This document shows, in pieces, positions 1 through 64,000 of a stretch of 64,000 bases of DNA. The translations under genes were made by a program, and so were the position numbers. Position 1 is the stretch's first letter, and every line of letters starts with the position of its first letter. The DNA lies in assembly GCA_964448285.1 (NCBI GenBank), contig CAYUWG010000013.1, forward strand, positions 10,970-74,969, written 5' to 3'. Below the pieces are notes generated by a model. That model did not search any database. It was not told where the DNA came from and was given only the letters and a program-made list of their open reading frames with translations. Source of the stretch: an uncultured Chromatiales bacterium (GTDB lineage Bacteria; Bacteroidota; Ignavibacteria; SZUA-365).

Positions 1-276
1 AGCAACGGTTCGTATGGTTCGAGGCTGACCGGCGCAGGCTTCGGTGGATGCACAATACATCTCATTCAAGAAGAGAAGAGCAATACATTTATTTCGCAAG
101 TGCTTAATGCTTTCTACACTGCAAAAAGAATACATGCATTCGAACAATCGACTGGAGAAGAATTCCGGGTAGATGATGCTGTCTTCTCGTGTAAACCGGA
201 AATGGGAGCGATGATTGAAAAGCTCGATAGACGCGGGCTTTCTTCTATCTCGAGCGTGGTGGAGGGAGGAGGATAG
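1..276 (+). CDS. galK: galactokinase, C-terminal fragment (gene starts upstream of window)
   Basis: Frame 1 translates to ...GSRLTGAGFGGCTIHLIQEEK...EEFRVDDAVFSCKPEMGAMIEKL, the GHMP-kinase C-terminal motif of galactokinases. Stop TAG at 274-276 overlaps the GTG start of the next ORF. Confidence 0.8.
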   Translation, partial: SNGSYGSRLTGAGFGGCTIHLIQEEKSNTFISQVLNAFYTAKRIHAFEQSTGEEFRVDDAVFSCKPEMGAMIEKLDRRGLSSISSVVEGGG

Positions 277-2105
277 TGTCACCGGATGACAGGCGGCAAT
301 ACCTCATTTCGCTTTGTACGGAATGTGGAAAGCGATACTTCAATGCAGAAACTCGAGTGTGTCTGATCCCGCGGGATACATTGTGGTTTGCGACCGGTTT
401 GGTGTTGAATGGCAGTAAAACAGACCAAGATCTTGGGATGTCATTGATCGAAGAATCAAAAAACGAAGACAACTCCCATACACCGGCGACGATGATCGTC
501 GTGTTGCATGCGCTTCGAGACATTCTTTCTGAAAAAGCAAATGTACATCTTCGATCAGAGATACAGCGGTCGCTCGTTCGTGCTGCACTCGTTGAATGGC
601 ACGACGGAAATGTCAATCATCCATTGGGTGCTTGGTGCACATTGACATGCGGGGGCGAACTATCCGATGAACGTTGGGCGGTAGAACTTGGGTATCAACG
701 ATTGAAGCGGTTCCGCTCGATCATTGGTGACCGACGGCATAGTAATCTTAGGCAAGCGGAGATGTCTGAGTACAATAGTCTGACATACTCGGCACTCGAT
801 ATAATCTTCCTTGCGATCATTGCTGAATATGTTGTTAATCAAGAAACGAAGCATCTCGCTCTTTTCCTAGAGCAACGACTTTGGCTTAACATGGCAATGC
901 AATTCCATGCACCGAGCGGACAGTTCGCAGGACCTCACTCACGTTCCTACATCGATGATTCGCATGGTGGCTATTCAGCGATGCACGCTCTTTGGTATCG
1001 AATCTTCGATAATGTCCGTCTCGATCCTGAAATTCCCAAGACTTATAATCATCCTTCAAATCTGCTTCAAAATGCGATTACTGCTATTACGCCATTGCAC
1101 ATACCTGAGCCGGCGGTCGAGATGGCGTGGAAAAAGCCCTTTCCATATTCATTCAGAAAACGGACATACGGTGAGTCATATCACGAGAATCATTCTGAAA
1201 AGTATTTCGATTCTGAAGTTTATCCCGGCGGATGGAGTGAACTAGTGACATACATGACGCCGGAGTATGCACTCGGAACAGCCTCGTTGCCGTACGTAAA
1301 TGCCGCGCAGTCTGACAGTGTTATTCTAAGAATAAAAAACAAGTTCGGCCATCGTTCAATGTTCTCACGTGCAGTGTTTAATGACTCAGTCGCCGGTCAG
1401 AAAAACCGTTGCCATGTTACGAAGGGACAGATCGATGAAAGCTATCTTTACGAAGAAGGCAGAGTGTTCACAGCCCAGCATAACGGGAAAGCAATCGTTT
1501 GCTATCATCCGAAACGTGCGGGACATACCGGCATCCGGAGTTTTCGCGTGGATATCATTTGCACTTTCGATAAGAGTTTCGAACAGTTGCATATTGGTGA
1601 TATCGAGATGACACATTATCCTCAAGAGTTTCATTCATTGGTACCTATCTTCTTTCAGGATTACCAGACATTCTGTGCGATCGTCCCTTTGATGCTTTCG
1701 CCCTTGAGTAATCCTGCTATGAAAGTGTGGCTAAACAATGGATATTTGATAATATCGCTGATTAACTATGATGGGAAAGAAAAGGATTGCACCAGAGATG
1801 AACTGACTGCGTGGCGTAATGGATTTATTATCAAGGTAGCAGAGTCACGCGAATACACGTCTTTTGATAAATTCAAGGCTTACATAGAAACTACTCGTAT
1901 CGATGATTTGTGGCAAGACCGCGTGCGGACGTTGAAGTATCATGATCAAAATAATACCCTCGCACTTTCCTATGATCCATTCGCAGAACGAATTCTTTTA
2001 TCTACCGTCGATGAAAACGAATGCAAGTACGATGGAATGTTTGTCGAATGTGAGGGATTGAATTCGTTTAGACCGCAAACGTTGTTTGGGAGTGAGGCAC
2101 TGTGA
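276..2105 (+). CDS. hypothetical protein (609 aa), probable glycan-active enzyme in a sugar-utilisation operon
   Basis: Long ORF translationally coupled to galK (TAGTG overlap) and to the downstream permease (GTGA overlap at 2102). No motif I can assign; the family is not recognisable from sequence alone. Confidence 0.5.
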   Translation: MSPDDRRQYLISLCTECGKRYFNAETRVCLIPRDTLWFATGLVLNGSKTDQDLGMSLIEESKNEDNSHTPATMIVVLHALRDILSEKANVHLRSEIQRSLVRAALVEWHDGNVNHPLGAWCTLTCGGELSDERWAVELGYQRLKRFRSIIGDRRHSNLRQAEMSEYNSLTYSALDIIFLAIIAEYVVNQETKHLALFLEQRLWLNMAMQFHAPSGQFAGPHSRSYIDDSHGGYSAMHALWYRIFDNVRLDPEIPKTYNHPSNLLQNAITAITPLHIPEPAVEMAWKKPFPYSFRKRTYGESYHENHSEKYFDSEVYPGGWSELVTYMTPEYALGTASLPYVNAAQSDSVILRIKNKFGHRSMFSRAVFNDSVAGQKNRCHVTKGQIDESYLYEEGRVFTAQHNGKAIVCYHPKRAGHTGIRSFRVDIICTFDKSFEQLHIGDIEMTHYPQEFHSLVPIFFQDYQTFCAIVPLMLSPLSNPAMKVWLNNGYLIISLINYDGKEKDCTRDELTAWRNGFIIKVAESREYTSFDKFKAYIETTRIDDLWQDRVRTLKYHDQNNTLALSYDPFAERILLSTVDENECKYDGMFVECEGLNSFRPQTLFGSEAL

Positions 2106-3004
2106 GGACTCCGAGATCATCAGCAATCGGGTATGCGTTCGTATCTCCATGGCTTTTCGGATTTCTCCTATTGACAGCGGGACCTATGCTGTATTCCTTA
2201 TACCTTAGCTTCACCTCAGCATCCCTATTGAGCCCGCAGCGATGGACAGGTCTTGAGAACTACGAGCAGATGCTTCTCGACGATTCACTCTTCTATGAAA
2301 GCCTTTTGAATACCGTGCATTATGTCGGGTTCTCCGTGCCGCTAGGAATAGTACTTGCGCTCGCGTTAGCCGTATTACTACATCAAAAAGTTCGAGGAAT
2401 TGCATATTTCAGGACAATGTTCTTTCTCCCGTCTGTTACGAATATGGTTGCGATTTCTGTATTGTGGTTGTGGATTTTCAATCCTGAATTCGGACTACTC
2501 AATTCAGTATTATCGTGGTTCGCTATCGAAGGACCCCTGTGGCTGCAAAGTGAAGAATGTTCGAAGCCTGCATTGATTCTCATGTCTCTATGGGGGGTAG
2601 GAGGAATGATGATCATCTTTCTCGCCGCACTGCAAGGTGTTCCAAGTGAACTGTACAAGGCAGCAGAACTTGATGGTGCCGGTTCGTGGGCTCGCTTCCG
2701 CAAGATTACAATACCAATGATTTCTCCTGCTCTCTTTTTCAATCTCATTATAGGAATCATCGGAAGTTTTCAAGTATTCACGCAGGCGTTTGTGATGACA
2801 GGAGGAGCTCAGCCCGGCAGTGAAGGTGGTCCGAACAACTCAACGTTGTTTTTCGTGTTGTATCTCTACAAAAAAGCATTTCAGGAATTCAAAATGGGGT
2901 ATGCTTCCGCTCTCGCTTGGGTACTTTTTGGAATTGTGGCAGTTCTTACCTTTCTGTTAACCCGAACTACGAAGGGGTGGATTCACTATGAAGCAGCGAG
3001 TTAG
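2102..3004 (+). CDS. carbohydrate ABC transporter permease (MalF/UgpA-like)
   Basis: Multi-TM protein with an EAA loop region AAELDGAGSWARFRKITIPMISPALFFNL typical of family-1 sugar ABC permeases. Confidence 0.9.
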   Translation: MRTPRSSAIGYAFVSPWLFGFLLLTAGPMLYSLYLSFTSASLLSPQRWTGLENYEQMLLDDSLFYESLLNTVHYVGFSVPLGIVLALALAVLLHQKVRGIAYFRTMFFLPSVTNMVAISVLWLWIFNPEFGLLNSVLSWFAIEGPLWLQSEECSKPALILMSLWGVGGMMIIFLAALQGVPSELYKAAELDGAGSWARFRKITIPMISPALFFNLIIGIIGSFQVFTQAFVMTGGAQPGSEGGPNNSTLFFVLYLYKKAFQEFKMGYASALAWVLFGIVAVLTFLLTRTTKGWIHYEAAS

Positions 3005-3007
3005 CTA

Positions 3008-3844
3008 ATGCGCCCGAGCATAAAAGCTATTCCGACCTACAGCCTTCTAATTGTCTTTGGGTCTGTATTCTCCCTTCCAGTACTTTGGATGTTGTCTTCC
3101 TCATTACATGAATTAAAAGATATCTTCGTACACCCGTATCGCTGGATACCGTCCGTACTCCGATTTGAAAATTATGAGCGGGCAGTCACTCTGATGACAT
3201 TTTTGAGATATCTCATAAACACACTGATTATTACAATTCCAACGATCGTATTCACTGTCCTTTCGAGTTCCATAGTTGCGTACGGATTTTCACGATTAAA
3301 ATTCAAGGGTCGTGACAAACTCTTTGCGCTTTGTCTTGCTACGATGATGTTACCCGGTCAGGTGACGATGATACCGCTCTATATGGGTTATGCCTCGTTA
3401 GGCTGGGTTGATACATACCTTCCGCTGATCATCCCAGCATTGTTCGGCTCTCCATTTTATATTTTTCTTCTGCGTCAATTCCTTCTTACAATCCCGAAAG
3501 AATATGATGAAGCAGCATTGATGGAGGGAACGAGTCGTCTAAGGATATATTGGAGCATCATTTTACCCCAGGCGAAGCCAGCATTGTTGACGGTTGTCAT
3601 TTTCGCATTCATTGGCTCGTGGAATGACTTCTACGGCCCTCTAGTGTATATCAACTCACCTGAACTAGCGACACTCACGTTGGGACTCAATATGATGAAG
3701 ACACAGATACTCGGATCAGGAACCATCGAATGGAATGTTATGATGGCGGCGTCGATGCTTATCCTTCTGCCGAACGTCATAATCTTCTTTTTTGCTCAAA
3801 AACATTTTGTCACTGGTATCAACATCGGTTCATTGAGAGGGTAG
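3008..3844 (+). CDS. carbohydrate ABC transporter permease (MalG/UgpE-like)
   Basis: EAALMEGTSRLRIYWSIILPQAKPAL EAA motif and six predicted TM segments. Directly follows the first permease. Confidence 0.9.
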   Translation: MRPSIKAIPTYSLLIVFGSVFSLPVLWMLSSSLHELKDIFVHPYRWIPSVLRFENYERAVTLMTFLRYLINTLIITIPTIVFTVLSSSIVAYGFSRLKFKGRDKLFALCLATMMLPGQVTMIPLYMGYASLGWVDTYLPLIIPALFGSPFYIFLLRQFLLTIPKEYDEAALMEGTSRLRIYWSIILPQAKPALLTVVIFAFIGSWNDFYGPLVYINSPELATLTLGLNMMKTQILGSGTIEWNVMMAASMLILLPNVIIFFFAQKHFVTGINIGSLRG

Positions 3845-3851
3845 GATCCTA

Positions 3852-5174
3852 ATGGTCAAATATGGTATCGTTACCATTACCTTCAGCTTTCTCGTTTCGT
3901 GCGGGCGGAATCATGATGATATTCCCGAAGTTGTTTATAACTGCTCTGCGAATACTGTGGAAATCGCTTCACTGCAGGAAGAACTTCCAGCATTCGAAAA
4001 ATCATCGGGAATTCGTATCAAGCTCAGCCCCTTCAGTGGTGATGAGAAGCTGATTGCGATGATCGCAGCAGGACAAGCTCCAGATATATTCTATACCAAC
4101 AACACGATGCGCGATCGCTTTGCCTCAGAAGGACACCTTTTGGATCTAAAATCGATTCCTGAGATGACTTCACTCTTAGAGAAGCTGCGTAAGGTAGATG
4201 TCGACCGCAGTACTTCAGTCGATGGAGGAATCTATGCTCTTAGCAACTGGACATTCACATCCGGTGTGTACTACAACCGTGCGATATTCGATAGTCTGAA
4301 GATCTCATATCCGGATTCATCATGGACATGGGACGAAATGGTCGAGATTGCAAGGCAGCTTACTGTGGATACGAATGGCGATGGAAAAACGGATCGGTAC
4401 GGTATTTTTATCGGAAGCCATTTTATAGAGGCGTTCGAGCAAATGAATCATGCACCAATTCAACGAAACGCATTGTACTTGTCTATTTCCGAGGAGTCAC
4501 AGGAAGTCTATCAGAAATATATGTCGCTCATGAAGGAGGGTATCATGCCCGATCTTCGTCGAGTGCAGGCAATGGGGATGCAGGCTTCGCAGATGCTGGA
4601 AAGTGGCCGAGTTGCTATGCTTGTCGAGGCAGTACCGAACATAGGACTTCAAGAGATGCTGAACATCGATTGGGGTGTTGCTGTACTACCGCGATTCGGT
4701 CAAAAAGTCCCACGGTATTTTCGCGCAGGCAGTGGTGGACTTTCAGTAAGCTTGAAAACGAAAAATATAAGCGCGTCAATACGTACACTTGAGTGGATAA
4801 TTTCGAAAGCGAGATTCTATCAACCCAATCCGATACTATCTGAGAGATCATTTGCAGATGAATGGGAGAAAAAGTACCCTCATCTAAAGAACAGGGGAAT
4901 GCGGGAAGTCTGGCTTGCAAGCGAACGATACGACGGTGGGGATGTACGATACTTTGTACGTTTCTCAAGTTGGACATCACAGTCAATACTTGAGCAACTT
5001 CAACCAAAGCTCGATCAACTGTGGGCTGGAAACCTTATGATTTCTGAGCTGGTCGCATCGGTACCTACCATCAATGCACGAGCGAAGAGAGAACTGGAAG
5101 CGGTTCTGTTGAATCCCGGAATCAAACCGTCGTTCAGGACTGCTATCGAAAGCGAAATTGCACGAAGTCGTTGA
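3852..5174 (+). CDS. extracellular solute-binding protein (family 1 sugar ABC SBP), lipoprotein
   Basis: N-terminal lipoprotein signal ...FSFLVSCG. Size of about 440 aa and position downstream of two permeases. Typical SBP composition. Confidence 0.8.
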   Translation: MVKYGIVTITFSFLVSCGRNHDDIPEVVYNCSANTVEIASLQEELPAFEKSSGIRIKLSPFSGDEKLIAMIAAGQAPDIFYTNNTMRDRFASEGHLLDLKSIPEMTSLLEKLRKVDVDRSTSVDGGIYALSNWTFTSGVYYNRAIFDSLKISYPDSSWTWDEMVEIARQLTVDTNGDGKTDRYGIFIGSHFIEAFEQMNHAPIQRNALYLSISEESQEVYQKYMSLMKEGIMPDLRRVQAMGMQASQMLESGRVAMLVEAVPNIGLQEMLNIDWGVAVLPRFGQKVPRYFRAGSGGLSVSLKTKNISASIRTLEWIISKARFYQPNPILSERSFADEWEKKYPHLKNRGMREVWLASERYDGGDVRYFVRFSSWTSQSILEQLQPKLDQLWAGNLMISELVASVPTINARAKRELEAVLLNPGIKPSFRTAIESEIARSR

Positions 5175-6511
5175 TTATGTTTCGCTTTGACCAGACAGAC
5201 ACTGCGAGCGGTAAAATATTCTACCGTGATGCGTGCATTGCCGAAATAGAAAATCTGAGGATGGGAAACATACGATTTCGGCTGGAAGGGGAAATATCCA
5301 TTGGAATGAACGTCCCCGTCAATCTCTTTTGGCAACAGTATATCAAACATCAGAATCCAGAGAGGAACGCGGGATCGCATGCTAGAATTGAGCATGTAGA
5401 AGCCGGTCACATCCTGAAGTTTAAATGCGTTGGTTCAAACGCGTCCGATGCTTTAGAGAGTGTGTATTATGCAAATGTATCTCTCCGTGATAGCGAGAAT
5501 ATCATATATGATATTGATGCGAGTCTGCGGATTCGCCCGGGTTGTGAATGGTTCATAGAGCCTAATCCACATCACGGTGAATTGGAGTTTTGCCAGGTCT
5601 GGCCGTACCAAACATTCCCTATAGATTCACGCGGGCAAAAGCGGTATGACGCATGCTTGATTCGAAGGAATGATACTTGGCAAAGAATCCCCCATCATCA
5701 CATCGAATCGTCGGACAAGCATAACATCATTCTCAACAGCGGTGATCAGTTTTGCTGGATTATCGAAGATGAAAATCCTGTGGTTGAAATATTCTCAAGG
5801 AACCAAGTATATGCGGGACTTTGCGCATACATGTGGGACGGTCACTTTGGATATCGTGCCCCCCTGAACGGTGTACTTAAAGAAGATGATTCGTTTACTG
5901 CACGGTTTCGTCTCTATTCAATCGACAGAGTGGAGGCTTCGTTGAAATCCCGGATGTCCCAGGAAACGTATCCACAAGAGATAGGAAATACACCGATCGT
6001 ACAAGCGGGGGTCAATACATTTTCTGATACACTGATTACTACACGAATACCGTGGAGACATGTATGGCCTTGGACGTACGAGGTGAAAGGGGCGGCTGAA
6101 TGCTGTCGTGATATATCAGTTGGATACGATGATTCAGCTTCGCTTCGCATCACCTCAAGTGGGGGAGAAGCTCGATGGATGGCTACTACATTTGGATCTG
6201 CTTTCGGCTTTGCGCCACTCCCAGATAACACACATTATCGATTGAGTGCATGGATAAAGACACATGACATTCGTGGGACAGTTCGCCTGCTTATACGAAT
6301 ACATAGAAAGGATATCGGTGATGTATTCGATGTTGAGACATACGATGTATTCTCGTCTATACCGATAGAATCGAGTCTTGAGGACTGGACTATGGTTACC
6401 GTCGAAACACCAAGTATTCACCCGGTACCCGATCGCTTACATATCATCTTGAGCATGAAAGGTGTTGGGACTGTGTGGTTCGATAATGTGTCGTTAAATA
6501 TGGTGGAGTAG
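5171..6511 (+). CDS. hypothetical protein (446 aa), C-terminal beta-sandwich/CBM-like region
   Basis: ORF overlapping the SBP stop (ATGA-type coupling). No recognisable catalytic motif. The C-terminal ~150 aa (..GTVRLLIRIH...VWFDNVSLNMVE) resembles carbohydrate-binding beta-sandwich modules. Confidence 0.45.
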   Translation: MIMFRFDQTDTASGKIFYRDACIAEIENLRMGNIRFRLEGEISIGMNVPVNLFWQQYIKHQNPERNAGSHARIEHVEAGHILKFKCVGSNASDALESVYYANVSLRDSENIIYDIDASLRIRPGCEWFIEPNPHHGELEFCQVWPYQTFPIDSRGQKRYDACLIRRNDTWQRIPHHHIESSDKHNIILNSGDQFCWIIEDENPVVEIFSRNQVYAGLCAYMWDGHFGYRAPLNGVLKEDDSFTARFRLYSIDRVEASLKSRMSQETYPQEIGNTPIVQAGVNTFSDTLITTRIPWRHVWPWTYEVKGAAECCRDISVGYDDSASLRITSSGGEARWMATTFGSAFGFAPLPDNTHYRLSAWIKTHDIRGTVRLLIRIHRKDIGDVFDVETYDVFSSIPIESSLEDWTMVTVETPSIHPVPDRLHIILSMKGVGTVWFDNVSLNMVE

Positions 6512-6516
6512 CATCA

Positions 6517-8553
6517 GTGGATCTTCACCGTCTTCCAACCGGCATGATGATGTGGTCGATCACGGACGAAGTGATAGAAAATCCGTTGACTCGTGCGACG
6601 CAGTTCAAGGATATACAAACGGCTGGTTTTGACGGTGTAGCGATTTTCGTGCGTTGTAGCCGGTACTCCTGGGATGAGGCGGAAGCGATCGGTGCACAGA
6701 CACATATTCAGGATATGTGCAGAGAGAAGGGTATGCATTTGTGGATCGGTGCAGATCCTCGAATGATGAGGCCGTTCGATGAGCGGTGGTCTGGTGCTAA
6801 TGTGCTTCTATTTGGGAATTGCCCTATGGCAGGTGATGCCTCGAATCTTGTACAGGTTGTCAATGGCCGTTTTTCCGTGCGATGTGAATATCATCCGCGT
6901 CCGGTGCATACGCTTCGCGACTGTGCCGTGGATTATTTACCACTCGGTATTACGAAAGTGTACGCCGTAAGGAGGAATAAACAACCTCTCACTGCAACTG
7001 ATATACAGGATATAACATCCACAGCACATTATTTTATCAACGCTCGTGACCGATATGTTGAAGCTCACGGATTTTACGATCATCCAAAGGATGAACGATG
7101 GTCCGTTGTCGCTTTTTTCCATTTTGCAACCAACCATTTCGACTTTTCCAATCCTATTCATCTATCGCATTATGAAAACAGATTGAAAAAGGTGAGCGAT
7201 GCTGGGTTAAGACCGTATGGCATTCAGTGGGATGAACCCGGTTATACATGTATCATGGGAAGTCTTCCATTTACGCCCGTAATCCGGGAAACATTCAGGG
7301 ATCGAACAACACAACCGTTAAAGGATCTCCTATGGAAGCTTGTATTCGAAGTAGATGACGAATCACACATCACGGTTCGCAAGATTTACTATTCGTTAGT
7401 GCAGGAAACAGTCGATAACGCCAGAATGCGATGCATCACATTCGCACAAACGCTATGGGGCGAAGGATTGATGGAAGGCATACACGATTCGTGGAGATGG
7501 GAATCTGCCGATATGAGTGATATGAATCATGGAAGCCTTGACCTTTGGCGTGCAGGTAAAAACCGCAACGGTGGATACATCGATCTTGGTAGCGTCAACT
7601 TATTGCGCGAAGCACAATCGCCCTTTTACAAAAATCTCGCAACGGTGTTGATTGCAGGAACATCTTTAGCGCGCAACAGCAACCTTCCAGTTGTGTTCAA
7701 CAATCTTTGGACTTCCGGTGACGATGAAGGACGCGGTTGGCAAGTCGAGGTGCTGGCGCATTGCGTCAGGGCAATGGCACTCTTTGGGCACAGATGGATT
7801 GCGCATATCTACGGTCCCGCCGGCATCCTTGGGCAGGAACGATCATTTCTGGGATTACCCGATACTCCCGGTTATCCCACTCATAATACCTGGCTTGCTT
7901 TTCCGGAGTGGTTAGAAATTCTGAAAAGACATCATTCGGCAATAGCACACCAATTACCCTTCTCGAATCTTCTGGTTGTATTTCCAGTCGAAACGATGTA
8001 CGCATTAGCGGATGCACGCGCCAACGTTGCCGCGAGTGATATATTCAATTTGTTGCTTGCGCTGCTCGATTGTAACTACCACGTGGAACTGGCAGCACCG
8101 TCGAGCTTAGAGAGAGCTTACTGGCAGGGGGGTCATTTCTTCTACAATGAACGAGCTTACGACGCAGTTGTCTATCCGTGGCCGAACGTCTTACCGGAGA
8201 ATTGCAAATTGCTGATTGGTGCCGACTACAGAAGGATGATCTTCGCGTTTTCCATGCCGCAGAAAACCGTTCAAAACGAACCGGTGCTTATATTCGATAA
8301 ACCGGAAATGGAGATACAAGCAGTGCTTGACAGACTTTCGTCGTTTTCGACACTCCGACCAGTCGCTGTGCCTCAAAACACATGGGTGACTATGACCAAC
8401 AATGGAGAAGGTACAGTCATCAGTGTGATGCCTTCGAGGGTAGGAGGATCGTTCAGCGGAGTCATTCAATACGAAGGGAGAGAATACACTATACTTGATG
8501 AGCATGGTCTCATTCGGCTATTATTCACGGGGGACGGCGTTAGGATAATATGA
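6517..8553 (+). CDS. hypothetical protein (678 aa), probable glycan-active enzyme
   Basis: Long ORF in the same operon with 5-nt spacing. Unknown family. Confidence 0.45.
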   Translation: MDLHRLPTGMMMWSITDEVIENPLTRATQFKDIQTAGFDGVAIFVRCSRYSWDEAEAIGAQTHIQDMCREKGMHLWIGADPRMMRPFDERWSGANVLLFGNCPMAGDASNLVQVVNGRFSVRCEYHPRPVHTLRDCAVDYLPLGITKVYAVRRNKQPLTATDIQDITSTAHYFINARDRYVEAHGFYDHPKDERWSVVAFFHFATNHFDFSNPIHLSHYENRLKKVSDAGLRPYGIQWDEPGYTCIMGSLPFTPVIRETFRDRTTQPLKDLLWKLVFEVDDESHITVRKIYYSLVQETVDNARMRCITFAQTLWGEGLMEGIHDSWRWESADMSDMNHGSLDLWRAGKNRNGGYIDLGSVNLLREAQSPFYKNLATVLIAGTSLARNSNLPVVFNNLWTSGDDEGRGWQVEVLAHCVRAMALFGHRWIAHIYGPAGILGQERSFLGLPDTPGYPTHNTWLAFPEWLEILKRHHSAIAHQLPFSNLLVVFPVETMYALADARANVAASDIFNLLLALLDCNYHVELAAPSSLERAYWQGGHFFYNERAYDAVVYPWPNVLPENCKLLIGADYRRMIFAFSMPQKTVQNEPVLIFDKPEMEIQAVLDRLSSFSTLRPVAVPQNTWVTMTNNGEGTVISVMPSRVGGSFSGVIQYEGREYTILDEHGLIRLLFTGDGVRII

Positions 8554-10850
8554 GTGGATCCGTATGGACGATTCCATTCGATGATATTGGGAACGGTGCG
8601 TCGATACTACAATTGTCTCGGGACATCGATGCACCGTGTATCGTCTCGATCGAATGCGACGCCGGGTTCTATCCGTTAGAGAAACACTTTCGGTATGCCA
8701 GGCATGAAGGGGGGAATGCACCCTACACGTTTTCGCATTTTGGTTTCTGCTCTTCACCACCAGGAATTCTCGTTGGACCATGGCCGGGATGGAGAGATAT
8801 CGAACAGATGCCGCGAGTATCTATCTCTTTTGCGGAGAAGCAGATTCCCGGTCAATACCAATTTTACGGTGATGAACTGGTGACACGAGTGCTGAACCTC
8901 ACATTTAGAGTAAGCGAGATGTGCGACCTAAAACCCGTCTTGCATATCAGTGATCATCGAATTCGTCCAACGAAATGTACGATTCGACGAGTCCCTGATA
9001 ATCGTACAATCCCGATAGCAGTATCGTTGATTGAAGAAATGCAGGGTATGCACCCACGTCTGTTTATCACACCAACGACTATAGATACCTTTTGGAACAG
9101 AGCGTTGACATCTCATCGCGAGCTCCATAATAGAATTGTGGAACTTCTCGATAACTGGGAACTGCCTCCTGATAAAACTCCGGAATCCAAACTTCCTGCA
9201 GGTCCGGAGCGGTTGTTCGCTGAAGACCGTGTTGTTCTCTCTGCACTACAAACTCTGCTGTTTCCTTCCGAACAGCATCTTGAAAGAGCGATCGATGCTT
9301 TGCTTGATTACGTAACTCTCACTCAACGAGATGACTATGAGCCGCTTCGGATAGATACGCAAAGTGGTGAGGTTCTTTTTACACTCTGTATCGGGTACGA
9401 CTGGCTCCATCGTGATTTGAATGACCATCAGAGATCGATCGTTGAGTCGCGTTTGAATGAAGTCGCACAGGTATGTTTGAATCATTTGCCGGAAACGAGA
9501 ACGGATTATGCGCAAGCACATTTTCTCGGTTGTGGATTGGGTTTGCTCGCGTACGCGTTTCTTCTTTGGGAAGATGATGCCATGGCGCCAAACCTTGCGG
9601 CGAGAATGAGAGGAGCGTTGGAGCGCGTGATCAACCTTCTTCCCGACGATGGATTCTTTCCACATGGAATCAATCTCTGGAGCTATGAACATGGTTTTCT
9701 CTTTCGATGGTTGGAATTATTTCGCTGTTGTACCGGCGAAAATCTTTGGGAGGGATTTCGATACTGGAAAAATGCCTCACGATTTCGCGCTTCTGTAACT
9801 TCGTCCGATTGGACGACCGCTATTACGTTAGGCGATCCACAGTATCGTGTCGGAGGCGATTCCTGGTGCCATGACCTGGTCGCGGCTCGAACGAAATCCC
9901 GGCAAGCTCAGTCACTCGCGAACGCATTGAGGGATCTGCCGGTCGATGGAGTGGATTATCGGCATGCTTCTGCGAGAAGGCGAGTGTGGGAATTTCTCTT
10001 TCACGATCCGGTCATCGAGCCTTATGAAAGGAATAATGGAATTCAGGTTTTCCATGATGGTGGACAAGTCAATGCCCGACATGGGAAAAGACTTGTCGTA
10101 TTCCGGAGCGGTGCACCGCTTGGAAAGAGCCGACGCGATGGCGGAGAGCTTGGAGCGTATGGCCATAGCGATCCAGGCAATGGCGGATTGCTCGTCCATG
10201 ATGGTGAGGACTTTATCCTGAGCGGTCCTGGACCGAGTTATTGGAGATCGACGTCTTTACACAACATTATCATCATCAATGGTAGAGGGCAATTCGGTGA
10301 TTCCTGCGTATGGCTACCGGATGTTTTTCCTGAGAGTGCCATTCCCGCTGAGCCGATAATTCATGAAAGCGAAGAATGTGTTTCTATTTTCGCCGAGCTT
10401 ACACGAGCGTATCTCCCCTCAGTTGGAGTCAAATCGTATGTTCGCGCACTGTTTATCGCTCCCGAAATCATCATTGGAGTCGATTCAATTTCGTTGAACA
10501 TACAGTCCGATATAGCACTGAATTTCCATTCATGGGGATCGTTCATACGAAATTCAGATGGAGTCTGGAGGATCAATGGAAAGAGCGAGAACTATGAGCT
10601 TCACTTTTTCTCCCGAACAGCTTTCAACGTAGAATGTGGTCTGACAGAGTTCGTCCCTGCGTACCCGCATAGCGGCACCAGAGATTCATTTCTACGGATG
10701 ACCGTTTTTGCTGATGAAGAATGCATGTGCTGGTTTCTCGGATCGGCGCCGATATCACGGCCCACCATCGTACATCGCAATGATCACATCCTGCTGACGT
10801 GCGGCAAGAGACACGTAAAGTTCAGCAGTGCAGGCTTGATGGAGTGCTGA
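8550..10850 (+). CDS. heparinase II/III-like (polysaccharide lyase-like) protein, tentative
   Basis: 766 aa. N-terminal helical region (ALLDYVTL..DWLHRDL), then ..GAYGHSDPGNGGLLVHDGEDFILSGPGPSYW, reminiscent of the H-x-H-x-D region of the Hepar_II_III C-terminal beta-sandwich. Assignment is weak. Confidence 0.4.
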   Translation: MSGSVWTIPFDDIGNGASILQLSRDIDAPCIVSIECDAGFYPLEKHFRYARHEGGNAPYTFSHFGFCSSPPGILVGPWPGWRDIEQMPRVSISFAEKQIPGQYQFYGDELVTRVLNLTFRVSEMCDLKPVLHISDHRIRPTKCTIRRVPDNRTIPIAVSLIEEMQGMHPRLFITPTTIDTFWNRALTSHRELHNRIVELLDNWELPPDKTPESKLPAGPERLFAEDRVVLSALQTLLFPSEQHLERAIDALLDYVTLTQRDDYEPLRIDTQSGEVLFTLCIGYDWLHRDLNDHQRSIVESRLNEVAQVCLNHLPETRTDYAQAHFLGCGLGLLAYAFLLWEDDAMAPNLAARMRGALERVINLLPDDGFFPHGINLWSYEHGFLFRWLELFRCCTGENLWEGFRYWKNASRFRASVTSSDWTTAITLGDPQYRVGGDSWCHDLVAARTKSRQAQSLANALRDLPVDGVDYRHASARRRVWEFLFHDPVIEPYERNNGIQVFHDGGQVNARHGKRLVVFRSGAPLGKSRRDGGELGAYGHSDPGNGGLLVHDGEDFILSGPGPSYWRSTSLHNIIIINGRGQFGDSCVWLPDVFPESAIPAEPIIHESEECVSIFAELTRAYLPSVGVKSYVRALFIAPEIIIGVDSISLNIQSDIALNFHSWGSFIRNSDGVWRINGKSENYELHFFSRTAFNVECGLTEFVPAYPHSGTRDSFLRMTVFADEECMCWFLGSAPISRPTIVHRNDHILLTCGKRHVKFSSAGLMEC

Positions 10851-12997
10851 CGCGGCAATTCAATTTCGGTTCTCTTGTAGATCAGGGTTGCTGGATTTCC
10901 TATGATCGTGTCAATGCGTTTTTATCGCTGGATGGCGTGAAGGAAATCGGTTATCATGGACGGCAACCGGTCAGTAAAAACTCACGGGTCCTGGTATCGC
11001 AACACGCTGTTTTGAGTTTTGAATATCGTCCCAAGGGAGAAACGGGAAAAGCGCTGCGCTTCGACCAAGTGGAGTGGTCGCCATCGAACGTCATTACTGA
11101 GTCGATCGATGGACCTTCGATTCGAATGACCACAAAACACAGAAGCTTGGGAATTCAGGTTCGAAACACCGCGCACAAAGACATCGAATTCGTCATTCAT
11201 TTTCACCGTGCCTCATGTCACGCGGAAATACACGGGGAAAGGTTCTGGTCACAACCGGTTGTCCATGGATCGGAGATCACAATGCATTTTCGTGACAGGA
11301 TCATCTTGCACGATTGGTTGAAAAGAACCGGGCCGTATGCTGGTGATTTTCTTATTCCCGAACCTTGGCGCAGAGTGTTGTTCGTAAGACCCATCGTATC
11401 TGGAAATGCAACGATCGACGATGTGAAGTCGGAGTATAGGGAATCGCTCGTGCCGCTTTACGATGTGACAACGTACATGAAACTTGGTGGCAGTCATTAT
11501 CGACCCAAGGTGTTGGACGACGTGATCAGTTTCTCCTCGTCGATAGAGCCATCCGATACTGTGGAGTTTCATGTTGCCTTTTCCGATACCGAGGCGAACA
11601 GTCATATCGGTATTGTAACGGAACATGAACGAATGCAATCCGATCGTGATGCACCGCAGTTGACCCTGGAAGGATTTTCGCACATAGAACGATTCTTCTC
11701 AAACGTTCCAGACTTGATTGATTCATGCCGTGTTACGGATCTTGGAATGACTCGTGCGAGCGCAGGTGCGTACTACTGGATTTGGGCATGGGACAACATC
11801 ATCACCGCGATGGAGTATCCCCGATGGAGCGCTCTCGGTCCGATGGAACAGACGGTCGAATTTTTAAACGCTCATCGTGATGTGAACGGTCTTATTCCTA
11901 TGCGATGGACTCGCGATCTGCTGCCACTCGATACCCCGGCGCGCGGTGGTTTGGAATCACTCTTCGGAATCCTCGTCCATAATCTTCTCCTCAATGGCGG
12001 TTCACGACAATATATTCTGTCTGCTTATCCGTTTCTTGTTACGCACCTCGATGAGACCACGAACATGACGGATGAATACGGGCGGTTCAGGTCGTTAGGC
12101 TTCTATCCGGATTTACCCCTGCGGCTTGGCAGAACCGAAAATTCCGCCGTTGCGATGGAATGTGCGTTGCAGTATGCATTCTGTCGTGCTTTGTCGAAGG
12201 TCGCGATGGAAATAGGTGATGATGCAGTGTCAGAACGTTCACGAATTGCCGCCGCGCGGATACATCGTTTTTTCCTCGAAAATTTCTGGTCGCAACAGTA
12301 TGGCTTCGTGTGTGATTCAATCGATGTCGTGACGAATCAGCAATTGGAAAGCTTTCCTCTCTACTCATTTGCATTTCTGCTCTTGCCGGAGGCGATCGAT
12401 TTGCTTCAGGATCGGGTGGCGGACATTGCAAACGTCATCGAACGGAACCACCTCACGCCGAATGGTATCAGGACGGTTCCATCCTGGGATAGAAACGCTC
12501 ATACCGAATCAGTCATGTCTGCATGGTATCCGTGCTGGGATTTTGCAGCGGTGAAATTCCTTCGTCAAGCCGGTCGCTCGGAAGCAATCATGCATTGGAT
12601 GAACAGCGTGGAGGAGACTCTTCAGCATTTCGGTTACTGTCCGGAGTTTCTCTCGATGGATAATTTCGATGCTTCTGATATCGGCTCATGGAAACGTCAC
12701 GGTGCGGCGTCCAATCTCAATTGCGTCACCGGATGGTTTCGAGCTTTGATAGAAGGATTGACCGGCGTTGAGTTTCACGCGAATGGACTAACCGTAATGC
12801 CGTGCAAACTTCCCATAAACGAATTGGAACTCAACGGTATTCATCATCTTCAGACGGTGTGGCGTATCACCGTTATAAATGGTGAAGGTGAAACGTGTCG
12901 GCTTGAAATAGACGGCGAACAGTTGCAATCTCTCGATGTGAGCAGACGGTATTTCGACGGTAATGCTCGCCATCTAACAATCCGCTACGGGTCGTGA
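10799..12997 (+). CDS. six-hairpin (alpha/alpha-toroid) glycoside hydrolase-like protein, tentative
   Basis: 732 aa. The region GAYYWIWAWDNIITAME...GLESLFGILVHNLLLNGG resembles the catalytic (alpha/alpha)6 domains of GH63/GH78/GDE-type enzymes. True start may be internal, since the first 52 nt overlap the previous ORF. Confidence 0.4.
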   Translation: MRQETRKVQQCRLDGVLTRQFNFGSLVDQGCWISYDRVNAFLSLDGVKEIGYHGRQPVSKNSRVLVSQHAVLSFEYRPKGETGKALRFDQVEWSPSNVITESIDGPSIRMTTKHRSLGIQVRNTAHKDIEFVIHFHRASCHAEIHGERFWSQPVVHGSEITMHFRDRIILHDWLKRTGPYAGDFLIPEPWRRVLFVRPIVSGNATIDDVKSEYRESLVPLYDVTTYMKLGGSHYRPKVLDDVISFSSSIEPSDTVEFHVAFSDTEANSHIGIVTEHERMQSDRDAPQLTLEGFSHIERFFSNVPDLIDSCRVTDLGMTRASAGAYYWIWAWDNIITAMEYPRWSALGPMEQTVEFLNAHRDVNGLIPMRWTRDLLPLDTPARGGLESLFGILVHNLLLNGGSRQYILSAYPFLVTHLDETTNMTDEYGRFRSLGFYPDLPLRLGRTENSAVAMECALQYAFCRALSKVAMEIGDDAVSERSRIAAARIHRFFLENFWSQQYGFVCDSIDVVTNQQLESFPLYSFAFLLLPEAIDLLQDRVADIANVIERNHLTPNGIRTVPSWDRNAHTESVMSAWYPCWDFAAVKFLRQAGRSEAIMHWMNSVEETLQHFGYCPEFLSMDNFDASDIGSWKRHGAASNLNCVTGWFRALIEGLTGVEFHANGLTVMPCKLPINELELNGIHHLQTVWRITVINGEGETCRLEIDGEQLQSLDVSRRYFDGNARHLTIRYGS

Positions 12998-14784
12998 TGT
13001 TCGAGCCATTGCTCGAAAATCTCGATGCATGGATAGAGACGGAGACAGATTTGCTTCGCTTCCGCTCAGAAGATTTTAAAGACAATTCAAATGCACAAAA
13101 ACGTGGTGTCGATTTTCGTCGGTCGATAGCGATGCTTACTGATCAGGAAGCGATGATCGGCTGTGAGCTAACCAATGCCTCGAATGATGATATCAGAGTG
13201 AGACGCATAGCAGCGTTCGATTACGCACCGGACTGGGTTACTGATGGATTGCTTACTGTATCGAGTCAGACATGCGTCATCACATTTCCCGCAGAGCGTG
13301 CTTATGGTTACGACGGATCACATTCCGTGACCGATAATCAACCGCTGGTTTCATTCTGGTGGCTTGCGATCCACGACCCGCGAACAGAGAGAAATGTATG
13401 CATGGGAGTGATCTCACCGCCTTCGTCACTCGTCCGGTTTCACATTACTCCGCTGCTGTCTTCGACGGAATCGAAGCGCGTCTTGCGTGTGCGTTGTGAG
13501 ATGGATTGTTTGAGTGGAAGGCGCGGTGTCAGGCTTTCACGAAAGGAAGCTTTCACACCGGGCGAGATCTATCTTTCAACATGGGAAGGGAGATACAATT
13601 CCGGAATGAGAAGAATGGCGGAACGTATGCGAGAGCGCATTCAGCGAAAGCCGAATTCGACGCCGAAGGTTGCGTGGTGTTCATGGTATGCGGGTTACGA
13701 GTCGAATATTACGGAGAGCGAAATAGATGTAAACATGACGAACGCCCACGCCATCGAAGGACTTGATACCATCCAAATCGATGACGGATGGACTTCCGGA
13801 AATGGGTCGCGAAAGCTTGGCGAAATAGAAATCGATCAAGCGAAATTTCCGTCCGGTATGAGCGCTCTTGCTGCACGCATCCATGCAAAGGGATTCCATC
13901 CGGGAATTTGGTTGCGCCCATTTCAGCGATGGGAGTCGAACGATGCACCGACGTGGGCGAAAGACACCTTCGACCTCTCGCATCCCGACGCGTTGGCGTG
14001 GTTAAAAGCGCTTTCATCGGCGATTGCGGGATGGGGATATGATTACCTGAAGATCGATTTTCTGACGTACGATTATTTCGAAAGCTGGGGGATGGAATTG
14101 CTTGACATGCGCGGAATTTCATTTCATCCATACGACGATACAATCACCAATGTACAGATGTACGGAAACGGTTTGCGAGCATTGAGAGAGGGATTTGGTG
14201 ATGAACGTTTTCTGCTCGGGTGTAATTGTCTTCTCGCCCCTGCCCTTGGAATCGTGGATGGGATGCGGATCGGTGATGACGTGAGTGCAGGCAACTGGGA
14301 AAGAACGTTCCTGATGGGTGTACGCTCGGTTGCCCCGTTGCAATTTCTTAATCGACACGTTTGGTGGAACGATGCGGATTGCATGTTTACGCATGAACCT
14401 TTGACCATTCGGCGAGCAACGTTGTGGAATAACTTTGTCGCCTTTGCGGGAGGATTGCGCGTTCTCAGCAGCAAGCTCCACGACTTGGATGAAAAGCGAC
14501 GAGTACTGATCAATGATGCGTTGCGCATGACTTACGGTGCAACGTTACCGTTGGATTTTCCCGAACATGATGTCCCGTCGTTGTGGTTGAAAAAAAACGA
14601 GTCGGGGGCCACTCTCGGAGTTTTCAATTGGTCGGAGGAAACGCAGCAAATCGCGGTCGCTGAGTCCAAGCTCGATGGATGGATTTTCTCGGATGAAGAG
14701 AAGAACATGGTGGGTGATGGTGTTCACAGGTTCGAGCTTGAATCGGAATCATTTTGCATCGTGCCTTTAGTCGAACGATCATGA
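12994..14784 (+). CDS. alpha-galactosidase (clan GH-D, GH36/GH27-like)
   Basis: CSWYAGYESNITE...LDTIQIDDGW...KFPSGMSALAARIHAKGFHPGIWLRPF...YDYLKIDFL carries the melibiase/alpha-galactosidase catalytic-domain hallmarks (DDGW, K-x-D nucleophile region). Confidence 0.75.
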   Translation: MMFEPLLENLDAWIETETDLLRFRSEDFKDNSNAQKRGVDFRRSIAMLTDQEAMIGCELTNASNDDIRVRRIAAFDYAPDWVTDGLLTVSSQTCVITFPAERAYGYDGSHSVTDNQPLVSFWWLAIHDPRTERNVCMGVISPPSSLVRFHITPLLSSTESKRVLRVRCEMDCLSGRRGVRLSRKEAFTPGEIYLSTWEGRYNSGMRRMAERMRERIQRKPNSTPKVAWCSWYAGYESNITESEIDVNMTNAHAIEGLDTIQIDDGWTSGNGSRKLGEIEIDQAKFPSGMSALAARIHAKGFHPGIWLRPFQRWESNDAPTWAKDTFDLSHPDALAWLKALSSAIAGWGYDYLKIDFLTYDYFESWGMELLDMRGISFHPYDDTITNVQMYGNGLRALREGFGDERFLLGCNCLLAPALGIVDGMRIGDDVSAGNWERTFLMGVRSVAPLQFLNRHVWWNDADCMFTHEPLTIRRATLWNNFVAFAGGLRVLSSKLHDLDEKRRVLINDALRMTYGATLPLDFPEHDVPSLWLKKNESGATLGVFNWSEETQQIAVAESKLDGWIFSDEEKNMVGDGVHRFELESESFCIVPLVERS

Positions 14785-15815
14785 CATATCCGGATCGCAT
14801 CGAAACAACTGAACAACTCGAAGATGTGATGACCATGCCCTGCGAAGAGCTTATCGCATCTATTGCGCGACTCGATGGAGATATCATGATTCTCGGTGCA
14901 GGTGGGAAGATGGGCCCTACTCTCGCACGACTCGCGCTTCGCGCAATGGATAAAGCGGAAATCGGAAAACGCGTTATCGCGGTCTCACGCTTTACGGAAG
15001 CGAGAGCCTTGCACAAGCTGAAAAAAATAGGAGTGGAAACGATCGCGTGCGATCTTCTCGAGCGATCCGCGTTAGATGCACTCCCGGATGTCGAGAACAT
15101 CATCTTTATGGCTGGAAGGAAGTTCGGTTCGACGGGAAACGAAGCATTGACCTGGGCGATGAACGCGTATTTGCCGGGCATGGTGATGCAGCGATTTGCC
15201 AGGTCGCACATCGTCGCACTTTCAACAGGAAATGTTTACCCATTCACACACGTCGCCTCAGGTGGCTCGCTTGAAACGGACTCACTTGCTCCGGTCGGTG
15301 AGTACGCACAGTCCTGCCTCGGTCGTGAAAGAATCATTCAGTATTGGTCGGAGAACAACGGGACGCCAGTGTGCATAATCCGTCTGAATTACGCGATCGA
15401 CCTGCGTTACGGAGTACTGCTCGATATCGCACAACGAGTGTGGACAAGAAGACCGGTCGATCTCCGAATGGGTTATGTGAACGTGATCTGGCAGGGCGAT
15501 GCGAACACCGCGATTCTCATGGCATTCGAGCGATGCTCACAGCCGCCTGAGGTTTTAAATATGACCGGTCCGGAGGTGATTTCCGTTCGATCGGTGGTAG
15601 AGCGTTTTGGAGCGTTGCTCGGTACCGATGCTCGGTTCGATGGCGTTGAACAATCCACCGCACTGCTTTCGAATGCATCACGATTTCATCAGGAAATGCA
15701 GTTCAAAAAACTCCCGCTTGAAACAATGCTCCAATGGACTGCGAATTGGCTCATCGCGAACGGGGAGACGTTAGATAAACCGACTCATTTCGAAGAAAGG
15801 ACAGGTGTATTTTAA
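14781..15815 (+). CDS. NAD-dependent epimerase/dehydratase family protein
   Basis: Rossmann motif ILGAGGKMGPTLARLAL near the N-terminus. Start taken at ATG 14781 (ATGA overlap with the alpha-galactosidase stop) rather than the track start 14754. Confidence 0.8.
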   Translation: MTYPDRIETTEQLEDVMTMPCEELIASIARLDGDIMILGAGGKMGPTLARLALRAMDKAEIGKRVIAVSRFTEARALHKLKKIGVETIACDLLERSALDALPDVENIIFMAGRKFGSTGNEALTWAMNAYLPGMVMQRFARSHIVALSTGNVYPFTHVASGGSLETDSLAPVGEYAQSCLGRERIIQYWSENNGTPVCIIRLNYAIDLRYGVLLDIAQRVWTRRPVDLRMGYVNVIWQGDANTAILMAFERCSQPPEVLNMTGPEVISVRSVVERFGALLGTDARFDGVEQSTALLSNASRFHQEMQFKKLPLETMLQWTANWLIANGETLDKPTHFEERTGVF

Positions 15816-15956
15816 TCAATGAATCGACGGCATTCGTCGTACATCTCATGTACTGGGAATGAAAAAGTGACCTCACGTTGTTCTTTCCTCAACTTAAACC
15901 TCGGTATCTTTGCGTCGTCCTACTCACGATCACTGTACAGTCACGAAAAACTCCTC

Positions 15957-18776
15957 ATGAAATTTCTCCTCCCCATACTCTTTCTCATTTCATTCACGTT
16001 CAATCTTCAAGCACAGGGCTTTTCCGTTAGCGGAAGTGTTTACGACGGCGTAACCGGCCAAGCGCTGAGTAGGGCGAACGTATTCATTTTCAAACTCCCT
16101 GACTCAACGCGGCGCGGAATGACTTCCGATGCGAAGGGCGGATTCACATTTCAGGACGTCGAGAAAGGACGGTACGTTCTCCGCATAAGCTTCATCGGTT
16201 ATGAAACCGTCACGCGAAACTTCCAGGTTCTTGATAAAGGGGTGAATCTCGGCCGTATCAATATGAAAGAAGACAGCATCGCCGTGAGTGAAGTGGAAGT
16301 AACCGCCCGACAACCGATTGCCGTCGTGAAAGATGACACGACGGAATTTCAAGCAGGCGCATTCAAGACCAATCCGGATGCTTCCGCAGAAGATCTCGTG
16401 AAGAAGGTTCCGGGTGTTACCGTTCAAGGCGGCCAGATTCAGGCACAAGGTGAAACGGTTCGACAGGTGCTCGTCGATGGAAAGCCTATGTTTGGCATGG
16501 ACCCAACTGCCGTTCTCAAAACTCTACCGGCAGAACTCATCGATCGCGTGCAGGTTTTCGATCAGCAAACGGAACAGGCGCAGTTCACGGGCGTGCGTGA
16601 CGGGAATGAGAGCAAAGCGATCAACCTGATCACCAAGAATGCATTCCAGAATTCCCGTTTCGGAAAGATCTATGGCGCTTACGGAAGCGACGATTTGTAT
16701 CGCGTCGGTGGAAACGTCAATTGGTTCAGCGGGAAGACGAGGCTGTCATTCCTCGGAATGTCCAATAACATCAATGAGCAGAATTTTTCGATCGAAGATA
16801 TCCTTGGCGCAACCGGTCAAGGAGGAGGCTTCGGCGGAATGTTCCGGACGGTGGTGGGCATTTTCGGTGGAGGCCGGGGAGGCGGTGCCACACGCTTCGT
16901 TGGCGGCAGCGGCGGTCGCGGTTTTGGTGGGATCAGTGATTTTACGGTGGGTCAGCAAAACGGCATCGCACAAACGCACGCCATCGGTTTGAATTATTCC
17001 GATCAATGGGGGCAGGACGTCGAACTCTCGACCAGCTATTTCTTCAACCTCAATGACAACAACGCGAGCAGCGAAACCTTTCGACAATACCTCGCCGATT
17101 CGGGACTCGTGTATGACGAGAAAAATCTCAGCGACAGCCGCAACATCAATCACCGGTTCAATATGCGCTTCGACTGGAAGTTAGACACGACGAATTCGAT
17201 TCTTGTCAGGCCGCGACTGACGCTGCAGCAAAACGAGAGTTCAAGCGATCTCAACGGAAACACGACACAGAATATTCTTCCCGTCAGTGGCACAGCGAGC
17301 ACAACGTCGAACGACTATCTCGGGATCAACTTCAGCAACGAACTCCTGTATCGGCATCGCTTCGAAGCGAAGGGACGGACATTCTCTATCAATCTTTCGC
17401 AGGGTTACAACAAAAACAGCGGTGACAGTTACCTTCTGTCGCAGAACAATTTCTTCGGCAGGACGGTGATCAGGGATACGCTGAACCAATTCTCTTCGCC
17501 GCTCACCGATGGCTGGTCACTCGGAACGGAAGTCGCTTATACGGAGCCGATCATCGAGAACAGTACGTTGGAGTTTCGTTATGAGGCATCCCTGAAACGC
17601 GATGACTCCGACCGCAGAACCTATGATTTCAACCAACTGACTTCCCTCTATGACCTGCTTGACCCGACGCTCTCAAGTACGTTCAACAGCGACTACATGA
17701 CGCATTCCGGCGGCGCTCGCTTCCAATACGACAAAGATGAGTTCAATATGAACATTGGAGCGACGTTTCAGGTCGCGAAGCTGACCGGCGATAACGTATA
17801 TCCGTTTATCAGCACGGTCGATAAGACATTCCAAAACATCCTTCCAAGCGCGCATGTCCGGTACCGGTTCACGCGTGAATCCCATCTGAGAATGTTCTAC
17901 CGCGCGCGAACGAATGCTCCAAGCATCACGCAGCTTCAGGACGTGGTGAACAACTCCAATCCTCTCCAGCTTTCGATTGGAAATCCCGATCTGAAACAAG
18001 CGTACTCGCACAACATGAACTTCATGTTCGTCGATGCGGATATTCCGAATGCGAAGTACTTCTTCGGGATGGTCGGCGGTTCGATCACCGATGACAACAT
18101 CGGCAACCATACGATCATTGCTTACAGCGACACGCTGGCGGACGGCGTCTCACTTCTGCGCGGTACGCAACTGACAAAACCGGTGAATCTCGATGGCGCG
18201 TATTCCCTTCGTTCGATGGTAACCTACGGTTTCTCATGGCCGCTCATCTCATCGAACCTCAATCTCAACGCGATGGCGAATGTCAGCCGCTCACCGGGTC
18301 TCATCAACAACGAGTTGAACTACACGCTTTCACCTACGTTTACGCTCGGTGCTGTGGTCAGCAGCAACATCAGTCCGGAAGTCGATTTCACCATCTCGTC
18401 CCAATCCATCTACAGCATCGTGGATAATTCCTTGAGAAAGGAACTCAACACAGAGTACTTCATGCAGAACACGAGTCTGAAATTGAACCTGATTTTCCTC
18501 GGCGATTTCGTATTCTCGACGGATCTCAATCACCAGCTCATCAACGGACTTTCCTCCGATTACAACGAGCGAACCATGCTCTGGAATATGAGCATCGGAC
18601 GGAAGTTCTTCGACAATACCATCGATGCACGGTTGGTCGTGTTCGATTTGCTGAAGGAGAACAACAACATCTCCCGTAACGTGACGGACGTGTATTTCGA
18701 GGACGTTCGTTCGAATGTCTTACAGCAGTACTTCCTCTTCCAGGTAACCTACAACCTGAAGATGTTTGGCGGCTGA
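15957..18776 (+). CDS. TonB-dependent receptor / outer-membrane beta-barrel protein with N-terminal CarboxypepD_reg-like domain
   Basis: Signal peptide MKFLLPILFLISFTFNLQAQ, then the SGSVYDGVTGQALSRANVFIF...GRYVLRISFIGYETV carboxypeptidase-regulatory-like fold, then a long beta-strand-rich barrel. Track start 15819 rejected (non-signal-peptide extension). Confidence 0.8.
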   Translation: MKFLLPILFLISFTFNLQAQGFSVSGSVYDGVTGQALSRANVFIFKLPDSTRRGMTSDAKGGFTFQDVEKGRYVLRISFIGYETVTRNFQVLDKGVNLGRINMKEDSIAVSEVEVTARQPIAVVKDDTTEFQAGAFKTNPDASAEDLVKKVPGVTVQGGQIQAQGETVRQVLVDGKPMFGMDPTAVLKTLPAELIDRVQVFDQQTEQAQFTGVRDGNESKAINLITKNAFQNSRFGKIYGAYGSDDLYRVGGNVNWFSGKTRLSFLGMSNNINEQNFSIEDILGATGQGGGFGGMFRTVVGIFGGGRGGGATRFVGGSGGRGFGGISDFTVGQQNGIAQTHAIGLNYSDQWGQDVELSTSYFFNLNDNNASSETFRQYLADSGLVYDEKNLSDSRNINHRFNMRFDWKLDTTNSILVRPRLTLQQNESSSDLNGNTTQNILPVSGTASTTSNDYLGINFSNELLYRHRFEAKGRTFSINLSQGYNKNSGDSYLLSQNNFFGRTVIRDTLNQFSSPLTDGWSLGTEVAYTEPIIENSTLEFRYEASLKRDDSDRRTYDFNQLTSLYDLLDPTLSSTFNSDYMTHSGGARFQYDKDEFNMNIGATFQVAKLTGDNVYPFISTVDKTFQNILPSAHVRYRFTRESHLRMFYRARTNAPSITQLQDVVNNSNPLQLSIGNPDLKQAYSHNMNFMFVDADIPNAKYFFGMVGGSITDDNIGNHTIIAYSDTLADGVSLLRGTQLTKPVNLDGAYSLRSMVTYGFSWPLISSNLNLNAMANVSRSPGLINNELNYTLSPTFTLGAVVSSNISPEVDFTISSQSIYSIVDNSLRKELNTEYFMQNTSLKLNLIFLGDFVFSTDLNHQLINGLSSDYNERTMLWNMSIGRKFFDNTIDARLVVFDLLKENNNISRNVTDVYFEDVRSNVLQQYFLFQVTYNLKMFGG

Positions 18777-18799
18777 CATTTAGCAATCTCTGAAAGAAA

Positions 18800-18826
18800 A
18801 AAGGGCGCGATGAGCGCCCTTTTCGT
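18800..18826 (+). terminator. rho-independent terminator after the TonB receptor gene
   Basis: aaaaaaGGGCGCgatgaGCGCCCttttcgtttt: a GC stem followed by a T-run, 25 nt after the stop. Confidence 0.6.
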
Positions 18827-18844
18827 TTTGTGTGCTGGGAGTTG

Positions 18845-18895
18845 ATTCAATGGAGCACCTTGCGCGAGAGAGCGTCGTTGTTTTGGTTGCTATGC
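18845..18895 (-). repeat. terminal partial attC-like site (R''/L'' half only), end of cassette array
   Basis: gagagagcgtcgttgttttggttGCTATGCgatg closely matches the stop-proximal half of the other inter-cassette elements (gagcgccgtgttgccgtttGCTATGCgctcg). It sits 13 nt 3' of the restriction-endonuclease stop. No matching core-proximal half is present. Confidence 0.4.
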
Positions 18896-18908
18896 GATGT
18901 GGTGGCGT

Positions 18909-19598
18909 TCAGCCTCGTTCAAGTCGCTGAATCTCGCTGTTGATCTGAATGAGCACTTCGGGATTGCCGATCTCCCCGTCTAGACTGAAAACAATGAAAA
19001 CCTTTCCGCCATACGTTTGAGTAAATTCTTCAAAGCTGGCTTTCATGCGCTCGGAGAGCGAATACCCACCGAAATTTGCTTTTGCGGTAACAGGTTTGAT
19101 TTGAATCCCGAAAGCCTTGTCTCCTACCCATCCTAAGTAGTCTATGTCCCCCGCATGATCCAGTTGAGGCGATGACTCTTCAAACGTGATGGATGGAAAC
19201 TTCTTGCTCAGACCATCAGTGACGACGGACTTCTCAGTGACATAACCGTCGTAGGTACGGTTAATTGTGAGATTGTAAATGAAATCGATGCAGTCGTCGA
19301 GAGTTAGTGTTCGGAATGCCTCTTGCCATTCCGGAATAAGGAACTCGGTAATCTTGGTATACAGCCGTTCACCAAGCTCTTGCAAACTTTCCTTTGTAAC
19401 CTTGTGCGGAACCTTCGTTTTTGTATGAGCGTGCTCAAAGTACCACTGTTCCCATTCCTTGAATGTCTTGGGTTGACACTCCCTAATGAGAGCCATTACC
19501 TCGCCGACCTTGTGTGTCTTTGTAAGACCCCATTTCCCATTCGCATAGTTCAAGACCATTTCTTTGGTCCCAAAATCCTTGGAGTATTTTTTAGGCAT
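18909..19598 (-). CDS. putative type II restriction endonuclease (PD-(D/E)xK-like), partner of adjacent methyltransferase
   Basis: 229-aa ORF starting at ATG 19598 (track start 19673). ATG overlaps the MTase stop by 8 nt (ctgcATGCCTAA), i.e. translational coupling. Candidate D...(Q/E)xK element GDIDYLGWVGDKAFGIQIKP. Confidence 0.45.
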   Translation of the reverse strand: MPKKYSKDFGTKEMVLNYANGKWGLTKTHKVGEVMALIRECQPKTFKEWEQWYFEHAHTKTKVPHKVTKESLQELGERLYTKITEFLIPEWQEAFRTLTLDDCIDFIYNLTINRTYDGYVTEKSVVTDGLSKKFPSITFEESSPQLDHAGDIDYLGWVGDKAFGIQIKPVTAKANFGGYSLSERMKASFEEFTQTYGGKVFIVFSLDGEIGNPEVLIQINSEIQRLERG

Positions 19599-20904
19599 GC
19601 AGTCCTGATGTTGGCTGAATAATAGTGAAGGCGAGAAACTTGTCCTTGTATTTGTAAGTGCGAACAACGTCAACGTTAACGAAGCCTGACTTGATCAAGT
19701 GTGCGTTCAGGAATGTCTTATTCTTGAGGTAAACGTAGGACAACAGAATCCCGTTCTCGTCATGTTTGTCCTTGTCGAATCTCAGGAAGACCCTCTGACC
19801 CTTCATCTTGGAATTCAGGAACTCCATAGCCTCTTCTCGACGTCTTGGCTCTTCGGCTACTCCAATAAGCCTGATCGTAAGCCCGTTGTTGAGTTTGAGA
19901 AGTTCAGGGCTGAGGATCTCCGTTACGTTATACAACTCGGCTCTTTCTCCATTATCGCCGTTCTCGATCTTCGAGCCGAACTTCAGCTTTCGAGGATCAA
20001 CCTTCTTGTCCAACTCGTGCGGGTCAGTAAACCTGTATGGAAGGGATTCAATGTCCTTGTCTAAGTTCTCGTGTGCCTGTTGTTGAGTAACGAAATCACA
20101 GGAGGCATCACCGAATATATCATGCTGGGAAATCTTCAATTTATTCTTGATAATTGGAGCGAATGAAGGGTTTATTTCATAGCCGATGGAATTCCTGCCG
20201 AGGTTCTTTGCGGCAAGCGATGTCGTTCCGCTTCCAAGAAAAGGATCAAGGACGGTATCGCCGACGAATGAAAACATTCGAATCAATCGCCGGGGAAGTT
20301 CTTCGGGAAACATTGCTAAGTGCTTGTCTTGGCGTTCGCCAGCAAAGTTCCAGTGCCCGGCAAAATAGGTATTCCATTCGTCTGTTGTGAGTTTGGAAAG
20401 TTCCTTCATCTCTTTGCTGACTTTTGGCGGGTCACCTAACTTCTTGAATATGAGAATGAACTCGTAATCAATCTTCAGGATGCCATTTCTTGGGTAAGGA
20501 AATGAACCCATTATTGAGGCACCACCGGTCGTGTTGGTTGTCGTTACCTTTTGCCAAATAATGGCGCCCATGTAGTCCATTCCGATGGTCTCACAGAACT
20601 TAGTAATCTCCGTCCTAATCGGGATAACCTTGTAACGCCCGTAATAAACGGAGCGGGCGAACTGGTCGCCGATATTGATGCAAAGCCGGCACCCTTTATG
20701 GAGAACCCGAGAGGACTCCTTCCACACAAGATTCAGATTGTTGATATAGCTTTCGTACGTATCGTGAAAGCCTATCTGTTTCTCGTCCCCATAGTCTTTG
20801 AGTTGCCAGTACGGCGGCGAAGTGATAACAAGGTGAACGGATTCTGCTGCGATTTCTGTCATTCGCCTTGCATCGCCGATTACTATTTTGTGATGGGTGG
20901 CCAT
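19591..20904 (-). CDS. beta-class N4-cytosine/N6-adenine DNA methyltransferase fused to a C-terminal SNase-like (thermonuclease-fold) domain
   Basis: Motif IV VITSPPYWQLKDYG precedes motif I VLDPFLGSGTTSLAAKNLGRNSIGYEI (beta-class order). C-terminal ~140 aa (LTIRLIGVAEEPRRREEAMEFL...YVYLKNKTFLNAHLIKSGFV) aligns with the staphylococcal-nuclease fold. Start moved to ATG 20904 (MATHHKIVIGDARRM). Confidence 0.85.
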   Translation of the reverse strand: MATHHKIVIGDARRMTEIAAESVHLVITSPPYWQLKDYGDEKQIGFHDTYESYINNLNLVWKESSRVLHKGCRLCINIGDQFARSVYYGRYKVIPIRTEITKFCETIGMDYMGAIIWQKVTTTNTTGGASIMGSFPYPRNGILKIDYEFILIFKKLGDPPKVSKEMKELSKLTTDEWNTYFAGHWNFAGERQDKHLAMFPEELPRRLIRMFSFVGDTVLDPFLGSGTTSLAAKNLGRNSIGYEINPSFAPIIKNKLKISQHDIFGDASCDFVTQQQAHENLDKDIESLPYRFTDPHELDKKVDPRKLKFGSKIENGDNGERAELYNVTEILSPELLKLNNGLTIRLIGVAEEPRRREEAMEFLNSKMKGQRVFLRFDKDKHDENGILLSYVYLKNKTFLNAHLIKSGFVNVDVVRTYKYKDKFLAFTIIQPTSGLHA

Positions 20905-20976
20905 ACTTCCTGAACCAATGTACTGAATCTCAATCACATTTGCTGGTTCTTTGCGCAAGAGAAACGCCACCAGTTC

Positions 20977-21266
20977 ACCTAATGCTCAGCGCAAGTACGC
21001 CGCTGTTATTGCCGTTCAGGAACGATACGTCGGAAGCCGCTTCGACGCATTTCTTCGCTGTTGGAACCACAAACCAATCCGTGAGCAAATCCGTTGAGTA
21101 GCCACAACTATCCTTCCTAAGCTTCAACCAAGCCATATCAACAAGTGAGCGCCGTTGTATTCGCTGCTTTGTGCCTTGTGCCTTCTACCACAACTTTACA
21201 TTTAGCCAAACCTTCATTCAACATCGCCAATAAAACGTGCGAGCGCCGTGTTGCCGTTTGCTATGC
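20977..21266 (-). repeat. attC-like inter-cassette element A (contains an internal tandem duplication of the stop-proximal arm)
   Basis: Left end ACCTAAT is a degenerate complement of the GTTAGGT core. The body has two tandem copies of ..accacaact..catatcaacaagtgagcgccgttg... Right end GCTATGC lies 28 nt before the rsgA stop. Similar to elements B, C and D. Confidence 0.5.
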
Positions 21267-21294
21267 GCTCGTGAGCGGCGGCCGCTTAGGTCTA

Positions 21295-22371
21295 TCAAGA
21301 CGAAGGTTTTCGCTTCTTAAGCTGTTCCACTGCAGTCTTTATCATTCGCCCAAATTGCTTGTCCTTCTTGCGTCTTTCGACGTAGGTCATCTCGTGGAAT
21401 TGGGATTCCCTGATCAATTTCATGTAACTCCGATACTTAGCTTCGCTTAGAGAGCCACTCTGAACCGCCACTAAGATCGCACAACCGACTTCGACAGAGT
21501 GCGTGCAATCATTGAACCGGCAGCGGTTCGAAAGTTCGTGGATATCAGAGAAACTGTCGTCAATACCGACGCTAACGCCCATCAATCCCAGTTCCCTCAT
21601 GCCTGGAGTGTCAACCAAAAGTGCTCCGCTGTTTAGGACTGTCATCTGTCGGCGCGCCGTCGTATGTCTTCCTCTGCTATCCTTTTCACGAACGGGATTC
21701 GTTTCGAATGCCTCGCAACCGAGAAGATGATTGAGAAGTGTGGTTTTGCCCACGCCAGAGGACCCAAGCAAGCAATATGTTTTGCCATGTTGCAGAGCCT
21801 GCCTGACTCTGTCGAGGCCCGTTTCAGTTTTGCTGCTGAATGCGATGATCCTTGTATTGATTTGTGCGTCTCGGATATCTGATATCCGTTTCTCCAATTC
21901 CTCGGCGCTGATGAGATCGCTTTTGCTAAGCAAAATGACAGGCTCGACATGGCCTTCATTGACCATTACGAGATATCGCTCCAACCGGCGGAGGTTGAAA
22001 TTGAGATCGCACGATTGCATGATGAAGGCGACATCGATATTCGAAGCGATCATCTGGTATTCAACTTTGTCACCGGCGGACTTGCGACGCAAGAAGGTTC
22101 TTCTTGGGAACATGTCATGAATGATTGCGAGTGTGCCGTCATTGTGGTACTGAACGAATACCCAGTCCCCGACGCATGGGAGCTCCTGGGTTGAGTCGGC
22201 AGAATAGAGGAGCTTGCCCGTTGGCTCCGCTTGAACTTCATTGTGCTCGTCGCGAACGAGGTATCGGTCTCTATCGACTCTTGTGACGCGCGCGATAGTG
22301 CAGTCTTGTAACGCAAGCCCCGCACGTTTCTCTTCAAACCAATTATCAAATCCGAGATCTTCTAGCTGCAT
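21295..22371 (-). CDS. rsgA: ribosome small-subunit-dependent GTPase A (RsgA/YjeQ family), cassette-borne copy
   Basis: N-terminal OB fold, circularly permuted GTPase with G1 LLGSSGVGKTTLLNHLLG and VDTPG, and a C-terminal zinc finger CRFNDCTHSVEVGC. Confidence 0.85.
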   Translation of the reverse strand: MQLEDLGFDNWFEEKRAGLALQDCTIARVTRVDRDRYLVRDEHNEVQAEPTGKLLYSADSTQELPCVGDWVFVQYHNDGTLAIIHDMFPRRTFLRRKSAGDKVEYQMIASNIDVAFIMQSCDLNFNLRRLERYLVMVNEGHVEPVILLSKSDLISAEELEKRISDIRDAQINTRIIAFSSKTETGLDRVRQALQHGKTYCLLGSSGVGKTTLLNHLLGCEAFETNPVREKDSRGRHTTARRQMTVLNSGALLVDTPGMRELGLMGVSVGIDDSFSDIHELSNRCRFNDCTHSVEVGCAILVAVQSGSLSEAKYRSYMKLIRESQFHEMTYVERRKKDKQFGRMIKTAVEQLKKRKPSS

Positions 22372-22416
22372 TTGGTGTCCTAAGTATAGTCAGTAAACAA
22401 GGCCGCTGCCCATGGC

Positions 22417-22619
22417 GCCTAACATTTAGCGCAAGGACGCCACTGTTTTTGCCTTTCAGAAATGCCGCGCACGGAGCCGCTATCAATAGACTAATTTCTT
22501 GCGGCGAAGTGCGCATACCAACTTGCGGCAAAAACCGTTGAGCGACCACAACTATTTTTCCCCACAGCTTTAACTGAGCCATATAAACAAATGGGGCGGC
22601 GTGGTTACGCCTGTTATAC
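22417..22619 (-). repeat. attC-like inter-cassette element B
   Basis: Plus strand begins GCCTAAC (complement of the canonical core GTTAGGC) 45 nt upstream of the rsgA ATG and ends GTTATAC 28 nt before the peptidase stop. The arms are mutually complementary (gcgcaaggacgcc / ggcgtggttacgc). Confidence 0.55.
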
Positions 22620-22646
22620 GAAAAATGCCACAAAGCCTTTCTCATT

Positions 22647-24065
22647 CTAATAGCGTTTCACGATGTCATCAATGGAGACTCCTTCAATCAGGAGTTGAGA
22701 AGATTCTATTCCATAGATCCACTCTTGGAAGAAATCACGAAGATCCCGGCTCGAGACGCGCTCGCAAAGTTTATAAAACTCTTGAAAGTTGATGACGCGA
22801 CCTTTGAACTCCAGAAGCATGGTTCGAATGATCGTCCTAAAGGTGCTTTCTCCAACGAGGCGATACAAAACATACAGGGACCAGGCGCCCTTCGTGTACG
22901 AATGCCTGCCGAGTTCTTTCGCCCCGTAGCCGGCAATCGGCGTTTCAAAAACTTGTCGGTCATACTCCGCCCATCGCACAAAGAGATCTCGACTCTTTTC
23001 CATGTCTTCCTCAAAAGCTGCCTCACCGCGAAATGCCCGGATTGCCAGAGCCTCAAAAAACGTCGCAAACGCCTCGTCGAAGTACCGACACCGCTGCACA
23101 TCTGCCGACGGTGTCGCATTCCATGAGTGTCCGATCTCGTGATAGGCTTCGGAAATTCTCGTACTGTCTTTGAATGCGGCCGCCGTTTGCAGGAAGTAGT
23201 AGTCGCTGGCTTGCGAACCCCATCCATCCGGAATTTCTATAATGGAATATCCCTTGAAGCTTTCGGGTAAGCCGAACATTTCGCTATAGAGCTTGATGAC
23301 GTCTTTCGAGGCGTTCATGACTAACCTCGCTCCGATGCTGTCCTCAGGCAGGTGATACACAACGAGTTGATCGGTCGGATTACTCAGAACTGTGAACTTT
23401 GCCACGGCAACGTCGATGCGCCACGTTGGTATCTTGCTTCGGAATACGAACGTTGCATTCTCTGAGTCGATCTGTGAATCGACCAACTCTCCCCCGCAGG
23501 CCGCACGGTAATCCGCCGGAACGGTTGCGGTTACTTCGTATGTGAATTTCGTGTCATTGGACGCTAAGGTACTGGCGAATGTCGGCTTGGCAAGGATCGG
23601 ATAGGCAAACGCGTCGGGACGTAGTAGAGAGTAGTTCTCATCTATCCGGTCCCTAACGTATGCCATCACTTCCGGATATCCGAAGATGAATCCATCGTAT
23701 TCCAAGACAACGGTCGTCGTGTCGTTAGGTCGAAGCGGAGTACGAAGGTTGACGATAACTTCTCTGGCCTGAAGAGAAGGTTCATCACGAAGTTGACCGA
23801 TATCCTGTTTGAAGTGGAGCGGTGTGCCGGTGCGATCGCTTACCTGTTTAACTTCAAGCAATCGGTACAGCAGAAAGGGGAGTTGCGCGTGTGGCTGATC
23901 GGTGATATTGCGTATTGAAAGCGTTGCCAAAATGGAGACGCGCTGCTCTCTGAGGTGAAATTGCACATTGAGTTTGTAGTGCACAACGGCAGGAAGGTCT
24001 GAAGCAGTCGCCGAAGTCATTTCGCAAAGAGAAACAAGTACAGTGATAAGGAATAGCCTTCTCAT
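22647..24065 (-). CDS. secreted M1-family-like gluzincin metallopeptidase
   Basis: Signal peptide MRRLFLITVLVSLCEMTSATA. HEIGHSWN...(18 aa)...E zinc-binding HExxH-x18-E motif. Start taken at ATG 24065 with an aaaggag RBS; the track start 24095 is TTG. Confidence 0.7.
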   Translation of the reverse strand: MRRLFLITVLVSLCEMTSATASDLPAVVHYKLNVQFHLREQRVSILATLSIRNITDQPHAQLPFLLYRLLEVKQVSDRTGTPLHFKQDIGQLRDEPSLQAREVIVNLRTPLRPNDTTTVVLEYDGFIFGYPEVMAYVRDRIDENYSLLRPDAFAYPILAKPTFASTLASNDTKFTYEVTATVPADYRAACGGELVDSQIDSENATFVFRSKIPTWRIDVAVAKFTVLSNPTDQLVVYHLPEDSIGARLVMNASKDVIKLYSEMFGLPESFKGYSIIEIPDGWGSQASDYYFLQTAAAFKDSTRISEAYHEIGHSWNATPSADVQRCRYFDEAFATFFEALAIRAFRGEAAFEEDMEKSRDLFVRWAEYDRQVFETPIAGYGAKELGRHSYTKGAWSLYVLYRLVGESTFRTIIRTMLLEFKGRVINFQEFYKLCERVSSRDLRDFFQEWIYGIESSQLLIEGVSIDDIVKRY

Positions 24066-24099
24066 GTGTCGGGCTCCTTTCGTGTCAATTTTCAAATGA

Positions 24100-24295
24100 C
24101 GTTTGCAGCAACAACGTAGCGGTTTATGCCGCTCAAAGATGAGCGCCGAAGGGAGCTATCAAAGGACCAATTCTCGGCGCGCGTAGGCGCAAGACCAACA
24201 CGCGGCAATAACAATGGATAGACCACAACGACCTTTTCCATAGCCTTAACTGCGCCCTATCAACAAAGGGAGCGCCGGTGTTACTGCTGTTATGC
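24100..24295 (-). repeat. attC-like inter-cassette element C (core-proximal 7-mer apparently deleted)
   Basis: Right end GTTATGC (24289-24295) contains the TAA stop of the HNH gene on the opposite strand. The body is similar to element B. At the left end, the cataacgt found at the same position in element D is missing (aatgacg---tttgcagc). Confidence 0.5.
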
Positions 24296-25189
24296 GTTCG
24301 TTGGTTTGCCGCGCTTCTTCCATTGTTCCTTCTTGAGCCTCTTCTCGAGTCTCTTGTGGCATCTGTCGTGTAAAAGGATAGCATGTGTAAGATCGTCAGT
24401 CTTACCACCTTTGGCGTGCGGAATGATGTGATGTGATGACGAATCACCAAATCGCATCTGTTTGCCGCATTCGCCACACAGTCCATTTTGGCGAAAAAAA
24501 AGAAGTCGTTTTTGCTCAGCATCATGCAGTCGGTCGGGGTCCCTGACAATAATGGGGTGAAGCCTTTTGAATTCTTCTATCATGATCCCAAGGCGATTTG
24601 TCAATGACTCAGAAGTTGTCAAGATTTTCGACTCTTGCTTGAACTGCTTATATCGTGAGAACAATTTTTTGGTCATGCCAGGTGGTGGGTCAACCTCGTA
24701 GAGCGAGAAGCTATTAAGGTTTCTTAGAAATTCCTTGCCAAATTCGAACAACTCATTTAACAACTGTGAATTGTCAGCACGCTGCTTTCTGAGCCATGAT
24801 ACAAGCAGATAGAAAGCAATCGATTCCCTGGGTGAGAAGGCCGTAAGCATCAGGTTGAGAGATGAATGAAGAACATCTAGATTGCCGATGAAGGCTTTGA
24901 CCTTCTTTGCAGGAATCTTCTTTTGGTATGACTTGACCCCCTTGACAAGCGTGTGGAGTTCTAGGTCAGGGAAGACTCTTCTTTGAAAATCACCTTCAAG
25001 TTCGATTAGCAGCATCTCGGCGGCAAGTTGTCTCCACCTGAATCGTTTGTCTTTTCCAAGAAGTGTAAAGAACTTATGTGTCTCACGGGTGTTCTTAAAG
25101 GTATCTTTGAATAGACCGCGATGAGCGCTGATCTTTTCTGCCTTGTTAAGTGGTGTGCCTTCCCTGTAAGCGTAGAAAGGTTTGAACAA
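24290..25189 (-). CDS. HNH endonuclease domain protein (DUF1524-like), C-terminal half of a GmrSD-like type IV restriction module
   Basis: GLCGECGKQMRFGDSSSHHIIPHAKGGKTDDLTHAILLHDRCHKRLEKR is an HNH motif. Overlaps the upstream DUF262 ORF by 44 nt in another frame. Confidence 0.7.
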   Translation of the reverse strand: MFKPFYAYREGTPLNKAEKISAHRGLFKDTFKNTRETHKFFTLLGKDKRFRWRQLAAEMLLIELEGDFQRRVFPDLELHTLVKGVKSYQKKIPAKKVKAFIGNLDVLHSSLNLMLTAFSPRESIAFYLLVSWLRKQRADNSQLLNELFEFGKEFLRNLNSFSLYEVDPPPGMTKKLFSRYKQFKQESKILTTSESLTNRLGIMIEEFKRLHPIIVRDPDRLHDAEQKRLLFFRQNGLCGECGKQMRFGDSSSHHIIPHAKGGKTDDLTHAILLHDRCHKRLEKRLKKEQWKKRGKPTNA

Positions 25190-25589
25190 TGTCTTCTTCC
25201 TTGCTCTCTGGATCGTGACTTTTCAGCTTCAAGTAGAATACGCAGTATGCGTCAAGTAGAGTCTTGTCTGGAAAGTCTAGATGAGAGTACTTGGTAATGT
25301 CCGTATCATCAAGGTCGAGTTTATCCAATAGGTAGTTATGGATAGCGAGTAGTCTCTGTTGACCGTCCAAAACCTCATACTGGCCGTGTTCGTTCACAAA
25401 AAGGACAAGGACACCTATGGAATAACGATTAATGATGGACCTGATAAGCTCGATTTTCTGGGAGTGTTTCCAAATATCCCCCCGCTGGTACTCCTGGTTG
25501 ATGAAAATCTTTCCGGCGTCGAACAACTTTGGGATTTGGGCAAGGACGAACTTGTCAAAGTGTATGTCAGGAACAGTTTGTTTAGGCAT
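25146..25589 (-). CDS. DUF262 (ParB-like nuclease fold) protein, N-terminal half of a GmrSD-like module
   Basis: Conserved VLDGQQRLLAIHNYL (the DGQQR motif of DUF262). 147 aa, shorter than a complete DUF262 domain. Confidence 0.7.
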   Translation of the reverse strand: MPKQTVPDIHFDKFVLAQIPKLFDAGKIFINQEYQRGDIWKHSQKIELIRSIINRYSIGVLVLFVNEHGQYEVLDGQQRLLAIHNYLLDKLDLDDTDITKYSHLDFPDKTLLDAYCVFYLKLKSHDPESKEEDIVQTFLRLQGRHTT

Positions 25590-25628
25590 AGTTCCTCAGT
25601 AGTCTAAGTCAAGCGGCAAACCAATGAC

Positions 25629-25755
25629 GCATAACGTTTTGCAGCTACCCGAAGGTTTTAGAAGCACTAAACTGTCAATCTGCACTAAAGCTGAATAGAA
25701 GCACGAACCTTCAATTAACCACGTCACCGCCACTTTTGGGTAGGTGCTGTTATGT
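25629..25755 (-). repeat. attC-like inter-cassette element D (127 bp, best-preserved palindrome)
   Basis: Plus strand GCATAACgttttgcagCTACCCgaagg ... GGGTAGgtgctGTTATGT. The arms are reverse-complementary (L'/L'' gcagctaccc / gggtaggtgctg). It ends 12 nt before the stop of the 153-aa gene and 39 nt before the DUF262 ATG. Confidence 0.55.
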
Positions 25756-25768
25756 GTAGTTTTTCTTG

Positions 25769-26185
25769 TCATTCGTCAATCTGAATTTCATAGGTCTTAC
25801 CATCTTCTCCATATACTGTTGCAGTACCATCTTCATCAATATCAGCATATGAAATATGGTCTTCGTTTAAGTAGCCGTCATTTGGGAAGTTAATTTGAAC
25901 GACTTGACAGTCTTGAACATCAACGTCAAGCGTGTATGTTGCAGAGTATCCTGTTTCAGGATTATTGTAGTCGACAGTTGCTGAATAAGTTCCATCTTCA
26001 AATTTACAGTCTGATTTATACTCACTTGTTCCATCGCTCTCATCATTATTTTCATCTTCATAATCAGACGAATTTGAATATGAACTTGAATTATCGCTTC
26101 TTTTTTTGTTCTCCGATTTCGAGGAGCAAGAAGACATTTGACTAATTAAAGTCAGAAAGCAAATAAAAATTATTGTCTGTTTCAT
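25769..26185 (-). CDS. small acidic lipoprotein (hypothetical)
   Basis: Signal peptide MKQTIIFICFLTLISQMSSCSS (lipobox). D/E/S-rich mature region. Gene is AT-rich. Start chosen at the internal ATG that begins the signal peptide. Confidence 0.5.
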   Translation of the reverse strand: MKQTIIFICFLTLISQMSSCSSKSENKKRSDNSSSYSNSSDYEDENNDESDGTSEYKSDCKFEDGTYSATVDYNNPETGYSATYTLDVDVQDCQVVQINFPNDGYLNEDHISYADIDEDGTATVYGEDGKTYEIQIDE

Positions 26186-26192
26186 AAATATA

Positions 26193-26615
26193 TTATTCAA
26201 ATATTTTGTCATACCATTTGGATACGTCATCCCTTATTAAATCGTAATACTTGTAAATTATTAATGCTAAGTCGAAGTCAGCACGTTTGGCTTTATACTC
26301 GTTTACTGTAAAGTATCCATAAAAATTACCTTCTTTGTCAACAACAACAGGCGGATTAGTCCCATAAGCATTCCAAGGCGAATTTGAATTATATTCATTG
26401 CCATATGTTCCGTATTCATTCCAAATGGATTTTGAATTATAGCTATTTCCATAGGTTCCATATTCGTTCCATATAGAATTATTATCATAGCTATTGCAAT
26501 TTAAGCAACCAAGATATTCATCGTGATTCTGTCCGCCATATAAGTGCAAAGTTTGAGCATACGTTGTTGTCTCAAAAGCAACAATTAGAAAAAGAAAAAA
26601 AAGTGTTTTGTTCAT
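26193..26615 (-). CDS. small secreted protein with SIWNEYGTYGN tandem peptide repeats (hypothetical)
   Basis: Signal peptide MNKTLFFLFLIVAFETTTYAQ. Three tandem repeats SIWNEYGTYGN(S/E)YNS. AT-rich. Start at the internal ATG. Confidence 0.5.
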   Translation of the reverse strand: MNKTLFFLFLIVAFETTTYAQTLHLYGGQNHDEYLGCLNCNSYDNNSIWNEYGTYGNSYNSKSIWNEYGTYGNEYNSNSPWNAYGTNPPVVVDKEGNFYGYFTVNEYKAKRADFDLALIIYKYYDLIRDDVSKWYDKIFE

Positions 26616-26700
26616 ATTCTTTCGTTTTACTGGTTCGTTAAAATTACACATAACTACCGTAAGTACGAACACCTTCGCATATACTGCCAATATAGGCGGA

Positions 26701-26720
26701 TAAACGAACATGTTCGTTTA
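26701..26720. repeat. perfect 20-bp palindrome TAAACGAACATGTTCGTTTA overlapping the intI-fragment stop codon
   Basis: Read directly from sequence: 9-bp arms and a 2-nt centre. Located between the recombinase fragment and the first cassette. Candidate recombinase-binding/attI-like site or terminator hairpin. Confidence 0.5.
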
Positions 26721-27251
26721 TTTCGATCCTGTAAGAACAGCCGTGTCTAATGGACTGACGATCTTGCCAAGCGACTTCTTGCTTACGTGCGTATAATTCT
26801 CCGTCGTCTTCGAGCTGGCGTGACCGAAGAGTTCCTCTATGTACCGGAGGCCAGTCCCGGCTTCCAGAAGGTGTGTCGCAAAAGCATAACGCCGGCTGTG
26901 AACTATGACTTTCTTGCGAATCCCCGCAGCAGCGACAGCCCGCTCGAAGACGTACTGGACACTCCGTTCCGACAAGTGCTTCCTGCCGTCCGCGCCTTCG
27001 AACAAGTACTCCATCGGCTGGCAGGTACAGAAAGACTCGCGCAACGGCTCCGAGGCAACGTAGGAGAGAAGGGAGTACATGTCCTTTATTCCTTTCGAGC
27101 CATGCAGGTGCAGGAGCATTCGTTTGCTGTGGCTGTGTTTCCTCAACCTCATCTCTCTCTCCACTGTCTCGAAAAACTTGTCGGCCATGTGTGGCCCCTG
27201 TGCAGGTTCAACAATCAGTTGTTGCAACGTTACGGAAAGAGTCACTTTCAA
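26718..27251 (-). pseudogene. 5'-truncated tyrosine recombinase with integron-integrase-like C-terminus (intI remnant)
   Basis: Catalytic C-terminal region HSRRYAFATHLLEAGTGLRYIEELFGHASSKTTENYTHV (HxxR...Y), followed by VSPLDTAV as in IntI1 (VRSPLDAL). GSKGIKDMYSLLSYVASEPLRESF is comparable to IntI1 [23 protein letters not shown]. Only about 177 aa are present, with no N-terminal domain and no upstream ORF. Confidence 0.65.
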
Positions 27252-27383
27252 TGCAAGCCCTTGAGAAAGAAAATTTCATGGCGGAGCGCACTTGCTAACG
27301 ACACTCATTACTGTGCTTTCCAACTCACCGGTGTGTGAAGAAGGTTACGGTGCAGGCAGACTCTGCTTTGAATCGCGCTTTGC

Positions 27384-28388
27384 ATGAAAGTCAGGTCGGG
27401 TTATTATAGCGGCGTGAAGTACCGCAAATCTCTCATCGTCCTGTTTGGAACTGTGCTGTCAGTGAACCTTGCGTCGTCCCAAGTGCGACTGACGCCGACG
27501 GACAGCCTTGGCGCATACAGCGAGATGACAGGGATGAATCGCAATCCGCTTCCCGATTATGTGCACGGCGAAACGACGGGAGAAATCAACACGACGCGCC
27601 TCTGGATCGTCGGCGGTACGATGGTCCTGGTCGATGTCGGCGTCATGTGGTATTACTTCGAAACGTTTTATTCTCCCCGCGAATCGGAGCGCTCGAAGTG
27701 GCATACGTTCAACGACTGGTATAACTCCGATCTGAACGTCGATAAGCTCGGCCACGTGTGGGGTTCGCAGGCATACACGAACTCGCTCTATCACATCTTT
27801 CGCTGGACGAATATGAGCGAGGCAAGCTCGATGTGGTGGTCGAGCGGCGTGTCGTTGTTTCTTCAGGCACAGATGGAGATGACCGACGCTTTTTACCGGC
27901 GCTGGGGTTGGAGTTGGTGGGATACGGGCGCGAACACTCTCGGCGCCGTCTGGCCGAACCTGCAACGCGTATGGGAGCCGTTGCAAAGCATCAATCTCAA
28001 GATGAGCTATTGGCCTTCGCGCGCGATGAAGAACGGTTGGGTCGATTACGTGCTCAAAGACTACGACGGTTTTACGTACTGGCTTGCCTTCACCGTCGAG
28101 AACTTCTTGCCGCAAGCGTTGAAGCCGTACTGGCCGGACTGGTTAGGAGTCGCAGTCGGATTCGGCGCAGACCGAACGTTCATCGGTAAGAATGCCTACA
28201 ACACCGATCGTAACAATAAGGGACTCGGCGATCAGGAGTGGTACATCGCGTTGGACTATGACCTTCGGAAACTCCCGGGCGACACGCCGTTTCTGCGCTT
28301 TCTCAAAGAGCAACTCAATCTCATCCATTGGCCTTCGCCTGCAATCCGATTCACTCCCACAAGCATTTACTACGGATTGTATTTTTAG
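27384..28388 (+). CDS. hypothetical secreted Trp-rich protein
   Basis: Signal peptide, then W/Y-rich segments (SMWWSSGVSLF...RRWGWSWWDTGANTLGAVWPNL). Family not assigned. Confidence 0.55.
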   Translation: MKVRSGYYSGVKYRKSLIVLFGTVLSVNLASSQVRLTPTDSLGAYSEMTGMNRNPLPDYVHGETTGEINTTRLWIVGGTMVLVDVGVMWYYFETFYSPRESERSKWHTFNDWYNSDLNVDKLGHVWGSQAYTNSLYHIFRWTNMSEASSMWWSSGVSLFLQAQMEMTDAFYRRWGWSWWDTGANTLGAVWPNLQRVWEPLQSINLKMSYWPSRAMKNGWVDYVLKDYDGFTYWLAFTVENFLPQALKPYWPDWLGVAVGFGADRTFIGKNAYNTDRNNKGLGDQEWYIALDYDLRKLPGDTPFLRFLKEQLNLIHWPSPAIRFTPTSIYYGLYF

Positions 28389-28432
28389 AACCACCGGTGC
28401 CGTTTATAGTCCGGCACGATGACGATACGCGA

Positions 28433-28465
28433 TAAAAAAAGCCGGTCACGCGACCGGCTTTCTGT
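28433..28465. terminator. bidirectional rho-independent terminator between convergent genes
   Basis: aaaaaaaGCCGGTCacgcGACCGGCtttctgttt: an A-run, a GC stem and a T-run. Confidence 0.6.
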
Positions 28466-28476
28466 TTCCTTATGTC

Positions 28477-29235
28477 TCAGTAGGGGAGTGGGAAGGTGAT
28501 GTTGAGGAGGAAGCGGAGGTTGGAAATATCCCATGTCTCGGCATAGGAGGCATCGGCGACTTCATTCAGTCCAATGTTGTAGTGAAGTTCGGGACTCGCG
28601 AATCCATAAGAGAAAAAGAATTCGTAGCCGATCATCGCATCGAGTGAGTAGCGGATGGCGTGAATATCCGGGATGCCGCCTTTCTCCGAGCGGCTCTCCG
28701 AACCGCGTGCCCAATCGGGTTCGACGATAACGGGGGCGTTCAGGTAGCTGTCCTGCAGCAATGCGGAAAGCGTGCCGCCGCCGCCGATGAACGGACCGGG
28801 ACCGCCCGTCGGATACAACCGGAAGTATATGCCGAGCGAGAAATACCGGATAACGTATTCCGTAACCTGTTTGCGCGTCACGTCATAGAGCCTGCCCTGC
28901 GAATCGGAGATGCGATACGGCTCGGTGAAATCTCCTTCGATCTTGACGCTCATCGGATCGAATGCGAAGCGCGCCCCGAAGAGGATCAATCGCGAAAGAG
29001 CTTTTTCCACGTTGACCCCGAAGGTGAAATTCGTTCCGGAACCGTTTCCGAAGAACAAGTTCTCCGGCGTCGGTTTGAATGGCACGTCGCCGCTGTAGGT
29101 GGTTCGCGTCGCACCGACGAGAATACCGCCCCGCACGGCATGCCATGTGCGGTCATTGGCGCGAGTGAACTGTGCCGACGTTTCCATCGCCGATGCGAAA
29201 AGGAGGAGAGGAATGATTGCATACAAGGATTTCAT
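28477..29235 (-). CDS. outer-membrane beta-barrel protein, possibly PorP/SprF-like partner of the upstream T9SS adhesin
   Basis: Signal peptide MKSLYAIIPLLLFASAMETSAQ. Alternating beta-strand pattern and a C-terminal aromatic (..FPLPY). Start overlaps the adhesin stop by about 11 nt. Confidence 0.55.
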   Translation of the reverse strand: MKSLYAIIPLLLFASAMETSAQFTRANDRTWHAVRGGILVGATRTTYSGDVPFKPTPENLFFGNGSGTNFTFGVNVEKALSRLILFGARFAFDPMSVKIEGDFTEPYRISDSQGRLYDVTRKQVTEYVIRYFSLGIYFRLYPTGGPGPFIGGGGTLSALLQDSYLNAPVIVEPDWARGSESRSEKGGIPDIHAIRYSLDAMIGYEFFFSYGFASPELHYNIGLNEVADASYAETWDISNLRFLLNITFPLPY

Positions 29236-29245
29236 GGTAGGCTCC

Positions 29246-32200
29246 TTATCTGGCAAGAATCAGTTTCTGTGTGCTGATGGACTGTCCATCGTTGAGCGAA
29301 ATGAGGTAGAGACCGCTCGGCAAATCCGATGGAGGCGTGAAGAAGAGCGAGTGCGAACCCGCTTCGAGATTGCCGCGATAGACGATTGCGACTTCGCTGC
29401 CGAGTTGGTTGAAGACCTTAAGCTCGACGAACCGCGTCGTCGGAATGGTCACTCCGATTTCCGTGCGCTGCGGTCCGTTCTGCGAAAGGACGTTCGGACG
29501 CGGTGCGGCGAGAGGATTGATGCCAAGGTCGGCCAACGTCGTCACACCGTCGCGCGCTTTCACGGCAATCGTATCGTCGCAACTCTCATCGAGCGTGACG
29601 AGTGCGAGTGACGGTTGAAATTCCGCATTCGTAATGGAGAAGCCTGCTTGCGCCGTTCTTCCGACGAGCACTTCCATTTGAACGCGCGTCAATTCACCTT
29701 CAACGAATGGAGCGCGAGAAACGGTAACGCGAATGCGATCGGGAGCGACGCGCTTGAATGTCGCTTCGCCCTGCAATGAGACGACCTGGCGCGGGCTGAG
29801 CGAATACACGTTGAAGCGCACGTCGAAATTCAATTCGAGATTGGGCGCCGTGCATTCAAGACCGCTGCGGAGGAACACCGGAATCTCGACCACGTCGCCC
29901 GGTCGTCCGGTGAGTGCGGCAGAGCCGCCTGTGACCGAGCTGCAACTGATCGTGACTTCCGGTTCTGACAGGAGAATCATCAACGGCACGATCGCTTCAT
30001 AGCGACATCGAGTGTCCATCGCACGAAGCACTGCGGTTGTCGATTGGTTCGCATTCGGTGTGTACCGCACCGTCACCAACGAACTGGATCCCGGTTGGAT
30101 CGTCAAGGTTTTGCTGCTGTCCACCAGCGAGAACGCTGCCGATCCTTCGACCGATAGCGCGAACGTCGTGATCGTAGTCCCGTTGTTTACCAGTCTCGCC
30201 TGCATCTCAACCGGTTCGTTGGAACACGTCGAGATTCCCTTAACGGTGTCTTGTGCGAATTGGTATTTCACGCGAAGCACACGACCCGCAAAAGGAACAG
30301 CGGCTACTTCAGGGAGACATCGCTGATCGCGGACGATAATGAAGTTCACAGAGCCATTGAAGAAACTCAATGCGCTGTCGATCGGCGGAGTCAACCCGAA
30401 CGTAATCGTTTGCGAAGCGCCGGGCGCGAGTCCGAACACGGAGTCGATCGGTGAGAACAAGCGGATCGGAGAATTGGAGGGTTTGATCAACGCTCCGATC
30501 GTCAGCGGAGTCGTTCCCGTATTCCGAACCTCGATTGTCGTCGTGAGGCGCTCGATATCCTCGTCACGCACGTTTCCACCGGGGCATACGGTAATGTCAT
30601 TGAACGTCGCTTCACCCGGTGTGACGGTGAACGCCGTATGCCGGAGTATCACCGATATCGGGAAGGAAATACTCCCGTCGCACGGCGCGGACGACAATGT
30701 AACGACGCCGCTGTACGTTCCGGGATTCGTCTCGACGAATCGAATACCGAGGTCCTTCGACTCTCCTGACTGCAACGTGAATGGGAATTGTCCCGGCGGG
30801 TCATATGCGAAGCCGAGCGGAAGAACCGAGCCATCGGTGATGGTGATGGGATCGGAGCCGGTGTTGTTCACTGTCGCTTTGAGTTGCTTCGATAGCGGTG
30901 TTTCGCAAGTCAGAACATCAAGCGGCGGAGTGACATCCGTGACTGAGAACTGCGGCTTTACTCCACGCCCACGCACGACGAAGGTAACGGGCTGGAGACA
31001 CACGTCGTCGGTGAAGATCAGGTTCGCCGAATGCTGTCCGGTTGCCGTAGGATTGTATCGAATCGGGAAAGCTTTCGATTGGCCTGCTCCAACGGTGACT
31101 CTGAACGGCGATGCGAGAAAGGCGAACGGCGATCCGACCGGCAATGGAGAAGAAGTAACGTTCAAGGTTTTATCACCCGTGTTCGCGATCACGAACATGC
31201 GGGTGGATGAACTATTGAGACAGACGTCGCCGAAGTCTGCTGATGCGTCCTCCTCCCGGACGAGATAGCCGGGTTTGTATCGCTCACCGATGAGAGCGAC
31301 GGGAAGCGTTTGCGTGCATATTCCACCGGAGCCTGCAAGGACGTTGAGGTACAACGAATCGACGAACGGACCGCCTGTTCCGAGTCGCGCCTGCACGGAG
31401 ATATCCAATCGTCCAAGAGAAGGAACCGCAACACCCTGCGACGGGAAGGGCGTTGCTCCCTGGAAGATGGAGTAACGCACAATCGGTGCCGACGCTGTAA
31501 CGGTGATCGGGAGGGGGCTGTTGTTCTGAAGCGTAATCGTTTGCACCGGCGTGCTCGATCCCGAACCGCAGTCCGTTATCACGCCGAAGTCGATCTGACC
31601 GGGAGTGAGCGTGACGCGGGGAAGAACGCGCTCACCCGACAGCGAGAAATAGACGCTCGTGCCGCACGGTTCACCGAACCATTGAACGCTTCCACCGAAC
31701 TGGTTTCCTTCACCAGTCGGTGGATTGAACAGGATATATCCATCGAACGGATTCCCGGCGCCCGGTACGATGACGATAGGCAAGGTGATCGTCGAGTCCC
31801 ATTCGAATCCCGACGGCAGATCCGGAAGTGAACGGAAAATTGCCGGCGCAGTGCCGGTGTTCGTGATGGTCACTCGGATTTTTGCATTCGGTTCACAGTT
31901 CACGAGAGTGACTGATGTGGGGTTGATGTTCGAAGCGAGGAGTTGCTGGCTGAAAGTATGTCCGCGAAGAGCAACGGTAGCGCTCAGGTTGCAGAGATTC
32001 GAGGCGATCGTGAGGGTCTGGTTGAACGCACCGCTCGTTACAGGGTGAAAGCGAATCGCAATGATTTTTTCCTCACCTGCTTTGAGCTGGAAAACGTTGT
32101 TGAACGCGTCGATCTCGAACGGTGCAGCGATGGTTAGTGTCATCTGCATGTCCGCAGTCCCGTTATTGACGATACGGAGTGATTTCGGTGCAGAGTATCC

Positions 32201-35200
32201 GCCGACGCAGGTCGTATCGAACAATTGCGGCGGAAGCGTTCCGGGTGCATTCACCGCTTCGACGAAGAAGGATGGATTCTGGCGCTTTCCAACCAAGTCG
32301 ATGAAGAACACTTCCTGGCATACACCGAAATCTGCCTCGATGCGCATGACGCTCTTGATCGAATCGCTTCCGGTCCGTTGAGCCTGCAAGCTGACAGTCT
32401 GAGTCCCGCCGCCGGAAACGGATGACGGCGCAGTTACAAGGACGATCCCGTTCGGAACCTCATAGCGAAGCTGAGCCGCTTGTGTGTGGTTGTTCGTCAG
32501 CGTGAGACTTCGCGTCGGAAGCGGATCGGTCGGGCACGCGTTGATCAATCCGAAGTCGAGCAGGTTGCTGTTGGTCGTGACCGTTGGCGCGATACGGATT
32601 CCCGTCAGGGTGAACAGCACTTGCTGGCCGCACTCGCTTGCCGTCAGGACGACGTTTTCCGAAATCAAACCACGCTGATTTGGCGATGGCGCAAACTCGA
32701 AGAACAATCGCGAACTATCTCCGGACGGAACGACGAGCGGGAAAGAGCCGGCATTCTTCAGAGCGAATCCTTGTCCGACGGCAGGAGGAGCCGGGAAGAG
32801 GATGTCCTTCGCACCTGAATTGAAAATCGTGACGACGAGGAGGTCGTTCGCCTTAGCCTGGCAACTCAACAGAACGGGTGATCCCATCGTCGTCGCGGAA
32901 AGCGTCGAGCGTCCGACTCGCAGTAATACGGGAACATTGAGGATTACCGGAGGCTGTCCATCGAGCGTAATGGTGATCGTCGTTGCATGAGTGCCCTGGC
33001 ATGGGATTGCAGAAGTGATGATGCTCACCGTAATCGAGTCGTCACCCGTGCCGTTGAGTTTCGAGAGGCGAATCCATGGTGCGGCAGCATTTGCCGACCA
33101 CTTGTAGCAAGAAAGCCCACCCGTGTTGATGAGGTAAAGCTTCTGTGGAGTTGGTGCGGTCTGGTTGACAACAAAAGTGTCCAGGGTGGAGACCGTGACC
33201 TGCGGTACTACCCGCTCGCCAGAGAGGATAAAATACACGCTGGTGCCGCACGGCTCTCCAAACCACTGGACGCTGCCTCCATAGATTCCGCCTTGGCCTA
33301 CAGGCGGCTGGAAATTGATAAACGCTTCGAATGGATTACCTACTCCCGGATTGACGATGACGGGAAGCGTTATGCCTGCGTCCCATACGAATCCGGAAGG
33401 AAGCGCTGGAAGATTGTGGAAGACGGCAGGCTGTGTCCCGGAGTTGATGATGCTGATGCGCACCTTCGCACCGGGATCACAATTGGCGAGCGTCACCGAT
33501 GCCGGTGATACGTTGCTCGCAAGAATCTGCTGGCTGAACGTGTGGCCTTCAAGCGTTACGCTCTGCGTCAGAGCGCATTGGTTCGCCGTCATGGAAAACA
33601 TCTGTGAGAATGACCCGCCGGTTGTCGGATGGAAACGCACGTTGATGACTCTTTGCTCGCCGGCAGGTAAGGCAAACACAGTGCTGAATGCATCGATTTC
33701 GAACGGAGGCGCTATAGCGAGAGTCATGATGAGATCGGCGGTTCCGTCGTTGATGATTCGTATTGCTTTCGGCTGCGAATAACTGCCGACGCACGTCGTA
33801 TCGAACAACTGCGGCGGAAGTGAACCGGGCGTCGCAACAGCTTCAGCGCGGAATGATGGATTTTGCCGCTTGCCGGTCAGCGCTACGGATATGATTTCCG
33901 TGCAGACTCCGAAATCGGCCTCGATGATGAGCGTGCTGTTTATTTGAGCAGCGCCCAATCGGGTTGGCTCGATACCGACGGTTTGTGTCCCCATTCCTCC
34001 GATGGAGGCTGGAGCAGTCGTGAGGACGAATCCGGTCGGTACCTGATACCGCAACAGAGCCGTCTGCGAATAAGCGTTGTTCAGAACGATGCTTCTCGAT
34101 GGCAACGGGTCGGAGGGACACGCGTTGATGTTTCCGAAATCAAGTTCGAATACGTCAGCGGTGACCGTCGGTGCGATGCGTGTTCCTCGCAGTTGAAACA
34201 GAACTTGTTGACCACATCCTGAAGCGGAGAGAATGACGTTTTCAACGATCAATCCTTGCTGGGTAGTGAGCGGTGCAAATTCGTAATACAGCCGCCCGGT
34301 GTCCGCCGGAGGAATGGTCATCGGGAATGCGAGAGGATTCTTGAGGACGAATCCGGGACCGACCGCAGGCGCGCTTGGAAACGTCACGGATGAAAGTCCG
34401 CCGTTGTAAACGGAAACGATGATGAGATCGTTTGCCTTGGGTTGGCAACTCAGGATCGTCGGATTGCCGATCGTATTCGCGCTCAACGATGCAGAGCCAA
34501 CCTGCGCGGTAACCGGAACCGGTATCGTTGTAGGATTCGATGCATCGGACGTGATGAGAATCGAACCGGCATGCATTCCCGGACACGGGAGTGCTGCGGT
34601 GTTGATTGAAACGGTGATCACGCCATTCCCGATTCCGGAAGAAGGTGAGATGTTGATCCAGGGCTGAGTTGCCGTCGCCGTCCAATCATAACAAGCGAGA
34701 CCGCTGTTCGAAATGATCAGCGATTGAGGAGGAGGAGTACCCGGGTTGACGATGAACGGGCTTAAGGATGAAACGGTGACGGGGAATTTTCTTCTCGCAT
34801 AGTTTGCCGTGATGTTCTTGTTGTTGTTCATCGTGACGTTGATCGTCGGGTTCGTCCCGGAGGCATCACCGCTCCAATGCGAGAAGACATAGCACGTATC
34901 CGGAGCGGGGAGATTGTTTGCCGTGAGAGTGACGAGCGTTCCCTGCGCATAGTCAGGTTGATTCGGAATGATCGTGATCGAACCCTTCCCGGCAGGGGCG
35001 ACTTGTGTGTTCAAGGTATATCGTGGTATCGGCGGACCTCCGTATGTGACGGTGACGAAGTAGCGATTCGTCCCAACGGGCAGAAGGATCTGATTGGTTG
35101 CGAACATATCGACGTTCACGATACTCGGATCGGGATAAGAGACGACGCGCGCTGCGGAGATTCCTATCGAAAACGGGAGTGTCCAAGCCATCCATGTATT

Positions 35201-35587
35201 GGTCGCGGCTGCTGCGCGTCGGGCGCGGACTTCGAAGGTGTACGTAATCGGCGGGGTAGTGAATATTCCTCGGAGGTCCAAGACTACTCCATTGCCAAGA
35301 AGAGATGGCGAACGTAGATCAGTGTCAATCAATCGGGCGTCGAAGTTACCCGGAGGCGGAGCCGGACCGAGCATTGCCTCGCCCAAACCACCATCGATTC
35401 CATCGGTTGCAGAAGGATTGATGCCTACTGTCAGAACCTGACTGTTTCCGATGTTGTCAAAGACAGTCAGATTCGTCCGGATATCCTGCGCAGTCAAACC
35501 TTGCGCAAGGAAGAACAACGCCGCTGCAAGCGTGATTATCCGACCAGTACCTCTTTGGTTTGTGGTTCTTGATGTATCGAAAAGCAT
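29246..35587 (-). CDS. giant (2113 aa) T9SS-secreted repeat protein, adhesin-like, Ig-like beta-sandwich repeats
   Basis: N-terminal signal peptide. C-terminal Por-secretion-tail-like domain (..GVTIPTTRFVELKVFNQLGSEVA...GLYLISLNDGQSISTQKLILAR). Internal tandem duplication of about 636 aa (aa ~268-905 vs 906-1541). S/T/G/N-rich composition. Confidence 0.85.
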   Translation of the reverse strand: MLFDTSRTTNQRGTGRIITLAAALFFLAQGLTAQDIRTNLTVFDNIGNSQVLTVGINPSATDGIDGGLGEAMLGPAPPPGNFDARLIDTDLRSPSLLGNGVVLDLRGIFTTPPITYTFEVRARRAAAATNTWMAWTLPFSIGISAARVVSYPDPSIVNVDMFATNQILLPVGTNRYFVTVTYGGPPIPRYTLNTQVAPAGKGSITIIPNQPDYAQGTLVTLTANNLPAPDTCYVFSHWSGDASGTNPTINVTMNNNKNITANYARRKFPVTVSSLSPFIVNPGTPPPQSLIISNSGLACYDWTATATQPWINISPSSGIGNGVITVSINTAALPCPGMHAGSILITSDASNPTTIPVPVTAQVGSASLSANTIGNPTILSCQPKANDLIIVSVYNGGLSSVTFPSAPAVGPGFVLKNPLAFPMTIPPADTGRLYYEFAPLTTQQGLIVENVILSASGCGQQVLFQLRGTRIAPTVTADVFELDFGNINACPSDPLPSRSIVLNNAYSQTALLRYQVPTGFVLTTAPASIGGMGTQTVGIEPTRLGAAQINSTLIIEADFGVCTEIISVALTGKRQNPSFRAEAVATPGSLPPQLFDTTCVGSYSQPKAIRIINDGTADLIMTLAIAPPFEIDAFSTVFALPAGEQRVINVRFHPTTGGSFSQMFSMTANQCALTQSVTLEGHTFSQQILASNVSPASVTLANCDPGAKVRISIINSGTQPAVFHNLPALPSGFVWDAGITLPVIVNPGVGNPFEAFINFQPPVGQGGIYGGSVQWFGEPCGTSVYFILSGERVVPQVTVSTLDTFVVNQTAPTPQKLYLINTGGLSCYKWSANAAAPWIRLSKLNGTGDDSITVSIITSAIPCQGTHATTITITLDGQPPVILNVPVLLRVGRSTLSATTMGSPVLLSCQAKANDLLVVTIFNSGAKDILFPAPPAVGQGFALKNAGSFPLVVPSGDSSRLFFEFAPSPNQRGLISENVVLTASECGQQVLFTLTGIRIAPTVTTNSNLLDFGLINACPTDPLPTRSLTLTNNHTQAAQLRYEVPNGIVLVTAPSSVSGGGTQTVSLQAQRTGSDSIKSVMRIEADFGVCQEVFFIDLVGKRQNPSFFVEAVNAPGTLPPQLFDTTCVGGYSAPKSLRIVNNGTADMQMTLTIAAPFEIDAFNNVFQLKAGEEKIIAIRFHPVTSGAFNQTLTIASNLCNLSATVALRGHTFSQQLLASNINPTSVTLVNCEPNAKIRVTITNTGTAPAIFRSLPDLPSGFEWDSTITLPIVIVPGAGNPFDGYILFNPPTGEGNQFGGSVQWFGEPCGTSVYFSLSGERVLPRVTLTPGQIDFGVITDCGSGSSTPVQTITLQNNSPLPITVTASAPIVRYSIFQGATPFPSQGVAVPSLGRLDISVQARLGTGGPFVDSLYLNVLAGSGGICTQTLPVALIGERYKPGYLVREEDASADFGDVCLNSSSTRMFVIANTGDKTLNVTSSPLPVGSPFAFLASPFRVTVGAGQSKAFPIRYNPTATGQHSANLIFTDDVCLQPVTFVVRGRGVKPQFSVTDVTPPLDVLTCETPLSKQLKATVNNTGSDPITITDGSVLPLGFAYDPPGQFPFTLQSGESKDLGIRFVETNPGTYSGVVTLSSAPCDGSISFPISVILRHTAFTVTPGEATFNDITVCPGGNVRDEDIERLTTTIEVRNTGTTPLTIGALIKPSNSPIRLFSPIDSVFGLAPGASQTITFGLTPPIDSALSFFNGSVNFIIVRDQRCLPEVAAVPFAGRVLRVKYQFAQDTVKGISTCSNEPVEMQARLVNNGTTITTFALSVEGSAAFSLVDSSKTLTIQPGSSSLVTVRYTPNANQSTTAVLRAMDTRCRYEAIVPLMILLSEPEVTISCSSVTGGSAALTGRPGDVVEIPVFLRSGLECTAPNLELNFDVRFNVYSLSPRQVVSLQGEATFKRVAPDRIRVTVSRAPFVEGELTRVQMEVLVGRTAQAGFSITNAEFQPSLALVTLDESCDDTIAVKARDGVTTLADLGINPLAAPRPNVLSQNGPQRTEIGVTIPTTRFVELKVFNQLGSEVAIVYRGNLEAGSHSLFFTPPSDLPSGLYLISLNDGQSISTQKLILAR

Positions 35588-35738
35588 GTAATGACCTCAT
35601 AACCTGTTGGATATGAACAGAATACTGGCCTTAACTTAAGTGTTTCATTAACAAAAAACAGTAAGAAACTCATTTTTCGAAAATTTTTTTTTCAAAGAAC
35701 CAAGCCAATCAAAACTCTTCTCGTTCAGAACAAATCCG

Positions 35739-36299
35739 TCAATGCCTGCGGAGAAGAGCTTTCATCTGAACTTCTGTGAGCGTAATCCAATTCCCAGATT
35801 CTAATGATTCCAAAGCGAAATCGCCTATTCCCACTTTCATCAGACGAAGCGTAGGAAATCCCACCCGTGCCGTCATTCTGCGTACCTGTCTGTTCTTTCC
35901 TTCTGTCAGCACAAGCTCGATCCATGTTGTTGGGATGTTCTTTCGAAAGCGAATGGGCGGTGTGCGGGGATCGATATCAGGCTGGGGAACGAGAAGATGA
36001 GCGCGTGAGGGTTTCGTCAGGTAATCCCCAATTCGAACTCCGGCCGACATCTTTGCCAAAGTCTTTTCATCAGGGATTCCTTCAACCTGCACGAAGTACT
36101 TCCGGGGATGCGAATCCGACAGCAGAGCAGAAGCGACGGCCCTTTCATCGGTGAGAATCAGTAGTCCTTCCGAATCATGATCGAGTCTCCCAACCGGATA
36201 GACTCCAAGCGGGAATCCAAAGTCCGCCAGAGATCCGTGGAGAGGATGCGGACGAAACTGTGAGACGACGCCGTAAGGTTTGTTGAATGCGATTACCAT
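35739..36299 (-). CDS. RluE/RsuA-family pseudouridine synthase
   Basis: MVIAFNKPYGVVSQF...GRLDHDSEGLLILTDE catalytic motif (GRLDxDSEGLL). The track N-terminal extension to 36584 is rejected because it overlaps the divergent nfeD-like gene. Confidence 0.8.
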   Translation of the reverse strand: MVIAFNKPYGVVSQFRPHPLHGSLADFGFPLGVYPVGRLDHDSEGLLILTDERAVASALLSDSHPRKYFVQVEGIPDEKTLAKMSAGVRIGDYLTKPSRAHLLVPQPDIDPRTPPIRFRKNIPTTWIELVLTEGKNRQVRRMTARVGFPTLRLMKVGIGDFALESLESGNWITLTEVQMKALLRRH

Positions 36300-36377
36300 G
36301 AAACACACCTGCTGGTGGTGAATCATAAAATGCATACCTTTCGAACGCTCATGAAATCGACACTTGAGTAACTGGAA

Positions 36378-37013
36378 ATGCTGACTCTTTATATCGCTTG
36401 TCTCTTGTTTGGGGGTGTCTTGATGCTGGTATCGCTTTTCGCCGGAGGAGACTCTTCCGGTGATGGTGATATGGTTGCGGATCATGATGTCCACGCGCTC
36501 GATTCGCATGGAGCGGACATGGACAGTGGACATGATGTAGTGACAACGGATCACGCTGGAGATCACGTTCACGCACACGAACATGTGAGCGTTGAAGCGG
36601 TCAAGTTCCTCAGCTTTCGAAACTTCGTTTTCTTTTCCGGCTTCTTCGGATTGACGGGCACAGCTTTGACGTTACTGGCGATGCCCTTTCTCCTGACGCT
36701 CGTTTCATCGGCAGGCGTCGGGCTTCTTTCTGCGCAAGTCGGATATCGCTTCCTTCGCTATCTCAAACGCACGGAGTCCGGCCAGGCGATTCATCTCAAC
36801 GAATTGCAGGGAAGGACTGGCCGCGTCCTCGTCGGATGTTCGAAGCAGCACCCCGGAAAGATTTCGCTCACGGCAGGCGGTCAGGTCTATCAGCTTGTCG
36901 CTCGCGCATCCGAGGATGCATCGCGCTCATCGTTCAAGCCCGGCGAGACGGTCATCATTTCTCATATCGAACAAGGAATCGCCTACGTCATTGAAGGCAA
37001 TCTTCTTCCGTAA
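36378..37013 (+). CDS. NfeD-like membrane protein with His/Asp-rich linker
   Basis: N-terminal TM helices, then the acidic His-rich stretch DHDVHALDSHGADMDSGHDVVTTDHAGDHVHAHEHV, further TM helices and a C-terminal OB-fold-like region. Directly upstream of a flotillin gene. Confidence 0.65.
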   Translation: MLTLYIACLLFGGVLMLVSLFAGGDSSGDGDMVADHDVHALDSHGADMDSGHDVVTTDHAGDHVHAHEHVSVEAVKFLSFRNFVFFSGFFGLTGTALTLLAMPFLLTLVSSAGVGLLSAQVGYRFLRYLKRTESGQAIHLNELQGRTGRVLVGCSKQHPGKISLTAGGQVYQLVARASEDASRSSFKPGETVIISHIEQGIAYVIEGNLLP

Positions 37014-37036
37014 ATCTTTTTCAGGAGGGTTCATCC

Positions 37037-38374
37037 ATGGTTGAAAATTTTCTTGCCACCATCATCATCATCAGTCTGGTGGCGGTTGTCGTCGTCATGA
37101 TGGTCATCAGCAGGCTGTTGCTGATTTGCCATCCCAACGAAGTCATCATTCTTTCGGGTCGAGCGCGTGAGATGCCGGACGGAAATACCGTCGGATACCG
37201 CATCATCAAAGGTGGTCGCGCGATCCGTGTTCCGTTCATCGAAAAAGCTGCGCGCATGTCGTTGGAGACGATCCCGCTCGACCTCGTCGTGCAGAACGCA
37301 TACTCTCGCGGTGGTATTCCATTGAAAGTGGAAGCCATCGCCAATATCAAGATCGATTCGAGCGAGCCGACGTTTGGCAATGCCGTCGAACGCTTCCTTG
37401 GGATGAAGCGTGAAGAGATTCACGAAATCGCGAAAGACACTTTGGAAGGAAACCTGCGTGGCGTTCTCGCAACGCTTACTCCGGAAGAAGTGAACGAGGA
37501 CCGCCTCAAATTCGCGAGCAGTCTCATAGAGGAAGCCGACACAGATCTCAAGCAACTCGGTCTTCAACTAGACACGTTGAAGATTCAAAACGTCTCGGAT
37601 GAAGCAGGGTACCTTGACTCCATCGGTCGTCGCAAAACCGCCGAAGTGCTTTCGAACGCGCGTAAAGCAGAAGCCGAGAAAACCGCAGAAGCAGAAGAAG
37701 CGGAAGCCGGCGCGAGACAGCGCGCTGAAGTCGCAAAAGCGAATGCGGAGTTGGAAATCCAGAACGCGAAGATTCTTTCGGAACGAGGCATTCAGGTTAC
37801 GCGCGCACGCGCCTCGCAAGAAGTAGAAACGGAAAACAACAACCTGCGCATCAAGAAAGCGGAATTGGAAAAGTCCGCAGTGATAAAGGAACAGGAAGCC
37901 GAAGTCGCCGGACAGATTGCGAAGGTGCAGTACGAGCAGGAGATGGAACAGCAGCGCATCGTCCTTCAACAGAAGCGATTGAACGCGGACGTCATCGAAC
38001 CGGCAAAAGCGAAGAAGGAAGCGATGGAATTGGAAGCGAAGGGCGACGCTGCTTCGATCATCGAAAACGGAGAAGCGAATCTCCGCGTGTTGAACCAAAT
38101 GATCGCTGCGTTCAAGAGCGCAGACCGAGACGGAGAGAAGATCTTCATGCTCAACATGCTTCCGGAAATCATCAGGCAAATCGTTCACTCCGTCGGCGAT
38201 GTTCACATCGAGAAAGTGAGCGTCATCGAAAACGGCGGAGGTGACGCAAGCGGCGTGGCGAAAGTCGTAAATCAAATACCCGCCGCCGTTGTCTCCCTGA
38301 CGGAAATGATCGAGAACGCGACCGGAGTCAACATCCTGAGTCACTTCAAGAAAGAAGGAAAAGCGGATTCATAA
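37037..38374 (+). CDS. flotillin/SPFH (band 7) domain protein
   Basis: N-terminal TM. SPFH core (VVQNAYSRGGIPLKVEAIANIKIDS..). Long E/A/K-rich coiled coil (AEAEKTAEAEEAEAGARQRAEVAKANAELEIQ). Confidence 0.85.
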   Translation: MVENFLATIIIISLVAVVVVMMVISRLLLICHPNEVIILSGRAREMPDGNTVGYRIIKGGRAIRVPFIEKAARMSLETIPLDLVVQNAYSRGGIPLKVEAIANIKIDSSEPTFGNAVERFLGMKREEIHEIAKDTLEGNLRGVLATLTPEEVNEDRLKFASSLIEEADTDLKQLGLQLDTLKIQNVSDEAGYLDSIGRRKTAEVLSNARKAEAEKTAEAEEAEAGARQRAEVAKANAELEIQNAKILSERGIQVTRARASQEVETENNNLRIKKAELEKSAVIKEQEAEVAGQIAKVQYEQEMEQQRIVLQQKRLNADVIEPAKAKKEAMELEAKGDAASIIENGEANLRVLNQMIAAFKSADRDGEKIFMLNMLPEIIRQIVHSVGDVHIEKVSVIENGGGDASGVAKVVNQIPAAVVSLTEMIENATGVNILSHFKKEGKADS

Positions 38375-38438
38375 TCGAGCCATCGCTCATCATCGAAGGG
38401 CACGGCTCAGCCATGCCCTTTCTTTTATCCATCGTAAG

Positions 38439-39305
38439 TTGTCAACCGTGGTCTATACGAAATGCAAACTCTGTCAGAGCGCGAATATCTCGTCCCGTTA
38501 CAGGATGGATAACCGCGAACTTGCCATCCTGAAGTGCGGCGACTGCGGCTTTTGCTTCGTGGATTTCTTCAATGCCGAATGCAACGACGCGATGGAAACA
38601 GATTGGAATTTTGCCGCGCATGCACCGGCTCTCGCGAAAAAATTCTCCGCTTATGCCGATCACATCGAGCGATACGTTACTCTCGCCGGAAAGACCGTTC
38701 TCGACGTCGGCGCTGGGGGCGGTGATTTTCTGCAGCAAGCAAAGCTCAGGGGAGCGAACGTACACGGCATCGATCTCGATCGTGCCGGTGTGCGGTTTGC
38801 ACGGGAAGCGTTCGGCATTTCGCTTCACGACTGTCTGCTTGAAGAGCTTGCCCTTCAGAGCGAATCCCAAGACATCTTGACTATGTGGGAAGTTCTCGAA
38901 CATCTGAACGATCCACGAAGCACGATGACTGAAATCGTGCGCATCCTCAAACCCGGTGGGTGGTTGCTGCTCTCTACGCCTTGCCGCGACAGCCTGTGGG
39001 ATACGTTCGCATTCATGATGTACAACCTCAGCTTTGGTCGCATCCAGTTTCCTCTTCTGTATCGCTTTTCCTGGACGCACCTGCAGATTTTTTCTCGCCG
39101 GGACATAGAGCGACTTCTCTCTGAGTTCGGATTCGTAATCGAGTACTACGATCAACGGACGGAATTGACATACAGCACAGAAGAATATCTCCAGTGGTTT
39201 CGACCGGCATTTTTTCGAAGACCGGCAGCTTTCATTTGGAACTTCGTCAAGCCTCTCATTCCTCTCGGGAATAAGATGGTTGTTTATGCGAGAAAAAATC
39301 CGTGA
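38439..39305 (+). CDS. class I SAM-dependent methyltransferase with N-terminal Cys4 zinc ribbon
   Basis: CKLCQS...CGDCGFC zinc ribbon, then motif I VLDVGAGGGDFL. Confidence 0.7.
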   Translation: MSTVVYTKCKLCQSANISSRYRMDNRELAILKCGDCGFCFVDFFNAECNDAMETDWNFAAHAPALAKKFSAYADHIERYVTLAGKTVLDVGAGGGDFLQQAKLRGANVHGIDLDRAGVRFAREAFGISLHDCLLEELALQSESQDILTMWEVLEHLNDPRSTMTEIVRILKPGGWLLLSTPCRDSLWDTFAFMMYNLSFGRIQFPLLYRFSWTHLQIFSRRDIERLLSEFGFVIEYYDQRTELTYSTEEYLQWFRPAFFRRPAAFIWNFVKPLIPLGNKMVVYARKNP

Positions 39306-39376
39306 TCGTTTTCACCGCTTCGACATTCGACGTGAGGAATCTATCTTCGAACGGGAACTCTTGAATCGACACACTG

Positions 39377-39811
39377 ATGACAATGCCTGACAGTCCAAAA
39401 ATTCTTTACTCCCGCTTCGAAACGGTGATGCAGGTTCGACCGGATGATATCGATATGAACCAACACGTCCATAACAGCCGCTACTTCGACTATGTCTTAG
39501 CCGCTCGTTACGATCAGATGGAACGCTGCTACCAGATGCCGATGTCGATCTTCATCGATTATGGATTCAGTTGGGTGATCCGCAAAGCGTTCATCGAATA
39601 CAAACGTCCGTTAGGTTTAGGAGATTGGTTCGTCGTGCAGACATGGATCATGCGGATTGAAAACGACAGCGCTTATGTCGGTTTCGAAATAAAAAGAAAA
39701 GACAACAACAAGGTTTGCTGCGACGGAGAGTTTCACTACGTCATGGTGAACAGCACGACCGGTCGTGCAGAGAAGATCCCGGAATGGATGAGGGAGAAAT
39801 ATGAAGTGTGA
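39377..39811 (+). CDS. acyl-CoA thioesterase (hotdog fold, 4HBT/YbgC-like)
   Basis: 144 aa. VRPDDIDMNQHVHNSRYFDYV is the typical 4HBT thioesterase N-terminal region. Confidence 0.65.
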   Translation: MTMPDSPKILYSRFETVMQVRPDDIDMNQHVHNSRYFDYVLAARYDQMERCYQMPMSIFIDYGFSWVIRKAFIEYKRPLGLGDWFVVQTWIMRIENDSAYVGFEIKRKDNNKVCCDGEFHYVMVNSTTGRAEKIPEWMREKYEV

Positions 39812-39832
39812 CATCACTGATGGAGTGTCGGA

Positions 39833-41665
39833 ATGATGATTCGAACCCTTGCCTTCCTGCTGATCACTCTGCAATCGTACGCGCAGTCGATTCCGAACGC
39901 AATCGTTGTCGGCGGGGTCACGCATGAGTCGGCTCGCTTGTGGATAAGACTCGAAGGCATCGGCAGCGCGATTCTGGAGATCTCTTCGCTTCCCGATTTT
40001 TCTTCTATCGTCATTTCGAAGCCGTTCAGCACTTCGATTCAGAGAAGAAACTCTGCGCTTGTCGATGTCGGCGGACTTCAACCATCGACACGCTATTACT
40101 ATCGCGTAGTCGATGGAGCGAATCCAATCTCGACATTTCGTTCATTCGAGACATTCCCATTGCCTGAGTCGGCGACGACGTTTTCGTTTGCGTTCGGAAG
40201 TTGTCAGCAGAGCGGAAGATTTCTCCCTTCAGGAGCCGAGCCGGGAAACGTATTTCGTGAGATCATCAATCACCAGCCGGAGTTCTTTCTTCAGCTTGGC
40301 GACTGGGGCTATCCCGATACGACGCATTTCCTTCCTCTCACGAACACGTTCTTCGCCGGTGATTATGAACGCGTGATGGATTCCTATCTCACGAAGTTCG
40401 ATGCGACGTATCCGATGGATTCGTTGCTTGCATTCGTTCCCGTGGACTATGTCTATGACGACCATGACTTCATGGCGAACAACGCCTCGGCAACGACCTC
40501 GAGCTATTCCATACCGATCAAACCGAATCCGCTCGGCCAGGATTTCATCATCGCGGAAATTCCTAATCCACAGAATGCCCGCGAGAACAGTATCCGCGGA
40601 TACAGGGAATTCATGCCGACGTATCCGCTCGTGAACGACAGCCGCGGAATCTATCATTCGTTTCGTTATGGCAACGTCGAAGTATTCATGCTCGACCTGC
40701 GTGCTCAACGAAGTCCGAACCACGATCCTTTCCGTAAAGACGCCGTGACGCAGAAGTGGGTGTTCGATCCGAAGCCCGGTCACTCCATCGTTGGAAGGGA
40801 GACATCTCCCGGTTCAGGACAGAGTCAGATGGATTGGCTGTTGGAAGGATTGAAGCGTTCTACGGCGACGTGGAAGTTCATCGCCTCGTCCGTTCCTTTC
40901 AACGCCGCACATGCTCTTGGAATACAGGCCGGGATCGCGTTACAGGATTCGGTGATCAGCGTGCCGGGATATTCGCAACAAGCGAATGCGATCTTCGCGT
41001 CTCTCGAACTTGCGGATAAATGGGCGGGCTTTCCGGAAGATATCGACAGGTTGTTGGCTTTTCTGAGAACGGAGAACATTCGAAATGTCATCGTGCTGAG
41101 CGGCGACTCGCATACGGCTGCTCTCGACGATGGAACGAACGCCGGGCTTCCGGAAATCATGGCCGGTGGTTTGGACATCACGAACTCGAAGATCATTTCC
41201 ATCATGAAGCACTTCGGCGTGGAAATATGGAACAGGGGTGGGCAAGGTTTGAGCACGGATGCGTTCAACAACGCCTTTGGCAAGGTCACGGTCAACGGCG
41301 AGCAATCCGTCACGCTTGAGTTGATCGATGAATTCGGCGATACGTTCGCTGCTCATACGATAACGAATGCAATGACTTCGCGTGAAGAAACGCTTTCACC
41401 CGAAAGCATTCAACTTCGACCGGTGTTTCCGAATCCTTCGCACAGCATCATCCATCTTGCATACAGCGTGCAGTTGCCTTCATCAGTGACGATGCGGATC
41501 GTCGATGTCTTCGGGCGAGAGCGTATTCGAAGAGAGCGGTTTGTCCAATCGACCGGCTGGAATGAAGAGCGAATCGCCGTTAACGAGATGCCGTCAGGAG
41601 TGTACCTGATTCAATTCGCGACTTCGGGCAAGACGGTGTTCCAGCGCATTCAGATCGTTCGATAG
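39833..41665 (+). CDS. PhoD-like alkaline phosphatase / metallophosphoesterase with T9SS C-terminal sorting domain
   Basis: Signal peptide. FN3-like N-terminus (ARLWIRLEG...YYYRVV). Metallophosphatase core (FAFGSCQQ...GDWGY...DDHDF). C-terminal ..FPNPSHSIIHLAYSV...GVYLIQFATSGKTVFQRIQIVR Por-secretion-tail-like domain. Confidence 0.7.
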   Translation: MMIRTLAFLLITLQSYAQSIPNAIVVGGVTHESARLWIRLEGIGSAILEISSLPDFSSIVISKPFSTSIQRRNSALVDVGGLQPSTRYYYRVVDGANPISTFRSFETFPLPESATTFSFAFGSCQQSGRFLPSGAEPGNVFREIINHQPEFFLQLGDWGYPDTTHFLPLTNTFFAGDYERVMDSYLTKFDATYPMDSLLAFVPVDYVYDDHDFMANNASATTSSYSIPIKPNPLGQDFIIAEIPNPQNARENSIRGYREFMPTYPLVNDSRGIYHSFRYGNVEVFMLDLRAQRSPNHDPFRKDAVTQKWVFDPKPGHSIVGRETSPGSGQSQMDWLLEGLKRSTATWKFIASSVPFNAAHALGIQAGIALQDSVISVPGYSQQANAIFASLELADKWAGFPEDIDRLLAFLRTENIRNVIVLSGDSHTAALDDGTNAGLPEIMAGGLDITNSKIISIMKHFGVEIWNRGGQGLSTDAFNNAFGKVTVNGEQSVTLELIDEFGDTFAAHTITNAMTSREETLSPESIQLRPVFPNPSHSIIHLAYSVQLPSSVTMRIVDVFGRERIRRERFVQSTGWNEERIAVNEMPSGVYLIQFATSGKTVFQRIQIVR

Positions 41666-41777
41666 TGACGTTCCGTATTGCCGTGATGTGACGTGGAACT
41701 TCTCCATCAGATGAAACAAGCACTCCGGTGACTCGTCGGGTCATTCGCATTTTTTCACTTCATCAGAAAGGAAATTT

Positions 41778-43052
41778 ATGAGACGCATTCGTTCTATCGC
41801 AGTCGTGATGGTTGCGATTTCCGTGTACGCATTTGCCGGCAACTCCATTGTCATCAAAGCCGGTAAGCTGCTCGACCCTGCAACGGGTAAGGTGTTGGAG
41901 AATCAACTTATCCTTGTCGAGGGCGCGAAAATAAAAGCCGTTGGATACGACATCACCATCCCGGCAAATGCGGAGATCATCGATCTCTCGAACATGACCG
42001 TGCTTCCGGGATTATTCGATTGCCACACCCACGTCTGTCTCGACCGCTTACCGACAACTGCGCCTACCGGTAGAGCCGAAACGGAAGCACTACTCACGAC
42101 GGCGATCGTTCAATCCTCTGCGTACCGCGCATTGCGAGGTGCGTACAACGCGAAGTCTCTCCTCGATCATGGCTTCACGACAATCCGCGATGTAGGTAAT
42201 GCCGGTCACTATGCCGACGTGGAAGTCATGCGCGCGATCAAGGAAGGTCTCATTCCCGGACCGACGATGATCGCATCCGGGAAAATCATTACACCTACCG
42301 GAGGCCAACTCCCGATGGTGCAAACCCACGAGCATCCGCATCTCGGCGAGGTGGAGTATATCTACGCCGATACGCGTGATGAGATGATGAAAGCAGTCCG
42401 ACAGAACGTTCTTTACGGAGCGAACGTCATCAAAATCGTTATCGACGCGATGCCGTTCAATTACACTGTCGATGATATCCGATTCATCGTTGAAGAGGCT
42501 GCGAAGTCAGGATTGAAGGTTGCCGCTCATTGTCTTTCAGATCAAAGCTCGCGCGCAGCGATTGAAGGCGGCGTTGCTTCCATCGAGCACGGCCTTTTCA
42601 TGTCGGATGAAACGCTCGCACTCGCAAAGCAAAAGGGCGTCGTGTTGGTCGGCACGGATCTCACCGTCGAAGCTGCGACCACGTATGCAGGGAACGAACA
42701 ATCGGGGAAGCAAATCCACAAGCTGTTCGTGGAGCGCCTGAAACGTGCGCACAAAGCGGAAGTCACGATGGCGTTCGGATCGGATGTTTTCTTTGAAGTA
42801 CCGGGGAAGTCACGCGGCCAGGCAACGATCGATTATATCGATAGTTGGGTTGAAGCGGGCATTCCTCCATTCAAAATCATTCAATGCATGATCCCGAATG
42901 CCGCACGCCTGCTCGGTATTGAAAAACAACGAGGCCAGATCCGGGAGGGAATGTTCGCCGACATCATCGCGACTTCCGTGAATCCGCTGGATGATATCAC
43001 AACGTTGAAGAGTGTCGCCTTCGTCATGAAGAACGGGCAAGTCGCTCGCTAA
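41778..43052 (+). CDS. secreted amidohydrolase-family metal-dependent hydrolase
   Basis: Signal peptide. PGLFDCHTHV metal-binding HxH. HCLSD, GVASIEHG and FGSDVF motifs of the amidohydrolase superfamily. Confidence 0.75.
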   Translation: MRRIRSIAVVMVAISVYAFAGNSIVIKAGKLLDPATGKVLENQLILVEGAKIKAVGYDITIPANAEIIDLSNMTVLPGLFDCHTHVCLDRLPTTAPTGRAETEALLTTAIVQSSAYRALRGAYNAKSLLDHGFTTIRDVGNAGHYADVEVMRAIKEGLIPGPTMIASGKIITPTGGQLPMVQTHEHPHLGEVEYIYADTRDEMMKAVRQNVLYGANVIKIVIDAMPFNYTVDDIRFIVEEAAKSGLKVAAHCLSDQSSRAAIEGGVASIEHGLFMSDETLALAKQKGVVLVGTDLTVEAATTYAGNEQSGKQIHKLFVERLKRAHKAEVTMAFGSDVFFEVPGKSRGQATIDYIDSWVEAGIPPFKIIQCMIPNAARLLGIEKQRGQIREGMFADIIATSVNPLDDITTLKSVAFVMKNGQVAR

Positions 43053-43152
43053 GACTCTTTCTATCGGGTAGGACTCGCGTTGGAATTCGACCGGCCTCCG
43101 TTATTTTCCGTCGTCGGAGTGTGGAGCTGTCGAACCAACGCATACTATCCTT

Positions 43153-44706
43153 ATGAAAGAACGAAAAACATACTCAGGGAAATATGGACGCATTACATCG
43201 CTCCTGCTGCTTGCCGGAGCGATCTGGTTTACTTCATGCGCGCCATCGAATGAGGCTCGAAACGATGCTGATGTTGTCGAACTTACGATCGTGCAACTGA
43301 ACGATGTTTACGAGATCACACCGCTTCAAGGCGGGAGGTACGGGGGCATGGCGCGTGTCGCAACGCTCGTGCGCTCGCTGAAAGCGGAAAATCCCAATAC
43401 GCGCGTTGTCATTTCGGGGGATTTCCTCAGCCCATCCGTGATCGGAACTGTGAAGCTTGACGGCAAGCGCATCGCGGGAAAGCACATGGTTGAAATCATG
43501 AATGCACTCCCGATCGATTACGTCACGATCGGCAATCACGAGTTCGATATCAAGGAAGATGAATTCCAGGAAAGGCTGAACGAGTCCATGTTCACGTGGG
43601 TAATTGCGAACGCCCGGCACCGAATGGGGAATAACGTCGAACCGTTCGCGCGGCGCGCCTTCGATAAACCCGATTATCTTCCGCAAACGGAAATCATCGA
43701 AGTGCGCAATGTCTCAGGCAAGCGTTTCCGACTTGGACTTTTCGGCGTCATGATTCAATCGAACAGGGCGGCGTACGTCGAGTACGAAAACGAAATCGCA
43801 GCAGCATCACGATGCCTATCCGAGCTTCGATCGAAATCGGATGCAGTCGCCGCGATCACGCATCTCTCGCTTGCGCAGGATAAGGAATTAGCGCAGCGAG
43901 TCCCCGGCATCGCGCTCATCATGGGAGGTCATGAGCATACTAATATGATTGAAGAAATCGGCGGCACGCGCATTACAAAGGCGGATGCAAATGCGCGCAC
44001 GGTCTATATCCACCGGCTCTATTGGAAAACCGATACACGGCAGTTGAGTGTCCGCTCGGAATTGAAGTCGATCGATACATCGATTCCGGAAGACTCCAGC
44101 ATGAATGAACTCATCCGCAGATGGGTGACACAAGCGCACGGCGCATTCAAGAAGATGGGTTTCGATCCGGATAATGTCGTCACGCAGGTCAGCGAACCGC
44201 TCGATGGACTTGAGGCGCACATACGAACGCGACCGACGAATCTCGGCGCCATCCTTGCGAGCGGCATGAAACACGCTTTTCCCAAAGCTGAAGGCGCGTT
44301 GTTGAACTCCGGCTCCGTACGCGTCGATGATGAAGTGTCCGGCGTCATCACGGAGTTCGACGTGTTGCGTATTCTCCCCTTCGGTGGGAAGGTTCTGCTC
44401 GTCGAGATGACAGGCGCATTGCTTCGAAGAGTCCTCGATGCAGGTGAAAAAAACGTGGGGAACGGCGGCTACTTGCAACGTGCTTCTATCGAAAAGAGAG
44501 GCAACGATTGGTTCATCGGCGAAGAACGGATAGCGGACAACTCCATCCACCGAATCGCGATGACCGAGTATCTCCTTACCGGCATGGAGAGCAATATGGA
44601 TTTTCTCGTGCGGACGAATCCGGGGATCACTTCAGTTCATGAACCGCAATCCGGTGAAGCGGGATATGATATTCGTTTCACACTGATGAATGAGCTGAAG
44701 AAATAA
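43153..44706 (+). CDS. 5'-nucleotidase / bifunctional metallophosphatase (UshA-like), lipoprotein
   Basis: Lipoprotein signal (..WFTSCA). QLNDVYEI...GDFLSPS...GNHEFD calcineurin-like phosphoesterase motifs. C-terminal 5'-nucleotidase substrate-binding domain. Confidence 0.8.
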   Translation: MKERKTYSGKYGRITSLLLLAGAIWFTSCAPSNEARNDADVVELTIVQLNDVYEITPLQGGRYGGMARVATLVRSLKAENPNTRVVISGDFLSPSVIGTVKLDGKRIAGKHMVEIMNALPIDYVTIGNHEFDIKEDEFQERLNESMFTWVIANARHRMGNNVEPFARRAFDKPDYLPQTEIIEVRNVSGKRFRLGLFGVMIQSNRAAYVEYENEIAAASRCLSELRSKSDAVAAITHLSLAQDKELAQRVPGIALIMGGHEHTNMIEEIGGTRITKADANARTVYIHRLYWKTDTRQLSVRSELKSIDTSIPEDSSMNELIRRWVTQAHGAFKKMGFDPDNVVTQVSEPLDGLEAHIRTRPTNLGAILASGMKHAFPKAEGALLNSGSVRVDDEVSGVITEFDVLRILPFGGKVLLVEMTGALLRRVLDAGEKNVGNGGYLQRASIEKRGNDWFIGEERIADNSIHRIAMTEYLLTGMESNMDFLVRTNPGITSVHEPQSGEAGYDIRFTLMNELKK

Positions 44707-44789
44707 AGCATTTTGCATTAGCAACATCTTGAAGTAAGTTCAGGCAGAAAGCAGAAAGAAGAACAAAGAAAGGTGTCGGTGACACAGAG

Positions 44790-47273
44790 TTGAACAGAAT
44801 TCATGCGAACACGAGCTTATCAGCGTTCGCTGTGCGCTATGGACTGCTGTTCATTCTCTTTCTGAGTAGTCATCTCATTCCCGAGTCGGCCGTCAGCCAG
44901 CAAAAGGCGATCGATTCTTTGCGCATCGCTGACCGGATTGGGAAGAACGATATTCAGCATGTCAACGATTTGAACAAGCTCGGGTATCTCCTTCAGTCCG
45001 TCAACCCATCGGAAGCCGATTCGCTTCACCACCGAGCACTGACTCTTGCCGAAAAGCTTCGCTTCAAGAAAGGCATCGCCGAGGCGTACGGAAATCTTGG
45101 AAACATCAAGAGCAACCAGGGAAAGTATGATGACGCGATGGAGCTGTATGAGCGCTCGATGAAAATACGCACGGAGATCGGTGACAAGCGGGGAATCGCC
45201 GGAAGCAATCTGAGTTTCGGAAACATCCTCTTCAAGAAGGGCCAACTTCAGCAGGCGATGGAGCGATTTCGTACAGCGGTGGAATACTATAAGGAACTGA
45301 ACGATACCGAGAACCTTCCGGTCGCATACAACAATCTCGGCCTGACCTATCGTGTCCTTGGCGATCATCCCAAGGCAATGTCGCTCTACGTGCAAGCTCT
45401 CGCACTCGCGCGTGAGATGAACAACAAACGGGGAGAAGCCAGCGCGCTGAACAACATCGGAGTGATTTACCAGAAGATGATGAACGACTCACTCGCGATG
45501 GAGTATTATCAGCAGGCACTTGCGCTCAGAATGGAGTTAGGCGATAAAAAGGGAATGCTCAGTTGCTATACGAATTTGGGTGAAATTCACAGTGGACGAG
45601 GACAAAAGGAGACGGCGCTTGAATACTACCAACAAGCCTACGATTTAGCCGTTGAACTTGCCGACCGAAAGAACAGTGCGATGATTCTTGCAAACATGGG
45701 CGTCATCACCATGAGCAAGAAGGAGTATCCTCTTGCGGAACAGCGCTTTCGCGAAGCGCTGGATTTGCAGCGGAAACTCAATGACCAGCGTGCTATCGCT
45801 CATAGCTTGATCAATCTTGGAGTCTTGAACTCCGATATGGGGAACTACCAGGAAGCACACCGTTTCATCGGGGAAGGGCTTTCACTTGGACGCACGTTGA
45901 AAGCCAACGAAACGATCAAGGATGGTTTGTACGCGCTGAGCAGACTGCATCTTCGCGAGAACAACATCGAGGAAGCCTACAAAGCGCACGTCGAACTGTC
46001 GCAGGTAAAGGATTCGTTGTTCAACATCGAGAAGACGAAACAGATCGCAGAGATGCGGGAAAAATTCGATGCGGAATCACGTGAGAAAGCAATTCAGCTG
46101 CTGAACAAGGAAAGTGAGATTCGGGAACTCGAACTTCAGCGCAAGGAAGAAGCGCTCATGAGGCAAACGCTGGAGACGGAAAAAGTACAACGGGAGCGCG
46201 AATTGAAGGTGCTCGAATTGGCAAAGAAGGAGACCGAACTTCGGCAGCAGCATCTTGAAGTGGAATCCCGTGGAAGAAAGATAGAACTGCTGAACAAGGA
46301 CAAGCTCCTGCAGGAAGCGGAATTGGATAACGAGCGGTTCTTCCGCAATGCGTCCATCGCCGGCTTGGTTGCGATCCTCATCATCACCGCGCTGCTGTAT
46401 AACCGCTATCTCTTTCGCAAACGCTTGACGGCGCAATTGCAGGATGCCCTCGATACGGTGCAAAAGGCACAGCAGCAGTTGATTCAGTCGGAGAAAATGG
46501 CTTCGCTCGGACAACTCACCGCCGGCATCGCTCACGAGATTCAGAACCCGCTGAACTTCGTCAATAATTTTTCCGAGTTGATGTCGGAAATATCAGATGA
46601 AGCGCTCGCTGAAATCCTCGGCGACCCGAACAGAACCGATATGGAAAAGCTCTCTGAAATCCGATCGGTCTTGGAGGAAATAAAAGCGAACTCCGAGAAG
46701 GTGACGTATCATGGAAAGCGCGCAGGAGACATCATCCGGCAGATGCTGATGCACTCACGAAATACCGGGATGAAGTACTCGAAGGAAGATGTGAACAAGG
46801 TTCTGCAGGAAATCATCACGCTTGCCTACCATGGGCGTCACGCACAAATGGAAGATTTCAGTGTGACGATAAAGAAAGAATTCGCTCCCGACCTTCCTCC
46901 CGCACAAATCATGATTCAGGATTTCAGCCGCGTGATCGTGAACCTGCTGAACAACGCCTTCGATGCGGTGCAGGACAAGCGAACGAAGAATCTCAACGGC
47001 TACGCGCCGGCGATCACCATAAAGACACAGCGTGCTTCCAAGCACCTCGAGATTCGCATCCGCGATAACGGGATCGGCATTCCTTCCGATGTGATGGATA
47101 GAATCTTTCAGCCGTTCTTCACGACGAAGCCGACCGGTCAGGGGACTGGGCTTGGATTATCACTTGCCTACGAAATCATCACGAAAGGACATCACGGCAG
47201 TATCCGTGTCGAAAGCGAAGTGGATACGTTCACGGAGTTCGTTGTGTCGTTGCCGACGGCGGATGGTGTATAG
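44790..47273 (+). CDS. TPR-repeat sensor histidine kinase
   Basis: About 9 TPR repeats (AYGNLGNI...AL.L). A TM segment and a coiled coil. HisKA region ASLGQLTAGIAHEIQNPLNF. HATPase_c region (DNGIGIP...GTGLGLSL). Coordinates from the ORF track; the stop position disagrees with the printed lines by 1 nt. Confidence 0.8.
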   Translation: MNRIHANTSLSAFAVRYGLLFILFLSSHLIPESAVSQQKAIDSLRIADRIGKNDIQHVNDLNKLGYLLQSVNPSEADSLHHRALTLAEKLRFKKGIAEAYGNLGNIKSNQGKYDDAMELYERSMKIRTEIGDKRGIAGSNLSFGNILFKKGQLQQAMERFRTAVEYYKELNDTENLPVAYNNLGLTYRVLGDHPKAMSLYVQALALAREMNNKRGEASALNNIGVIYQKMMNDSLAMEYYQQALALRMELGDKKGMLSCYTNLGEIHSGRGQKETALEYYQQAYDLAVELADRKNSAMILANMGVITMSKKEYPLAEQRFREALDLQRKLNDQRAIAHSLINLGVLNSDMGNYQEAHRFIGEGLSLGRTLKANETIKDGLYALSRLHLRENNIEEAYKAHVELSQVKDSLFNIEKTKQIAEMREKFDAESREKAIQLLNKESEIRELELQRKEEALMRQTLETEKVQRERELKVLELAKKETELRQQHLEVESRGRKIELLNKDKLLQEAELDNERFFRNASIAGLVAILIITALLYNRYLFRKRLTAQLQDALDTVQKAQQQLIQSEKMASLGQLTAGIAHEIQNPLNFVNNFSELMSEISDEALAEILGDPNRTDMEKLSEIRSVLEEIKANSEKVTYHGKRAGDIIRQMLMHSRNTGMKYSKEDVNKVLQEIITLAYHGRHAQMEDFSVTIKKEFAPDLPPAQIMIQDFSRVIVNLLNNAFDAVQDKRTKNLNGYAPAITIKTQRASKHLEIRIRDNGIGIPSDVMDRIFQPFFTTKPTGQGTGLGLSLAYEIITKGHHGSIRVESEVDTFTEFVVSLPTADGV

Positions 47274-47274
47274 C

Positions 47275-47440
47275 GTATAGCGTATAGCTGATGGCTGATG
47301 GCTGATGGGGTATGGCTGATTGCTGATGGGGTATGGCGTATGGCTGATGGGGTATGGCTGATGGGGTATGGCTGATGGCGTATGGCTGATGGCGTATGGC
47401 TGATGGCGTATAGCTGATAGCGTCATCGTTCTGAGCGTAG
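47275..47440. repeat. 14-nt tandem repeat GGCTGATGG(G/C)GTAT, about 10 copies (minisatellite)
   Basis: Read directly: ...gctgatggctgatggctgatggggtatggctgattgctgatggggtatggcgtatggctgatggggtat... Lies between convergent genes. It generates spurious PYAISHT-repeat ORFs on the minus strand. Confidence 0.85.
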
Positions 47441-47498
47441 TCTCGAAGGACGCTCACAGTAACAGTCCCGGAGGGACGACCTATCGGAAGACTGAATT

Positions 47499-48479
47499 CT
47501 ATTTCAGAAGATCTGAAACCACGTCGCGTTCTTCTCGGAGTTCCTGAAGCGTCGCTTGAATTTTTTGTTTCGCGAAATCGTTGTGCGAGAGTCCCTGGAC
47601 GATGGACCACTTTCCGTTTCCTTCCAAACGCAGGGGGAAAGAGAAAAGCAATCCTTCATCGATCCCATAACTTCCGTCCGAAGGAACTGCGGCGGAGAAC
47701 CAATCACCTTCGGGCGTTGGATTGAGGAAGCGTTTCACATGCTCGATTGCGGAGTTCGCCGCCGAAAACGCCGACGAGCTTCCGCGCGCTTCGATGATCG
47801 CAGCACCGCGCTGCTGTACGGTCTTGATCAAATCGCTCCTGAGCCACTCGTGATGCGTGATAACTTCCGTGGCCGGTTTCCCGCCGATCTTTGCGTTCTC
47901 TGCGTCGGGATACTGCGTTGCGGAGTGGTTGCCCCAGATCGCCATGTTCGTGACGGATGAAACGCCAACGCCTGCTTTCATCGCGAGTTGTGCCTTCGCG
48001 CGATTTTCATCGAGCATAGTCATCGCCGTGAAACGGTTTGCGGGAACGCCGCTCGCGTTGTTCATCGCAATGAGGCAATTCGTATTGCAGGGGTTTCCGA
48101 CGACGACGATCATGACGTCATCGGCGGCTTTCGTGAGCGCATTTCCCTGCCCGACGAAGATCGGTCCGTTATCGCGGATCAAATCCTTACGCTCCATGCC
48201 TTTCGTGCGTGGTTTCGAACCGATGAGCAGAGTCCAGTTCGCACCAGCAAAGGCGCTATCGGCATTATCGAAAACATCGATCGAATCCAGGAGCGGGAAT
48301 GCGCAATCGTTCAGTTCCATGACGACGCCGTCGAGGGCTTTCATTGCGACGGGCAGTTCGAGCAGGCGCAGACGAATCCGCGTGTCGTGTCCAAATACTT
48401 CTCCGGAAGCAAGGCGGGGAAGGATCGCATATCCGATTGCGCCGGCAGCTCCCGTAACGGCAACTGTAATTGATTTCAT
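47499..48479 (-). CDS. mdh: malate dehydrogenase (NAD-dependent, LDH/MDH superfamily, MDH type 2)
   Basis: [25 protein letters not shown] Rossmann motif. [15 protein letters not shown] and [11 protein letters not shown] catalytic-region motifs typical of cytosolic-type MDH. Confidence 0.9.
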
Positions 48480-48578
48480 GAATGAATCTCCTTAAAACTT
48501 CTCGTGGGATGGTTTCGCACGAACCGTGCACGACAAATGTAACGAAATCACCCTCGGTGTGCGATGACCTTTATCACG

Positions 48579-49706
48579 TCACCCGCTCGAACGGCCTTTC
48601 CACGCAGCCCACTGTGCGAAGACGAACTCACGGATGCGTTCGCGAAAGACCTGCTTATCGAAACGCTCAGCGTGCTTTCGGATTTGCAGAGGATCGAAAC
48701 GCTGCTGCTGAAACGCGAGCACGGCGTTCGTGAGTGATTCGACGGTCTGTTCTTCGAAGTGCAGGCCGCTCAGGTTGGGTATCACCGTCTCCGTCGCGCC
48801 GCCGCGTCCGAAAGCGATAACGGGTTTTCCGCATGACATGGCTTCGACGGGAACGATGCCGAAGTCCTCTTCGCCGGGGAAGAGCAACGCCTTACACTCT
48901 GTGTATGCACGCGCGATTTCCCCGTCCTCACGCCAGCCCTCGAACGTGATGGATGCGCCCGCAAGCGATTCGAGCTTCCGCCGCTCCGGGCCTTCGCCGA
49001 TAATACGCAGCGGCAGATTCAGCCTGTTGAACGCTTCGACTGCAAGCTCGACCTTCTTGTACGGCACGAGCGCTGAGACGATGAGATAGAAATCCTTCGA
49101 GAACTCCGACACTGTGAACCGCGAAATATCCACGGGCGGATAAATCACCACAGCGTCACGATCGTAATGGCGTTGTATGCGCTTGCGGACGTGTTCCGAG
49201 TTTGCAATGAAGGCGTGAACGCGATTGCACGTGCGCACGTCCCAGCGCCGAAGCCGAGAAGCGATCATCATGATCAGAGCGCGCTTCAACTTGCCGACTT
49301 GTGCGGTTGAGAAGTACTGGTCGAACATATCCCAGACATAGCGCATCGGCGTGTGCACGTAGGAGATGTGGAGCGCACCGGGACGCGGCCTGATTCCTTT
49401 CGCAACGGCGTGCGATGAAGAGAGGATCAAGTCGAAGCCGGACATGTCGAAGCGCTCGATTGCAAACGGATAGAGCGGCAGGTAGGAACGGTATCGGCTC
49501 TCGATGACCGGCATTCGCTGGAGGAAGCTCGTTCGGATTTCATGCATGCGAATGGTCTCACTTGCCTTCTCAGGAAAAGCGATGAGCGTATGGATTGGTG
49601 CGGCGGGGAAGAGTTCGCAAAAAACCTCCAACACCTTCTCGCCTCCGCGCATACCGGTGATCCAGTCGTGGGCGAGTGCTATGTTCAGTGATTGTTCTTC
49701 AGTCAT
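48579..49706 (-). CDS. GT4-family glycosyltransferase
   Basis: MTEEQSLNIALAHDWITGMRGGEKVLE N-terminus. C-terminal EGFGIVPVEAMSCGKPVIA (E-x7-E GT4 motif). Track N-terminal extension rejected; it translates the upstream GGTAAAG repeats. Confidence 0.8.
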   Translation of the reverse strand: MTEEQSLNIALAHDWITGMRGGEKVLEVFCELFPAAPIHTLIAFPEKASETIRMHEIRTSFLQRMPVIESRYRSYLPLYPFAIERFDMSGFDLILSSSHAVAKGIRPRPGALHISYVHTPMRYVWDMFDQYFSTAQVGKLKRALIMMIASRLRRWDVRTCNRVHAFIANSEHVRKRIQRHYDRDAVVIYPPVDISRFTVSEFSKDFYLIVSALVPYKKVELAVEAFNRLNLPLRIIGEGPERRKLESLAGASITFEGWREDGEIARAYTECKALLFPGEEDFGIVPVEAMSCGKPVIAFGRGGATETVIPNLSGLHFEEQTVESLTNAVLAFQQQRFDPLQIRKHAERFDKQVFRERIREFVFAQWAAWKGRSSG

Positions 49707-49734
49707 AGTGACAAACAAGGTTAGTGACAAAGAT

Positions 49735-49806
49735 AGGGGGAAGAGGGAAGAGTTTGAGGTTGTGAAAAGGTAAAGGGTGAAGAGGTAAAGGGTAAAGGGG
49801 TAAAGA
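49735..49806. repeat. array of 7-8-bp direct repeats (GGGAAGAG / GGTAAAGG / GGTGAAGA), left arm of inverted pair
   Basis: gggaagagggaagag...ggtaaagggtgaagaggtaaagggtaaaggggtaaag. Its reverse-complement counterpart lies at 50634-50689. Confidence 0.8.
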
Positions 49807-49876
49807 GCGAACATGTCCCTCTTGAGGTTGTCTTCGCTGGCTTGCAATTCATCGGCGAAACAGGGTGACGATGAAT

Positions 49877-50550
49877 ATATCCCCCCTTGAGGGGGGCAGG
49901 GGGGTGACAAGCGCACACGTTCGTACATCCTGAAGATGCGATCGCTTCAAACCCGCGAGCATCAGCAATACAACCGGACTCACCTGAGAGTGAGGGAGAG
50001 CGACGGCAATTCCACAATGCGTCGATTAAATCCGTGTAGGGGCGAGGTGACCTCGCCCCTACGTGCTCGGCATTTTAATCCACGCGCGTACGAGGCGCGC
50101 GACTCCTCCCCCTGCCCCCTCCAGAGGGGGAGAGCTTATTTCAATTGACACGCGCACGAGGTATTCTCAAGAAAGATCTGAAAGAGAACATATCCCGCCT
50201 TGAGGGGGGCAGGGGGGTGACAAGCGCACACGTTCGTACATCCTGAAGCTGCGATCGCTTCAAACCCGAGCGCATCAGCAATACAACCGGACTCACCTGA
50301 GAGTGAGGGAGAGCGACGGCAATTCCACAATGCGTCGATTAAATCCGTGTAGGGGCGAGGTGACCTCGCCCCTACGTGCTCGGCATTTTAATCCACGCGC
50401 GTACGAGGCGCGCGACTCCTCCCCCTGCCCCCTCCAGAGGGGGAGAGCTTATTTCAATTGACACGCGCACGAGGTATTCTCAAGAAAGATCTGAAGGTGA
50501 ACATATCCCTCCTTGAGGGGGCAGGGGGGTGGCGAGCACACACACGCCGT
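49877..50550. repeat. 313-bp tandem direct repeat, 2 full copies plus partial third
   Basis: Unit starts atatcccc(c/g)ccttgaggggggcaggggggtgacaagcgcacacg at about 49877, 50190 and 50503 (period 313, about 98% identity between copies 1 and 2). Each unit contains a perfect 12-bp-stem hairpin GTAGGGGCGAGGtgacCCTCGCCCCTAC and a distal complement pair gggggcagggggg / ccccctgcccccc. Confidence 0.9.
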
Positions 50551-50633
50551 TGATCCCGCGATCATCCTTCTGCTGCGTTCAGGATTCGGCTGCGCTCAGG
50601 ATGATGAAGAAGGAGTGACATTTCCGAAAACCA

Positions 50634-50689
50634 CCTTTACTCCTTCACCTCTTCACCTCTTTACCTCTTTACCTCTTCACCCTTTCACC
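50634..50689. repeat. array of seven 8-bp repeats CTCTT(T/C)AC, right arm (inverted) of the GGTAAAG-type repeat pair; overlaps the last codons of mfd
   Basis: cctttactccttcacctcttcacctctttacctctttacctcttcaccctttcacc is the reverse complement of the 49735-49806 array. Confidence 0.8.
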
Positions 50690-53600
50690 AATTCACTGAT
50701 ATCGAGAAGCAGTGTTCGGACTTCGAGGGGGTTCTCGATGTCACGAATGATCAACCTCACCTGTTTCTTGTCTTGTTCTAATTTCGTTTTCTCCGGGTGG
50801 GCGCTCACCCAGTCCATCAGAGACGGGAAGAAGGTTACATAGAATTCTTCGTCGGAGTTTGGCGGGAGAGCGAGCGTGAGTTGCTTCGCTTCGAGCGTTA
50901 CGCGCGAAAGGCGAATGGTGGACGCGAGCAGGCGCAGGCGCACGACGAACAGCAGGTTCTCGACTTCAGTCGGCAGCAAACTGAACCGGTCGAAAAGCTC
51001 TTCTTCGATTTCCCGTATCTCCGTTTCCGACTCGGAGGTGTAGAGGCGCTTGTAGATGTCGAAGCGTTCGGTCGCATTGGGAATGAAGGTCTGCGGGAGG
51101 TATGCGTCGATGCCCAACTCCATCACGACGTCGGGGCGTTTCTTCGGCGCTGCGGGGACAGCGTCTCCGAAAACGTTTTGGAATTCGCTCTGCTTGAGTT
51201 CCCCGACGGTTTCCTCCACCGTTGCAAGGTAGAGTTCGAAACCGATCTCGGTAATGAAACCGCTCTGCTCTGCGCCTAAGAGATTTCCCGCGCCGCGAAT
51301 CTCGAGGTCGCGCATGGCGAGTTGAAAGCCGGAGCTTAGCTCGGAGAATTCCTCGATTGCCTGCAGGCGCTTCAATGCATCGCGCGAGAGTTTCTTCTGT
51401 TCGTTGACGAGCAGGTACGCGTACGCCTGAACGTTCGAGCGTCCGACGCGGCCTCGCAGTTGATATAACTCCGCAAGGCCGAAGCGCTCCGCGCGATGGA
51501 TGAAGATCGTGTTCGCGTTCGGAATGTCTAATCCGGACTCGACGATTTTCGTTGTGACGAGCACGTCGATCTTCTTTTCGAGGAAGCGCATCATGACGCG
51601 TTCGAGTTCGGTGGCGTTCATCTGGCCGTGCGCGATGCCGAGCCGCACGCCGGGAATGTACGAGCGAATCTTATCGGCGAGAAGTTCGAGGTCGGATATG
51701 CGGTCGTTGACGAAATAGATTTGTCCTCCACGCGCAATCTCGCGTTGGATGCCTTCGGCGACGACGTTCTTCGTCATCGGCAAAATGACGGTGACGATCG
51801 GAAGCCGGTTCTTCGGCGGCGTTTCGATGACGGAAAGGTCGCGCGCGCCGAGAAGGGAGAAATTCAGAGTTCGCGGAATCGGCGTGGCGGTCAGGCTCAT
51901 CGTGTCGATGTGTTCCCGCATCTCACGGAGTTTTTCTTTTGCGGCGACTCCGAAGCGATGTTCTTCATCGATGATGAGGAGGCCAAGGTCTTTGAACTCC
52001 ACGTCCTTGCTCAGCAGGCGATGCGTCCCGATGATGATATCGATGCGTCCTGCTTTGAGTCGTCGCAGCGTGTCCTTCATCGCGGTGCCGGTTTTGAATC
52101 GTGAGAGCACGTCGGTTTGCGCGGAGTAGCGATGGAGGCGGTCGTTGAACGTGTTGAAATGCTGCTGCGCGAGAATCGTCGTCGGTACGAGTACGGCGAC
52201 CTGCTTGCCGTCGAGCACGGCCTTGAATGCGGCGCGAATCGCGACTTCCGTCTTTCCATATCCAACGTCGCCGCAGATCAAGCGGTCCATCGGGACGGGA
52301 GTGCACATGTCCTTCTTCACGTCGAGCGTCGCCTGATATTGGTCGGGCGTGTCTTCGTACATGAATGACGCTTCCATTTCCTTTTGCCACTGCGTGTCCT
52401 GGGTGAACATAAAGCCCTTCGCCATTTTTCTCCGGGCGTAAAGCGTAATCAGGTTGCGCGCGATTTCTTTTATCCGCCGCTTCGTCTTATCCCGTATGCG
52501 ATCCCATTCGCCGCTGCCGAGTTTCGAGAGCTTCGGAGTGTAGCCCTCGTTCGCGGTGTATTTCTGAAGGCGGTTGAGGTAATTGAGATTCACGTAGAGG
52601 ACGTCGTTTTCCGCATAGAGGATCTTCGCAGTTTCCTGCAGTCCACCGGCGACGGAGATCGTTTCGAAGCCTGCGAATTTTCCGATTCCTTTGTCGGTGT
52701 GCACGACGTAATCGCCGACGTGGAGCTGGCGCATTTCACGGAGCGATAATCCTTTCGGAGTGCGTTTCTTTTCCGCGCGCACAGGCCTGCGATTGAACAC
52801 CTGATGTTCGGTGATGATAGCAAGCTTGGCGCGGGGCAGAATGAAGCCGCGTGAGAGAGGGACGAAATGCACCGTGTGAAGATCAGGTGCGGGAAGTTCG
52901 TCGCTGCCGTTTGCGAGAATGTCCGTGAAGCGCGCGGCCTGCTGTTCGGAATCCGCGAGAAGGAAGACACGGAAGCTTTGCTCGGCGAATTCATCGAGAA
53001 CGCTTCGCAGCATCGCAACCGAGCCGTTGAACGCAGGCTGGGCATCGCTGCCAAAGTCGAGCGCCGGACCGTGAGGTTTCAGCAGCGGAAGCTCCAGCGT
53101 TTGAAAGGGTTCGATCGCATCGCGAAACACTCCTTCGAGTTTGGCTTTCTCGGCCGCGCGTTCGATCTCTTCGATCCGGTGAAGAACGATGACCGCATCG
53201 GAAGAGAAGCACGACGTCATGAGATTGCGTTCCGATGTTTCGGCATCCAAGAACAACGACGTGATGAAGCTGACCGTGTCGAGCGACCGGATGGACCTCT
53301 GGCTGATTGCATCGAACTCTCGAATCGAATCGATTTCATCGCCAAAGAACTCGATGCGCAACGGGTGGGAAAAACCCGGCGGAAAGACGTCCACGATTCC
53401 GCCGCGCACCGCGAATTCGCCGTGGGTCGTGACGTAGTCCTGCTGGGCAAGGCCGCCGTATGCAAGGCGCCGCACGAAATCCGTTTGCGGATGAATCGCG
53501 CGCGTCTCCAGATGGATAACGTTCGCGGTGACTTCTTCTGAGGCGGGCATCGGTTCGAGAAACGTCTCGATATCCGTTATGACGACTTGCTTCGGTTGTT

Positions 53601-53973
53601 CGATCAGATGGCGCAGGACTTCGGCGTGTTCCGCAAGAGTGTTCTCGATCGTCTTTACCTGTGAGCGGTCGCCATGCCACGCTTCGCCGATAACGCTGAC
53701 CTGTTTATTGGAAAGAAAGAGCGAAACGTCGCCCGCGATTTCCTCTGCGGATTCATGACCGGCCGTGATGATCACGACCTGCCGTCCGCTTTTTTCGAAC
53801 AATTCCGCTGCGAGCAATCCGGGAAGGGAACCGTGCACACCCGTGAGAATCGATTTCTTTTCGTTCGCGCGAAGGACGTGCTCGATGACGGGAGCGCACA
53901 CGTCGGCCTTTCGCAATTCCGCGAGGACGCTCACCGATACATTGCCGCGCTTCTGCGTTCGTGTTTTATTCAT
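50677..53973 (-). CDS. mfd: transcription-repair coupling factor Mfd
   Basis: 1098 aa. UvrB-homology N-terminus, RNAP-interacting domain, DEAD/DEAH box helicase motifs (..GDVGYGKTEVAIRAAF..., DEEHRFG) and the TRCF C-terminal domain. Confidence 0.95.
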   Translation of the reverse strand: MNKTRTQKRGNVSVSVLAELRKADVCAPVIEHVLRANEKKSILTGVHGSLPGLLAAELFEKSGRQVVIITAGHESAEEIAGDVSLFLSNKQVSVIGEAWHGDRSQVKTIENTLAEHAEVLRHLIEQPKQVVITDIETFLEPMPASEEVTANVIHLETRAIHPQTDFVRRLAYGGLAQQDYVTTHGEFAVRGGIVDVFPPGFSHPLRIEFFGDEIDSIREFDAISQRSIRSLDTVSFITSLFLDAETSERNLMTSCFSSDAVIVLHRIEEIERAAEKAKLEGVFRDAIEPFQTLELPLLKPHGPALDFGSDAQPAFNGSVAMLRSVLDEFAEQSFRVFLLADSEQQAARFTDILANGSDELPAPDLHTVHFVPLSRGFILPRAKLAIITEHQVFNRRPVRAEKKRTPKGLSLREMRQLHVGDYVVHTDKGIGKFAGFETISVAGGLQETAKILYAENDVLYVNLNYLNRLQKYTANEGYTPKLSKLGSGEWDRIRDKTKRRIKEIARNLITLYARRKMAKGFMFTQDTQWQKEMEASFMYEDTPDQYQATLDVKKDMCTPVPMDRLICGDVGYGKTEVAIRAAFKAVLDGKQVAVLVPTTILAQQHFNTFNDRLHRYSAQTDVLSRFKTGTAMKDTLRRLKAGRIDIIIGTHRLLSKDVEFKDLGLLIIDEEHRFGVAAKEKLREMREHIDTMSLTATPIPRTLNFSLLGARDLSVIETPPKNRLPIVTVILPMTKNVVAEGIQREIARGGQIYFVNDRISDLELLADKIRSYIPGVRLGIAHGQMNATELERVMMRFLEKKIDVLVTTKIVESGLDIPNANTIFIHRAERFGLAELYQLRGRVGRSNVQAYAYLLVNEQKKLSRDALKRLQAIEEFSELSSGFQLAMRDLEIRGAGNLLGAEQSGFITEIGFELYLATVEETVGELKQSEFQNVFGDAVPAAPKKRPDVVMELGIDAYLPQTFIPNATERFDIYKRLYTSESETEIREIEEELFDRFSLLPTEVENLLFVVRLRLLASTIRLSRVTLEAKQLTLALPPNSDEEFYVTFFPSLMDWVSAHPEKTKLEQDKKQVRLIIRDIENPLEVRTLLLDISELVKG

Positions 53974-54292
53974 TGTCTGCGGGAGATTTACAGAAGGAAA
54001 GCAGGAGAGAATACGGATAGATGCCGGTGCTGTGGCCGTCTTTCCAGATGAACTTCAAGGCGTAATAGCCCTGCGGTTCGATGGATGCAAGCGTAATGGC
54101 GTCACGCGTGAAAAGCGGAATGAAGGAATCGCTCTTCGAACGCGCTTCGGTCAGACACGTGGCGCAAGGGCATCGCTTTCGGAGTTCGGAAAGGAGATAG
54201 AGGCACTCCCGTCCATCCGACCATTGAATGGTCAGGTGCTTGTCGTCAGTGCGTGAGATTTTGATTGGTGTGGGAGAAGAATGAATCGGCAT
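53966..54292 (-). CDS. DUF971 (gamma-butyrobetaine hydroxylase-like N-terminal domain) protein
   Basis: 108 aa from the internal ATG. IQWSDGRECLYLLSELRKRCPCATC...WKDGHSTGIYPYSLL matches DUF971 hallmarks (W.DGH.S, C-P-C-A-x-C). Stop overlaps the mfd start by 8 nt. Confidence 0.7.
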   Translation of the reverse strand: MPIHSSPTPIKISRTDDKHLTIQWSDGRECLYLLSELRKRCPCATCLTEARSKSDSFIPLFTRDAITLASIEPQGYYALKFIWKDGHSTGIYPYSLLLSFCKSPADNE

Positions 54293-54421
54293 GTGGCGAA
54301 ACAATAATGGCGGGCTTTTTCCGGAAGAAAAAAGCCGTGAATGAAAGCCCGGTGTTCCTTCAGCGTGCCGGCAAGACCGGACTGCCTTTATCACCAACCC
54401 GATGCGCCGTACATTTGCAAT

Positions 54422-55267
54422 ATGAATCGCGCAAACCAGCACCCGATGGGCTTCCTCGAAAAGTTAGATGCAGCCGCCACCAAAAACAACAGCCTCGTTT
54501 GTGTCGGTCTCGATACGGACGCGACGAAAATTCCACCTCACCTTCTCACGGAGTCGAATCCGGTGCTCGCATTCAATAAGCGCATCATCGATTCGACGGC
54601 GGATCTGGTTCAAGCATACAAACTCAATCTTGCGTTCTATGAAGCTCTCGGCTCAACGGGGTACGAGACCATGAAGCGCACGCTCGAGGTCATCCCCAAT
54701 GAGATTCCCGTGATCGGCGATGCGAAGCGCGGTGATATCGGCAACACCGCTTCGCTCTATGCAAAGGCTCTGTTCGATGATCTCGGTTTCGACGCGGTGA
54801 CGCTTGCGCCCTACATGGGTTATGATTCCATCGAACCGTTTTTGCGATATGAAGAGCGCGGGGTGTTCGTACTCGTGCTCACGTCGAATTCCGGTTCGCG
54901 GGATTTTCAATACCTCAAGTCAGGAGATGAGGAGTTGTATATCCACGTGGCGAGGAAGGTCGTTGAGTGGAACGATCGGAAAAACTGCGGAATGGTTGTG
55001 GGAGCAACGCATCCCCAAGAGCTTCAAACCATTCGGAGCATCGCGGGAAGAATCCCGATTCTCGTTCCCGGACTTGGCGCGCAAGGAGGAGACGTCGAGT
55101 CCTCGGTGCAGGCAGGGATAGATGAAGCCGGCATGAGAGCGATATTCAATTCCAGCAGGGCAATTCTCTTCGCTTCGTCCGAACGCGACTACGGCGAGAG
55201 AGCACGAGAGAAGACCTTAGAGTTTCGCAATGAAATCAACGCATTTCGTCAGACAGTGAAAGCATAA
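54422..55267 (+). CDS. pyrF: orotidine 5'-phosphate decarboxylase (type 2)
   Basis: MNRANQHPMGFLEKLDAAATKNNSLVCVGLDTD...PVIGDAKRGDIGNTA are OMP decarboxylase type-2 motifs. Start at the internal ATG 54422. Confidence 0.85.
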   Translation: MNRANQHPMGFLEKLDAAATKNNSLVCVGLDTDATKIPPHLLTESNPVLAFNKRIIDSTADLVQAYKLNLAFYEALGSTGYETMKRTLEVIPNEIPVIGDAKRGDIGNTASLYAKALFDDLGFDAVTLAPYMGYDSIEPFLRYEERGVFVLVLTSNSGSRDFQYLKSGDEELYIHVARKVVEWNDRKNCGMVVGATHPQELQTIRSIAGRIPILVPGLGAQGGDVESSVQAGIDEAGMRAIFNSSRAILFASSERDYGERAREKTLEFRNEINAFRQTVKA

Positions 55268-55273
55268 GACGGT

Positions 55274-56464
55274 ATGAGGATCGCGTACTTCGATATGTTT
55301 TCCGGAATCAGCGGGGATATGCTTCTCGGTGCGATAATCCATGCGGGCATTCCAATCGAACACATCAGAAATGAGCTTGCAAAGCTCCCGCTCTCAGGAT
55401 ATCATTTGAACATCAGTATGATCGAGCGGAGCATGGTGAGCGCTGCAAAGATCGACGTACATCTCATCGATGAAATGCACGAACATCATGGTCATCATCA
55501 TCACGCGGACTATGCGGGTATCAGGTCGATGATTCTTGCAAGCGGCATCACGGAACGGGCGAAGGGCATCGCCGTCGAGGTATTCGATGCGATTGCGAAA
55601 GCGGAGGCGAAGATCCATGCCGTCCCCGTTGAGAAAGTGCACTTTCACGAAGTCGGCGCGGTCGATTCTATCGTCGATATCGTCGGCTCAGCCATCGGAC
55701 TTGATGCGCTCGGGATTGAAGCGGTCTATACTTCACGCGCGTTAGTCGGCAGCAGCGGGTTCATAGAAACACAGCACGGCACGATGCCCATCCCGACGCC
55801 GGCCACGCTGGAGATTCTCAGCGGTTATCCCGTCGAGATGGCTCCGCTCGACCAGGAATTCACCACGCCAACGGGAGCCGGTTTTATCAAGGCGCTCTCG
55901 AAAGGCGTGCTTCCTTCGTCGTCGGTGATCACTGTAGAGCGCATCGGTTACGGAGCGGGAACGCGCGAAATTCCCGGAAGGCCGAACCTGTTTCGTCTCG
56001 TCATCGGTGAGTACGCTGATGAAAAACTTCCCGGCGCGGTAACGATGCTCGAAACGAACATCGATGACATGAACCCGGAGATATTTCCGCATGTCATCGA
56101 ACGATTGCTTGAAGAAGGCGCGAATGACGCATACATCGTTCCCATCATCATGAAGAAAGGAAGGCCGGCGTTCCTGCTCGTCGTCAATTGCGAAGGCGAG
56201 CGCGTCGAGCACGTCACCGGCGTGTTGTTCGCGGAAACGACGACCACCGGCGTTCGCATCTCGACGCAGAGCCGAATGAAGCTTCTGCGAAAGCAGACGG
56301 AGAGAAACACAAGATTCGGCGTCGTGCGATTCAAAGAAGTGCATCGCAACGGTGCCGTGACGCTCGTGCCGGAGTTCGAAGAATGCCGTCGCATTGCGAA
56401 GGAATATCGAATACCGCTCGTTGACGTGTACGCGGAACTGGAGTACATTGCACGCACGAAATGA
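55274..56464 (+). CDS. larC: LarC-family nickel-insertion protein (DUF111)
   Basis: MRIAYFDMFSGISGDMLLGAIIHAGIP N-terminal signature of LarC/DUF111. His-rich HEHHGHHHHADY segment. Confidence 0.85.
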   Translation: MRIAYFDMFSGISGDMLLGAIIHAGIPIEHIRNELAKLPLSGYHLNISMIERSMVSAAKIDVHLIDEMHEHHGHHHHADYAGIRSMILASGITERAKGIAVEVFDAIAKAEAKIHAVPVEKVHFHEVGAVDSIVDIVGSAIGLDALGIEAVYTSRALVGSSGFIETQHGTMPIPTPATLEILSGYPVEMAPLDQEFTTPTGAGFIKALSKGVLPSSSVITVERIGYGAGTREIPGRPNLFRLVIGEYADEKLPGAVTMLETNIDDMNPEIFPHVIERLLEEGANDAYIVPIIMKKGRPAFLLVVNCEGERVEHVTGVLFAETTTTGVRISTQSRMKLLRKQTERNTRFGVVRFKEVHRNGAVTLVPEFEECRRIAKEYRIPLVDVYAELEYIARTK

Positions 56465-57750
56465 AGCACGCAGCGGCTCTCCTCATTCTCATCATTGCAC
56501 TCACGAAGCTGTCGGCACAGGACAATCCCCTCAGTTCCGTTACCGTGCCCGAGAACATTCGCAAGGAGATTATCACGCAGCATTTCGAAGAGCACTCCGT
56601 GTTCGACCTGCTCTGGAATAACTACCGCACCGAGACCATCATCATCGCAGTGATCCTTGCGATACTCGGCTTATGGTTCAGGAACTATGCGCGACAGCTC
56701 GTCCGGCATGAGGAGCGCATCATGGATTCCCTGCTTACGAATGCCGTCATCCTCTTCGACCGAAACACCGATTTGAAGCTGATGAACCGCGCCGCAAAGC
56801 AACTTCTCGGTCTGGATGATTTCGTTTCGATGGAGGAGGAGTACAAGTACTATTTCCAAAACGCGCCTTCGCCGGAGATATTGGAGTTGTTCGAAGAACT
56901 GAAACGGAACCGCCACACCATCGAGCGTGAGATCATTTTCAATCACGCGAAGATGATGCGAACGCTCGTCTTCAAAGGCTATCCCCTCTACACGGAAAGC
57001 AAGCGCCTCGATGGGTTCGTCATCATGATCGCCGACATCACCGAAGCTATAGAAAAGGACCGCCGCATCAACTGGTCGGGCGTCGCACAACACGTCGCAC
57101 ACAAAGCGAAGACGCCGCTCTCGACAATCACGCTCACCGCACAGCATTTGGAGATGGTGCTCGGAGAGCAGGATAAACCCGTCCCGGAAGCGTCGAAATA
57201 TCTCGACCGAATCGTCGGGGAATCGCGCAAGCTGAACGATATCGTTCACAACCTCACGCGCCTCGCGAACAAAGAGCAGCTCAATCTTCTCCCGAACGAT
57301 GTGAACATCGTTATCCAGCACATCATGGATGATTACCGCGCGAAAAGCTCGCGCAACGTCGAGATCGTCACGCATTTCTATCGCTCGCTCCCAAGGGTGG
57401 GAATCGATATCGCGCACTTTCCTGAAGCGATGCAGAACCTCATGGATAATGCGATACGCGCCATCGGAAATCGCGACGGTCGCATCATCGTCGCTACGAG
57501 TCCCGGGCAATGGATCGACCGCACGGGCGAATACGTCGAGATCACGATTCAAGACACGGGGCAGGGTATGACCGATGAGATCAAGAAGAGTATCTTCAGG
57601 CCGTTCTCGACCCACAGCCAGGGCGGGACCGGCCTGGGTCTCGTCATCGTTCAGAAGATCATTCAGGAACACGGCGGCGAGATCACGTTCAACAGCACTC
57701 CCGGACTTGGGACAACATTTCAAATTCGTTTACCCGTAATCAGGTACTAA
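56461..57750 (+). CDS. sensor histidine kinase (TM, PAS-like, HisKA, HATPase_c)
   Basis: ATGA overlap with larC. H-box GVAQHVAHKAKTPLSTI. N, G1 and G2 boxes (NLMDNAIRA, DTGQGM, GGTGLGL). Confidence 0.85.
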   Translation: MKHAAALLILIIALTKLSAQDNPLSSVTVPENIRKEIITQHFEEHSVFDLLWNNYRTETIIIAVILAILGLWFRNYARQLVRHEERIMDSLLTNAVILFDRNTDLKLMNRAAKQLLGLDDFVSMEEEYKYYFQNAPSPEILELFEELKRNRHTIEREIIFNHAKMMRTLVFKGYPLYTESKRLDGFVIMIADITEAIEKDRRINWSGVAQHVAHKAKTPLSTITLTAQHLEMVLGEQDKPVPEASKYLDRIVGESRKLNDIVHNLTRLANKEQLNLLPNDVNIVIQHIMDDYRAKSSRNVEIVTHFYRSLPRVGIDIAHFPEAMQNLMDNAIRAIGNRDGRIIVATSPGQWIDRTGEYVEITIQDTGQGMTDEIKKSIFRPFSTHSQGGTGLGLVIVQKIIQEHGGEITFNSTPGLGTTFQIRLPVIRY

Positions 57751-57752
57751 TC

Positions 57753-59123
57753 ATGGATGGAAAAAACACAATCCTCATCGTCGATGATGAAGAAGAATTC
57801 TGTACGACGGTATCAGAGATTCTTCAACACATGGGATACGCGACGGTCGTAAAAAACAATCCGGTGGAAGCGATCGAGTACATGCACGTGCATACGGTCG
57901 ATCTTGTCCTGCTCGATATCATCATGCCGCAGATGGATGGACGCGAGGTCCTGTCCCAGATCGTCATGAACTGGCCGGAAGTGCCGGTCATCATGATTAC
58001 GGGACAGGCTTACCACGTCCCGGTTGCGATCGAAGCGGCGAAGAAAGGTTCGTTCAACTTTCTCGCGAAGCCGATCGACATCGCGGCCTTGAAGGAAACG
58101 GTGAAGCAGGCGCTCGATTCGAAAAGCCCGAAAGATGTCTCGCCCGGCATCGAAGAAGTCATGCGTGAAATCGGCATCGTCAGTGCGAGCAACGTCATCC
58201 GCCAGATCATGAGCATGGCGGAGAAGGTTGCAAAGACGACGGTCCCGGTGCTCATCACGGGTGAAAGCGGCGTCGGCAAGGAAGTGCTCGCGAAAGCGAT
58301 CCACTATCTCTCGAATCGGAGAACGAAGCCCTTCATCAGCCTCGACTGCGGAACCCTCACGGAAACGCTCCTCGAAACCGAGCTCTTCGGTCACAGCCGT
58401 GGCGCATTCACCGGCGCCACCGTCGAAAAGAAGGGACTCTTCGAAGAAGCGAACGGCGGGACGATCTTTCTCGATGAGATCACGAACACGTCCATCACGT
58501 TCCAGCAAAAGCTTCTCTACGTCCTGACGAACGGGAAAGTCCGGCGGGTCGGCGATACGCGCGAGAGGGAGATTGACGTGCGCGTAATCAGCGCAACGAA
58601 CAAGAACCTTCAGCAGTGCATCGAGAAGGGCGAGTTTCGTGAAGACCTCTACTACCGGCTTAACAAGTATGACATCCACATCCCGCCGCTGAGGGAACGC
58701 ACGGACGACGTTCCTCTGCTCGCGCGTCATCTTTTAACGAAAGCCTGTAACGAGCATGGGCTTATGCAGCACTTCTTTTCGCCGGCGGCGTTGGATTTGC
58801 TCTCGAAGCAGGAGTGGCGCGGCAACGTGCGCGAGTTGGACAGCGTCGTCACAAAGCTCGGCATCTTCGCCGAGTCGGAAGAGATCGACGTGCATACCGT
58901 TGCGCATGCGTTGAAAGCGGAGACGCAGCCGCAGCCGTTTTACGTGAAAGACCAAAGGCCGTTGATGGACCAAGTCGAAGAGTTCGAGAAGCGCCTCATC
59001 ATCGAAGCGTTGCGCGCGAACGGAGGGAACCAGACGAAAGCAGCGGAACAGCTTGGCGTCGAGCGCACGAACTTCGTCAAGAAGATGCGCAAGCACAATC
59101 TTCAGAAGGATGACTACCTCTGA
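57753..59123 (+). CDS. sigma-54-dependent response regulator (NtrC family)
   Basis: REC domain (ILIVDDEEEF...DLVLLDIIMP). AAA+ sigma-54 activator domain (VLITGESGVGKEVLAKAIH, GAFTGA). C-terminal Fis-type HTH. Confidence 0.9.
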   Translation: MDGKNTILIVDDEEEFCTTVSEILQHMGYATVVKNNPVEAIEYMHVHTVDLVLLDIIMPQMDGREVLSQIVMNWPEVPVIMITGQAYHVPVAIEAAKKGSFNFLAKPIDIAALKETVKQALDSKSPKDVSPGIEEVMREIGIVSASNVIRQIMSMAEKVAKTTVPVLITGESGVGKEVLAKAIHYLSNRRTKPFISLDCGTLTETLLETELFGHSRGAFTGATVEKKGLFEEANGGTIFLDEITNTSITFQQKLLYVLTNGKVRRVGDTREREIDVRVISATNKNLQQCIEKGEFREDLYYRLNKYDIHIPPLRERTDDVPLLARHLLTKACNEHGLMQHFFSPAALDLLSKQEWRGNVRELDSVVTKLGIFAESEEIDVHTVAHALKAETQPQPFYVKDQRPLMDQVEEFEKRLIIEALRANGGNQTKAAEQLGVERTNFVKKMRKHNLQKDDYL

Positions 59124-59182
59124 GGATTGCAATTCCAGCCGCTCAATCCTTATATTCGCAGTGCCTCTTGAGAGGCCCGGAT

Positions 59183-59255
59183 GCGGGAATAGCTCAGTTG
59201 GTAGAGCGCAACCTTGCCAAGGTTGATGTCGCGAGTTCGAGTCTCGTTTCCCGCT
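59183..59255 (+). tRNA. tRNA-Gly (anticodon GCC)
   Basis: gcgggaa/ttcccgc acceptor stem. D-arm tagctcagttggtagagc. Anticodon loop cttGCCaa. T-arm gcgagttcgagtctcgt. 73 nt, no encoded CCA. Confidence 0.9.
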
Positions 59256-59257
59256 CA

Positions 59258-59285
59258 AAAAAACGCTCCCACGGGAGCGTTTTTC
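59258..59285. terminator. rho-independent terminator (bidirectional) after tRNA-Gly
   Basis: aaaaaaACGCTCCCacgGGAGCGTttttc, flanked by convergent genes. Confidence 0.65.
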
Positions 59286-60243
59286 ATTTCAGATGATGCG
59301 CAAGGTACGCGCGCTTTCGCATCCAGTGCGGGTCGATGAACTTCACGACTTGCAGAGTAAGGAAGGCGAAAAGCGCACCGGCCACAAGGTCGATGACGTA
59401 ATGGTATCGCAGATAGACCGTCGCAATGATGAGCAGAGAGCCGACCACGCCGAGGAACCATCTGCTTCGCGCGCGATAGCGAAACGCGACGATCATGACG
59501 ATCAACGTGATCTGGGTGTGACCGCTTGGAAAAACATCACGCTGGACGTTTCGTTCGACGTTCTCCGAGCCGGGAGGTATGGACTCTCCAATGTCGGTAT
59601 AGACTCGGAGCGGTTCAGTGAGCAACAAGCCGGGGAGTTCTTCATTGATGGCATGGAAATCATGCAGCGTAAAGCGCGGCCCGATTGCCGGCACGCTGAC
59701 GTAGCCGATGTAGGAGAGATAAAACCCGAGTATGACCGTCAGGAAGACGAGCCGGAACGCATGCATCCGTTTCTTCCGATACAGATCCACCGTCAGGATC
59801 AATGGCAAGAGATAGAAACTGGCGTAGGCGAGTTGCAGCACTTCCGTGAGAAGCGGATGCTGGAATCGATAGATCCAGTGCGTCGGATGCACGCCGAAGA
59901 TCGCGTAGTCGATGGCCATCAGCGCGGAGTCGTAGTCAATCGGATGGATGGCGGGCACGAGGAAGTACATTTCCTTGAACGCGATCGGGATGCAGGCCAT
60001 CATGTAAAAACCGTGGAAGAGCTTCCAGATATGCTTTCGTGTATAAGAGAACTCAGCGAGCCGGAAGACGATGACGATCACACCCGCATTGACCAGGACA
60101 AAAAACCACGCGAGGGGAACATCCTCCGACCAGAGCGCCATCGCGATGGAGAGCATCGCAAAGAAGAGAACGTTGATCAGGTCGGTGGTGTCGAGGTATG
60201 AGATCGAGCGCTTGATCGCTCGCGAAAGGGAAGAGGAACCCAT
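59284..60243 (-). CDS. PAP2-superfamily integral membrane phosphatase/transferase
   Basis: Multi-TM protein. PAP2 motifs: FPSGHT (PSGH) and ..YLRYHYVIDL (SR...H...D-type). Confidence 0.65.
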   Translation of the reverse strand: MGSSSLSRAIKRSISYLDTTDLINVLFFAMLSIAMALWSEDVPLAWFFVLVNAGVIVIVFRLAEFSYTRKHIWKLFHGFYMMACIPIAFKEMYFLVPAIHPIDYDSALMAIDYAIFGVHPTHWIYRFQHPLLTEVLQLAYASFYLLPLILTVDLYRKKRMHAFRLVFLTVILGFYLSYIGYVSVPAIGPRFTLHDFHAINEELPGLLLTEPLRVYTDIGESIPPGSENVERNVQRDVFPSGHTQITLIVMIVAFRYRARSRWFLGVVGSLLIIATVYLRYHYVIDLVAGALFAFLTLQVVKFIDPHWMRKRAYLAHHLK

Positions 60244-60244
60244 A

Positions 60245-61660
60245 TCAGAGGTAGAGAAGCGTCAGAAAACCCAGATAGATGAAGAGTCCGAGTGCATCGT
60301 TCGAAGTCGTGATGAAAGGCCCGGTCGCGAGCGCAGGATCGATTCCCATGCGGTCGAGCAGGAATGGAACGACCGCACCGACGAGTGTCGCGTTGATGAT
60401 GACCACCAAGAGCGAGAGCGCGACCGTTGAACCGAAGGCCACGTCTCCAATCCACCAGAACACGATGCCGAACAGAAGGACACCGAAGACGGCACCATTG
60501 AGGAACGAACCGGCGAACTCATTCCAAAGTCGTGAGCGGATACTGCTCAGTGCTAACTCGCCTGTCGCTAAGCCACGCACGACGATCGAGGAAGATTGGA
60601 TGCCGGAATTTCCGCCCATCGCCATGATGACGGGAATGAAGAACGCTGACGCAAGCACCTGCTCGATCGATGCCTGAAACGAGCTAAGGACGATCGCGGC
60701 GAGAATTTCACCGATGAATCCGACAAGAAGCCACGGGAGGCGTCCTCGTGTGATTGAAAAGACCGTCGCGTGCGATTTCGTCTCCTCGCTCGTTCCGGAC
60801 ATCCGCTGGATATCCTCGATGGCTTCCTCGTGGATCACGTCAGCGATGTCGTCGAAGGTGATGATCCCGACGGGTTTGTTCTCCGCGTTGACGACGGGAA
60901 GCGTCAGGAGGTCGTACTTCCTCATGACGTTAGCAACGTCTTCCTGGTCCACGTCCGTTCGCACGCTGATCACGTCTTCGTCCATGATGCTTGCGATAGG
61001 CGTATTCGGTTGCACGAGGATGAGATTCTTCAGGCCGACGGTTCCTCTCAGTCGCCCGTCTTTATCGACGACATAGACTTCGTAGATGTCCTGGGTCTCT
61101 TCTGCGAGCGAGCGAACGCTTTCGATTGCATCCTGCGCAGTGCCGGTGAAAAGCACTTCCGGAAACTCCGTCGCCATGAGACCGCCGGCGGTGTCTTCCG
61201 CGTATCCGAGCAATTCCCGAAGCTCGGCTGACTCTTCCGGTTCAAGTTGCTGGAGTACTTCGTGCGCGACTTCATCGTCCAACGCGCTGACGATATCGGC
61301 GGCATCATCGGAATCCAACTCTTCGACAATATTACTGAGTCGTTCAGCCGACAAGCTTTCGACGAGGCTCTCACGTACCGTGTCCTGCAAGTCGAGAATA
61401 ACTTCCGACGCCTCTTCGGTTGAGAGAAGGTTGAAGAGGAACCGCGCCTGTTCCTCTTCCAAGTGGTTGAGGATCTCGGCGATATCCGCCGGTAGCAAGT
61501 CGAGCATGATGTTCCGCAACGCACCGCTGGAACGGCTTTCCACCAAGCCGGTGATGTCGTTCAGGAGTTCTTCGTCAACGAGTGTCGTTGTTGACTGCAC
61601 GCCATCGACGGAGTCGAACAACTCCTCATGTCGCTCTATTTCATGATGCGTTTCAGACAT
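60245..61660 (-). CDS. mgtE: magnesium transporter MgtE
   Basis: MgtE N-terminal domain, tandem CBS domains and a C-terminal five-TM MgtE membrane domain (..GNSGIQSSSIVVRGLATGE..). Confidence 0.9.
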   Translation of the reverse strand: MSETHHEIERHEELFDSVDGVQSTTTLVDEELLNDITGLVESRSSGALRNIMLDLLPADIAEILNHLEEEQARFLFNLLSTEEASEVILDLQDTVRESLVESLSAERLSNIVEELDSDDAADIVSALDDEVAHEVLQQLEPEESAELRELLGYAEDTAGGLMATEFPEVLFTGTAQDAIESVRSLAEETQDIYEVYVVDKDGRLRGTVGLKNLILVQPNTPIASIMDEDVISVRTDVDQEDVANVMRKYDLLTLPVVNAENKPVGIITFDDIADVIHEEAIEDIQRMSGTSEETKSHATVFSITRGRLPWLLVGFIGEILAAIVLSSFQASIEQVLASAFFIPVIMAMGGNSGIQSSSIVVRGLATGELALSSIRSRLWNEFAGSFLNGAVFGVLLFGIVFWWIGDVAFGSTVALSLLVVIINATLVGAVVPFLLDRMGIDPALATGPFITTSNDALGLFIYLGFLTLLYL

Positions 61661-62447
61661 GTGCGACGGCGTTTGAGAGCATGATGAAGTCGTGAAGCGA
61701 AAGTTGTTCGGGGCGTTTCAGAAGAAGATCGGCGAAAGAGGAGTCGAGCTTTTCCGTCGGGATTCCGATGTTCCGCAAGCCGTTTGCAACGGTCTTTCGT
61801 CGGACACCGAACGTTCCGCGCACGACACGTCGAAAACATTCGAAGTCCACGGCTTCTTCTTTCGGCATTTCGAAAAACCTCAGATGGACAACACACGATT
61901 TCACTGCCGGTTTCGGAACGAATACTTCGCGGGACACGGGAAACGCAATGCGCGCTTCCGCGAAGTAGCGTGTCATGACGGAAAGGATTCCGTATTCCTT
62001 TCCGCCCGGCTTACTGCACACGCGCTCGGCAACTTCATACTGCATCATCAAGACGGCATCACGAATCGAAGCAGAATGTTCGAACAATCGGAAGAAGATC
62101 GGACTGGTGATATTGTAAGGGAGATTCCCAACGACGCGGATTTTCCCGTCCCCGACTCCGGGGATCGAAGAAAAATCGAATTCAAGAAAATCGGCTTGAT
62201 GAATTTCGACGGCTTGCCACCGACGTTCCTGCTTGAGAGATGAGAGATGTTCGTATGCGCGTCCGTCGATTTCAACGGCGATGATTGAGGCCCCGGATTC
62301 AGCGAGGAGCGACGTGAGCGCGCCTGTCCCCGGTCCGATTTCCACGATCGTTTCTCCGGGTTTCGGATCGAGGAACGCAACGATCTTTCGCGAGACGTTC
62401 GCGTCGCGAAGAAAATGTTGCCCAAGAGATTTTTTCGCCTGAATCAT
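61653..62447 (-). CDS. rsmA: 16S rRNA (adenine1518/1519-N6)-dimethyltransferase RsmA/KsgA
   Basis: MIQAKKSLGQHFL...IVEIGPGTGALT motifs. Start at the internal ATG 62447; track extension rejected. Confidence 0.9.
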   Translation of the reverse strand: MIQAKKSLGQHFLRDANVSRKIVAFLDPKPGETIVEIGPGTGALTSLLAESGASIIAVEIDGRAYEHLSSLKQERRWQAVEIHQADFLEFDFSSIPGVGDGKIRVVGNLPYNITSPIFFRLFEHSASIRDAVLMMQYEVAERVCSKPGGKEYGILSVMTRYFAEARIAFPVSREVFVPKPAVKSCVVHLRFFEMPKEEAVDFECFRRVVRGTFGVRRKTVANGLRNIGIPTEKLDSSFADLLLKRPEQLSLHDFIMLSNAVAHV

Positions 62448-62695
62448 GGTGAGCCAAAGATAAGGCAATGAGCCGTGAGCAGAAACAGGGAGTGTTGTAC
62501 GGCGCAATTGTGATAGCCATCGGAAGAAAAAAGAAAAGCCGTGTAACTCGATTCGACGACGACTATATTTGGAAGTGCGTAGTACGTGAGTAAGAGTTCA
62601 CCATCTGAAATGTGAGAGGTAATGCAGTCTATCAACGCTACCGCCGGAAGGAATCCAAGGCATCTTCAATCCACCTTTGTGCTTCGGGAAATGAT

Positions 62696-64000
62696 GTGAC
62701 AACGCAGCAGTCACATCATCGAAAGCTTGCAGCGATCATGTTCACCGATATGGTGGGCTACAGCGCATTGGCACAAAAGGATGAAGCGCTGTCGCTTGCA
62801 CTGCTCGAAGAACATCATGCGTTGCTCAGACCGATCTTCTCGCGATTCGGCGGAGTGGAAATCGACACTGCCGGCGATTCATTCTTCATCGAATTCGAAA
62901 GCGCCGTCAATGCCGTTGAATGTGCGATCGAGATTCAGAAGCTTCTCTTCGAGCGAAACCATCAGCTTTCTGCGGACCGGCAAATAAACGTCCGTATCGG
63001 AATACATCTCGGTGACGTGGTTCATATGGGTTCGAAGGTTCACGGCGATGGAGTCAACATTGCTGCCCGCCTCGAGCCGCTTGCGGAGCCGGGAGGGATT
63101 TGTCTGTCAGGCGATGTCGTTCGCCAGATCACCAATAAGGTGAGGCTGAATTTCCAAAAGATGGAGCGCCCGGTCTTGAAGAACATCAGCATCCCGATGG
63201 ACGTGTACAGTGTGGTTCTTCCGTGGAGGCGTTCCTTTGCCGGCATTGACAAAGAGCTTGCACGGGTCGTTCTCAAGAGGAAGTGGAAGCCCGCAGCAAT
63301 GATCGTACTCCTTCTCCTCCTGACTGGTGTGATCGTCGATCGAATTGTCATTCCTTTCTTCGAAGAAGCGGAGCGAGCCACGATTGCTGTGCTGCCGTTC
63401 CGTAGTCTTCACGAGAGTGATGAATACTTTACTGTAGGCTTGACGGAGGATGTAATTACAAGAGTCTCCCGGATCGAAAATCTTCAGGTCACCTCGATGA
63501 CTTCGGTATTACGATTCCGCAACACCGATAGAACGGCAAGAGATATCGGGAAGGAGTTGGGCGTTGCGAATATCCTCGTTGGGAGCGTTCGACGGGAGGA
63601 AGACCGGCTGCGCATTTCCGTCGAGCTGATCGACGTTGAAACCGACAGAAATTTGTGGACAAACCAATATGACCTCGAACTCACCCGCCTTCTCGAGGTG
63701 CAGGAAGACGTATCGAAAAAAATCGCTCACGCGCTTGAAACGCGAATCTCCCCGGAACGCCTGAAAGAATTCACGCGAAGTTCAACGCTCAATCCCGATG
63801 CTTACGATCTTTATCTGAAGGGCCGACACCATTGGAACAAGCGTCAACCGGAGGACCTGAAAAAGAGCATCGAGTATTTCCAGAAGGCGTTGGAGCTTGA
63901 TCCGCGGTATGCGCGCGTGTATGCGGCGCTGGCAGATGCATACATCATCATGGGTGATTTCAACGTCCTCCAACCTGTTGAGGCGTATCGGCGGGCGAAG
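62696..64000 (+). CDS. class III adenylate/guanylate cyclase domain protein with TM and TPR/TolB-like C-terminal region (3' partial, runs off window)
   Basis: ..RKLAAIMFTDMVGYSAL...GVEIDTAGDSFFIEFES...IRIGIHLGDV class III cyclase motifs. Open to the end of the window. Start is ambiguous: GTG 62696 or ATG 62738. Confidence 0.7.
   Translation, partial: MTTQQSHHRKLAAIMFTDMVGYSALAQKDEALSLALLEEHHALLRPIFSRFGGVEIDTAGDSFFIEFESAVNAVECAIEIQKLLFERNHQLSADRQINVRIGIHLGDVVHMGSKVHGDGVNIAARLEPLAEPGGICLSGDVVRQITNKVRLNFQKMERPVLKNISIPMDVYSVVLPWRRSFAGIDKELARVVLKRKWKPAAMIVLLLLLTGVIVDRIVIPFFEEAERATIAVLPFRSLHESDEYFTVGLTEDVITRVSRIENLQVTSMTSVLRFRNTDRTARDIGKELGVANILVGSVRREEDRLRISVELIDVETDRNLWTNQYDLELTRLLEVQEDVSKKIAHALETRISPERLKEFTRSSTLNPDAYDLYLKGRHHWNKRQPEDLKKSIEYFQKALELDPRYARVYAALADAYIIMGDFNVLQPVEAYRRAK

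Follow-up and report, generated by a model that had tools for sequence, protein, structure and literature searches.

A decayed integron-type gene-cassette array beside a dead, short IntI-like recombinase gene

A dead recombinase gene and five gene cassettes

The DNA belongs to an uncultured Bacteroidota/Ignavibacteria-like bacterium, its taxonomy having been read from Mfd homologues. Within the window, i.e., the whole 64-kb stretch of DNA analysed here, five co-oriented cassettes lie on the minus strand (18849-26653), downstream of a dead IntI-like tyrosine recombinase gene. This gene (27188-26718, minus strand; 156 aa), assigned from Pfam and NCBIfam matches and from its alignment to the homologue at a syntenic locus (L004), had originally been predicted as a truncated intI spanning 26718-27251. 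However, its 5' end is not truncated, and the extension of the ORF up to the TTG at 27251 is spurious. Indeed, DNA and protein alignments with the L004 gene, which is intact, 82% identical and encodes 284 amino acids, reveal a 384-bp in-frame internal deletion that takes out residues 20-147 of the protein, leaving it with neither its core-binding domain nor its first catalytic Arg. Moreover, positions invariant in the family are substituted (R165M, H229Y, D241G, Q246E and L249F). As the remaining fragment scores similarly with the IntI (82 bits) and XerC (76 bits) models of NCBIfam, IntI and XerC are not separable from it and full-length relatives were used instead.

Directly 3' of the stop codon is an attI-like site (26646-26717, minus strand) composed of a palindromic box ACGAACATGTTCGT (26704-26717), a second box GCGAAGGTGTTCGTACTTAC (26659-26678) and a GTTATGT core (26648-26654). 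The same succession of two boxes and a core after the stop codon, with co-varying palindrome halves and a core of the form GTTATGY, is present in the window and at L004, L009, L011, L014 and L023, and this site, adjacent to the recombinase gene, probably works as attI.

Cassette 1 (25635-26653; GC 34%) carries two genes for small secreted proteins or lipoproteins (26615-26193, with internal 48-nt tandem repeats, and 26185-25769) and attC D. In cassette 2 (24100-25634; GC 46%), a gene combining GmrSD_N/DUF262 and an HNH nuclease is frameshifted into two pieces (25589-25146 and 25189-24290), an identical split being found in the independent assemblies L001 and L006, and is followed by attC C. 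Cassette 3 (22423-24099; GC 50%) encodes a secreted M1-family-like metallopeptidase with a HEIGH motif (24065/24095-22647) and ends with attC B, while cassette 4 (20983-22422; GC 50%) contains an RsgA-type GTPase gene (22371-21295), an attC remnant (A5) and a further attC (A3). Finally, cassette 5 (18849-20982; GC 47%) holds an intact type II restriction-modification (R-M) pair, namely an N4/N6 methyltransferase with an SNase-like tail (20904/20970-19591) and an MjaI-family endonuclease (19598-18909), before a terminal attC half-site. All these features are on the minus strand, and the end of cassette 5 adjoins the terminator of a TonB-receptor gene (18797-18823), as had been predicted. The GC content of the array (46%) is below that of the left (48%) and right (54%) flanks, so that the expected low GC is borne out only in part, the individual cassettes being strongly unequal.

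The cargo had been presented as defence-like. This holds for the R-M pair, with strong PADLOC scores (601 and 312 bits), and to a lesser degree for the frameshifted gene, whose GmrSD/NsnA-like N-terminus reaches 64 bits against defence models. By contrast, the RsgA-like protein has only marginal matches (LeoA, mad8, mad3 and PDC-S01; 13.9-15.9 bits), and neither the M1-like peptidase nor the two small secreted proteins matched any of the defence-system models searched.

Architecture of the attC sites and of their junctions

The four elements A to D and the terminal half-site anticipated from the sequence are all present on the minus strand at the predicted coordinates. Each element ends in (G/A)YATAAC adjoining the preceding stop codon and contains GTTAGGC, GTTATGC or degenerate variants 35-52 nt ahead of the next start codon. 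Site D (25629-25755; 127 nt) reads ACATAAC-A-GCACCTACCC ... GGGTAGCTGC-AAAAC-GTTATGC and site B (22417-22619; 203 nt, long type) GTATAAC-AG-GCGTAACCACGCC ... GGCGTCCTTGCGC-TAAAT-GTTAGGC, while site C (24094-24295; 202 nt, long type) has a degenerate R' core, GTCATTT. Element A (20977-21266) is a composite in which A5 (21183-21266), a ~85-nt 5' remnant restricted to the R''/L'' side, is joined to A3 (20977-21174), which is full length with mutated cores (ACAAAGC / ATTAGGT). The terminal site (18849-18895) likewise consists of the R''/L'' side only. With a composite element bearing mutated cores, a last site reduced to one half and a frameshifted GmrSD-like gene, the array has to be regarded as a fossil.

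The mutual similarity first ascribed to all elements applies to A3, B and C, which are ~200 nt each and clear homologues (nhmmer E 1e-57 to 1e-64); D belongs to a separate attC sequence family, also represented in arrays of Flavobacterium, Arundinibacter and L011, and has the terminal architecture alone in common with them. The long type contains a sequence-conserved block of ~60 nt, an insertion in one arm. The spacers show a conserved asymmetry, with 1 nt between R'' and L'' (an invariant A, opposite C and beside the R box) versus 4-5 nt between L' and R'. Sites B, C and D are R''-L''...L'-R' imperfect palindromes with RYYYAAC/GTTRRRY cores.

A covariance model (R1) built from 27 attC sites, all from other genomes, retrieved C (32.2 bits, E 9e-6), B (27.5 bits, E 1e-4) and D (23.9 bits, E 6.5e-4), all on the minus strand, and gave no other match below E = 4 in the 64-kb window; A3 scored merely 5.6 bits. 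Covariation in the training set is partly built in by the site-harvesting procedure. Across 41 metagenomic sites, pairing reaches 98.6% in the L stem and 9 of 11 pairs have compensatory changes; at the outer R positions only half of the pairing is kept, which is what arrays should show. In metagenomic arrays, the ~200-nt sites thus make up a structured family of attC. The attC sites of the window probably react as folded single strands. Regarding the folding that had been expected of each element, D forms a bulged hairpin end to end (ssDNA fold z = -2.3), but B, despite a stable fold, has its termini unpaired in the minimum-energy structure, and C folds no more stably than its shuffled versions do. 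Folding of single ssDNA sequences is weak evidence, and comparative structure was relied on instead.

The junctions obey the logic of successive cassette insertion. Indeed, when each R' arm is reverse-complemented, its best match is the R'' arm of the site that follows, and in a permutation test this arrangement is the unique maximum among 720 assignments. Complementarity reaches 14/18 positions between the attI R' arm and the D R'' arm, 13/18 between C and B (distal 9/11) and 12/18 between A3 and the terminal site (distal 9/11), with 7/11 distal positions between B and A3; the two distal 9/11 matches each have P of about 1e-4. This chain places the crossover at G|TT, a position also supported by the end of the homology with L004 at GTTATGT and by the bounds of a duplicated cassette at L009. 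Together, the independent covariance model and the permutation test uphold the predicted ORF plus attC organisation, and the array is a genuine but dead integron-type gene-cassette array. Taken alone, it is an ordinary decayed integron.

A short recombinase family and its loci

Intact relatives of the dead gene product are ~285-300 aa long and have VchIntIA as their best PDB match (sequence E 7e-45; Foldseek E 2e-16). Their alignment to it falls into two blocks, between which IntI4 residues 181-237 are passed over, ~42 residues being absent. We take this gap to be roughly the position of the IntI-specific I2 segment, or additional domain. The alignment of the relatives to TIGR02249 likewise skips profile positions 179-232, and seven intact relatives score below the NCBI integron-integrase cutoff with this model (222-242 bits vs 265) and well below that of NF011946 (153-168 bits vs 435). 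At the gap, an AF2 model predicts a 15-residue loop without an extra helix, and the nearest 150 cluster representatives each match as one uninterrupted stretch. The XerA-type model NF040815 (cutoff 220) is just passed by six of the seven relatives (218-236 bits), and the XerC and XerD models give 175-195 bits, far under their cutoff of about 330. The name given by NCBI to NF040815 is 'tyrosine recombinase/integron integrase'. The family is large and, on these profile and fold comparisons, most similar to integron integrases and devoid of the IntI-specific inserted segment; it has apparently been overlooked so far. The original prediction of an inverted-integrase integron is thus right as to the gene being co-oriented with the cassettes and wrong as to the enzyme type, the relatives not being canonical IntI. 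In the strict sense, an integron has an integrase with the additional domain; this domain is missing from the relatives, and the window gene is internally deleted.

Association with cassette arrays extends across the family, and genomes carrying such arrays include those of Desulfitobacterium sp. Sab5 and Flavobacterium enshiense DK69. The comparison with related genomes that had been proposed is informative at L004, which shares attI as far as GTTATGT and carries other cargo beyond, the homology with the window ending just past the core. At L009, a 241-nt cassette copy is found beside attI, 100% identical and with exact GTTA-core bounds at both ends, which points to a recent duplication. In L014, the closest reference genome, the recombinase gene is pseudogenised as well and is therefore unusable as an intact comparator. 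In intact relatives, co-oriented arrays follow the recombinase gene: a heuristic attC finder based on a regular expression located 47 same-strand sites downstream, compared with 1 and 5 upstream, these counts being lower bounds since the finder overlooks CATAAC-type cores and short sites (e.g., at L027 and L014). In 76 untrained loci, all 14 model matches are downstream and co-oriented. Where 5 kb or more of downstream sequence is available, sites are present in only about half of the family loci under the models used (hand tally). The locus scan also includes archaeal members of the short family (L018, L025 and L057). Relatives were compared as loci rather than as whole genomes, and a canonical IntI could lie elsewhere in those genomes.

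Origin of the array and relation to known integrons

The array has much in common with sedentary chromosomal integrons such as the Vibrio cholerae superintegron: cassettes of one or two genes, attC sites with RYYYAAC/GTTRRRY cores and paired L boxes, a G|TT crossover leaving each R' distal arm to the next cassette, an attI beside the recombinase gene, a homogeneous and host-typical attC family, mixed cargo including R-M and unequal GC among cassettes. It differs from them by a recombinase without the ~42 residues, a gene that points in the cassette direction and has attI at its 3' end, the 1-nt and 4-5-nt spacers and a main attC of ~200 nt with its conserved 60-nt insertion. Transcription of intI in the cassette direction is shared with inverted-integrase integrons of the Treponema denticola type (PMC4889954); however, possession of the IntI additional domain was the criterion by which those integrases were chosen (PMC2426708), and the family lacks it. 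Archaeal integrons also have attI immediately downstream of intI, but their IntIs, few of which are recognisable in spite of many attC arrays (6 per 539 attC sites), are stated to carry the additional domain (Ghaly et al. 2022, PMC9668308). With archaeal XerA and bacterial XerC-XerD, the relatives share length, two domains and no insertion, as well as, in six of seven, a score just above the NF040815 cutoff, whereas VchIntIA is nearer to them in sequence and predicted fold than XerA or XerD is, and they are accompanied by a cassette array, not by a dif site. The default attC size limit of IntegronFinder is 200 nt, a limit that sites of 196-203 nt straddle. This program would most likely class as CALIN, its category for attC clusters without an integron integrase, both the window array and the arrays beside intact short recombinases, since it recognises IntI by a profile of the IntI-specific insertion (PMC4889954).

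On evidence that is comparative throughout, we favour, with a probability of roughly 80%, the view that the region is the fossil of an integron-type gene-capture platform belonging to the short IntI-like recombinase family. The tyrosine recombinase gene would have been followed by its own attI on the same strand, and promoterless cassettes, all with a folded attC of imperfectly palindromic sequence at their end, would have been inserted successively at this attI by crossover at G|TT within the GTTRRRY core. In this way, five cassettes from different sources (GC 34-50%) would have accumulated before the recombinase gene lost 128 internal codons and gained inactivating substitutions, which would have frozen the array; decay would then have reached the GmrSD-like gene, half of one attC and the cores of some attC sites. 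The mover of the cassettes was probably the short recombinase and not a canonical IntI encoded elsewhere in the genome.

An ordinary CALIN, in which a canonical IntI located elsewhere or since lost made the attC cluster and the short recombinase is an Xer-like bystander, is the strongest competitor, though an unlikely one. Such was the conclusion of Cury et al. 2016 for 21 cases of this kind (PMC4889954); the I2 helix is described in the literature as essential, canonical complete integrons are reported from Chlorobi and Ignavibacteriae, and the family loci without sites, about half, fit this explanation as well. Here, however, one specific recombinase family is consistently attached to the array together with an attI-like site. 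The placement and strand of the sites are too regular for a bystander, with 14/14 model matches at untrained loci and 47/53 same-strand or upstream heuristic matches being downstream on the recombinase's strand, the GTTATGY-core site is conserved from the stop codon onward, the homology between window and L004 stops at its core, the recent L009 copy is located at attI and, besides the dead gene, no recombinase lies within the 64-kb window.

Integrative modules accreted in tandem, or modules of the Xer/dif type, whose sites recombine as ordinary duplexes and not as integron cassettes, would suit a recombinase of Xer length that passes NF040815 without an I2 helix, and the double-strand-type palindromic boxes of attI. 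Yet dif-type sites measure about 28 bp, while the sites here are imperfect palindromes of 127-203 nt with RYYYAAC/GTTRRRY cores, whose arm sequences vary with pairing kept, and the units carry one or two genes, none with its own recombinase; we consider this explanation very improbable. Even less credible, and largely refuted, are REP/MITE-like repeats or shared regulatory leaders with no role in recombination. The elements are intergenic, palindromic and repeated, and the long type has its conserved block, but they all point the same way, without exception, and accompany a single recombinase family in different phyla, and junction complementarity and exact cassette duplication would be unexpected of such repeats. 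Moreover, nhmmer found no further copy of the long element in the 64-kb window, which speaks against the same element standing beside unrelated genes, an outcome that had been named as contrary to recombination sites, and a search of Rfam 15 with E allowed up to 10 yielded no match to the elements, only terminator-like noise. A phage or island integrase with att repeats was also considered and rejected.

Contrary to the original prediction, integrons outside Proteobacteria are already documented, including in Chlorobi, Ignavibacteriae and Bacteroidota, as are cassettes carrying defence genes (PMC9024848, PMC8618304, bioRxiv 10.1101/2024.07.02.601686); the novelty is the short integrase. The definition and detection of integron integrases in the field rest on the inserted helix, which is thought to dock flipped-out bases of the folded attC and to block the second strand exchange. 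We tentatively propose, at somewhat under even odds, that short recombinases without I2 may be the working integrases of a widespread, unrecognised integron class with co-oriented intI, 3' attI and attC sites of up to ~200 nt, which might range over Bacteroidota/Ignavibacteria, Nitrospirae, Bacillota and Desulfobacterota-type bacteria and possibly Archaea. If this is true, cassette capture at folded attC would need no I2 helix, or the sites would be handled differently; many 'integrase-less' attC clusters outside Proteobacteria would be complete integrons, and integron integrases could have descended from a pre-I2 state that the short family still represents. Were these enzymes active, many attC clusters without integrase would be simply explained, current detection tools would undercount integrons outside Proteobacteria, and the model of how attC recombination evolved would become directly testable with natural proteins. 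The importance of this array is thus in what it points to, an insertion-less IntI-like family heading attC arrays in several phyla.

The cassette array and its cargo

The window carries on its minus strand, between 27188 and 18849, what remains of a recombinase gene and, after it, five gene units. Annotation with Pfam, NCBIfam and PADLOC identifies their contents as a pair of genes for small secreted proteins or lipoproteins, a GmrSD_N + HNH gene with a frameshift, a secreted peptidase of M1-like type, a GTPase of the RsgA type (21295-22371), and a methyltransferase (19591-20904) with an MjaI-family endonuclease. The original prediction of a defence-like cargo applies to some of these genes. 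The GTPase scores 166.8 bits with TIGR00157, above the curated RsgA equivalog cutoff of 100, and is therefore a housekeeping-type ribosome-biogenesis gene travelling as a cassette. The R-M methyltransferase aligns over its full length with one PADLOC model for type II MTases (601 bits); it also has a C-terminal staphylococcal-nuclease-like domain (Pfam SNase). In the first cassette, the small secreted protein gene contains three 48-nt tandem repeats (26359-26502) encoding WNxYGTYGN-type repeats, and its product has no family match in Pfam or NCBIfam. The composition of this cassette (34% GC vs 48-54% for the host) suggests that it was imported.

The Mfd protein places the host with uncultured Bacteroidota/Ignavibacteriae; outside its own population, identity does not exceed 61-64%. 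At least three independent metagenome assemblies contain this array, which is therefore fixed in that population. The locus is adjoined by a gene for a 2113-aa repetitive surface protein (29246-35587), kept in the syntenic loci L004, L006 and L007, whose C-terminus resembles a secretion-sorting tail.

Intergenic elements and attC sites

The intergenic elements have been located exactly where they were first proposed (A, 20977-21266; B, 22417-22619; C, 24100-24295; D, 25629-25755; terminal half-site, 18845-18895). The similarity initially attributed to all of them holds for A3 (the copy within A), B and C, which are ~200 nt each and mutually homologous (nhmmer E 1e-57 to 1e-64), while D, of 127 nt, has only the terminal architecture in common with them. 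By nhmmer, the 64 kb contain no further copies of the A3/B/C element except 5'-end remnants (A5, within A, and the terminal site), and no intergenic element matches Rfam. On the coding strand, each reads (G/A)YATAAC-A-L'' ... L'-(4-5 nt)-GTTRRRY, L'' and L' being attC arms, as are R'' and R'. Regarding the expected attC-like folding, D forms a bulged hairpin end to end (z = -2.3), whereas C folds no better than shuffled sequence; the fold of B is stable (z = -2.2), yet its termini are unpaired in the minimum-energy structure. Thermodynamics alone is therefore weak evidence.

A covariance model (R1) was built from 27 attC-like sites harvested from arrays in other genomes. In their alignment, hand-drawn R and L stems are 78.6% paired vs 31-40% in slid controls, with both-sided change in 10/11 L pairs, part of this being built in because harvesting demanded L-box complementarity. 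With filters off, R1 gave exactly three significant full-length matches in the window, all on the minus strand, corresponding to C (32.2 bits, E 9e-6), B (27.5 bits, E 1e-4) and D (23.9 bits, E 6.5e-4), the next best match having an E value above 4. A3 scores just 5.6 bits, consistent with its mutated cores. D-type sites also occur in arrays of Flavobacterium, Arundinibacter and L011, a related locus from another genome.

Crossover in integron arrays is at G|TT..., and the bases 3' of it form part of the following cassette; they should hence be complementary to the R'' arm of the attC that comes next. As this cassette logic predicts, the R' side of the window junctions complements the following R'' arm, with 14/18 matches from attI to D (distal 7/11 nt), 13/18 from D to C (6/11), 13/18 from C to B (9/11), 10/18 from B to A3 (7/11) and 12/18 from A3 to the terminal site (9/11). 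A distal match of 9/11 has a chance P of ~1e-4, and the observed chain is the single best among all 720 possible assignments.

Using the conserved block of B and C as query, 19 metagenome contigs were retrieved, with 56 R1 matches in same-strand arrays and scores up to 82 bits (13 kb of L103 contain 17 matches, L106 has 10 and L094 has 6). The cargo of L103 is the usual cassette-array mix (SnoaL, HAD, methyltransferase, nuclease, unknowns). In L110, a family recombinase is located upstream of, and co-oriented with, the R1-match sites; L102 and L109 have the same arrangement with a single site detected in each. Across 41 of the metagenome sites, the L stem is 98.6% paired with compensatory changes in 9/11 pairs, and outer R positions are paired in just ~50-75%, as expected if the neighbouring cassette shares R'. 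De novo RNAalifold analysis of 16 long copies, B and C included, gave a consensus with an R box plus 12-bp L stem, a second stem of ~14 bp and two apical stems, both-sided changes keeping pairing at 29/45 predicted pairs. The 5' arm carries an insertion of ~60 nt (TTGTTGATAKGGCTCAGTTRAAGCT...GTTGTGGTCGCTC; 22520-22590 and 24200-24270 in the window, and L094-L112), conserved in sequence and largely unpaired, which may serve as a promoter or as the site of an accessory protein.

The dead recombinase gene and its intact relatives

The truncated intI-like gene first drawn at 26718-27251 has to be redefined. The ORF starting at TTG-27251 is an artefact; the gene retains its promoter region, its start codon (ATG at 27188) and codons 1-19. 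Compared with the gene of the syntenic locus L004 (82% protein identity, same DUF2279 and 2113-aa neighbours), it has a clean 384-bp in-frame deletion after codon 19, at an ACAGC microhomology, which takes out residues 20-147, including the core-binding domain and the AGLRVGE arginine. Substitutions are also found at five family-invariant residues, and the window encodes no second tyrosine recombinase gene. Directly 3' of the stop codon is an attI-like site composed of a 14-bp palindrome, a related second box and GTTATGT. Up to this core the window and L004 can be aligned; beyond it they are unrelated, L004 having an ion-channel gene there. The same layout is repeated in L009, L011, L014 and L023, the palindrome halves co-varying between genomes. 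In L014 (9974-11300), from the closest reference-genome relative, a 'Chlorobiaceae' MAG, the recombinase is pseudogenised by an in-frame stop in the AGLRV motif and followed by an attI of this layout and by one small cassette; such decay seems to be common in this system.

Intact relatives, hereafter short recombinases, are found at the head of arrays of small genes oriented like themselves in L009 (a 4.5-Mb contig of ERZ25039512), L010 and L011, with textbook sites in L009 such as GCCTAAC-A-ACCGCAAAAAAGACG...CGACTTTTTTGCGGT-GGAC-GTTATGC. The first L009 cassette after attI is a 241-nt, 100%-identical copy of the third, with identity from exactly GTTATGC to exactly ...GACGTTA and unrelated flanks; one cassette has therefore been copied, recently, into the place next to attI, and such copying is the hallmark of integrons. 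Within the L010 array (10952-17560) are three IS110-family transposase genes; some IS110/IS1111 elements target attC sites.

Scanning reference genomes yielded over 600 family members. Closest are those from the 'Chlorobiaceae' MAG (71%), Melioribacter (63%) and an Ignavibacteriota MAG (61%), and others come from Nitrospirae, Bacillota, Gemmatimonadota, many Bacteroidota and Archaea. A simple site finder detected 47 sites on the recombinase strand in 341 kb of downstream sequence; the 623 kb upstream yielded 1 and 5. In 76 loci outside training, all 14 R1 matches are downstream of and co-oriented with the recombinase, six of them in the complete genome of Desulfitobacterium sp. Sab5 (NZ_CP172056.1). 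Flavobacterium enshiense DK69 and Arundinibacter roseus likewise have arrays beside an intact short recombinase. By hand tally of both methods, about one in two loci having 5 kb or more of downstream sequence shows no site, so the association is true for part of the family, or the models miss divergent sites. Very many recombinase contigs among L018-L093 stop within ~1.5 kb downstream of the recombinase. Repeated or strain-variable sequence in the array therefore probably interrupts assembly, so that MAGs would under-represent such arrays.

Integron integrases or a distinct family

Full-length relatives of the window recombinase have 284-310 aa. Seven of them score 222-242 bits with TIGR02249 (integron integrase), under its cutoff of 265, in two stretches skipping profile positions 179-232; they reach 175-195 bits with the XerC/XerD models (cutoffs ~330) and 218-236 bits with NF040815 (cutoff 220). 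Among solved structures, sequence search placed the integron integrase VchIntIA (IntI4, PDB 2A3V) best (E 7e-45) and XerA next (E 2e-36). Query residues 2-180 align with IntI4 2-180 and residues 196-276 with IntI4 238-318, so that ~42 residues are missing. This stretch probably corresponds to the IntI-specific inserted segment I2. In an AlphaFold model (pLDDT 80), just a loop of 15 residues occupies this position, and Foldseek again returned 2A3V as best match (E 2e-16). In an exhaustive profile search, the best 150 cluster representatives have one uninterrupted matching stretch each. Most of these (P0250-P0399) are 340-400 aa or longer, with 80-130 extra N-terminal residues before the 284-aa-matching region, which may reflect wrongly called start codons or a genuine additional domain.

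The insertion is regarded as defining and essential for integron integrases (PMC7790495, PMC8138268, PMC2426708). Of the integron initially proposed, the degenerate, integron-type array with its co-oriented genes and partly defensive cargo is retained, and the integron interpretation is qualified because the integrase family does not pass the test that defines IntI. The window array most likely is a fossil cassette array (probability about 0.8); that the short enzymes are the cognate, previously unrecognised integrases is put forward tentatively, at slightly under even odds. Integrons were initially described as poorly documented outside Proteobacteria; those of Chlorobi, Ignavibacteriae and Bacteroidota are already published, and restriction-modification and other defence cassettes in integrons are likewise published. 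Our full-text literature searches, of incomplete coverage, returned no account of an IntI-like family without the insertion at the head of attC arrays. The window array alone is of modest interest, and it is its recombinase family that is the interesting part.

Follow-up and report, generated by a model that had tools for sequence, protein, structure and literature searches.

RsgA is regarded as a core GTPase of ribosome biogenesis that is inherited vertically; for CpgA, moonlighting has been reported (PMC6449344). A housekeeping translation GTPase has mobile paralogs in the ribosomal protection GTPases Tet(M) and Tet(O), and, in integrons, the additional domain of IntI (the I2 helix) is considered necessary for attC recombination. 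Complete integrons have already been reported from Ignavibacteriae, and defence cassettes were reported among the stock of chromosomal integrons (bioRxiv 10.1101/2024.07.02.601686). For integrons and CALIN we follow the terminology of IntegronFinder (Cury 2016; Néron 2022, PMC9024848). An accessory rsgA has been named in at least one case, 'rsgA2' of Lactobacillus plantarum lp_1687 (PMC7278804). Our literature search retrieved no paper linking RsgA with integron cassettes, and none on what accessory RsgA paralogs do. Here we describe an RsgA-like gene that lies within an array of gene cassettes in a 64-kb stretch of DNA from an uncultured Ignavibacteria-type bacterium, the whole of which is referred to below as the window (Table 1).

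An intact RsgA-like gene under purifying selection

The open reading frame is intact and belongs to the RsgA family. It matches the Pfam family RsgA_GTPase (PF03193, 1.5e-48, 165.3 bits, cut-off 30) and NCBIfam TIGR00157 (166.8 bits, cut-off 100), its residues 83-321 match E. coli RsgA structures (4e-34), and its identity to E. coli RsgA is 32% over 259 residues. The GTPase motifs occur in the permuted order G4 (SKSD, residues 149-152), G1 (GSSGVGKTT, 203-211) and G3 (DTPG, 254-257), all three being invariant among 13 relatives, and the zinc motif C-x4-C-x-H-x5-C at residues 284-297 (CRFNDCTHSVEVGC) aligns with CKYRDCKHDTDPGC in E. coli RsgA. Motif positions, TIGR00157 and PF03193 thus agree with the first-pass annotation, which had read the frame as an RsgA/YjeQ type with permuted G4-G1-G3 and a zinc finger. 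For the N-terminal OB fold, Pfam RsgA_N gives no match in this frame, and AlphaFold, run with 13 close relatives, places five beta strands at residues 23-83 in a model that is unreliable (pLDDT 45.6). The score of the protein is under the cut-off for each of the two canonical RsgA equivalogs, NF008931 (170 bits, cut-off 360) and NF008932 (104 bits, cut-off 483). Comparison with five relatives gives dN/dS values of 0.09-0.15, and the gene is therefore functional and under purifying selection.

The array and its attC-like sites

The gene is the fourth of five cassettes in an accessory, same-strand array that spans 18.9-27.3 kb of the window, downstream of an internally deleted IntI-like recombinase; on the chromosome the array has a DUF2279 gene on one side and a TonB-receptor gene on the other. 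GC content is lower in the array than in the core to its right, and GC3 of the RsgA-like gene is 0.57, as compared with 0.61-0.75 in core genes; the accessory setting proposed earlier is borne out. The array content varies between strains, since strain L008 carries a different gene in place of cassette 3, upstream of site B. The species itself occurs in the sequencing runs SRR5011273, SRR23136762-64, SRR24941436 and SRR22452311/13. The restriction-modification (R-M) cassette is recognized by PADLOC (MTase_II, 600 bits; REase_II, 311 bits), whereas Rfam and tRNA scans returned nothing relevant.

Table 1. Features of the cassette array, with positions in the window.
Feature	Position	Strand	Details
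RsgA-like circularly permuted GTPase	21295..22371	-	358 aa, ATG start
Motif G4	21916-21927	-	
Motif G1	21739-21765	-	
Motif G3	21601-21612	-	
Zinc finger	21481-21522	-	
5' end of RsgA cassette	22372..22423	-	R' box GTTAGGC 22417-22423, crossover G|TT, then conserved leader
attC of the RsgA cassette itself, 5' half only (R''-L'', inner block)	21193..21266	-	degenerate R'' GCATAGC
Site A, attC-like repeat	20960..21173	-	degenerate R' ATTAGGT 20977-20983; precedes R-M cassette
Site B, attC-like repeat of preceding cassette	22397..22621	-	R''-like GTATAAC, L boxes partly complementary, canonical R' GTTAGGC
Site C, attC-like repeat	24090..24299	-	after GmrSD-like cassette
Site D, canonical attC	25629..25755	-	127 nt; R'' ACATAAC, L'' CCTACCC, L' GGGTAG, R' GTTATGC
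Cassette 1, two lipoprotein-like ORFs	25769..26615	-	low GC, 0.33
Cassette 2, GmrSD-like type IV restriction gene	24290..25589	-	split: DUF262 ORF 25146..25589, HNH ORF 24290..25189
Cassette 3, secreted M1-peptidase-like protein	22647..24095	-	482 aa; Pfam PF01433, 7.8e-10
Last cassette, type II R-M pair	18909..20970	-	N4/N6 methyltransferase with C-terminal SNase-like domain, MjaI-like endonuclease (Pfam)
Terminal half-site	18869..18897	-	CGCATAGCAAC..GACGCTCTC; array end, before convergent TonB-receptor terminator
attI-like region	26648..26720	-	palindrome TAAACGAACATGTTCGTTTA, second half-site, crossover box GTTATGT 26648-26654
IntI-like tyrosine recombinase remnant	26718..27251	-	156-aa product from 27188, without residues ~19-149

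The attC-like elements that had been noticed on both sides of the gene are indeed found there, as the GTTAGGC box upstream and an attC half downstream. The box is followed by a leader of the form GCCATGGGCxGCGGCC..TTGTTT..AAGGA..ATG; GTTAGGC and the same leader occur in L009/L098, L097, L100, L101, L102 and L103, and degenerate versions of them in L004, L010, L012, L034 and L111. Site B, to which the box belongs, is 98% identical in strain L008, where its R'' is the canonical GCCTAAC. The downstream half-site starts just past the RsgA stop codon and is collinear with the attC that follows RsgA in L009. It is matched at 21193-21265 (nhmmer, E = 3.6e-13, model positions 2-74 of 161) by a model for which 12 canonical attC sites were taken from related arrays. 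In the window this attC is cut short and joined directly to site A.

Of the four attC-like sites that are full-length in the window, D alone is canonical, the other three (A, B and C) being degenerate. These three are copies of ~210 nt in the orientation of the gene (nhmmer 1e-60 to 1e-66 against their own model) and are not matched by the canonical attC model. Their whole-site folds are no more stable than those of shuffled sequences (z = 0 to -1.1), so that they are not simple attC hairpins. When searched against other loci, the window's own repeat model found same-species matches and weak L009 matches only; the link to canonical attC sites came through the L009 sequence and the reverse search with the canonical attC model.

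A co-oriented recombinase at the head of the array

The attI-like region is collinear with the stretch that follows intact integrases in L091 and L093. In strain L091 an intact recombinase homologue occupies the same chromosomal site, and in L093 the recombinase is followed by at least 8 same-strand attC sites, the L boxes of which vary in sequence and stay 7/7 complementary. The recombinase is co-oriented with the cassettes in the window, L091 and L093, and its relatives have ~290 aa; in the remnant, the conserved box HSLRH is altered to HSRRY. Full-length relatives pass the profile NF040815 'tyrosine recombinase/integron integrase' (226-236 bits, cut-off 220). Against TIGR02249 they score 222-242 bits (cut-off 265), the match falling into two stretches with profile positions ~179-232 left out, and about 41 residues are absent from them relative to IntI1. 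The platform is integron-like, but not a classical integron, since the recombinase is without the IntI-specific domain. Canonical attC arrays beside a co-oriented IntI-like recombinase of this kind may be of interest to integron specialists. No integrase was found within the 4-10 kb flanks of the RsgA loci in any of the loci searched.

The same cassette in other arrays

The RsgA cassette recurs at 85-89% identity in other arrays, next to other genes and among textbook attC sites. L009/L098 (89% identity) have this gene with its leader and 3' end amid unrelated small ORFs, flanked by attC sites of the form GCCTAAC-AAAC-GGCAAACCG ... CGGTTTGCC-TAAAC-GTTAGGC. Comparison of the window with L009-type arrays shows that the conserved untranslated ends of the cassette begin exactly at G|TTAGGC, the attC upstream of this boundary being of a different type in the two. 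A canonical attC follows the RsgA-like frame in L009/L098, L097 and L100-L103, and both canonical boundaries, together with other neighbours, are present at six of the eight metagenome loci of the 83-89% clade. Two loci at 86-87% identity (L010 and L004) have degenerate boundaries, yet they too lie in other contexts; altogether the neighbours differ between the window, L008, L009, L010, L004, L097 and L100-L103. These comparisons show that the RsgA-like gene is carried as an integron-type cassette that moves between arrays. The cassette carriage suspected from the window by itself is in this way strengthened, as the G|TTAGGC boundary, the 5' and 3' untranslated ends and the attC travel with the gene to arrays with other neighbours.

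More distant relatives, at 50-80% identity, were searched with a strict home-made attC detector that recovers site D and five of the six sites in L009, misses degenerate sites, and gives about one false match per 2 kb with relaxed R-box rules or one per 7 kb with stricter ones. An attC was detected downstream of 6/64 and upstream of 7/69 relatives at metagenome loci (lower bounds, because degenerate sites are missed, and only 2-5 times chance), and downstream of 1/80 in species genomes. As most of these relatives stand without a strictly detectable attC, the family is not exclusively cassette-borne.

Distribution across phyla and on plasmids

Relatives of the RsgA-like protein were found at 508 places in 185,579 species genomes, in at least 12 phyla, and their identity ignores taxonomy: the Chloroflexota copies are 56-63% identical and those of Ignavibacterium and Melioribacter 50-52%, and relatives at 52-63% occur in Chloroflexota, Desulfobacterales and Clostridia. 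The malate dehydrogenase (MDH) of the host has no relative above 74% identity outside its own species, whereas the RsgA-like protein has more than 40 clusters at 85-90%. Its similarities thus track neither taxonomy nor a core gene, as they would under vertical inheritance, and the gene has spread horizontally. Among Ignavibacteriaceae copies no synteny was found, except between two Melioribacter species. Full-length relatives are present on 192 plasmid records, and a Vibrio plasmid copy in a VCR-type array scores 242 bits against the RsgA-like protein and 144 bits against E. coli RsgA. There are two matching places in one Bacillus record and three in one Nonomuraea record. Note also that the E. 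coli 'plasmid' matches are canonical rsgA on records that are at least partly of chromosome size, and give no evidence that both types co-occur.

Discussion

In our assessment the gene is probably a functional accessory paralog of RsgA, the GTPase of 30S maturation, and is mobile as a gene cassette of the integron type. This cassette consists of the TTAGGC of an R' box, a conserved leader of ~50 nt with an AAGGA ribosome-binding site, the 358-codon gene and its own attC. As the recombinase has lost ~130 residues, the array is now frozen; its attC sites are decaying, that of RsgA being halved and fused to the one after it. Transcription is presumably by read-through from upstream of the array. 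Since the protein retains its G motifs and zinc finger, and perhaps also a beta-rich N-terminal domain, it most likely attaches to the decoding-centre region of the 30S subunit and hydrolyses GTP as RsgA does. The genome probably has a canonical rsgA at another place besides this copy, which would then offer the host, under some stress, an additional or alternative checkpoint or assembly activity late in 30S maturation. A bolder suggestion, drawn by analogy with Tet(M), is that the RsgA clade found on cassettes and plasmids is not a spare assembly factor but a mobile, ribosome-targeting adaptive factor, which could shield the decoding centre of the 30S subunit against toxins or aminoglycoside-like antibiotics, or rescue it from them, or deliberately block 30S subunits in infection or stress. 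We regard this as distinctly unlikely; if true, the clade would form a new class of translation modulators that are exchanged horizontally.

Could the gene instead be the only working housekeeping rsgA of its genome, placed in a cassette array by chance or having replaced the native copy after capture? This is unlikely, in spite of several observations that agree with it: the gene is intact, under purifying selection and above the TIGR00157 equivalog cut-off; each of the four conspecific samples that were recovered contains it (L001, L002, L003 and L008); relatives at 75-78% identity (L005 and L006) lie in ordinary chromosomal contexts without attC; and the 64-kb window contains no second rsgA. 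It accords poorly, however, with identities that ignore taxonomy over at least 12 phyla, with the many close relatives of a protein whose host has none for the core gene MDH, with the presence of the same cassette in different arrays, with scores far under the canonical equivalog cut-offs, and with a clade that lies with plasmid-borne copies and apart from canonical E. coli RsgA. The first-pass annotation had left two origins open, and the paralog it proposed fits better than the captured housekeeping rsgA of the lineage: the protein belongs to a cross-phylum RsgA-like clade associated with plasmids and integrons, and its relatives elsewhere are far closer than those of MDH.

The same annotation had also suggested recruitment for defence or translation interference. 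On such a reading the protein would act against phages, or in abortive infection, by switching off 30S subunits, and would share a defence island with the R-M and GmrSD-like genes beside it. The type II R-M pair and the GmrSD-like gene of the array, the stocking of defence cassettes by chromosomal integrons (bioRxiv 10.1101/2024.07.02.601686) and plasmid relatives that adjoin restriction genes, such as that of Nostoc pCC7120gamma, speak for such a role. Nevertheless, the best RsgA matches in PADLOC-DB 2.0 (E 0.0017-0.005) cover P-loop regions only and are noise, the R-M and GmrSD-like genes are separate cassettes, and RsgA is a single-gene cassette with different neighbours in every array; moreover, matches in phage collections look like host DNA fragments, and the paper on defence cassettes mentions neither GTPases nor ribosomes. 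We consequently do not retain this suggestion and judge it very unlikely. Even less credible, to the point of being extremely improbable, is an ordinary chromosomal gene flanked by a genome-wide intergenic repeat (REP/MITE-like) or a regulatory RNA. Sites A, B and C, being long (~210 nt), poorly structured as wholes and unrecognized by the canonical attC model, would suit such elements, but within the 64 kb the repeats are confined to the same-strand array at 18.9-27.3 kb, and their terminal boxes are of the GTTRRRY type. Site D is a canonical attC, and the half-site that follows RsgA is matched by canonical sites; at the head of the array are an IntI-like recombinase and an attI-like site, and Rfam finds nothing.

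A full-length RsgA-like gene maintained by selection here behaves like a typical accessory gene, namely as a self-contained cassette that recurs in different arrays and whose clade extends to plasmids and a Vibrio array. The integron cargo known so far gains a paralog of the translation machinery; the cassette is a new type of cargo on a known kind of element. It also provides a concrete, clonable candidate for probing accessory RsgA paralogs.

Comparison with known systems

RsgA/YjeQ/CpgA proteins of late 30S maturation (E. coli b4161, PDB 2YKR, 5NO2 and 5UZ4; B. subtilis, 1T9H) have in common with the RsgA-like protein the permuted core and the C-terminal CX4CXHX5C zinc finger, and perhaps a beta-rich N-terminal domain. 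Only residues ~83-321 align with canonical RsgAs, however, and the protein differs from them by a distinct N-terminus (LxxLGFxxWF) and a basic C-terminal tail of ~35 residues. Differently from canonical rsgA, the gene is horizontally mobile, on integron arrays and plasmids, without a stable chromosomal context. Further counterparts are the 'rsgA' paralogs, known from annotation only, on plasmids or second chromosomes of Vibrio, Shewanella, Nostoc (pCC7120gamma), Rhizobium, Listeria and Brevibacillus. These align over the full length (residues 1-355, 34-41% identity) and have the same N-terminal LGW/LGF..F signature, and the Vibrio alginolyticus copy lies within a VCR-type attC array. None of these paralogs has been described functionally, and the Ignavibacteriales clade differs from them in being a cassette of one gene that has an attC type of its own. 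The likeness to Tet(M)/Tet(O) is conceptual only, in that a paralog of a core ribosome-binding GTPase is found on mobile elements, and there is no sequence relationship. In a classical integron the integrase is divergent from the cassettes, whereas in the window it is co-oriented and internally deleted. With sedentary chromosomal integrons and CALIN, the locus shares the promoterless single ORF followed by an attC (R''-L''...L'-R'), the G|TTRRRY boundary, and a same-strand array of strain-variable content.

An RsgA-Type GTPase in a Co-oriented Gene Array

All genes between 27.25 and 18.9 kb lie on the minus strand, and the array that they form has a TonB-receptor gene at one edge and a DUF2279 gene at the other (see table). 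The ORF that the first-pass annotation had attributed to the RsgA family was placed exactly, and its product matches Pfam RsgA_GTPase (1.5e-48), NCBIfam TIGR00157 (166.8 bits; cut-off 100) and, over residues 83-321, the Escherichia coli RsgA structures (4e-34). The permuted G4-G1-G3 motif order and the zinc finger that it had described are equally present; these motifs are invariant in 13 relatives, showing that GTPase core and zinc finger are intact and conserved across the clade, and the gene is under purifying selection (dN/dS 0.09-0.15 against five relatives). The putative OB fold, also described there, is seen only as five strands at residues 23-83 of a poor AlphaFold model (pLDDT 45.6). 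As for composition, proposed there as a check, the gene (GC 0.50, GC3 0.57) lies below the genes right of the array (GC 0.53-0.57, GC3 0.61-0.75). GC and GC3 are also lower than in those genes in the sugar-uptake and glycoside-hydrolase operon left of the array (276-14784; GC 0.45-0.50, GC3 0.45-0.53), which may itself have been acquired.

Features of the array, in minus-strand order (coordinates in the window; residues refer to the RsgA-like protein)
Feature	Position	Strand	Description
Tyrosine recombinase remnant	26718-27251	minus	177 codons; first array gene
Two low-GC lipoprotein-like ORFs	25600-26650 region	minus	next after the recombinase remnant
Site D, canonical attC	25629-25755		127 nt; R'' ACATAAC, L'' CCTACCC, L' GGGTAG, R' GTTATGC
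Split GmrSD-like gene	24290-25589	minus	between lipoprotein-like ORFs and M1-peptidase-like gene
Site C	24090-24299		about 210 nt; related to A and B
M1-peptidase-like gene		minus	between GmrSD-like and RsgA-like genes
Site B	22397-22621		about 210 nt; related to A and C
RsgA-like GTPase ORF	21295-22371	minus	358 aa
G4 SKSD	residues 149-152
G1 GSSGVGKTT	residues 203-211
G3 DTPG	residues 254-257
Zinc motif CRFNDCTHSVEVGC	residues 284-297
Half-copy of repeat	21187-21270		downstream of the RsgA-like gene
Site A	20960-21173		about 210 nt; related to B and C
Type II methyltransferase/endonuclease pair		minus	last in array, after the RsgA-like gene
Terminal half-copy of repeat	near 18869-18897

Among the other genes, the first cassette has a GC content of 0.33 against about 0.55 for the genome, and one of its lipoprotein-like ORFs contains three 48-nt repeats (26359-26502) encoding WNEYGTYGN-type units. 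The GmrSD-like gene consists of a DUF262 ORF and an HNH ORF that lie in different frames with a 44-nt overlap; these split ORF calls recur in other samples (L001, L094), and the arrangement represents either a pseudogene with a frameshift or a variant made of two genes. The type II methyltransferase (19591-20970), which carries a C-terminal staphylococcal-nuclease-like domain (PF00565), gives a full-length match to a PADLOC MTase_II model (600 bits).

Degenerate attC-Like Sites Flank the Gene

The repeats between the array genes all share one orientation, are absent from the rest of the 64 kb and have no match in Rfam. Folded whole, sites A, B and C do no better than shuffles, so the case for their attC identity rests on comparison. 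A metagenome contig (L009, JGI 3300037137; also listed as L098) encodes an RsgA 89% identical to that of the window within a textbook array, whose six sites each run from GCCTAAC-AAAC-GGCAAACCG to CGGTTTGCC-TAAAC-GTTAGGC, with unrelated small ORFs between them. The leader running from TTAGGC to the ATG of the RsgA gene (GCCATGGGCGGCGGCCCTTGTTT...AAGGACATCAAATG) is the same in both and in the window directly follows GTTAGGC (22417-22423); the attC bodies upstream of GTTAGGC are of different types. Downstream of the gene, TGATAGACCTAAGCGGCCGCCGCTCACGAGCGCATAGCAAACGGCAACAC... in the window is collinear with TGATGGACCGAGTCGGCCGCCGCCCACGAGCGCCTAACAAACGGCAAACC... in L009. An attC model of 161 positions, built from 12 canonical sites of related arrays, has a single match in the window (21265-21193, E = 3.6e-13), limited to model positions 2-74, so that of the RsgA cassette's own attC the 3' half is gone and the remainder is joined to site A. 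The attC architecture persists in degenerate form in site B, which consists of GTATAAC, partly complementary L boxes, TAAAT and GTTAGGC; its R'' is the canonical GCCTAAC in a conspecific strain (L008). The earlier view that attC-like elements flank the ORF on both sides is thus upheld by the upstream GTTAGGC and the downstream attC 5' half.

Two further repeats lie elsewhere in the window: degenerate 7-nt units (GGCTGAT, GGGTATG, GCGTATG; periods 14 and 21) at 47237-47437, at the 3' end of a TPR histidine-kinase gene, and, between two minus-strand genes at 49866-50543, about 2.2 repeats of a unit of about 313 nt (two copies 98% identical), each opening with the G/C palindrome-like motif CCCCCCTTGAGGGGGGCAGGGGGG.

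The Cassette in Other Arrays

Both canonical boundaries are found in six of eight loci (L097, L098, L100-L103) of a metagenome clade at 83-89% identity, with neighbours or array ends that differ. In other contexts (L010/L011, 86%; L004, 87%) the boundaries are degenerate yet recognisable, L010 continuing with an S41 peptidase gene and then its own GCATAACAAACGCCAAACC, and boundary boxes are still seen at 66-71% identity (L034, L110-L112). By anatomy and distribution the RsgA gene is a bona fide integron-type cassette, as first proposed.

The conspecific strain L008 is 98.3% identical to the window from site B through RsgA, the restriction-modification (R-M) pair and the TonB gene; upstream of site B, the place of the window's M1-peptidase-like cassette is taken by a NucS-like gene. 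Since the breakpoint (L008 1-930, window 22600-22650) lies within the R'' box of site B, GCCTAAC in L008 and GTATAAC in the window, and not in R', homologous exchange within attC sequence fits this junction better than integrase crossover.

Housekeeping Copy or Accessory Paralog

A one-genome-per-species scan of 185,579 genomes found 508 places matching the window RsgA, many on contigs of 0.2-4.6 Mb. Identity does not track taxonomy: it is 64-86% in Ignavibacteriota/Bacteroidota MAGs, 69% in Krumholzibacteriota, 56-63% in Chloroflexota and Dehalococcoidia, 61% in Acidobacteriota and Bacillota, 52-53% in Thiotrichaceae, Nitrospirales, Desulfobacterales and Clostridia, and only 50-52% in Ignavibacterium, Melioribacter and Ignavibacteriaceae. 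Between phyla, canonical RsgAs share about 30-35% identity; E. coli RsgA is 32% identical to the window protein. The Ignavibacteriaceae copies share no synteny, several standing in same-strand runs of unrelated ORFs.

The cleanest line of evidence for horizontal spread is a comparison of relative rates. As a rule, malate dehydrogenase is conserved much more strongly than RsgA, yet among 5.8 billion proteins that of the window genome has no relative above 74% beyond same-species matches, whereas for its RsgA more than 40 clusters reach 85-90% identity. Relatives on 192 plasmid or secondary-replicon records align over their full length (34-41%), whereas canonical RsgAs align only from residue 60-82 or so onwards (29-32%), and neither canonical equivalog model gives the window protein a score anywhere near its cut-off. 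A Vibrio alginolyticus plasmid copy, inside a VCR-type attC array, scores 242 bits against the window protein, 249 against a Nostoc plasmid copy and 144 against E. coli RsgA. One Bacillus record has two matching places and one Nonomuraea record three. Taxonomy-blind identity, absent synteny, the malate dehydrogenase contrast, the plasmid copies and the low equivalog scores together point to a horizontally spread accessory clade. Of the two origins initially offered, the paralog fits better than the captured housekeeping rsgA; we regard an accessory paralog as quite probable. That this is instead the genome's sole rsgA agrees with the lack of a second copy within the 64-kb window, but is unlikely given the plasmid clade and the rate contrast.

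Several relatives have features of their own. The V. alginolyticus and Shewanella aestuarii plasmids (L177 and L179, both 3140-6026) share a GNAT/HTH/rsgA-like module of identical layout, in the Vibrio record between VCR-type attC repeats. The 354-aa relatives of low-GC Ignavibacteriales (L006 9900-10000; L022 and L061 flanks) are preceded by a different conserved element, AAACTTCAACCCTTCGCACGxATGAAGCTGACGAGGAAATA, with a CTTCA/TGAAG stem, which in L061 also occurs downstream. In an Ignavibacterium MAG (L074 2085-2131, 3240-3286), the RsgA relative is preceded by an ORF of 141 codons that begins with the same N-terminal sequence and is probably a truncated tandem duplicate.

Judged from its motifs, the protein would bind the 30S subunit and hydrolyse GTP like RsgA, serving as an additional or substitute checkpoint factor in late assembly. 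The suggested recruitment for defence is not supported: PADLOC gives no match for the protein, the cassette is a single gene whose neighbours change between arrays, a study of defence cassettes (bioRxiv 10.1101/2024.07.02.601686) does not mention RsgA-type cassettes, and the phage collection holds no real phage-borne copies. The R-M and GmrSD-like genes are just separate cassettes of the array. A ribosome-protecting or translation-modulating role is improbable. No paper was found that connects RsgA with integron cassettes ('rsgA2' occurs in the literature only as a gene name), and the RsgA-like GTPase represents a new type of cargo for them.

The Recombinase and Comparison With Classical Integrons

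The recombinase remnant is an internally deleted copy (product of 156 aa; 384 nt absent relative to the conspecific L091) of a protein of about 284-300 aa. Scores of full-length relatives lie above the cut-off for NF040815 'site-specific tyrosine recombinase/integron integrase' (226-236 bits; cut-off 220) and below that for TIGR02249 'integron integrase' (222-242 bits; cut-off 265), where the alignment falls into two segments and leaves out the central part of the profile. Compared with IntI1, these relatives show 33-36% identity and a common C-terminal SPLD motif, and lack about 41 residues at the site of the IntI additional domain. This domain is said to be required for activity.

The recombinase is co-oriented with the cassettes in the window, in L091 (10001-10855) and in L093 (10001-20200; from chromosome OY969888.1), where an attI-like site and no fewer than eight attC sites come after it on the same strand. 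The L boxes of these sites vary in sequence and remain complementary at 7/7 positions; such structure-preserving variation is typical of attC. An attI-like layout (palindrome, second half-site, GTTATG) lies 3' of the recombinase in L093, L091 and the window (26648-26720).

L091/L181 are 98.1% identical to the window over 10 kb of core flank, with an identical malate dehydrogenase protein, but only 78.7% over the recombinase 3' half and attI; their recombinase is intact and their first cassette differs. In the stretches compared (window 26642-27188, L091 10001-10932), the 98.1% identity continues up to nucleotide 58 of the recombinase gene, followed by the 384-nt gap. The discontinuity looks like a recombination joint that imported a foreign array, rather than simple decay.

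Integrons have already been reported in Ignavibacteriae (PMC9024848). The protein belongs to the RsgA family taken broadly and probably works like it, but is not the canonical ortholog. The recombinases heading the canonical attC arrays, IntI-like and of about 290 aa without the additional domain, may represent an integron lineage with an ancestral-type integrase. A platform of this kind falls outside the classical integrons by the IntI domain, and we call the window element a decaying, integron-like chromosomal array rather than a classical integron.

What the first reader, a model, noticed from the sequence alone, without database searches (positions are those of the whole stretch)
24290..25589. 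GmrSD-like type IV restriction module split into DUF262 and HNH/DUF1524 ORFs in different frames
ORF 25146-25589 carries the DGQQR motif of DUF262 but is only 147 aa. ORF 24290-25189 carries the HNH motif (CGECG...HHIIPHAKGG...H) typical of DUF1524. The two overlap by 44 nt in different frames.

GmrSD-family enzymes are normally single polypeptides of DUF262 followed by DUF1524. This could be a frameshifted, inactivated gene, a sequencing error, or a genuinely split two-subunit variant.
Basis: partly seen in the sequence, partly recalled or inferred. Interest (0 to 1): 0.5.

Follow-up and report, generated by a model that had tools for sequence, protein, structure and literature searches.

The report
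Frameshifted DUF262-HNH nuclease gene cassette
One extra G has cut a normally one-piece, GmrSD-like ParB/HNH nuclease gene (a probable anti-phage restriction enzyme carried on an integron-type cassette) into two overlapping reading frames, so it is most likely a recently inactivated gene, not a new two-subunit system.

Summary
The two minus-strand ORFs exist exactly as described: 25146-25589 (147 aa, DUF262/GmrSD_N with DGQQR) and 24290-25189 (299 aa), overlapping by 44 nt. The C-terminal nuclease is a classical zinc-finger HNH (PF01844), not DUF1524.

Removing one G from the GGG run at 25162-25164 gives a 432-aa protein. It is colinear, at 60-79% identity, with more than 119 single-ORF homologues of 420-440 aa. 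The frame switch falls inside the family-invariant motif FLRLQ|EGTPLNKAEK. Twenty-eight homologue DNAs read CAR-GAR there; the window reads CAG-G-GAA.

The same allele occurs in independent assemblies of four sequencing runs, so it is a real mutation and not an assembly error. No diverged homologue shares this split. Other family members are broken at many different positions, including the closest relative.

Apart from the frameshift the gene is undamaged: 0 of 125 conserved columns are changed. The lesion is therefore recent.

The gene appears to sit on an integron-type cassette, flanked by attC-like elements next to a truncated integrase, in an uncultured Ignavibacteriales genome.

Verdict: an ordinary, recent frameshift pseudogene of an uncharacterised GmrSD-like family. 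Interest is low, with some added value from the context.

The parts
24290..25589 (-). Whole disrupted gene. It is a DUF262(ParB-like)-helical-HNH nuclease, 432 aa once one G is removed.
   Evidence: The conceptual fusion matches more than 119 single-ORF homologues of 420-440 aa at 60-79% identity over 97-100% of its length. None of 125 columns that are >=95% conserved is changed.
25146..25589 (-). ORF1, 147 aa. It holds residues 1-142 of the family protein, with DUF262 motifs I (YQRGDIW), II (DGQQR) and III (FLRLQ), followed by a 5-residue out-of-frame tail (GRHTT) and a TAA stop.
   Evidence: Pfam PF03235, E 6e-16. The motif definitions come from PMC12065111.
25162..25164 (-). Frameshift site: a GGG run holding one extra G between codon Q142 (CAG) and codon E143 (GAA).
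   Evidence: Twenty-eight distinct homologue DNAs read CAR-GAR here, while the window reads CAG-G-GAA. The motif LRLQEGTPLNKAE is invariant in the family.
24290..25189 (-). ORF2, 299 aa as listed mechanically from a TTG start. The homologous part begins at E143 (GAA, 25160-25162). It encodes the rest of the ParB-like domain, the helical middle domain and the HNH nuclease (C371/C374, H386/H387, H407, C410/H411).
   Evidence: Pfam PF01844, E 2e-7. The AF2 model shows a beta-beta-alpha element at residues 383-426.
25624..25756 (-). Upstream attC-like element: R'' ACATAAC, A, L'' GCACCTACCC ... L' GGGTAGCTGC, AAAAC, R' GTTATGC. The cassette carrying the nuclease gene starts at TTATGC (25634-25629).
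   Evidence: nhmmer E 1e-18. L''/L' complementarity is 9 of 10. Nucleotide homology with the L072 and L062 cassettes begins exactly here.
24089..24296 (-). Downstream attC-like element of about 200 nt. Its R'' GCATAAC contains the gene's TAA stop. L'' is GCAGTAACACC and L' is GTTGTTGCTGC. The R' is degenerate (GTCATTT).
   Evidence: nhmmer E 1e-36. The first 51 nt are 88% identical to an attC-like element that lies upstream of the homologous gene in L072.
25635..26654 (-). Neighbouring AT-rich cassette (30-36% GC) encoding two small signal-peptide proteins. It starts at G|TTATGT, which is the perfect complement of its own R'' ACATAAC.
26718..27251 (-). Truncated tyrosine recombinase. Only the C-terminal catalytic part remains. 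It lies in the same orientation as the cassettes and is followed by a 22-nt perfect palindrome at 26700-26721.
   Evidence: Pfam PF00589, E 2e-17, model positions 52-170. The best NCBIfam hit is integron integrase TIGR02249, but at only 82 bits against a 265-bit cut-off and over the C-terminal 80 residues. It lacks the IntI-specific insertion seen in L059.

Best explanation
This is a recent loss-of-function allele of a single-chain nuclease gene.

The intact family protein is about 428 aa and has three parts:
- An N-terminal ParB/Srx-like DUF262 NTP-binding domain, with motifs QRxxxW, DGQQR and FxxxQ.
- A helical middle domain.
- A C-terminal zinc-finger HNH nuclease.

By analogy with GmrSD, BrxU and SspE, it is inferred to be a nucleotide-regulated restriction endonuclease. 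It may be modification-dependent (type IV-like), and it travels on integron-type gene cassettes.

In this Ignavibacteriales lineage one G was inserted into a GG dinucleotide between codons Q142 and E143. Translation then ends five codons later. The product is a 147-aa fragment without the DNA-binding and nuclease parts, and the remaining 290 codons are stranded in the +1 frame.

What is shown: the insertion, its position, its reality in several read sets, and the single-chain norm of the family. What is inferred: loss of function, and the anti-phage role of the intact enzyme.
For: (1) Deleting one G restores a 432-aa protein that is colinear with more than 119 single-ORF homologues at 60-79% identity.

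(2) The switch lies inside the invariant motif LRLQ|EGTPLNKAE. Twenty-eight homologue DNAs read CAR-GAR, while the window reads CAG-G-GAA.

(3) The break is inside the Pfam DUF262 match, not between domains.

(4) A profile search of 1.84 billion representatives found 7851 hits, 112 of them at E<=1e-30. Most of the 150 listed are about 400-440 aa and span the whole profile.

(5) The short representatives that were inspected are broken at many different places: seven of eight show a frameshift or internal deletion, at about residues 75, 87, 118, 148, 153 and 190 and a 60-to-358 deletion, and the eighth is a contig-edge partial. One locus has an IS256 insertion near residue 155, and some loci carry several frameshifts. 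Decay is therefore common and has no preferred junction.

(6) The closest relative, P0002 (L072), carries a different frameshift inside its HNH domain.

(7) The identical allele is present in Logan assemblies of SRR5011273 (100% identical over 3.6 kb) and SRR23136762/3/4.

(8) The only SNP in the gene among these populations is S326F. It is non-conservative, at a column where 120 homologues have P, S, G or A.

(9) ORF2 has no ATG until codon 59. Its listed TTG start is simply the first start codon after a stop.

(10) The surroundings are a decaying mobile region: a truncated integrase and degenerate attC-like sites.

(11) Precedent: Machnicka et al. 2015 note that adjacent 'separate' GmrS/GmrD genes may be errors, and that this turned out to be so for the founding E. 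coli CT596 member (PMC4619093).
Against: Apart from the frameshift nothing is damaged: 0 of 125 conserved columns are changed and every catalytic residue is present. That outcome is equally expected if both pieces were still under selection.

The allele is the only one seen in four read sets from accession series SRR5011273 and SRR23136762-4, and no intact near-identical allele exists among 5.8 billion proteins.

ORF1 retains all three DUF262 nucleotide-binding motifs. The break falls in a low-confidence loop (pLDDT <50 at residues 143-145) between helices 130-143 and 149-154 of the model.

A purine-rich AAGGAAG lies about 7 nt upstream of the TTG of ORF2. It encodes the invariant KEED, however, and the host shows SD-like motifs upstream of only 9 of 31 long ORFs.
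Confidence: 0.8

Rival explanations
1. Functional two-piece enzyme. The 147-aa ParB-like fragment and a separately initiated C-terminal protein (helical domain plus HNH, from the TTG at 25189 or a downstream start) associate non-covalently and still work as a GmrSD-like nuclease.
For: Both pieces are undamaged. The break is in a predicted flexible loop just after DUF262 motif III. An SD-like AAGGAAG precedes the TTG. The allele is fixed in all four read sets. Two-protein GmrSD-like systems do exist, namely TgvAB and GrwAB (PMC12409362).
Against: No diverged homologue shares this junction. TgvAB and GrwAB consist of two proteins that each have a complete DUF262 domain, not one domain cut in two. 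The cut lies inside the Pfam domain and inside an invariant motif. The start would be a TTG 44 nt upstream of ORF1's stop, in a host with weak SD usage. The only population SNP is a non-conservative change in ORF2. The nearest relative is broken elsewhere.
Confidence: 0.08
2. Sequencing or assembly artefact. The real genome has GG and an intact 432-aa gene.
For: The lesion is a single-base length change in a short G run, the classic form of an indel error. Nothing else in the gene is damaged.
Against: The same CAGGGAAGG is present in contigs assembled independently (Logan) from four runs. These contigs are 99.7-100% identical to the window over 1.5-8.3 kb, and they differ from it only by SNPs, never by indels. 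A 3-base run is not error-prone on accurate-read platforms. Read pile-ups could not be inspected.
Confidence: 0.04
3. Programmed +1 ribosomal frameshift. The ribosome slips at GGA-AGG-C (P-site Gly codon, A-site AGG, the rarest Arg codon here) and makes a full-length protein at low level as a form of regulation.
For: AGG is the rarest Arg codon in the window, at 5.2 per 1000. The A-site context AGG-C resembles the yeast Ty1 +1 site; this comparison comes from my own knowledge and was not tested.
Against: The site is not conserved. All 28 homologue DNAs are in frame there. The slip would replace the invariant E143 with G. tRNA-Gly would re-pair poorly on GAA. No stimulatory element was sought or seen.
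Confidence: 0.02

Closest known systems
GmrSD family type IV restriction enzymes (Eco94GmrSD, BrxU) and SspE
   Same: All share an N-terminal ParB/Srx-like DUF262 domain with DGQQR, a helical middle region and a C-terminal His-Me-finger nuclease, normally in one polypeptide. The best solved-structure matches of the model are BrxU 7p9k (E 2e-4, probability 0.99), then SspE 6jiv and DndI 9jfl. The inferred mechanism, an NTP-regulated nuclease, is the same.
   Different: The nuclease here is a zinc-finger HNH (PF01844), not DUF1524 (PF07510). The protein is shorter, about 428 aa against about 560-590 aa. Whole-chain TM-scores are low, about 0.2. The substrate is unknown. The window copy is frameshifted.
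Two-protein GmrSD-like systems TgvAB and GrwAB of Vibrio cholerae
   Same: They have two adjacent genes, DUF262-containing proteins, and a requirement for both partners (PMC12409362).
   Different: In those systems each partner has its own complete DUF262 domain. Here a single DUF262 domain is cut after motif III by a 1-nt insertion, and homologues are single genes.
Menshen NsnA (best PADLOC hit)
   Same: The ParB-DUF262 domain plus the following helical 'ParBDB'-like region match the NsnA model at E 6e-18 over residues 9-193. The motifs are as described in PMC12065111.
   Different: There is no NsnB ABC-ATPase or NsnC effector gene next to it. The protein carries its own HNH effector instead.
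Integron gene cassettes and attC sites
   Same: A family member (P0041) is the third cassette of a canonical integron, with IntI, attI and GCCTAAC...GTTAGGC attC sites.

In the window, L072 and L062 the gene is bounded by elements with R''-L''...L'-R' architecture. The stop codon lies inside R'', the L''/L' boxes covary, and the cassette ends are identical while the neighbours differ.
   Different: The elements here are long (130-210 nt). Their folding energy is not better than that of shuffled sequences. The adjacent recombinase is truncated, lies in the same orientation as the cassettes, and lacks the IntI-specific insertion. No attC covariance model was available to score the elements.

Membership tests
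GmrSD family (DUF262 + DUF1524; Machnicka et al. 2015) | N-terminal DUF262/GmrS domain with a conserved DGQQR motif | tested here: met
   PF03235, E 6e-16. DGQQR is at residues 75-79.
GmrSD family (DUF262 + DUF1524; Machnicka et al. 2015) | C-terminal DUF1524/GmrD domain (PF07510) with (E/D)H...N...N motifs | tested here: not met
   There was no PF07510 hit at E<=0.1. The C-terminus is PF01844 HNH with CxxC...HH...H..CH.
GmrSD family (DUF262 + DUF1524; Machnicka et al. 2015) | Overall fold similar to solved members (BrxU, SspE) | tested here: inconclusive
   In Foldseek the best PDB hits are BrxU (E 2e-4, probability 0.99) and SspE, but the whole-chain TM-score is only about 0.2.
GmrSD family (DUF262 + DUF1524; Machnicka et al. 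2015) | NTP-dependent cleavage of modified (hmC/glc-hmC) DNA | not testable with these tools
   This needs biochemistry or a phage challenge.
DUF262-HNH ~428-aa family (uncharacterised; annotated 'DUF262 domain-containing protein' or 'HNH endonuclease family protein') | Colinear full-length similarity with all conserved motifs | tested here: met
   The fusion is 60-79% identical over 97-100% of its length to more than 119 proteins. None of 125 conserved columns is changed.
DUF262-HNH ~428-aa family (uncharacterised; annotated 'DUF262 domain-containing protein' or 'HNH endonuclease family protein') | A single uninterrupted ORF | tested here: not met
   A 1-nt insertion at 25162-25164 interrupts the ORF. 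All 28 homologue DNAs are in frame at this site.
Two-protein GmrSD-like systems (TgvAB/GrwAB) | Two partner proteins, each with its own complete DUF262 domain | tested here: not met
   There is only one DUF262 domain, and it is divided between the two ORFs. The system description is from PMC12409362.
Menshen (NsnABC) | An NsnA-like gene followed by an NsnB ABC-ATPase gene and an NsnC effector gene | tested here: not met
   The neighbours are small secreted proteins, an M1 peptidase and an integrase remnant. The same holds around intact homologues.
Integron gene cassette | A 3' attC site with paired R''/R' and L''/L' boxes around a variable centre | tested here: inconclusive
   The architecture and L''/L' covariation are present: own pairs match at 8-10 of 10 positions, against 4.6 for cross pairs. 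The repeat family is found by nhmmer. However, folding z-scores are not significant, the downstream R' is degenerate, and no curated attC model was available.
Integron gene cassette | The same cassette found in different arrays with conserved boundaries | tested here: met
   The window, L072 and L062-64 share the 5' end TTATGCGTCATTGG(T/C)TTGCC and a stop codon inside R'', while the flanking genes differ. P0041 is a cassette in a canonical integron.
Integron gene cassette | An adjacent integron integrase carrying the IntI-specific additional domain | tested here: not met
   The window recombinase is truncated and lacks the insertion. Its TIGR02249 match is 82 bits against a 265-bit cut-off, over the C-terminal 80 residues only.

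The most novel reading that the evidence does not exclude
The split allele is functional. A 147-aa ParB-like NTP-binding fragment (motifs I-III) and a separately translated helical-HNH protein reassemble into a two-subunit GmrSD-like nuclease. That would make it a natural 'split after motif III' variant, captured on an integron-type cassette in Ignavibacteriales.
Probability: 0.07. Interest if true: 0.5.

Novelty: new member of a known kind. Interest (0 to 1): 0.22.

Why it matters
For the question asked, the value is mainly in annotation. An apparent two-gene 'GmrS/GmrD-like' pair is a one-base frameshift of a single-chain gene. This repeats the history of the founding GmrSD example (PMC4619093).

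Two side results have modest wider interest.

First, an uncharacterised DUF262-HNH nuclease family is very strongly conserved, at 54-68% identity across many bacterial phyla and in MAGs labelled as archaeal. It travels at least partly as integron cassettes, which makes it a reasonable candidate for experimental testing as a defence enzyme.

Second, it decays often. The two closest relatives carry independent frameshifts. This fits rapid turnover, or a cost, of defence cassettes that sit in chromosomal arrays.

Tried and rejected
- NCBIfam gave no hit for the fusion protein.
- PADLOC hits covered only the N-terminal DUF262 part (NsnA, PD-T4-2_A, HEC-06), so the protein was assigned to no defence system.
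- Folding energies of the attC-like elements were not better than those of shuffled sequences. The same was true of a genuine attC from L059, so energy is not a useful test here.
- A crude TAAC...GTTA plus energy scan of the window did not single out the sites. The same scan downstream of the homologues' stop codons found clear attC-like sites only in L059 and L009.
- A MAFFT alignment of six L059 attC sites was too poor to build a covariance model from, so none was built.
- I looked for an 'empty site' in related Ignavibacteriales genomes through RsgA. There was no synteny in L070 or L071, so the island boundaries could not be confirmed that way.
- No full-length family member was found in the phage or plasmid collections.
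- The sigma-70 promoter and terminator scan gave nothing above the shuffle level.
- The apparent frameshift in L032 was dismissed because it is caused by a masked run of N.
- Frameshifts in MFD MAGs (L033-L035) may be long-read assembly errors and were given little weight.

Full report
**Observation.** On the minus strand, ORF1 (25146-25589, 147 aa) and ORF2 (24290-25189, 299 aa) are present and overlap by 44 nt, with ORF2 in the +1 frame. ORF1 matches Pfam GmrSD_N/DUF262 (PF03235, E 6e-16) and carries DGQQR. ORF2 matches Pfam HNH (PF01844, E 2e-7) through CGEC...HHIIPH...H..CH. By sequence, the nuclease is closest to the En domain of a group II intron maturase (6me0, 2e-9) and to McrA (6ghc).

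**Where the frame switches.** ORF1 reads ...IVQTFLRLQ-GRHTT*. ORF2 reads MFKPFYAYR-EGTPLNKAEK.... Joining Q142 to E143 gives a 432-aa protein that matched 287 database proteins. Of the best 120, 118 are 415-443 aa, and they are 58-79% identical to the fusion over 93-100% of it. The two short ones are the same split ORF (P0014) and a 399-aa protein. LRLQEGTPLNKAE is invariant across 48 aligned members. In 28 distinct homologue DNAs the Q-E codons are CAR-GAR. The window reads CAG-G-GAA, so there is one extra G in the run at 25162-25164. The fusion's Pfam DUF262 match runs through the junction (residues 21-155, model positions 3-123 of 199). The cut is therefore inside that domain, immediately after DUF262 motif III (FxxxN, here F138LRLQ142; motif definitions from PMC12065111). 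It is not at a DUF262/nuclease boundary. In an AlphaFold2 model (mean pLDDT 82.7) the junction lies in a low-confidence loop (residues 143-145) between helices 130-143 and 149-154.

**Real mutation or error?** Contigs assembled independently (Logan) from SRR23136762, SRR23136763, SRR23136764 and SRR5011273 carry the same two ORFs and the identical CAGGGAAGG. They are 99.74-100% identical to the window over 1.5-8.3 kb, with SNPs but no indels. An assembly artefact is therefore unlikely. Read pile-ups could not be inspected. No intact allele closer than 79% identity exists in the 5.8-billion-protein collection.

**Is a split the norm anywhere?** No.
- A profile search of 1.84 billion cluster representatives found 7851 relatives, 112 of them at E<=1e-30. 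Most of the 150 listed are 400-440 aa and span the whole profile.
- Eight short representatives were inspected. Seven are broken at unrelated places: frameshifts after about residues 75, 87, 118, 148, 153 and 190, and a 60-to-358 deletion. The eighth is a contig-edge partial.
- Among 54 genome loci, one copy is interrupted by an IS256-family transposase near residue 155, one is a deletion remnant, one is a short fragment, and three have frameshifts. Those three are in MFD MAGs and may be assembly errors.
- The closest relative of the window gene (P0002, L072, 71% nucleotide identity) has its own, different frameshift inside the HNH domain.

Decay of this family is thus frequent and has no preferred junction.

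**How old is the lesion?** The fusion deviates at 0 of 125 columns that are >=95% conserved among 119 homologues. The median homologue deviates at 1. The frameshift is therefore recent, or both pieces are still constrained. The only SNP inside the gene among the sampled populations is S326F, at a column where homologues have only P, S, G or A with two exceptions, and never F. This is one data point, weakly in favour of relaxed constraint.

**What the intact protein is likely to do (inferred).** The architecture is a ParB/Srx-like DUF262 NTP-binding domain, then a helical domain, then a His-Me-finger nuclease. The best solved-structure matches are BrxU (7p9k, E 2e-4), SspE (6jiv) and DndI (9jfl). 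These point to a GmrSD-like, nucleotide-regulated restriction nuclease. It fails one defining feature of the GmrSD family, because the nuclease is HNH PF01844 rather than DUF1524. 'Works like GmrSD' is a fair statement, but 'is a GmrSD' is not. PADLOC's best hit, NsnA of Menshen (6e-18), covers only the N-terminal part, and there are no NsnB or NsnC neighbours. The genuinely two-protein relatives TgvAB and GrwAB have two complete DUF262 proteins and do not resemble this split (PMC12409362). Machnicka et al. 2015 state that fused forms predominate and that the 'separate' GmrS/GmrD of the founding E. coli CT596 example turned out not to be separate (PMC4619093).

**Context.**
- The host is an uncultured Ignavibacteriales bacterium: its RsgA is 87% identical to those of named MAGs.
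- The gene lies in a lower-GC stretch (0.30-0.44, against 0.50-0.58 in the flanks). Next to it is a truncated tyrosine recombinase in the same orientation (26718-27251).
- It is bracketed by members of a 130-210-nt repeat family found by nhmmer at 25756-25624, 24296-24089, 22620-22411 and 21171-20976. The family also occurs three times in L072 and just upstream of the intact homologue P0001 in L062-64.
- These elements have attC-like architecture: R'' (G/A)CATAAC, A, L'' of 10-11 nt ... L' of 10-11 nt, NNAC, R' GTTATGC. The L''/L' boxes differ between copies but stay complementary: 8-10 of 10 positions for own pairs, against a mean of 4.6 for cross pairs.
- The gene's stop codon lies inside R''.
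- Each cassette's first six bases (TTATGT, TTATGC) complete a perfect complement of its own R'' (ACATAAC, GCATAAC).
- Five of the eleven GTTATGY heptamers in the 64-kb window fall within 24289-26890.
- Nucleotide homology between the window and L072 starts exactly at R' (25635) and ends at R''. The cassette 5' end TTATGCGTCATTGG(T/C)TTGCC is shared by the window, L072 and L062, although the neighbouring genes differ.
- Another member, P0041, is the third cassette of a canonical integron with IntI, attI and textbook attC sites.

I therefore regard the gene as an integron-type cassette, with probability of about 0.7. There are caveats:
- The folding energies are unremarkable.
- The downstream R' is degenerate.
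- The local recombinase lacks the IntI-specific insertion.
- No curated attC model was available.

**Verdict.** The most likely explanation is a recent one-base insertion that inactivated a single-chain DUF262-HNH nuclease gene (confidence about 0.8). The rivals are less likely: a functional two-piece enzyme (about 0.08), an artefact (about 0.04) and programmed +1 frameshifting (about 0.02). The programmed-frameshift reading is weakened because the site is not conserved and the slip would replace the invariant E143. The finding itself is ordinary. The family and its cassette context are mildly interesting.

Noticed in passing
window 20976-26654 (minus strand): 25756-25624, 24296-24089, 22620-22411, 21171-20976: A family of 130-210-nt attC-like elements follows successive genes in the same orientation: the small secreted proteins, the DUF262-HNH gene, an M1 peptidase and even RsgA. 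This suggests a partly fossilised integron-like cassette array in an Ignavibacteriales chromosome. The attC-like sites would be unusually long.
   Followed up: partly
window 26718-27251 (-) and 26700-26721: A truncated tyrosine recombinase, of which only the C-terminal catalytic part remains, lies in the same orientation as the cassettes. Its best NCBIfam hit is integron integrase, but far below the cut-off. Its stop codon sits inside a 22-nt perfect palindrome, ATAAACGAACATGTTCGTTTAT.
   Followed up: partly
window 25769-26711 (-): A very AT-rich (30-36% GC) two-gene unit encodes small signal-peptide or lipoprotein-like proteins with no clear family. One contains tandem WNEYGTYGN-like repeats. 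The other has a weak YxzE-like bacteriocin hit (E 5e-4, below the cut-off).
   Followed up: no
window 18909-20970 (-): A type II restriction-modification pair lies about 3 kb from the finding. It comprises an MjaI-family endonuclease (PF09568, 3e-29) and an N6/N4 DNA methylase fused to a staphylococcal-nuclease-like domain. It is followed by a degenerate GCATAGC... element.
   Followed up: no
L072:1252-2580 (SRR21101785): The closest relative of the window gene (P0002, 79% aa identity) has an independent frameshift inside its HNH domain. The frame changes between ...DDLSNA and LLHEKCH.... It is flanked by the same attC-like family.
   Followed up: yes
L029:6231-8786; L038:8001-8359; L041: Other family copies are disrupted in other ways: by an IS256-family transposase near residue 155, by a 60-to-358 internal deletion, or reduced to a 65-residue fragment.
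   Followed up: partly
L003-L036: The about-428-aa DUF262-HNH protein is 54-68% identical across MAGs labelled as Bacteroidota, Chloroflexota, Deltaproteobacteria, Planctomycetota, Calditrichota, Kaiserbacteria (CPR), Elusimicrobia, Chlamydiae, Bathyarchaeia, Nitrosopumilaceae and Nanoarchaeota. This is unusually strong conservation for a putative defence gene and implies wide horizontal transfer. The binning of the short archaeal contigs was not checked.
   Followed up: partly
L059:1-8500: This is a canonical integron with a clear IntI and two inverted copies of the attI region. Cassette arrays run in both directions. Besides the DUF262-HNH gene, the cassettes include NucS_C-like and SIR2_2-like genes.
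   Followed up: partly
window 25756 / L068: The 46-kb Logan contig from SRR5011273 is 100% identical to the window and ends exactly at 25756, the first base of the upstream attC-like element. This may reflect cassette-content polymorphism, or a drop in coverage in the AT-rich neighbouring cassette.
   Followed up: no
window 24612: This is the only SNP inside the gene between the window and the SRR2313676x populations. It changes S326 to F, at a position where homologues have only P, S, G or A with two exceptions, and never F.
   Followed up: yes
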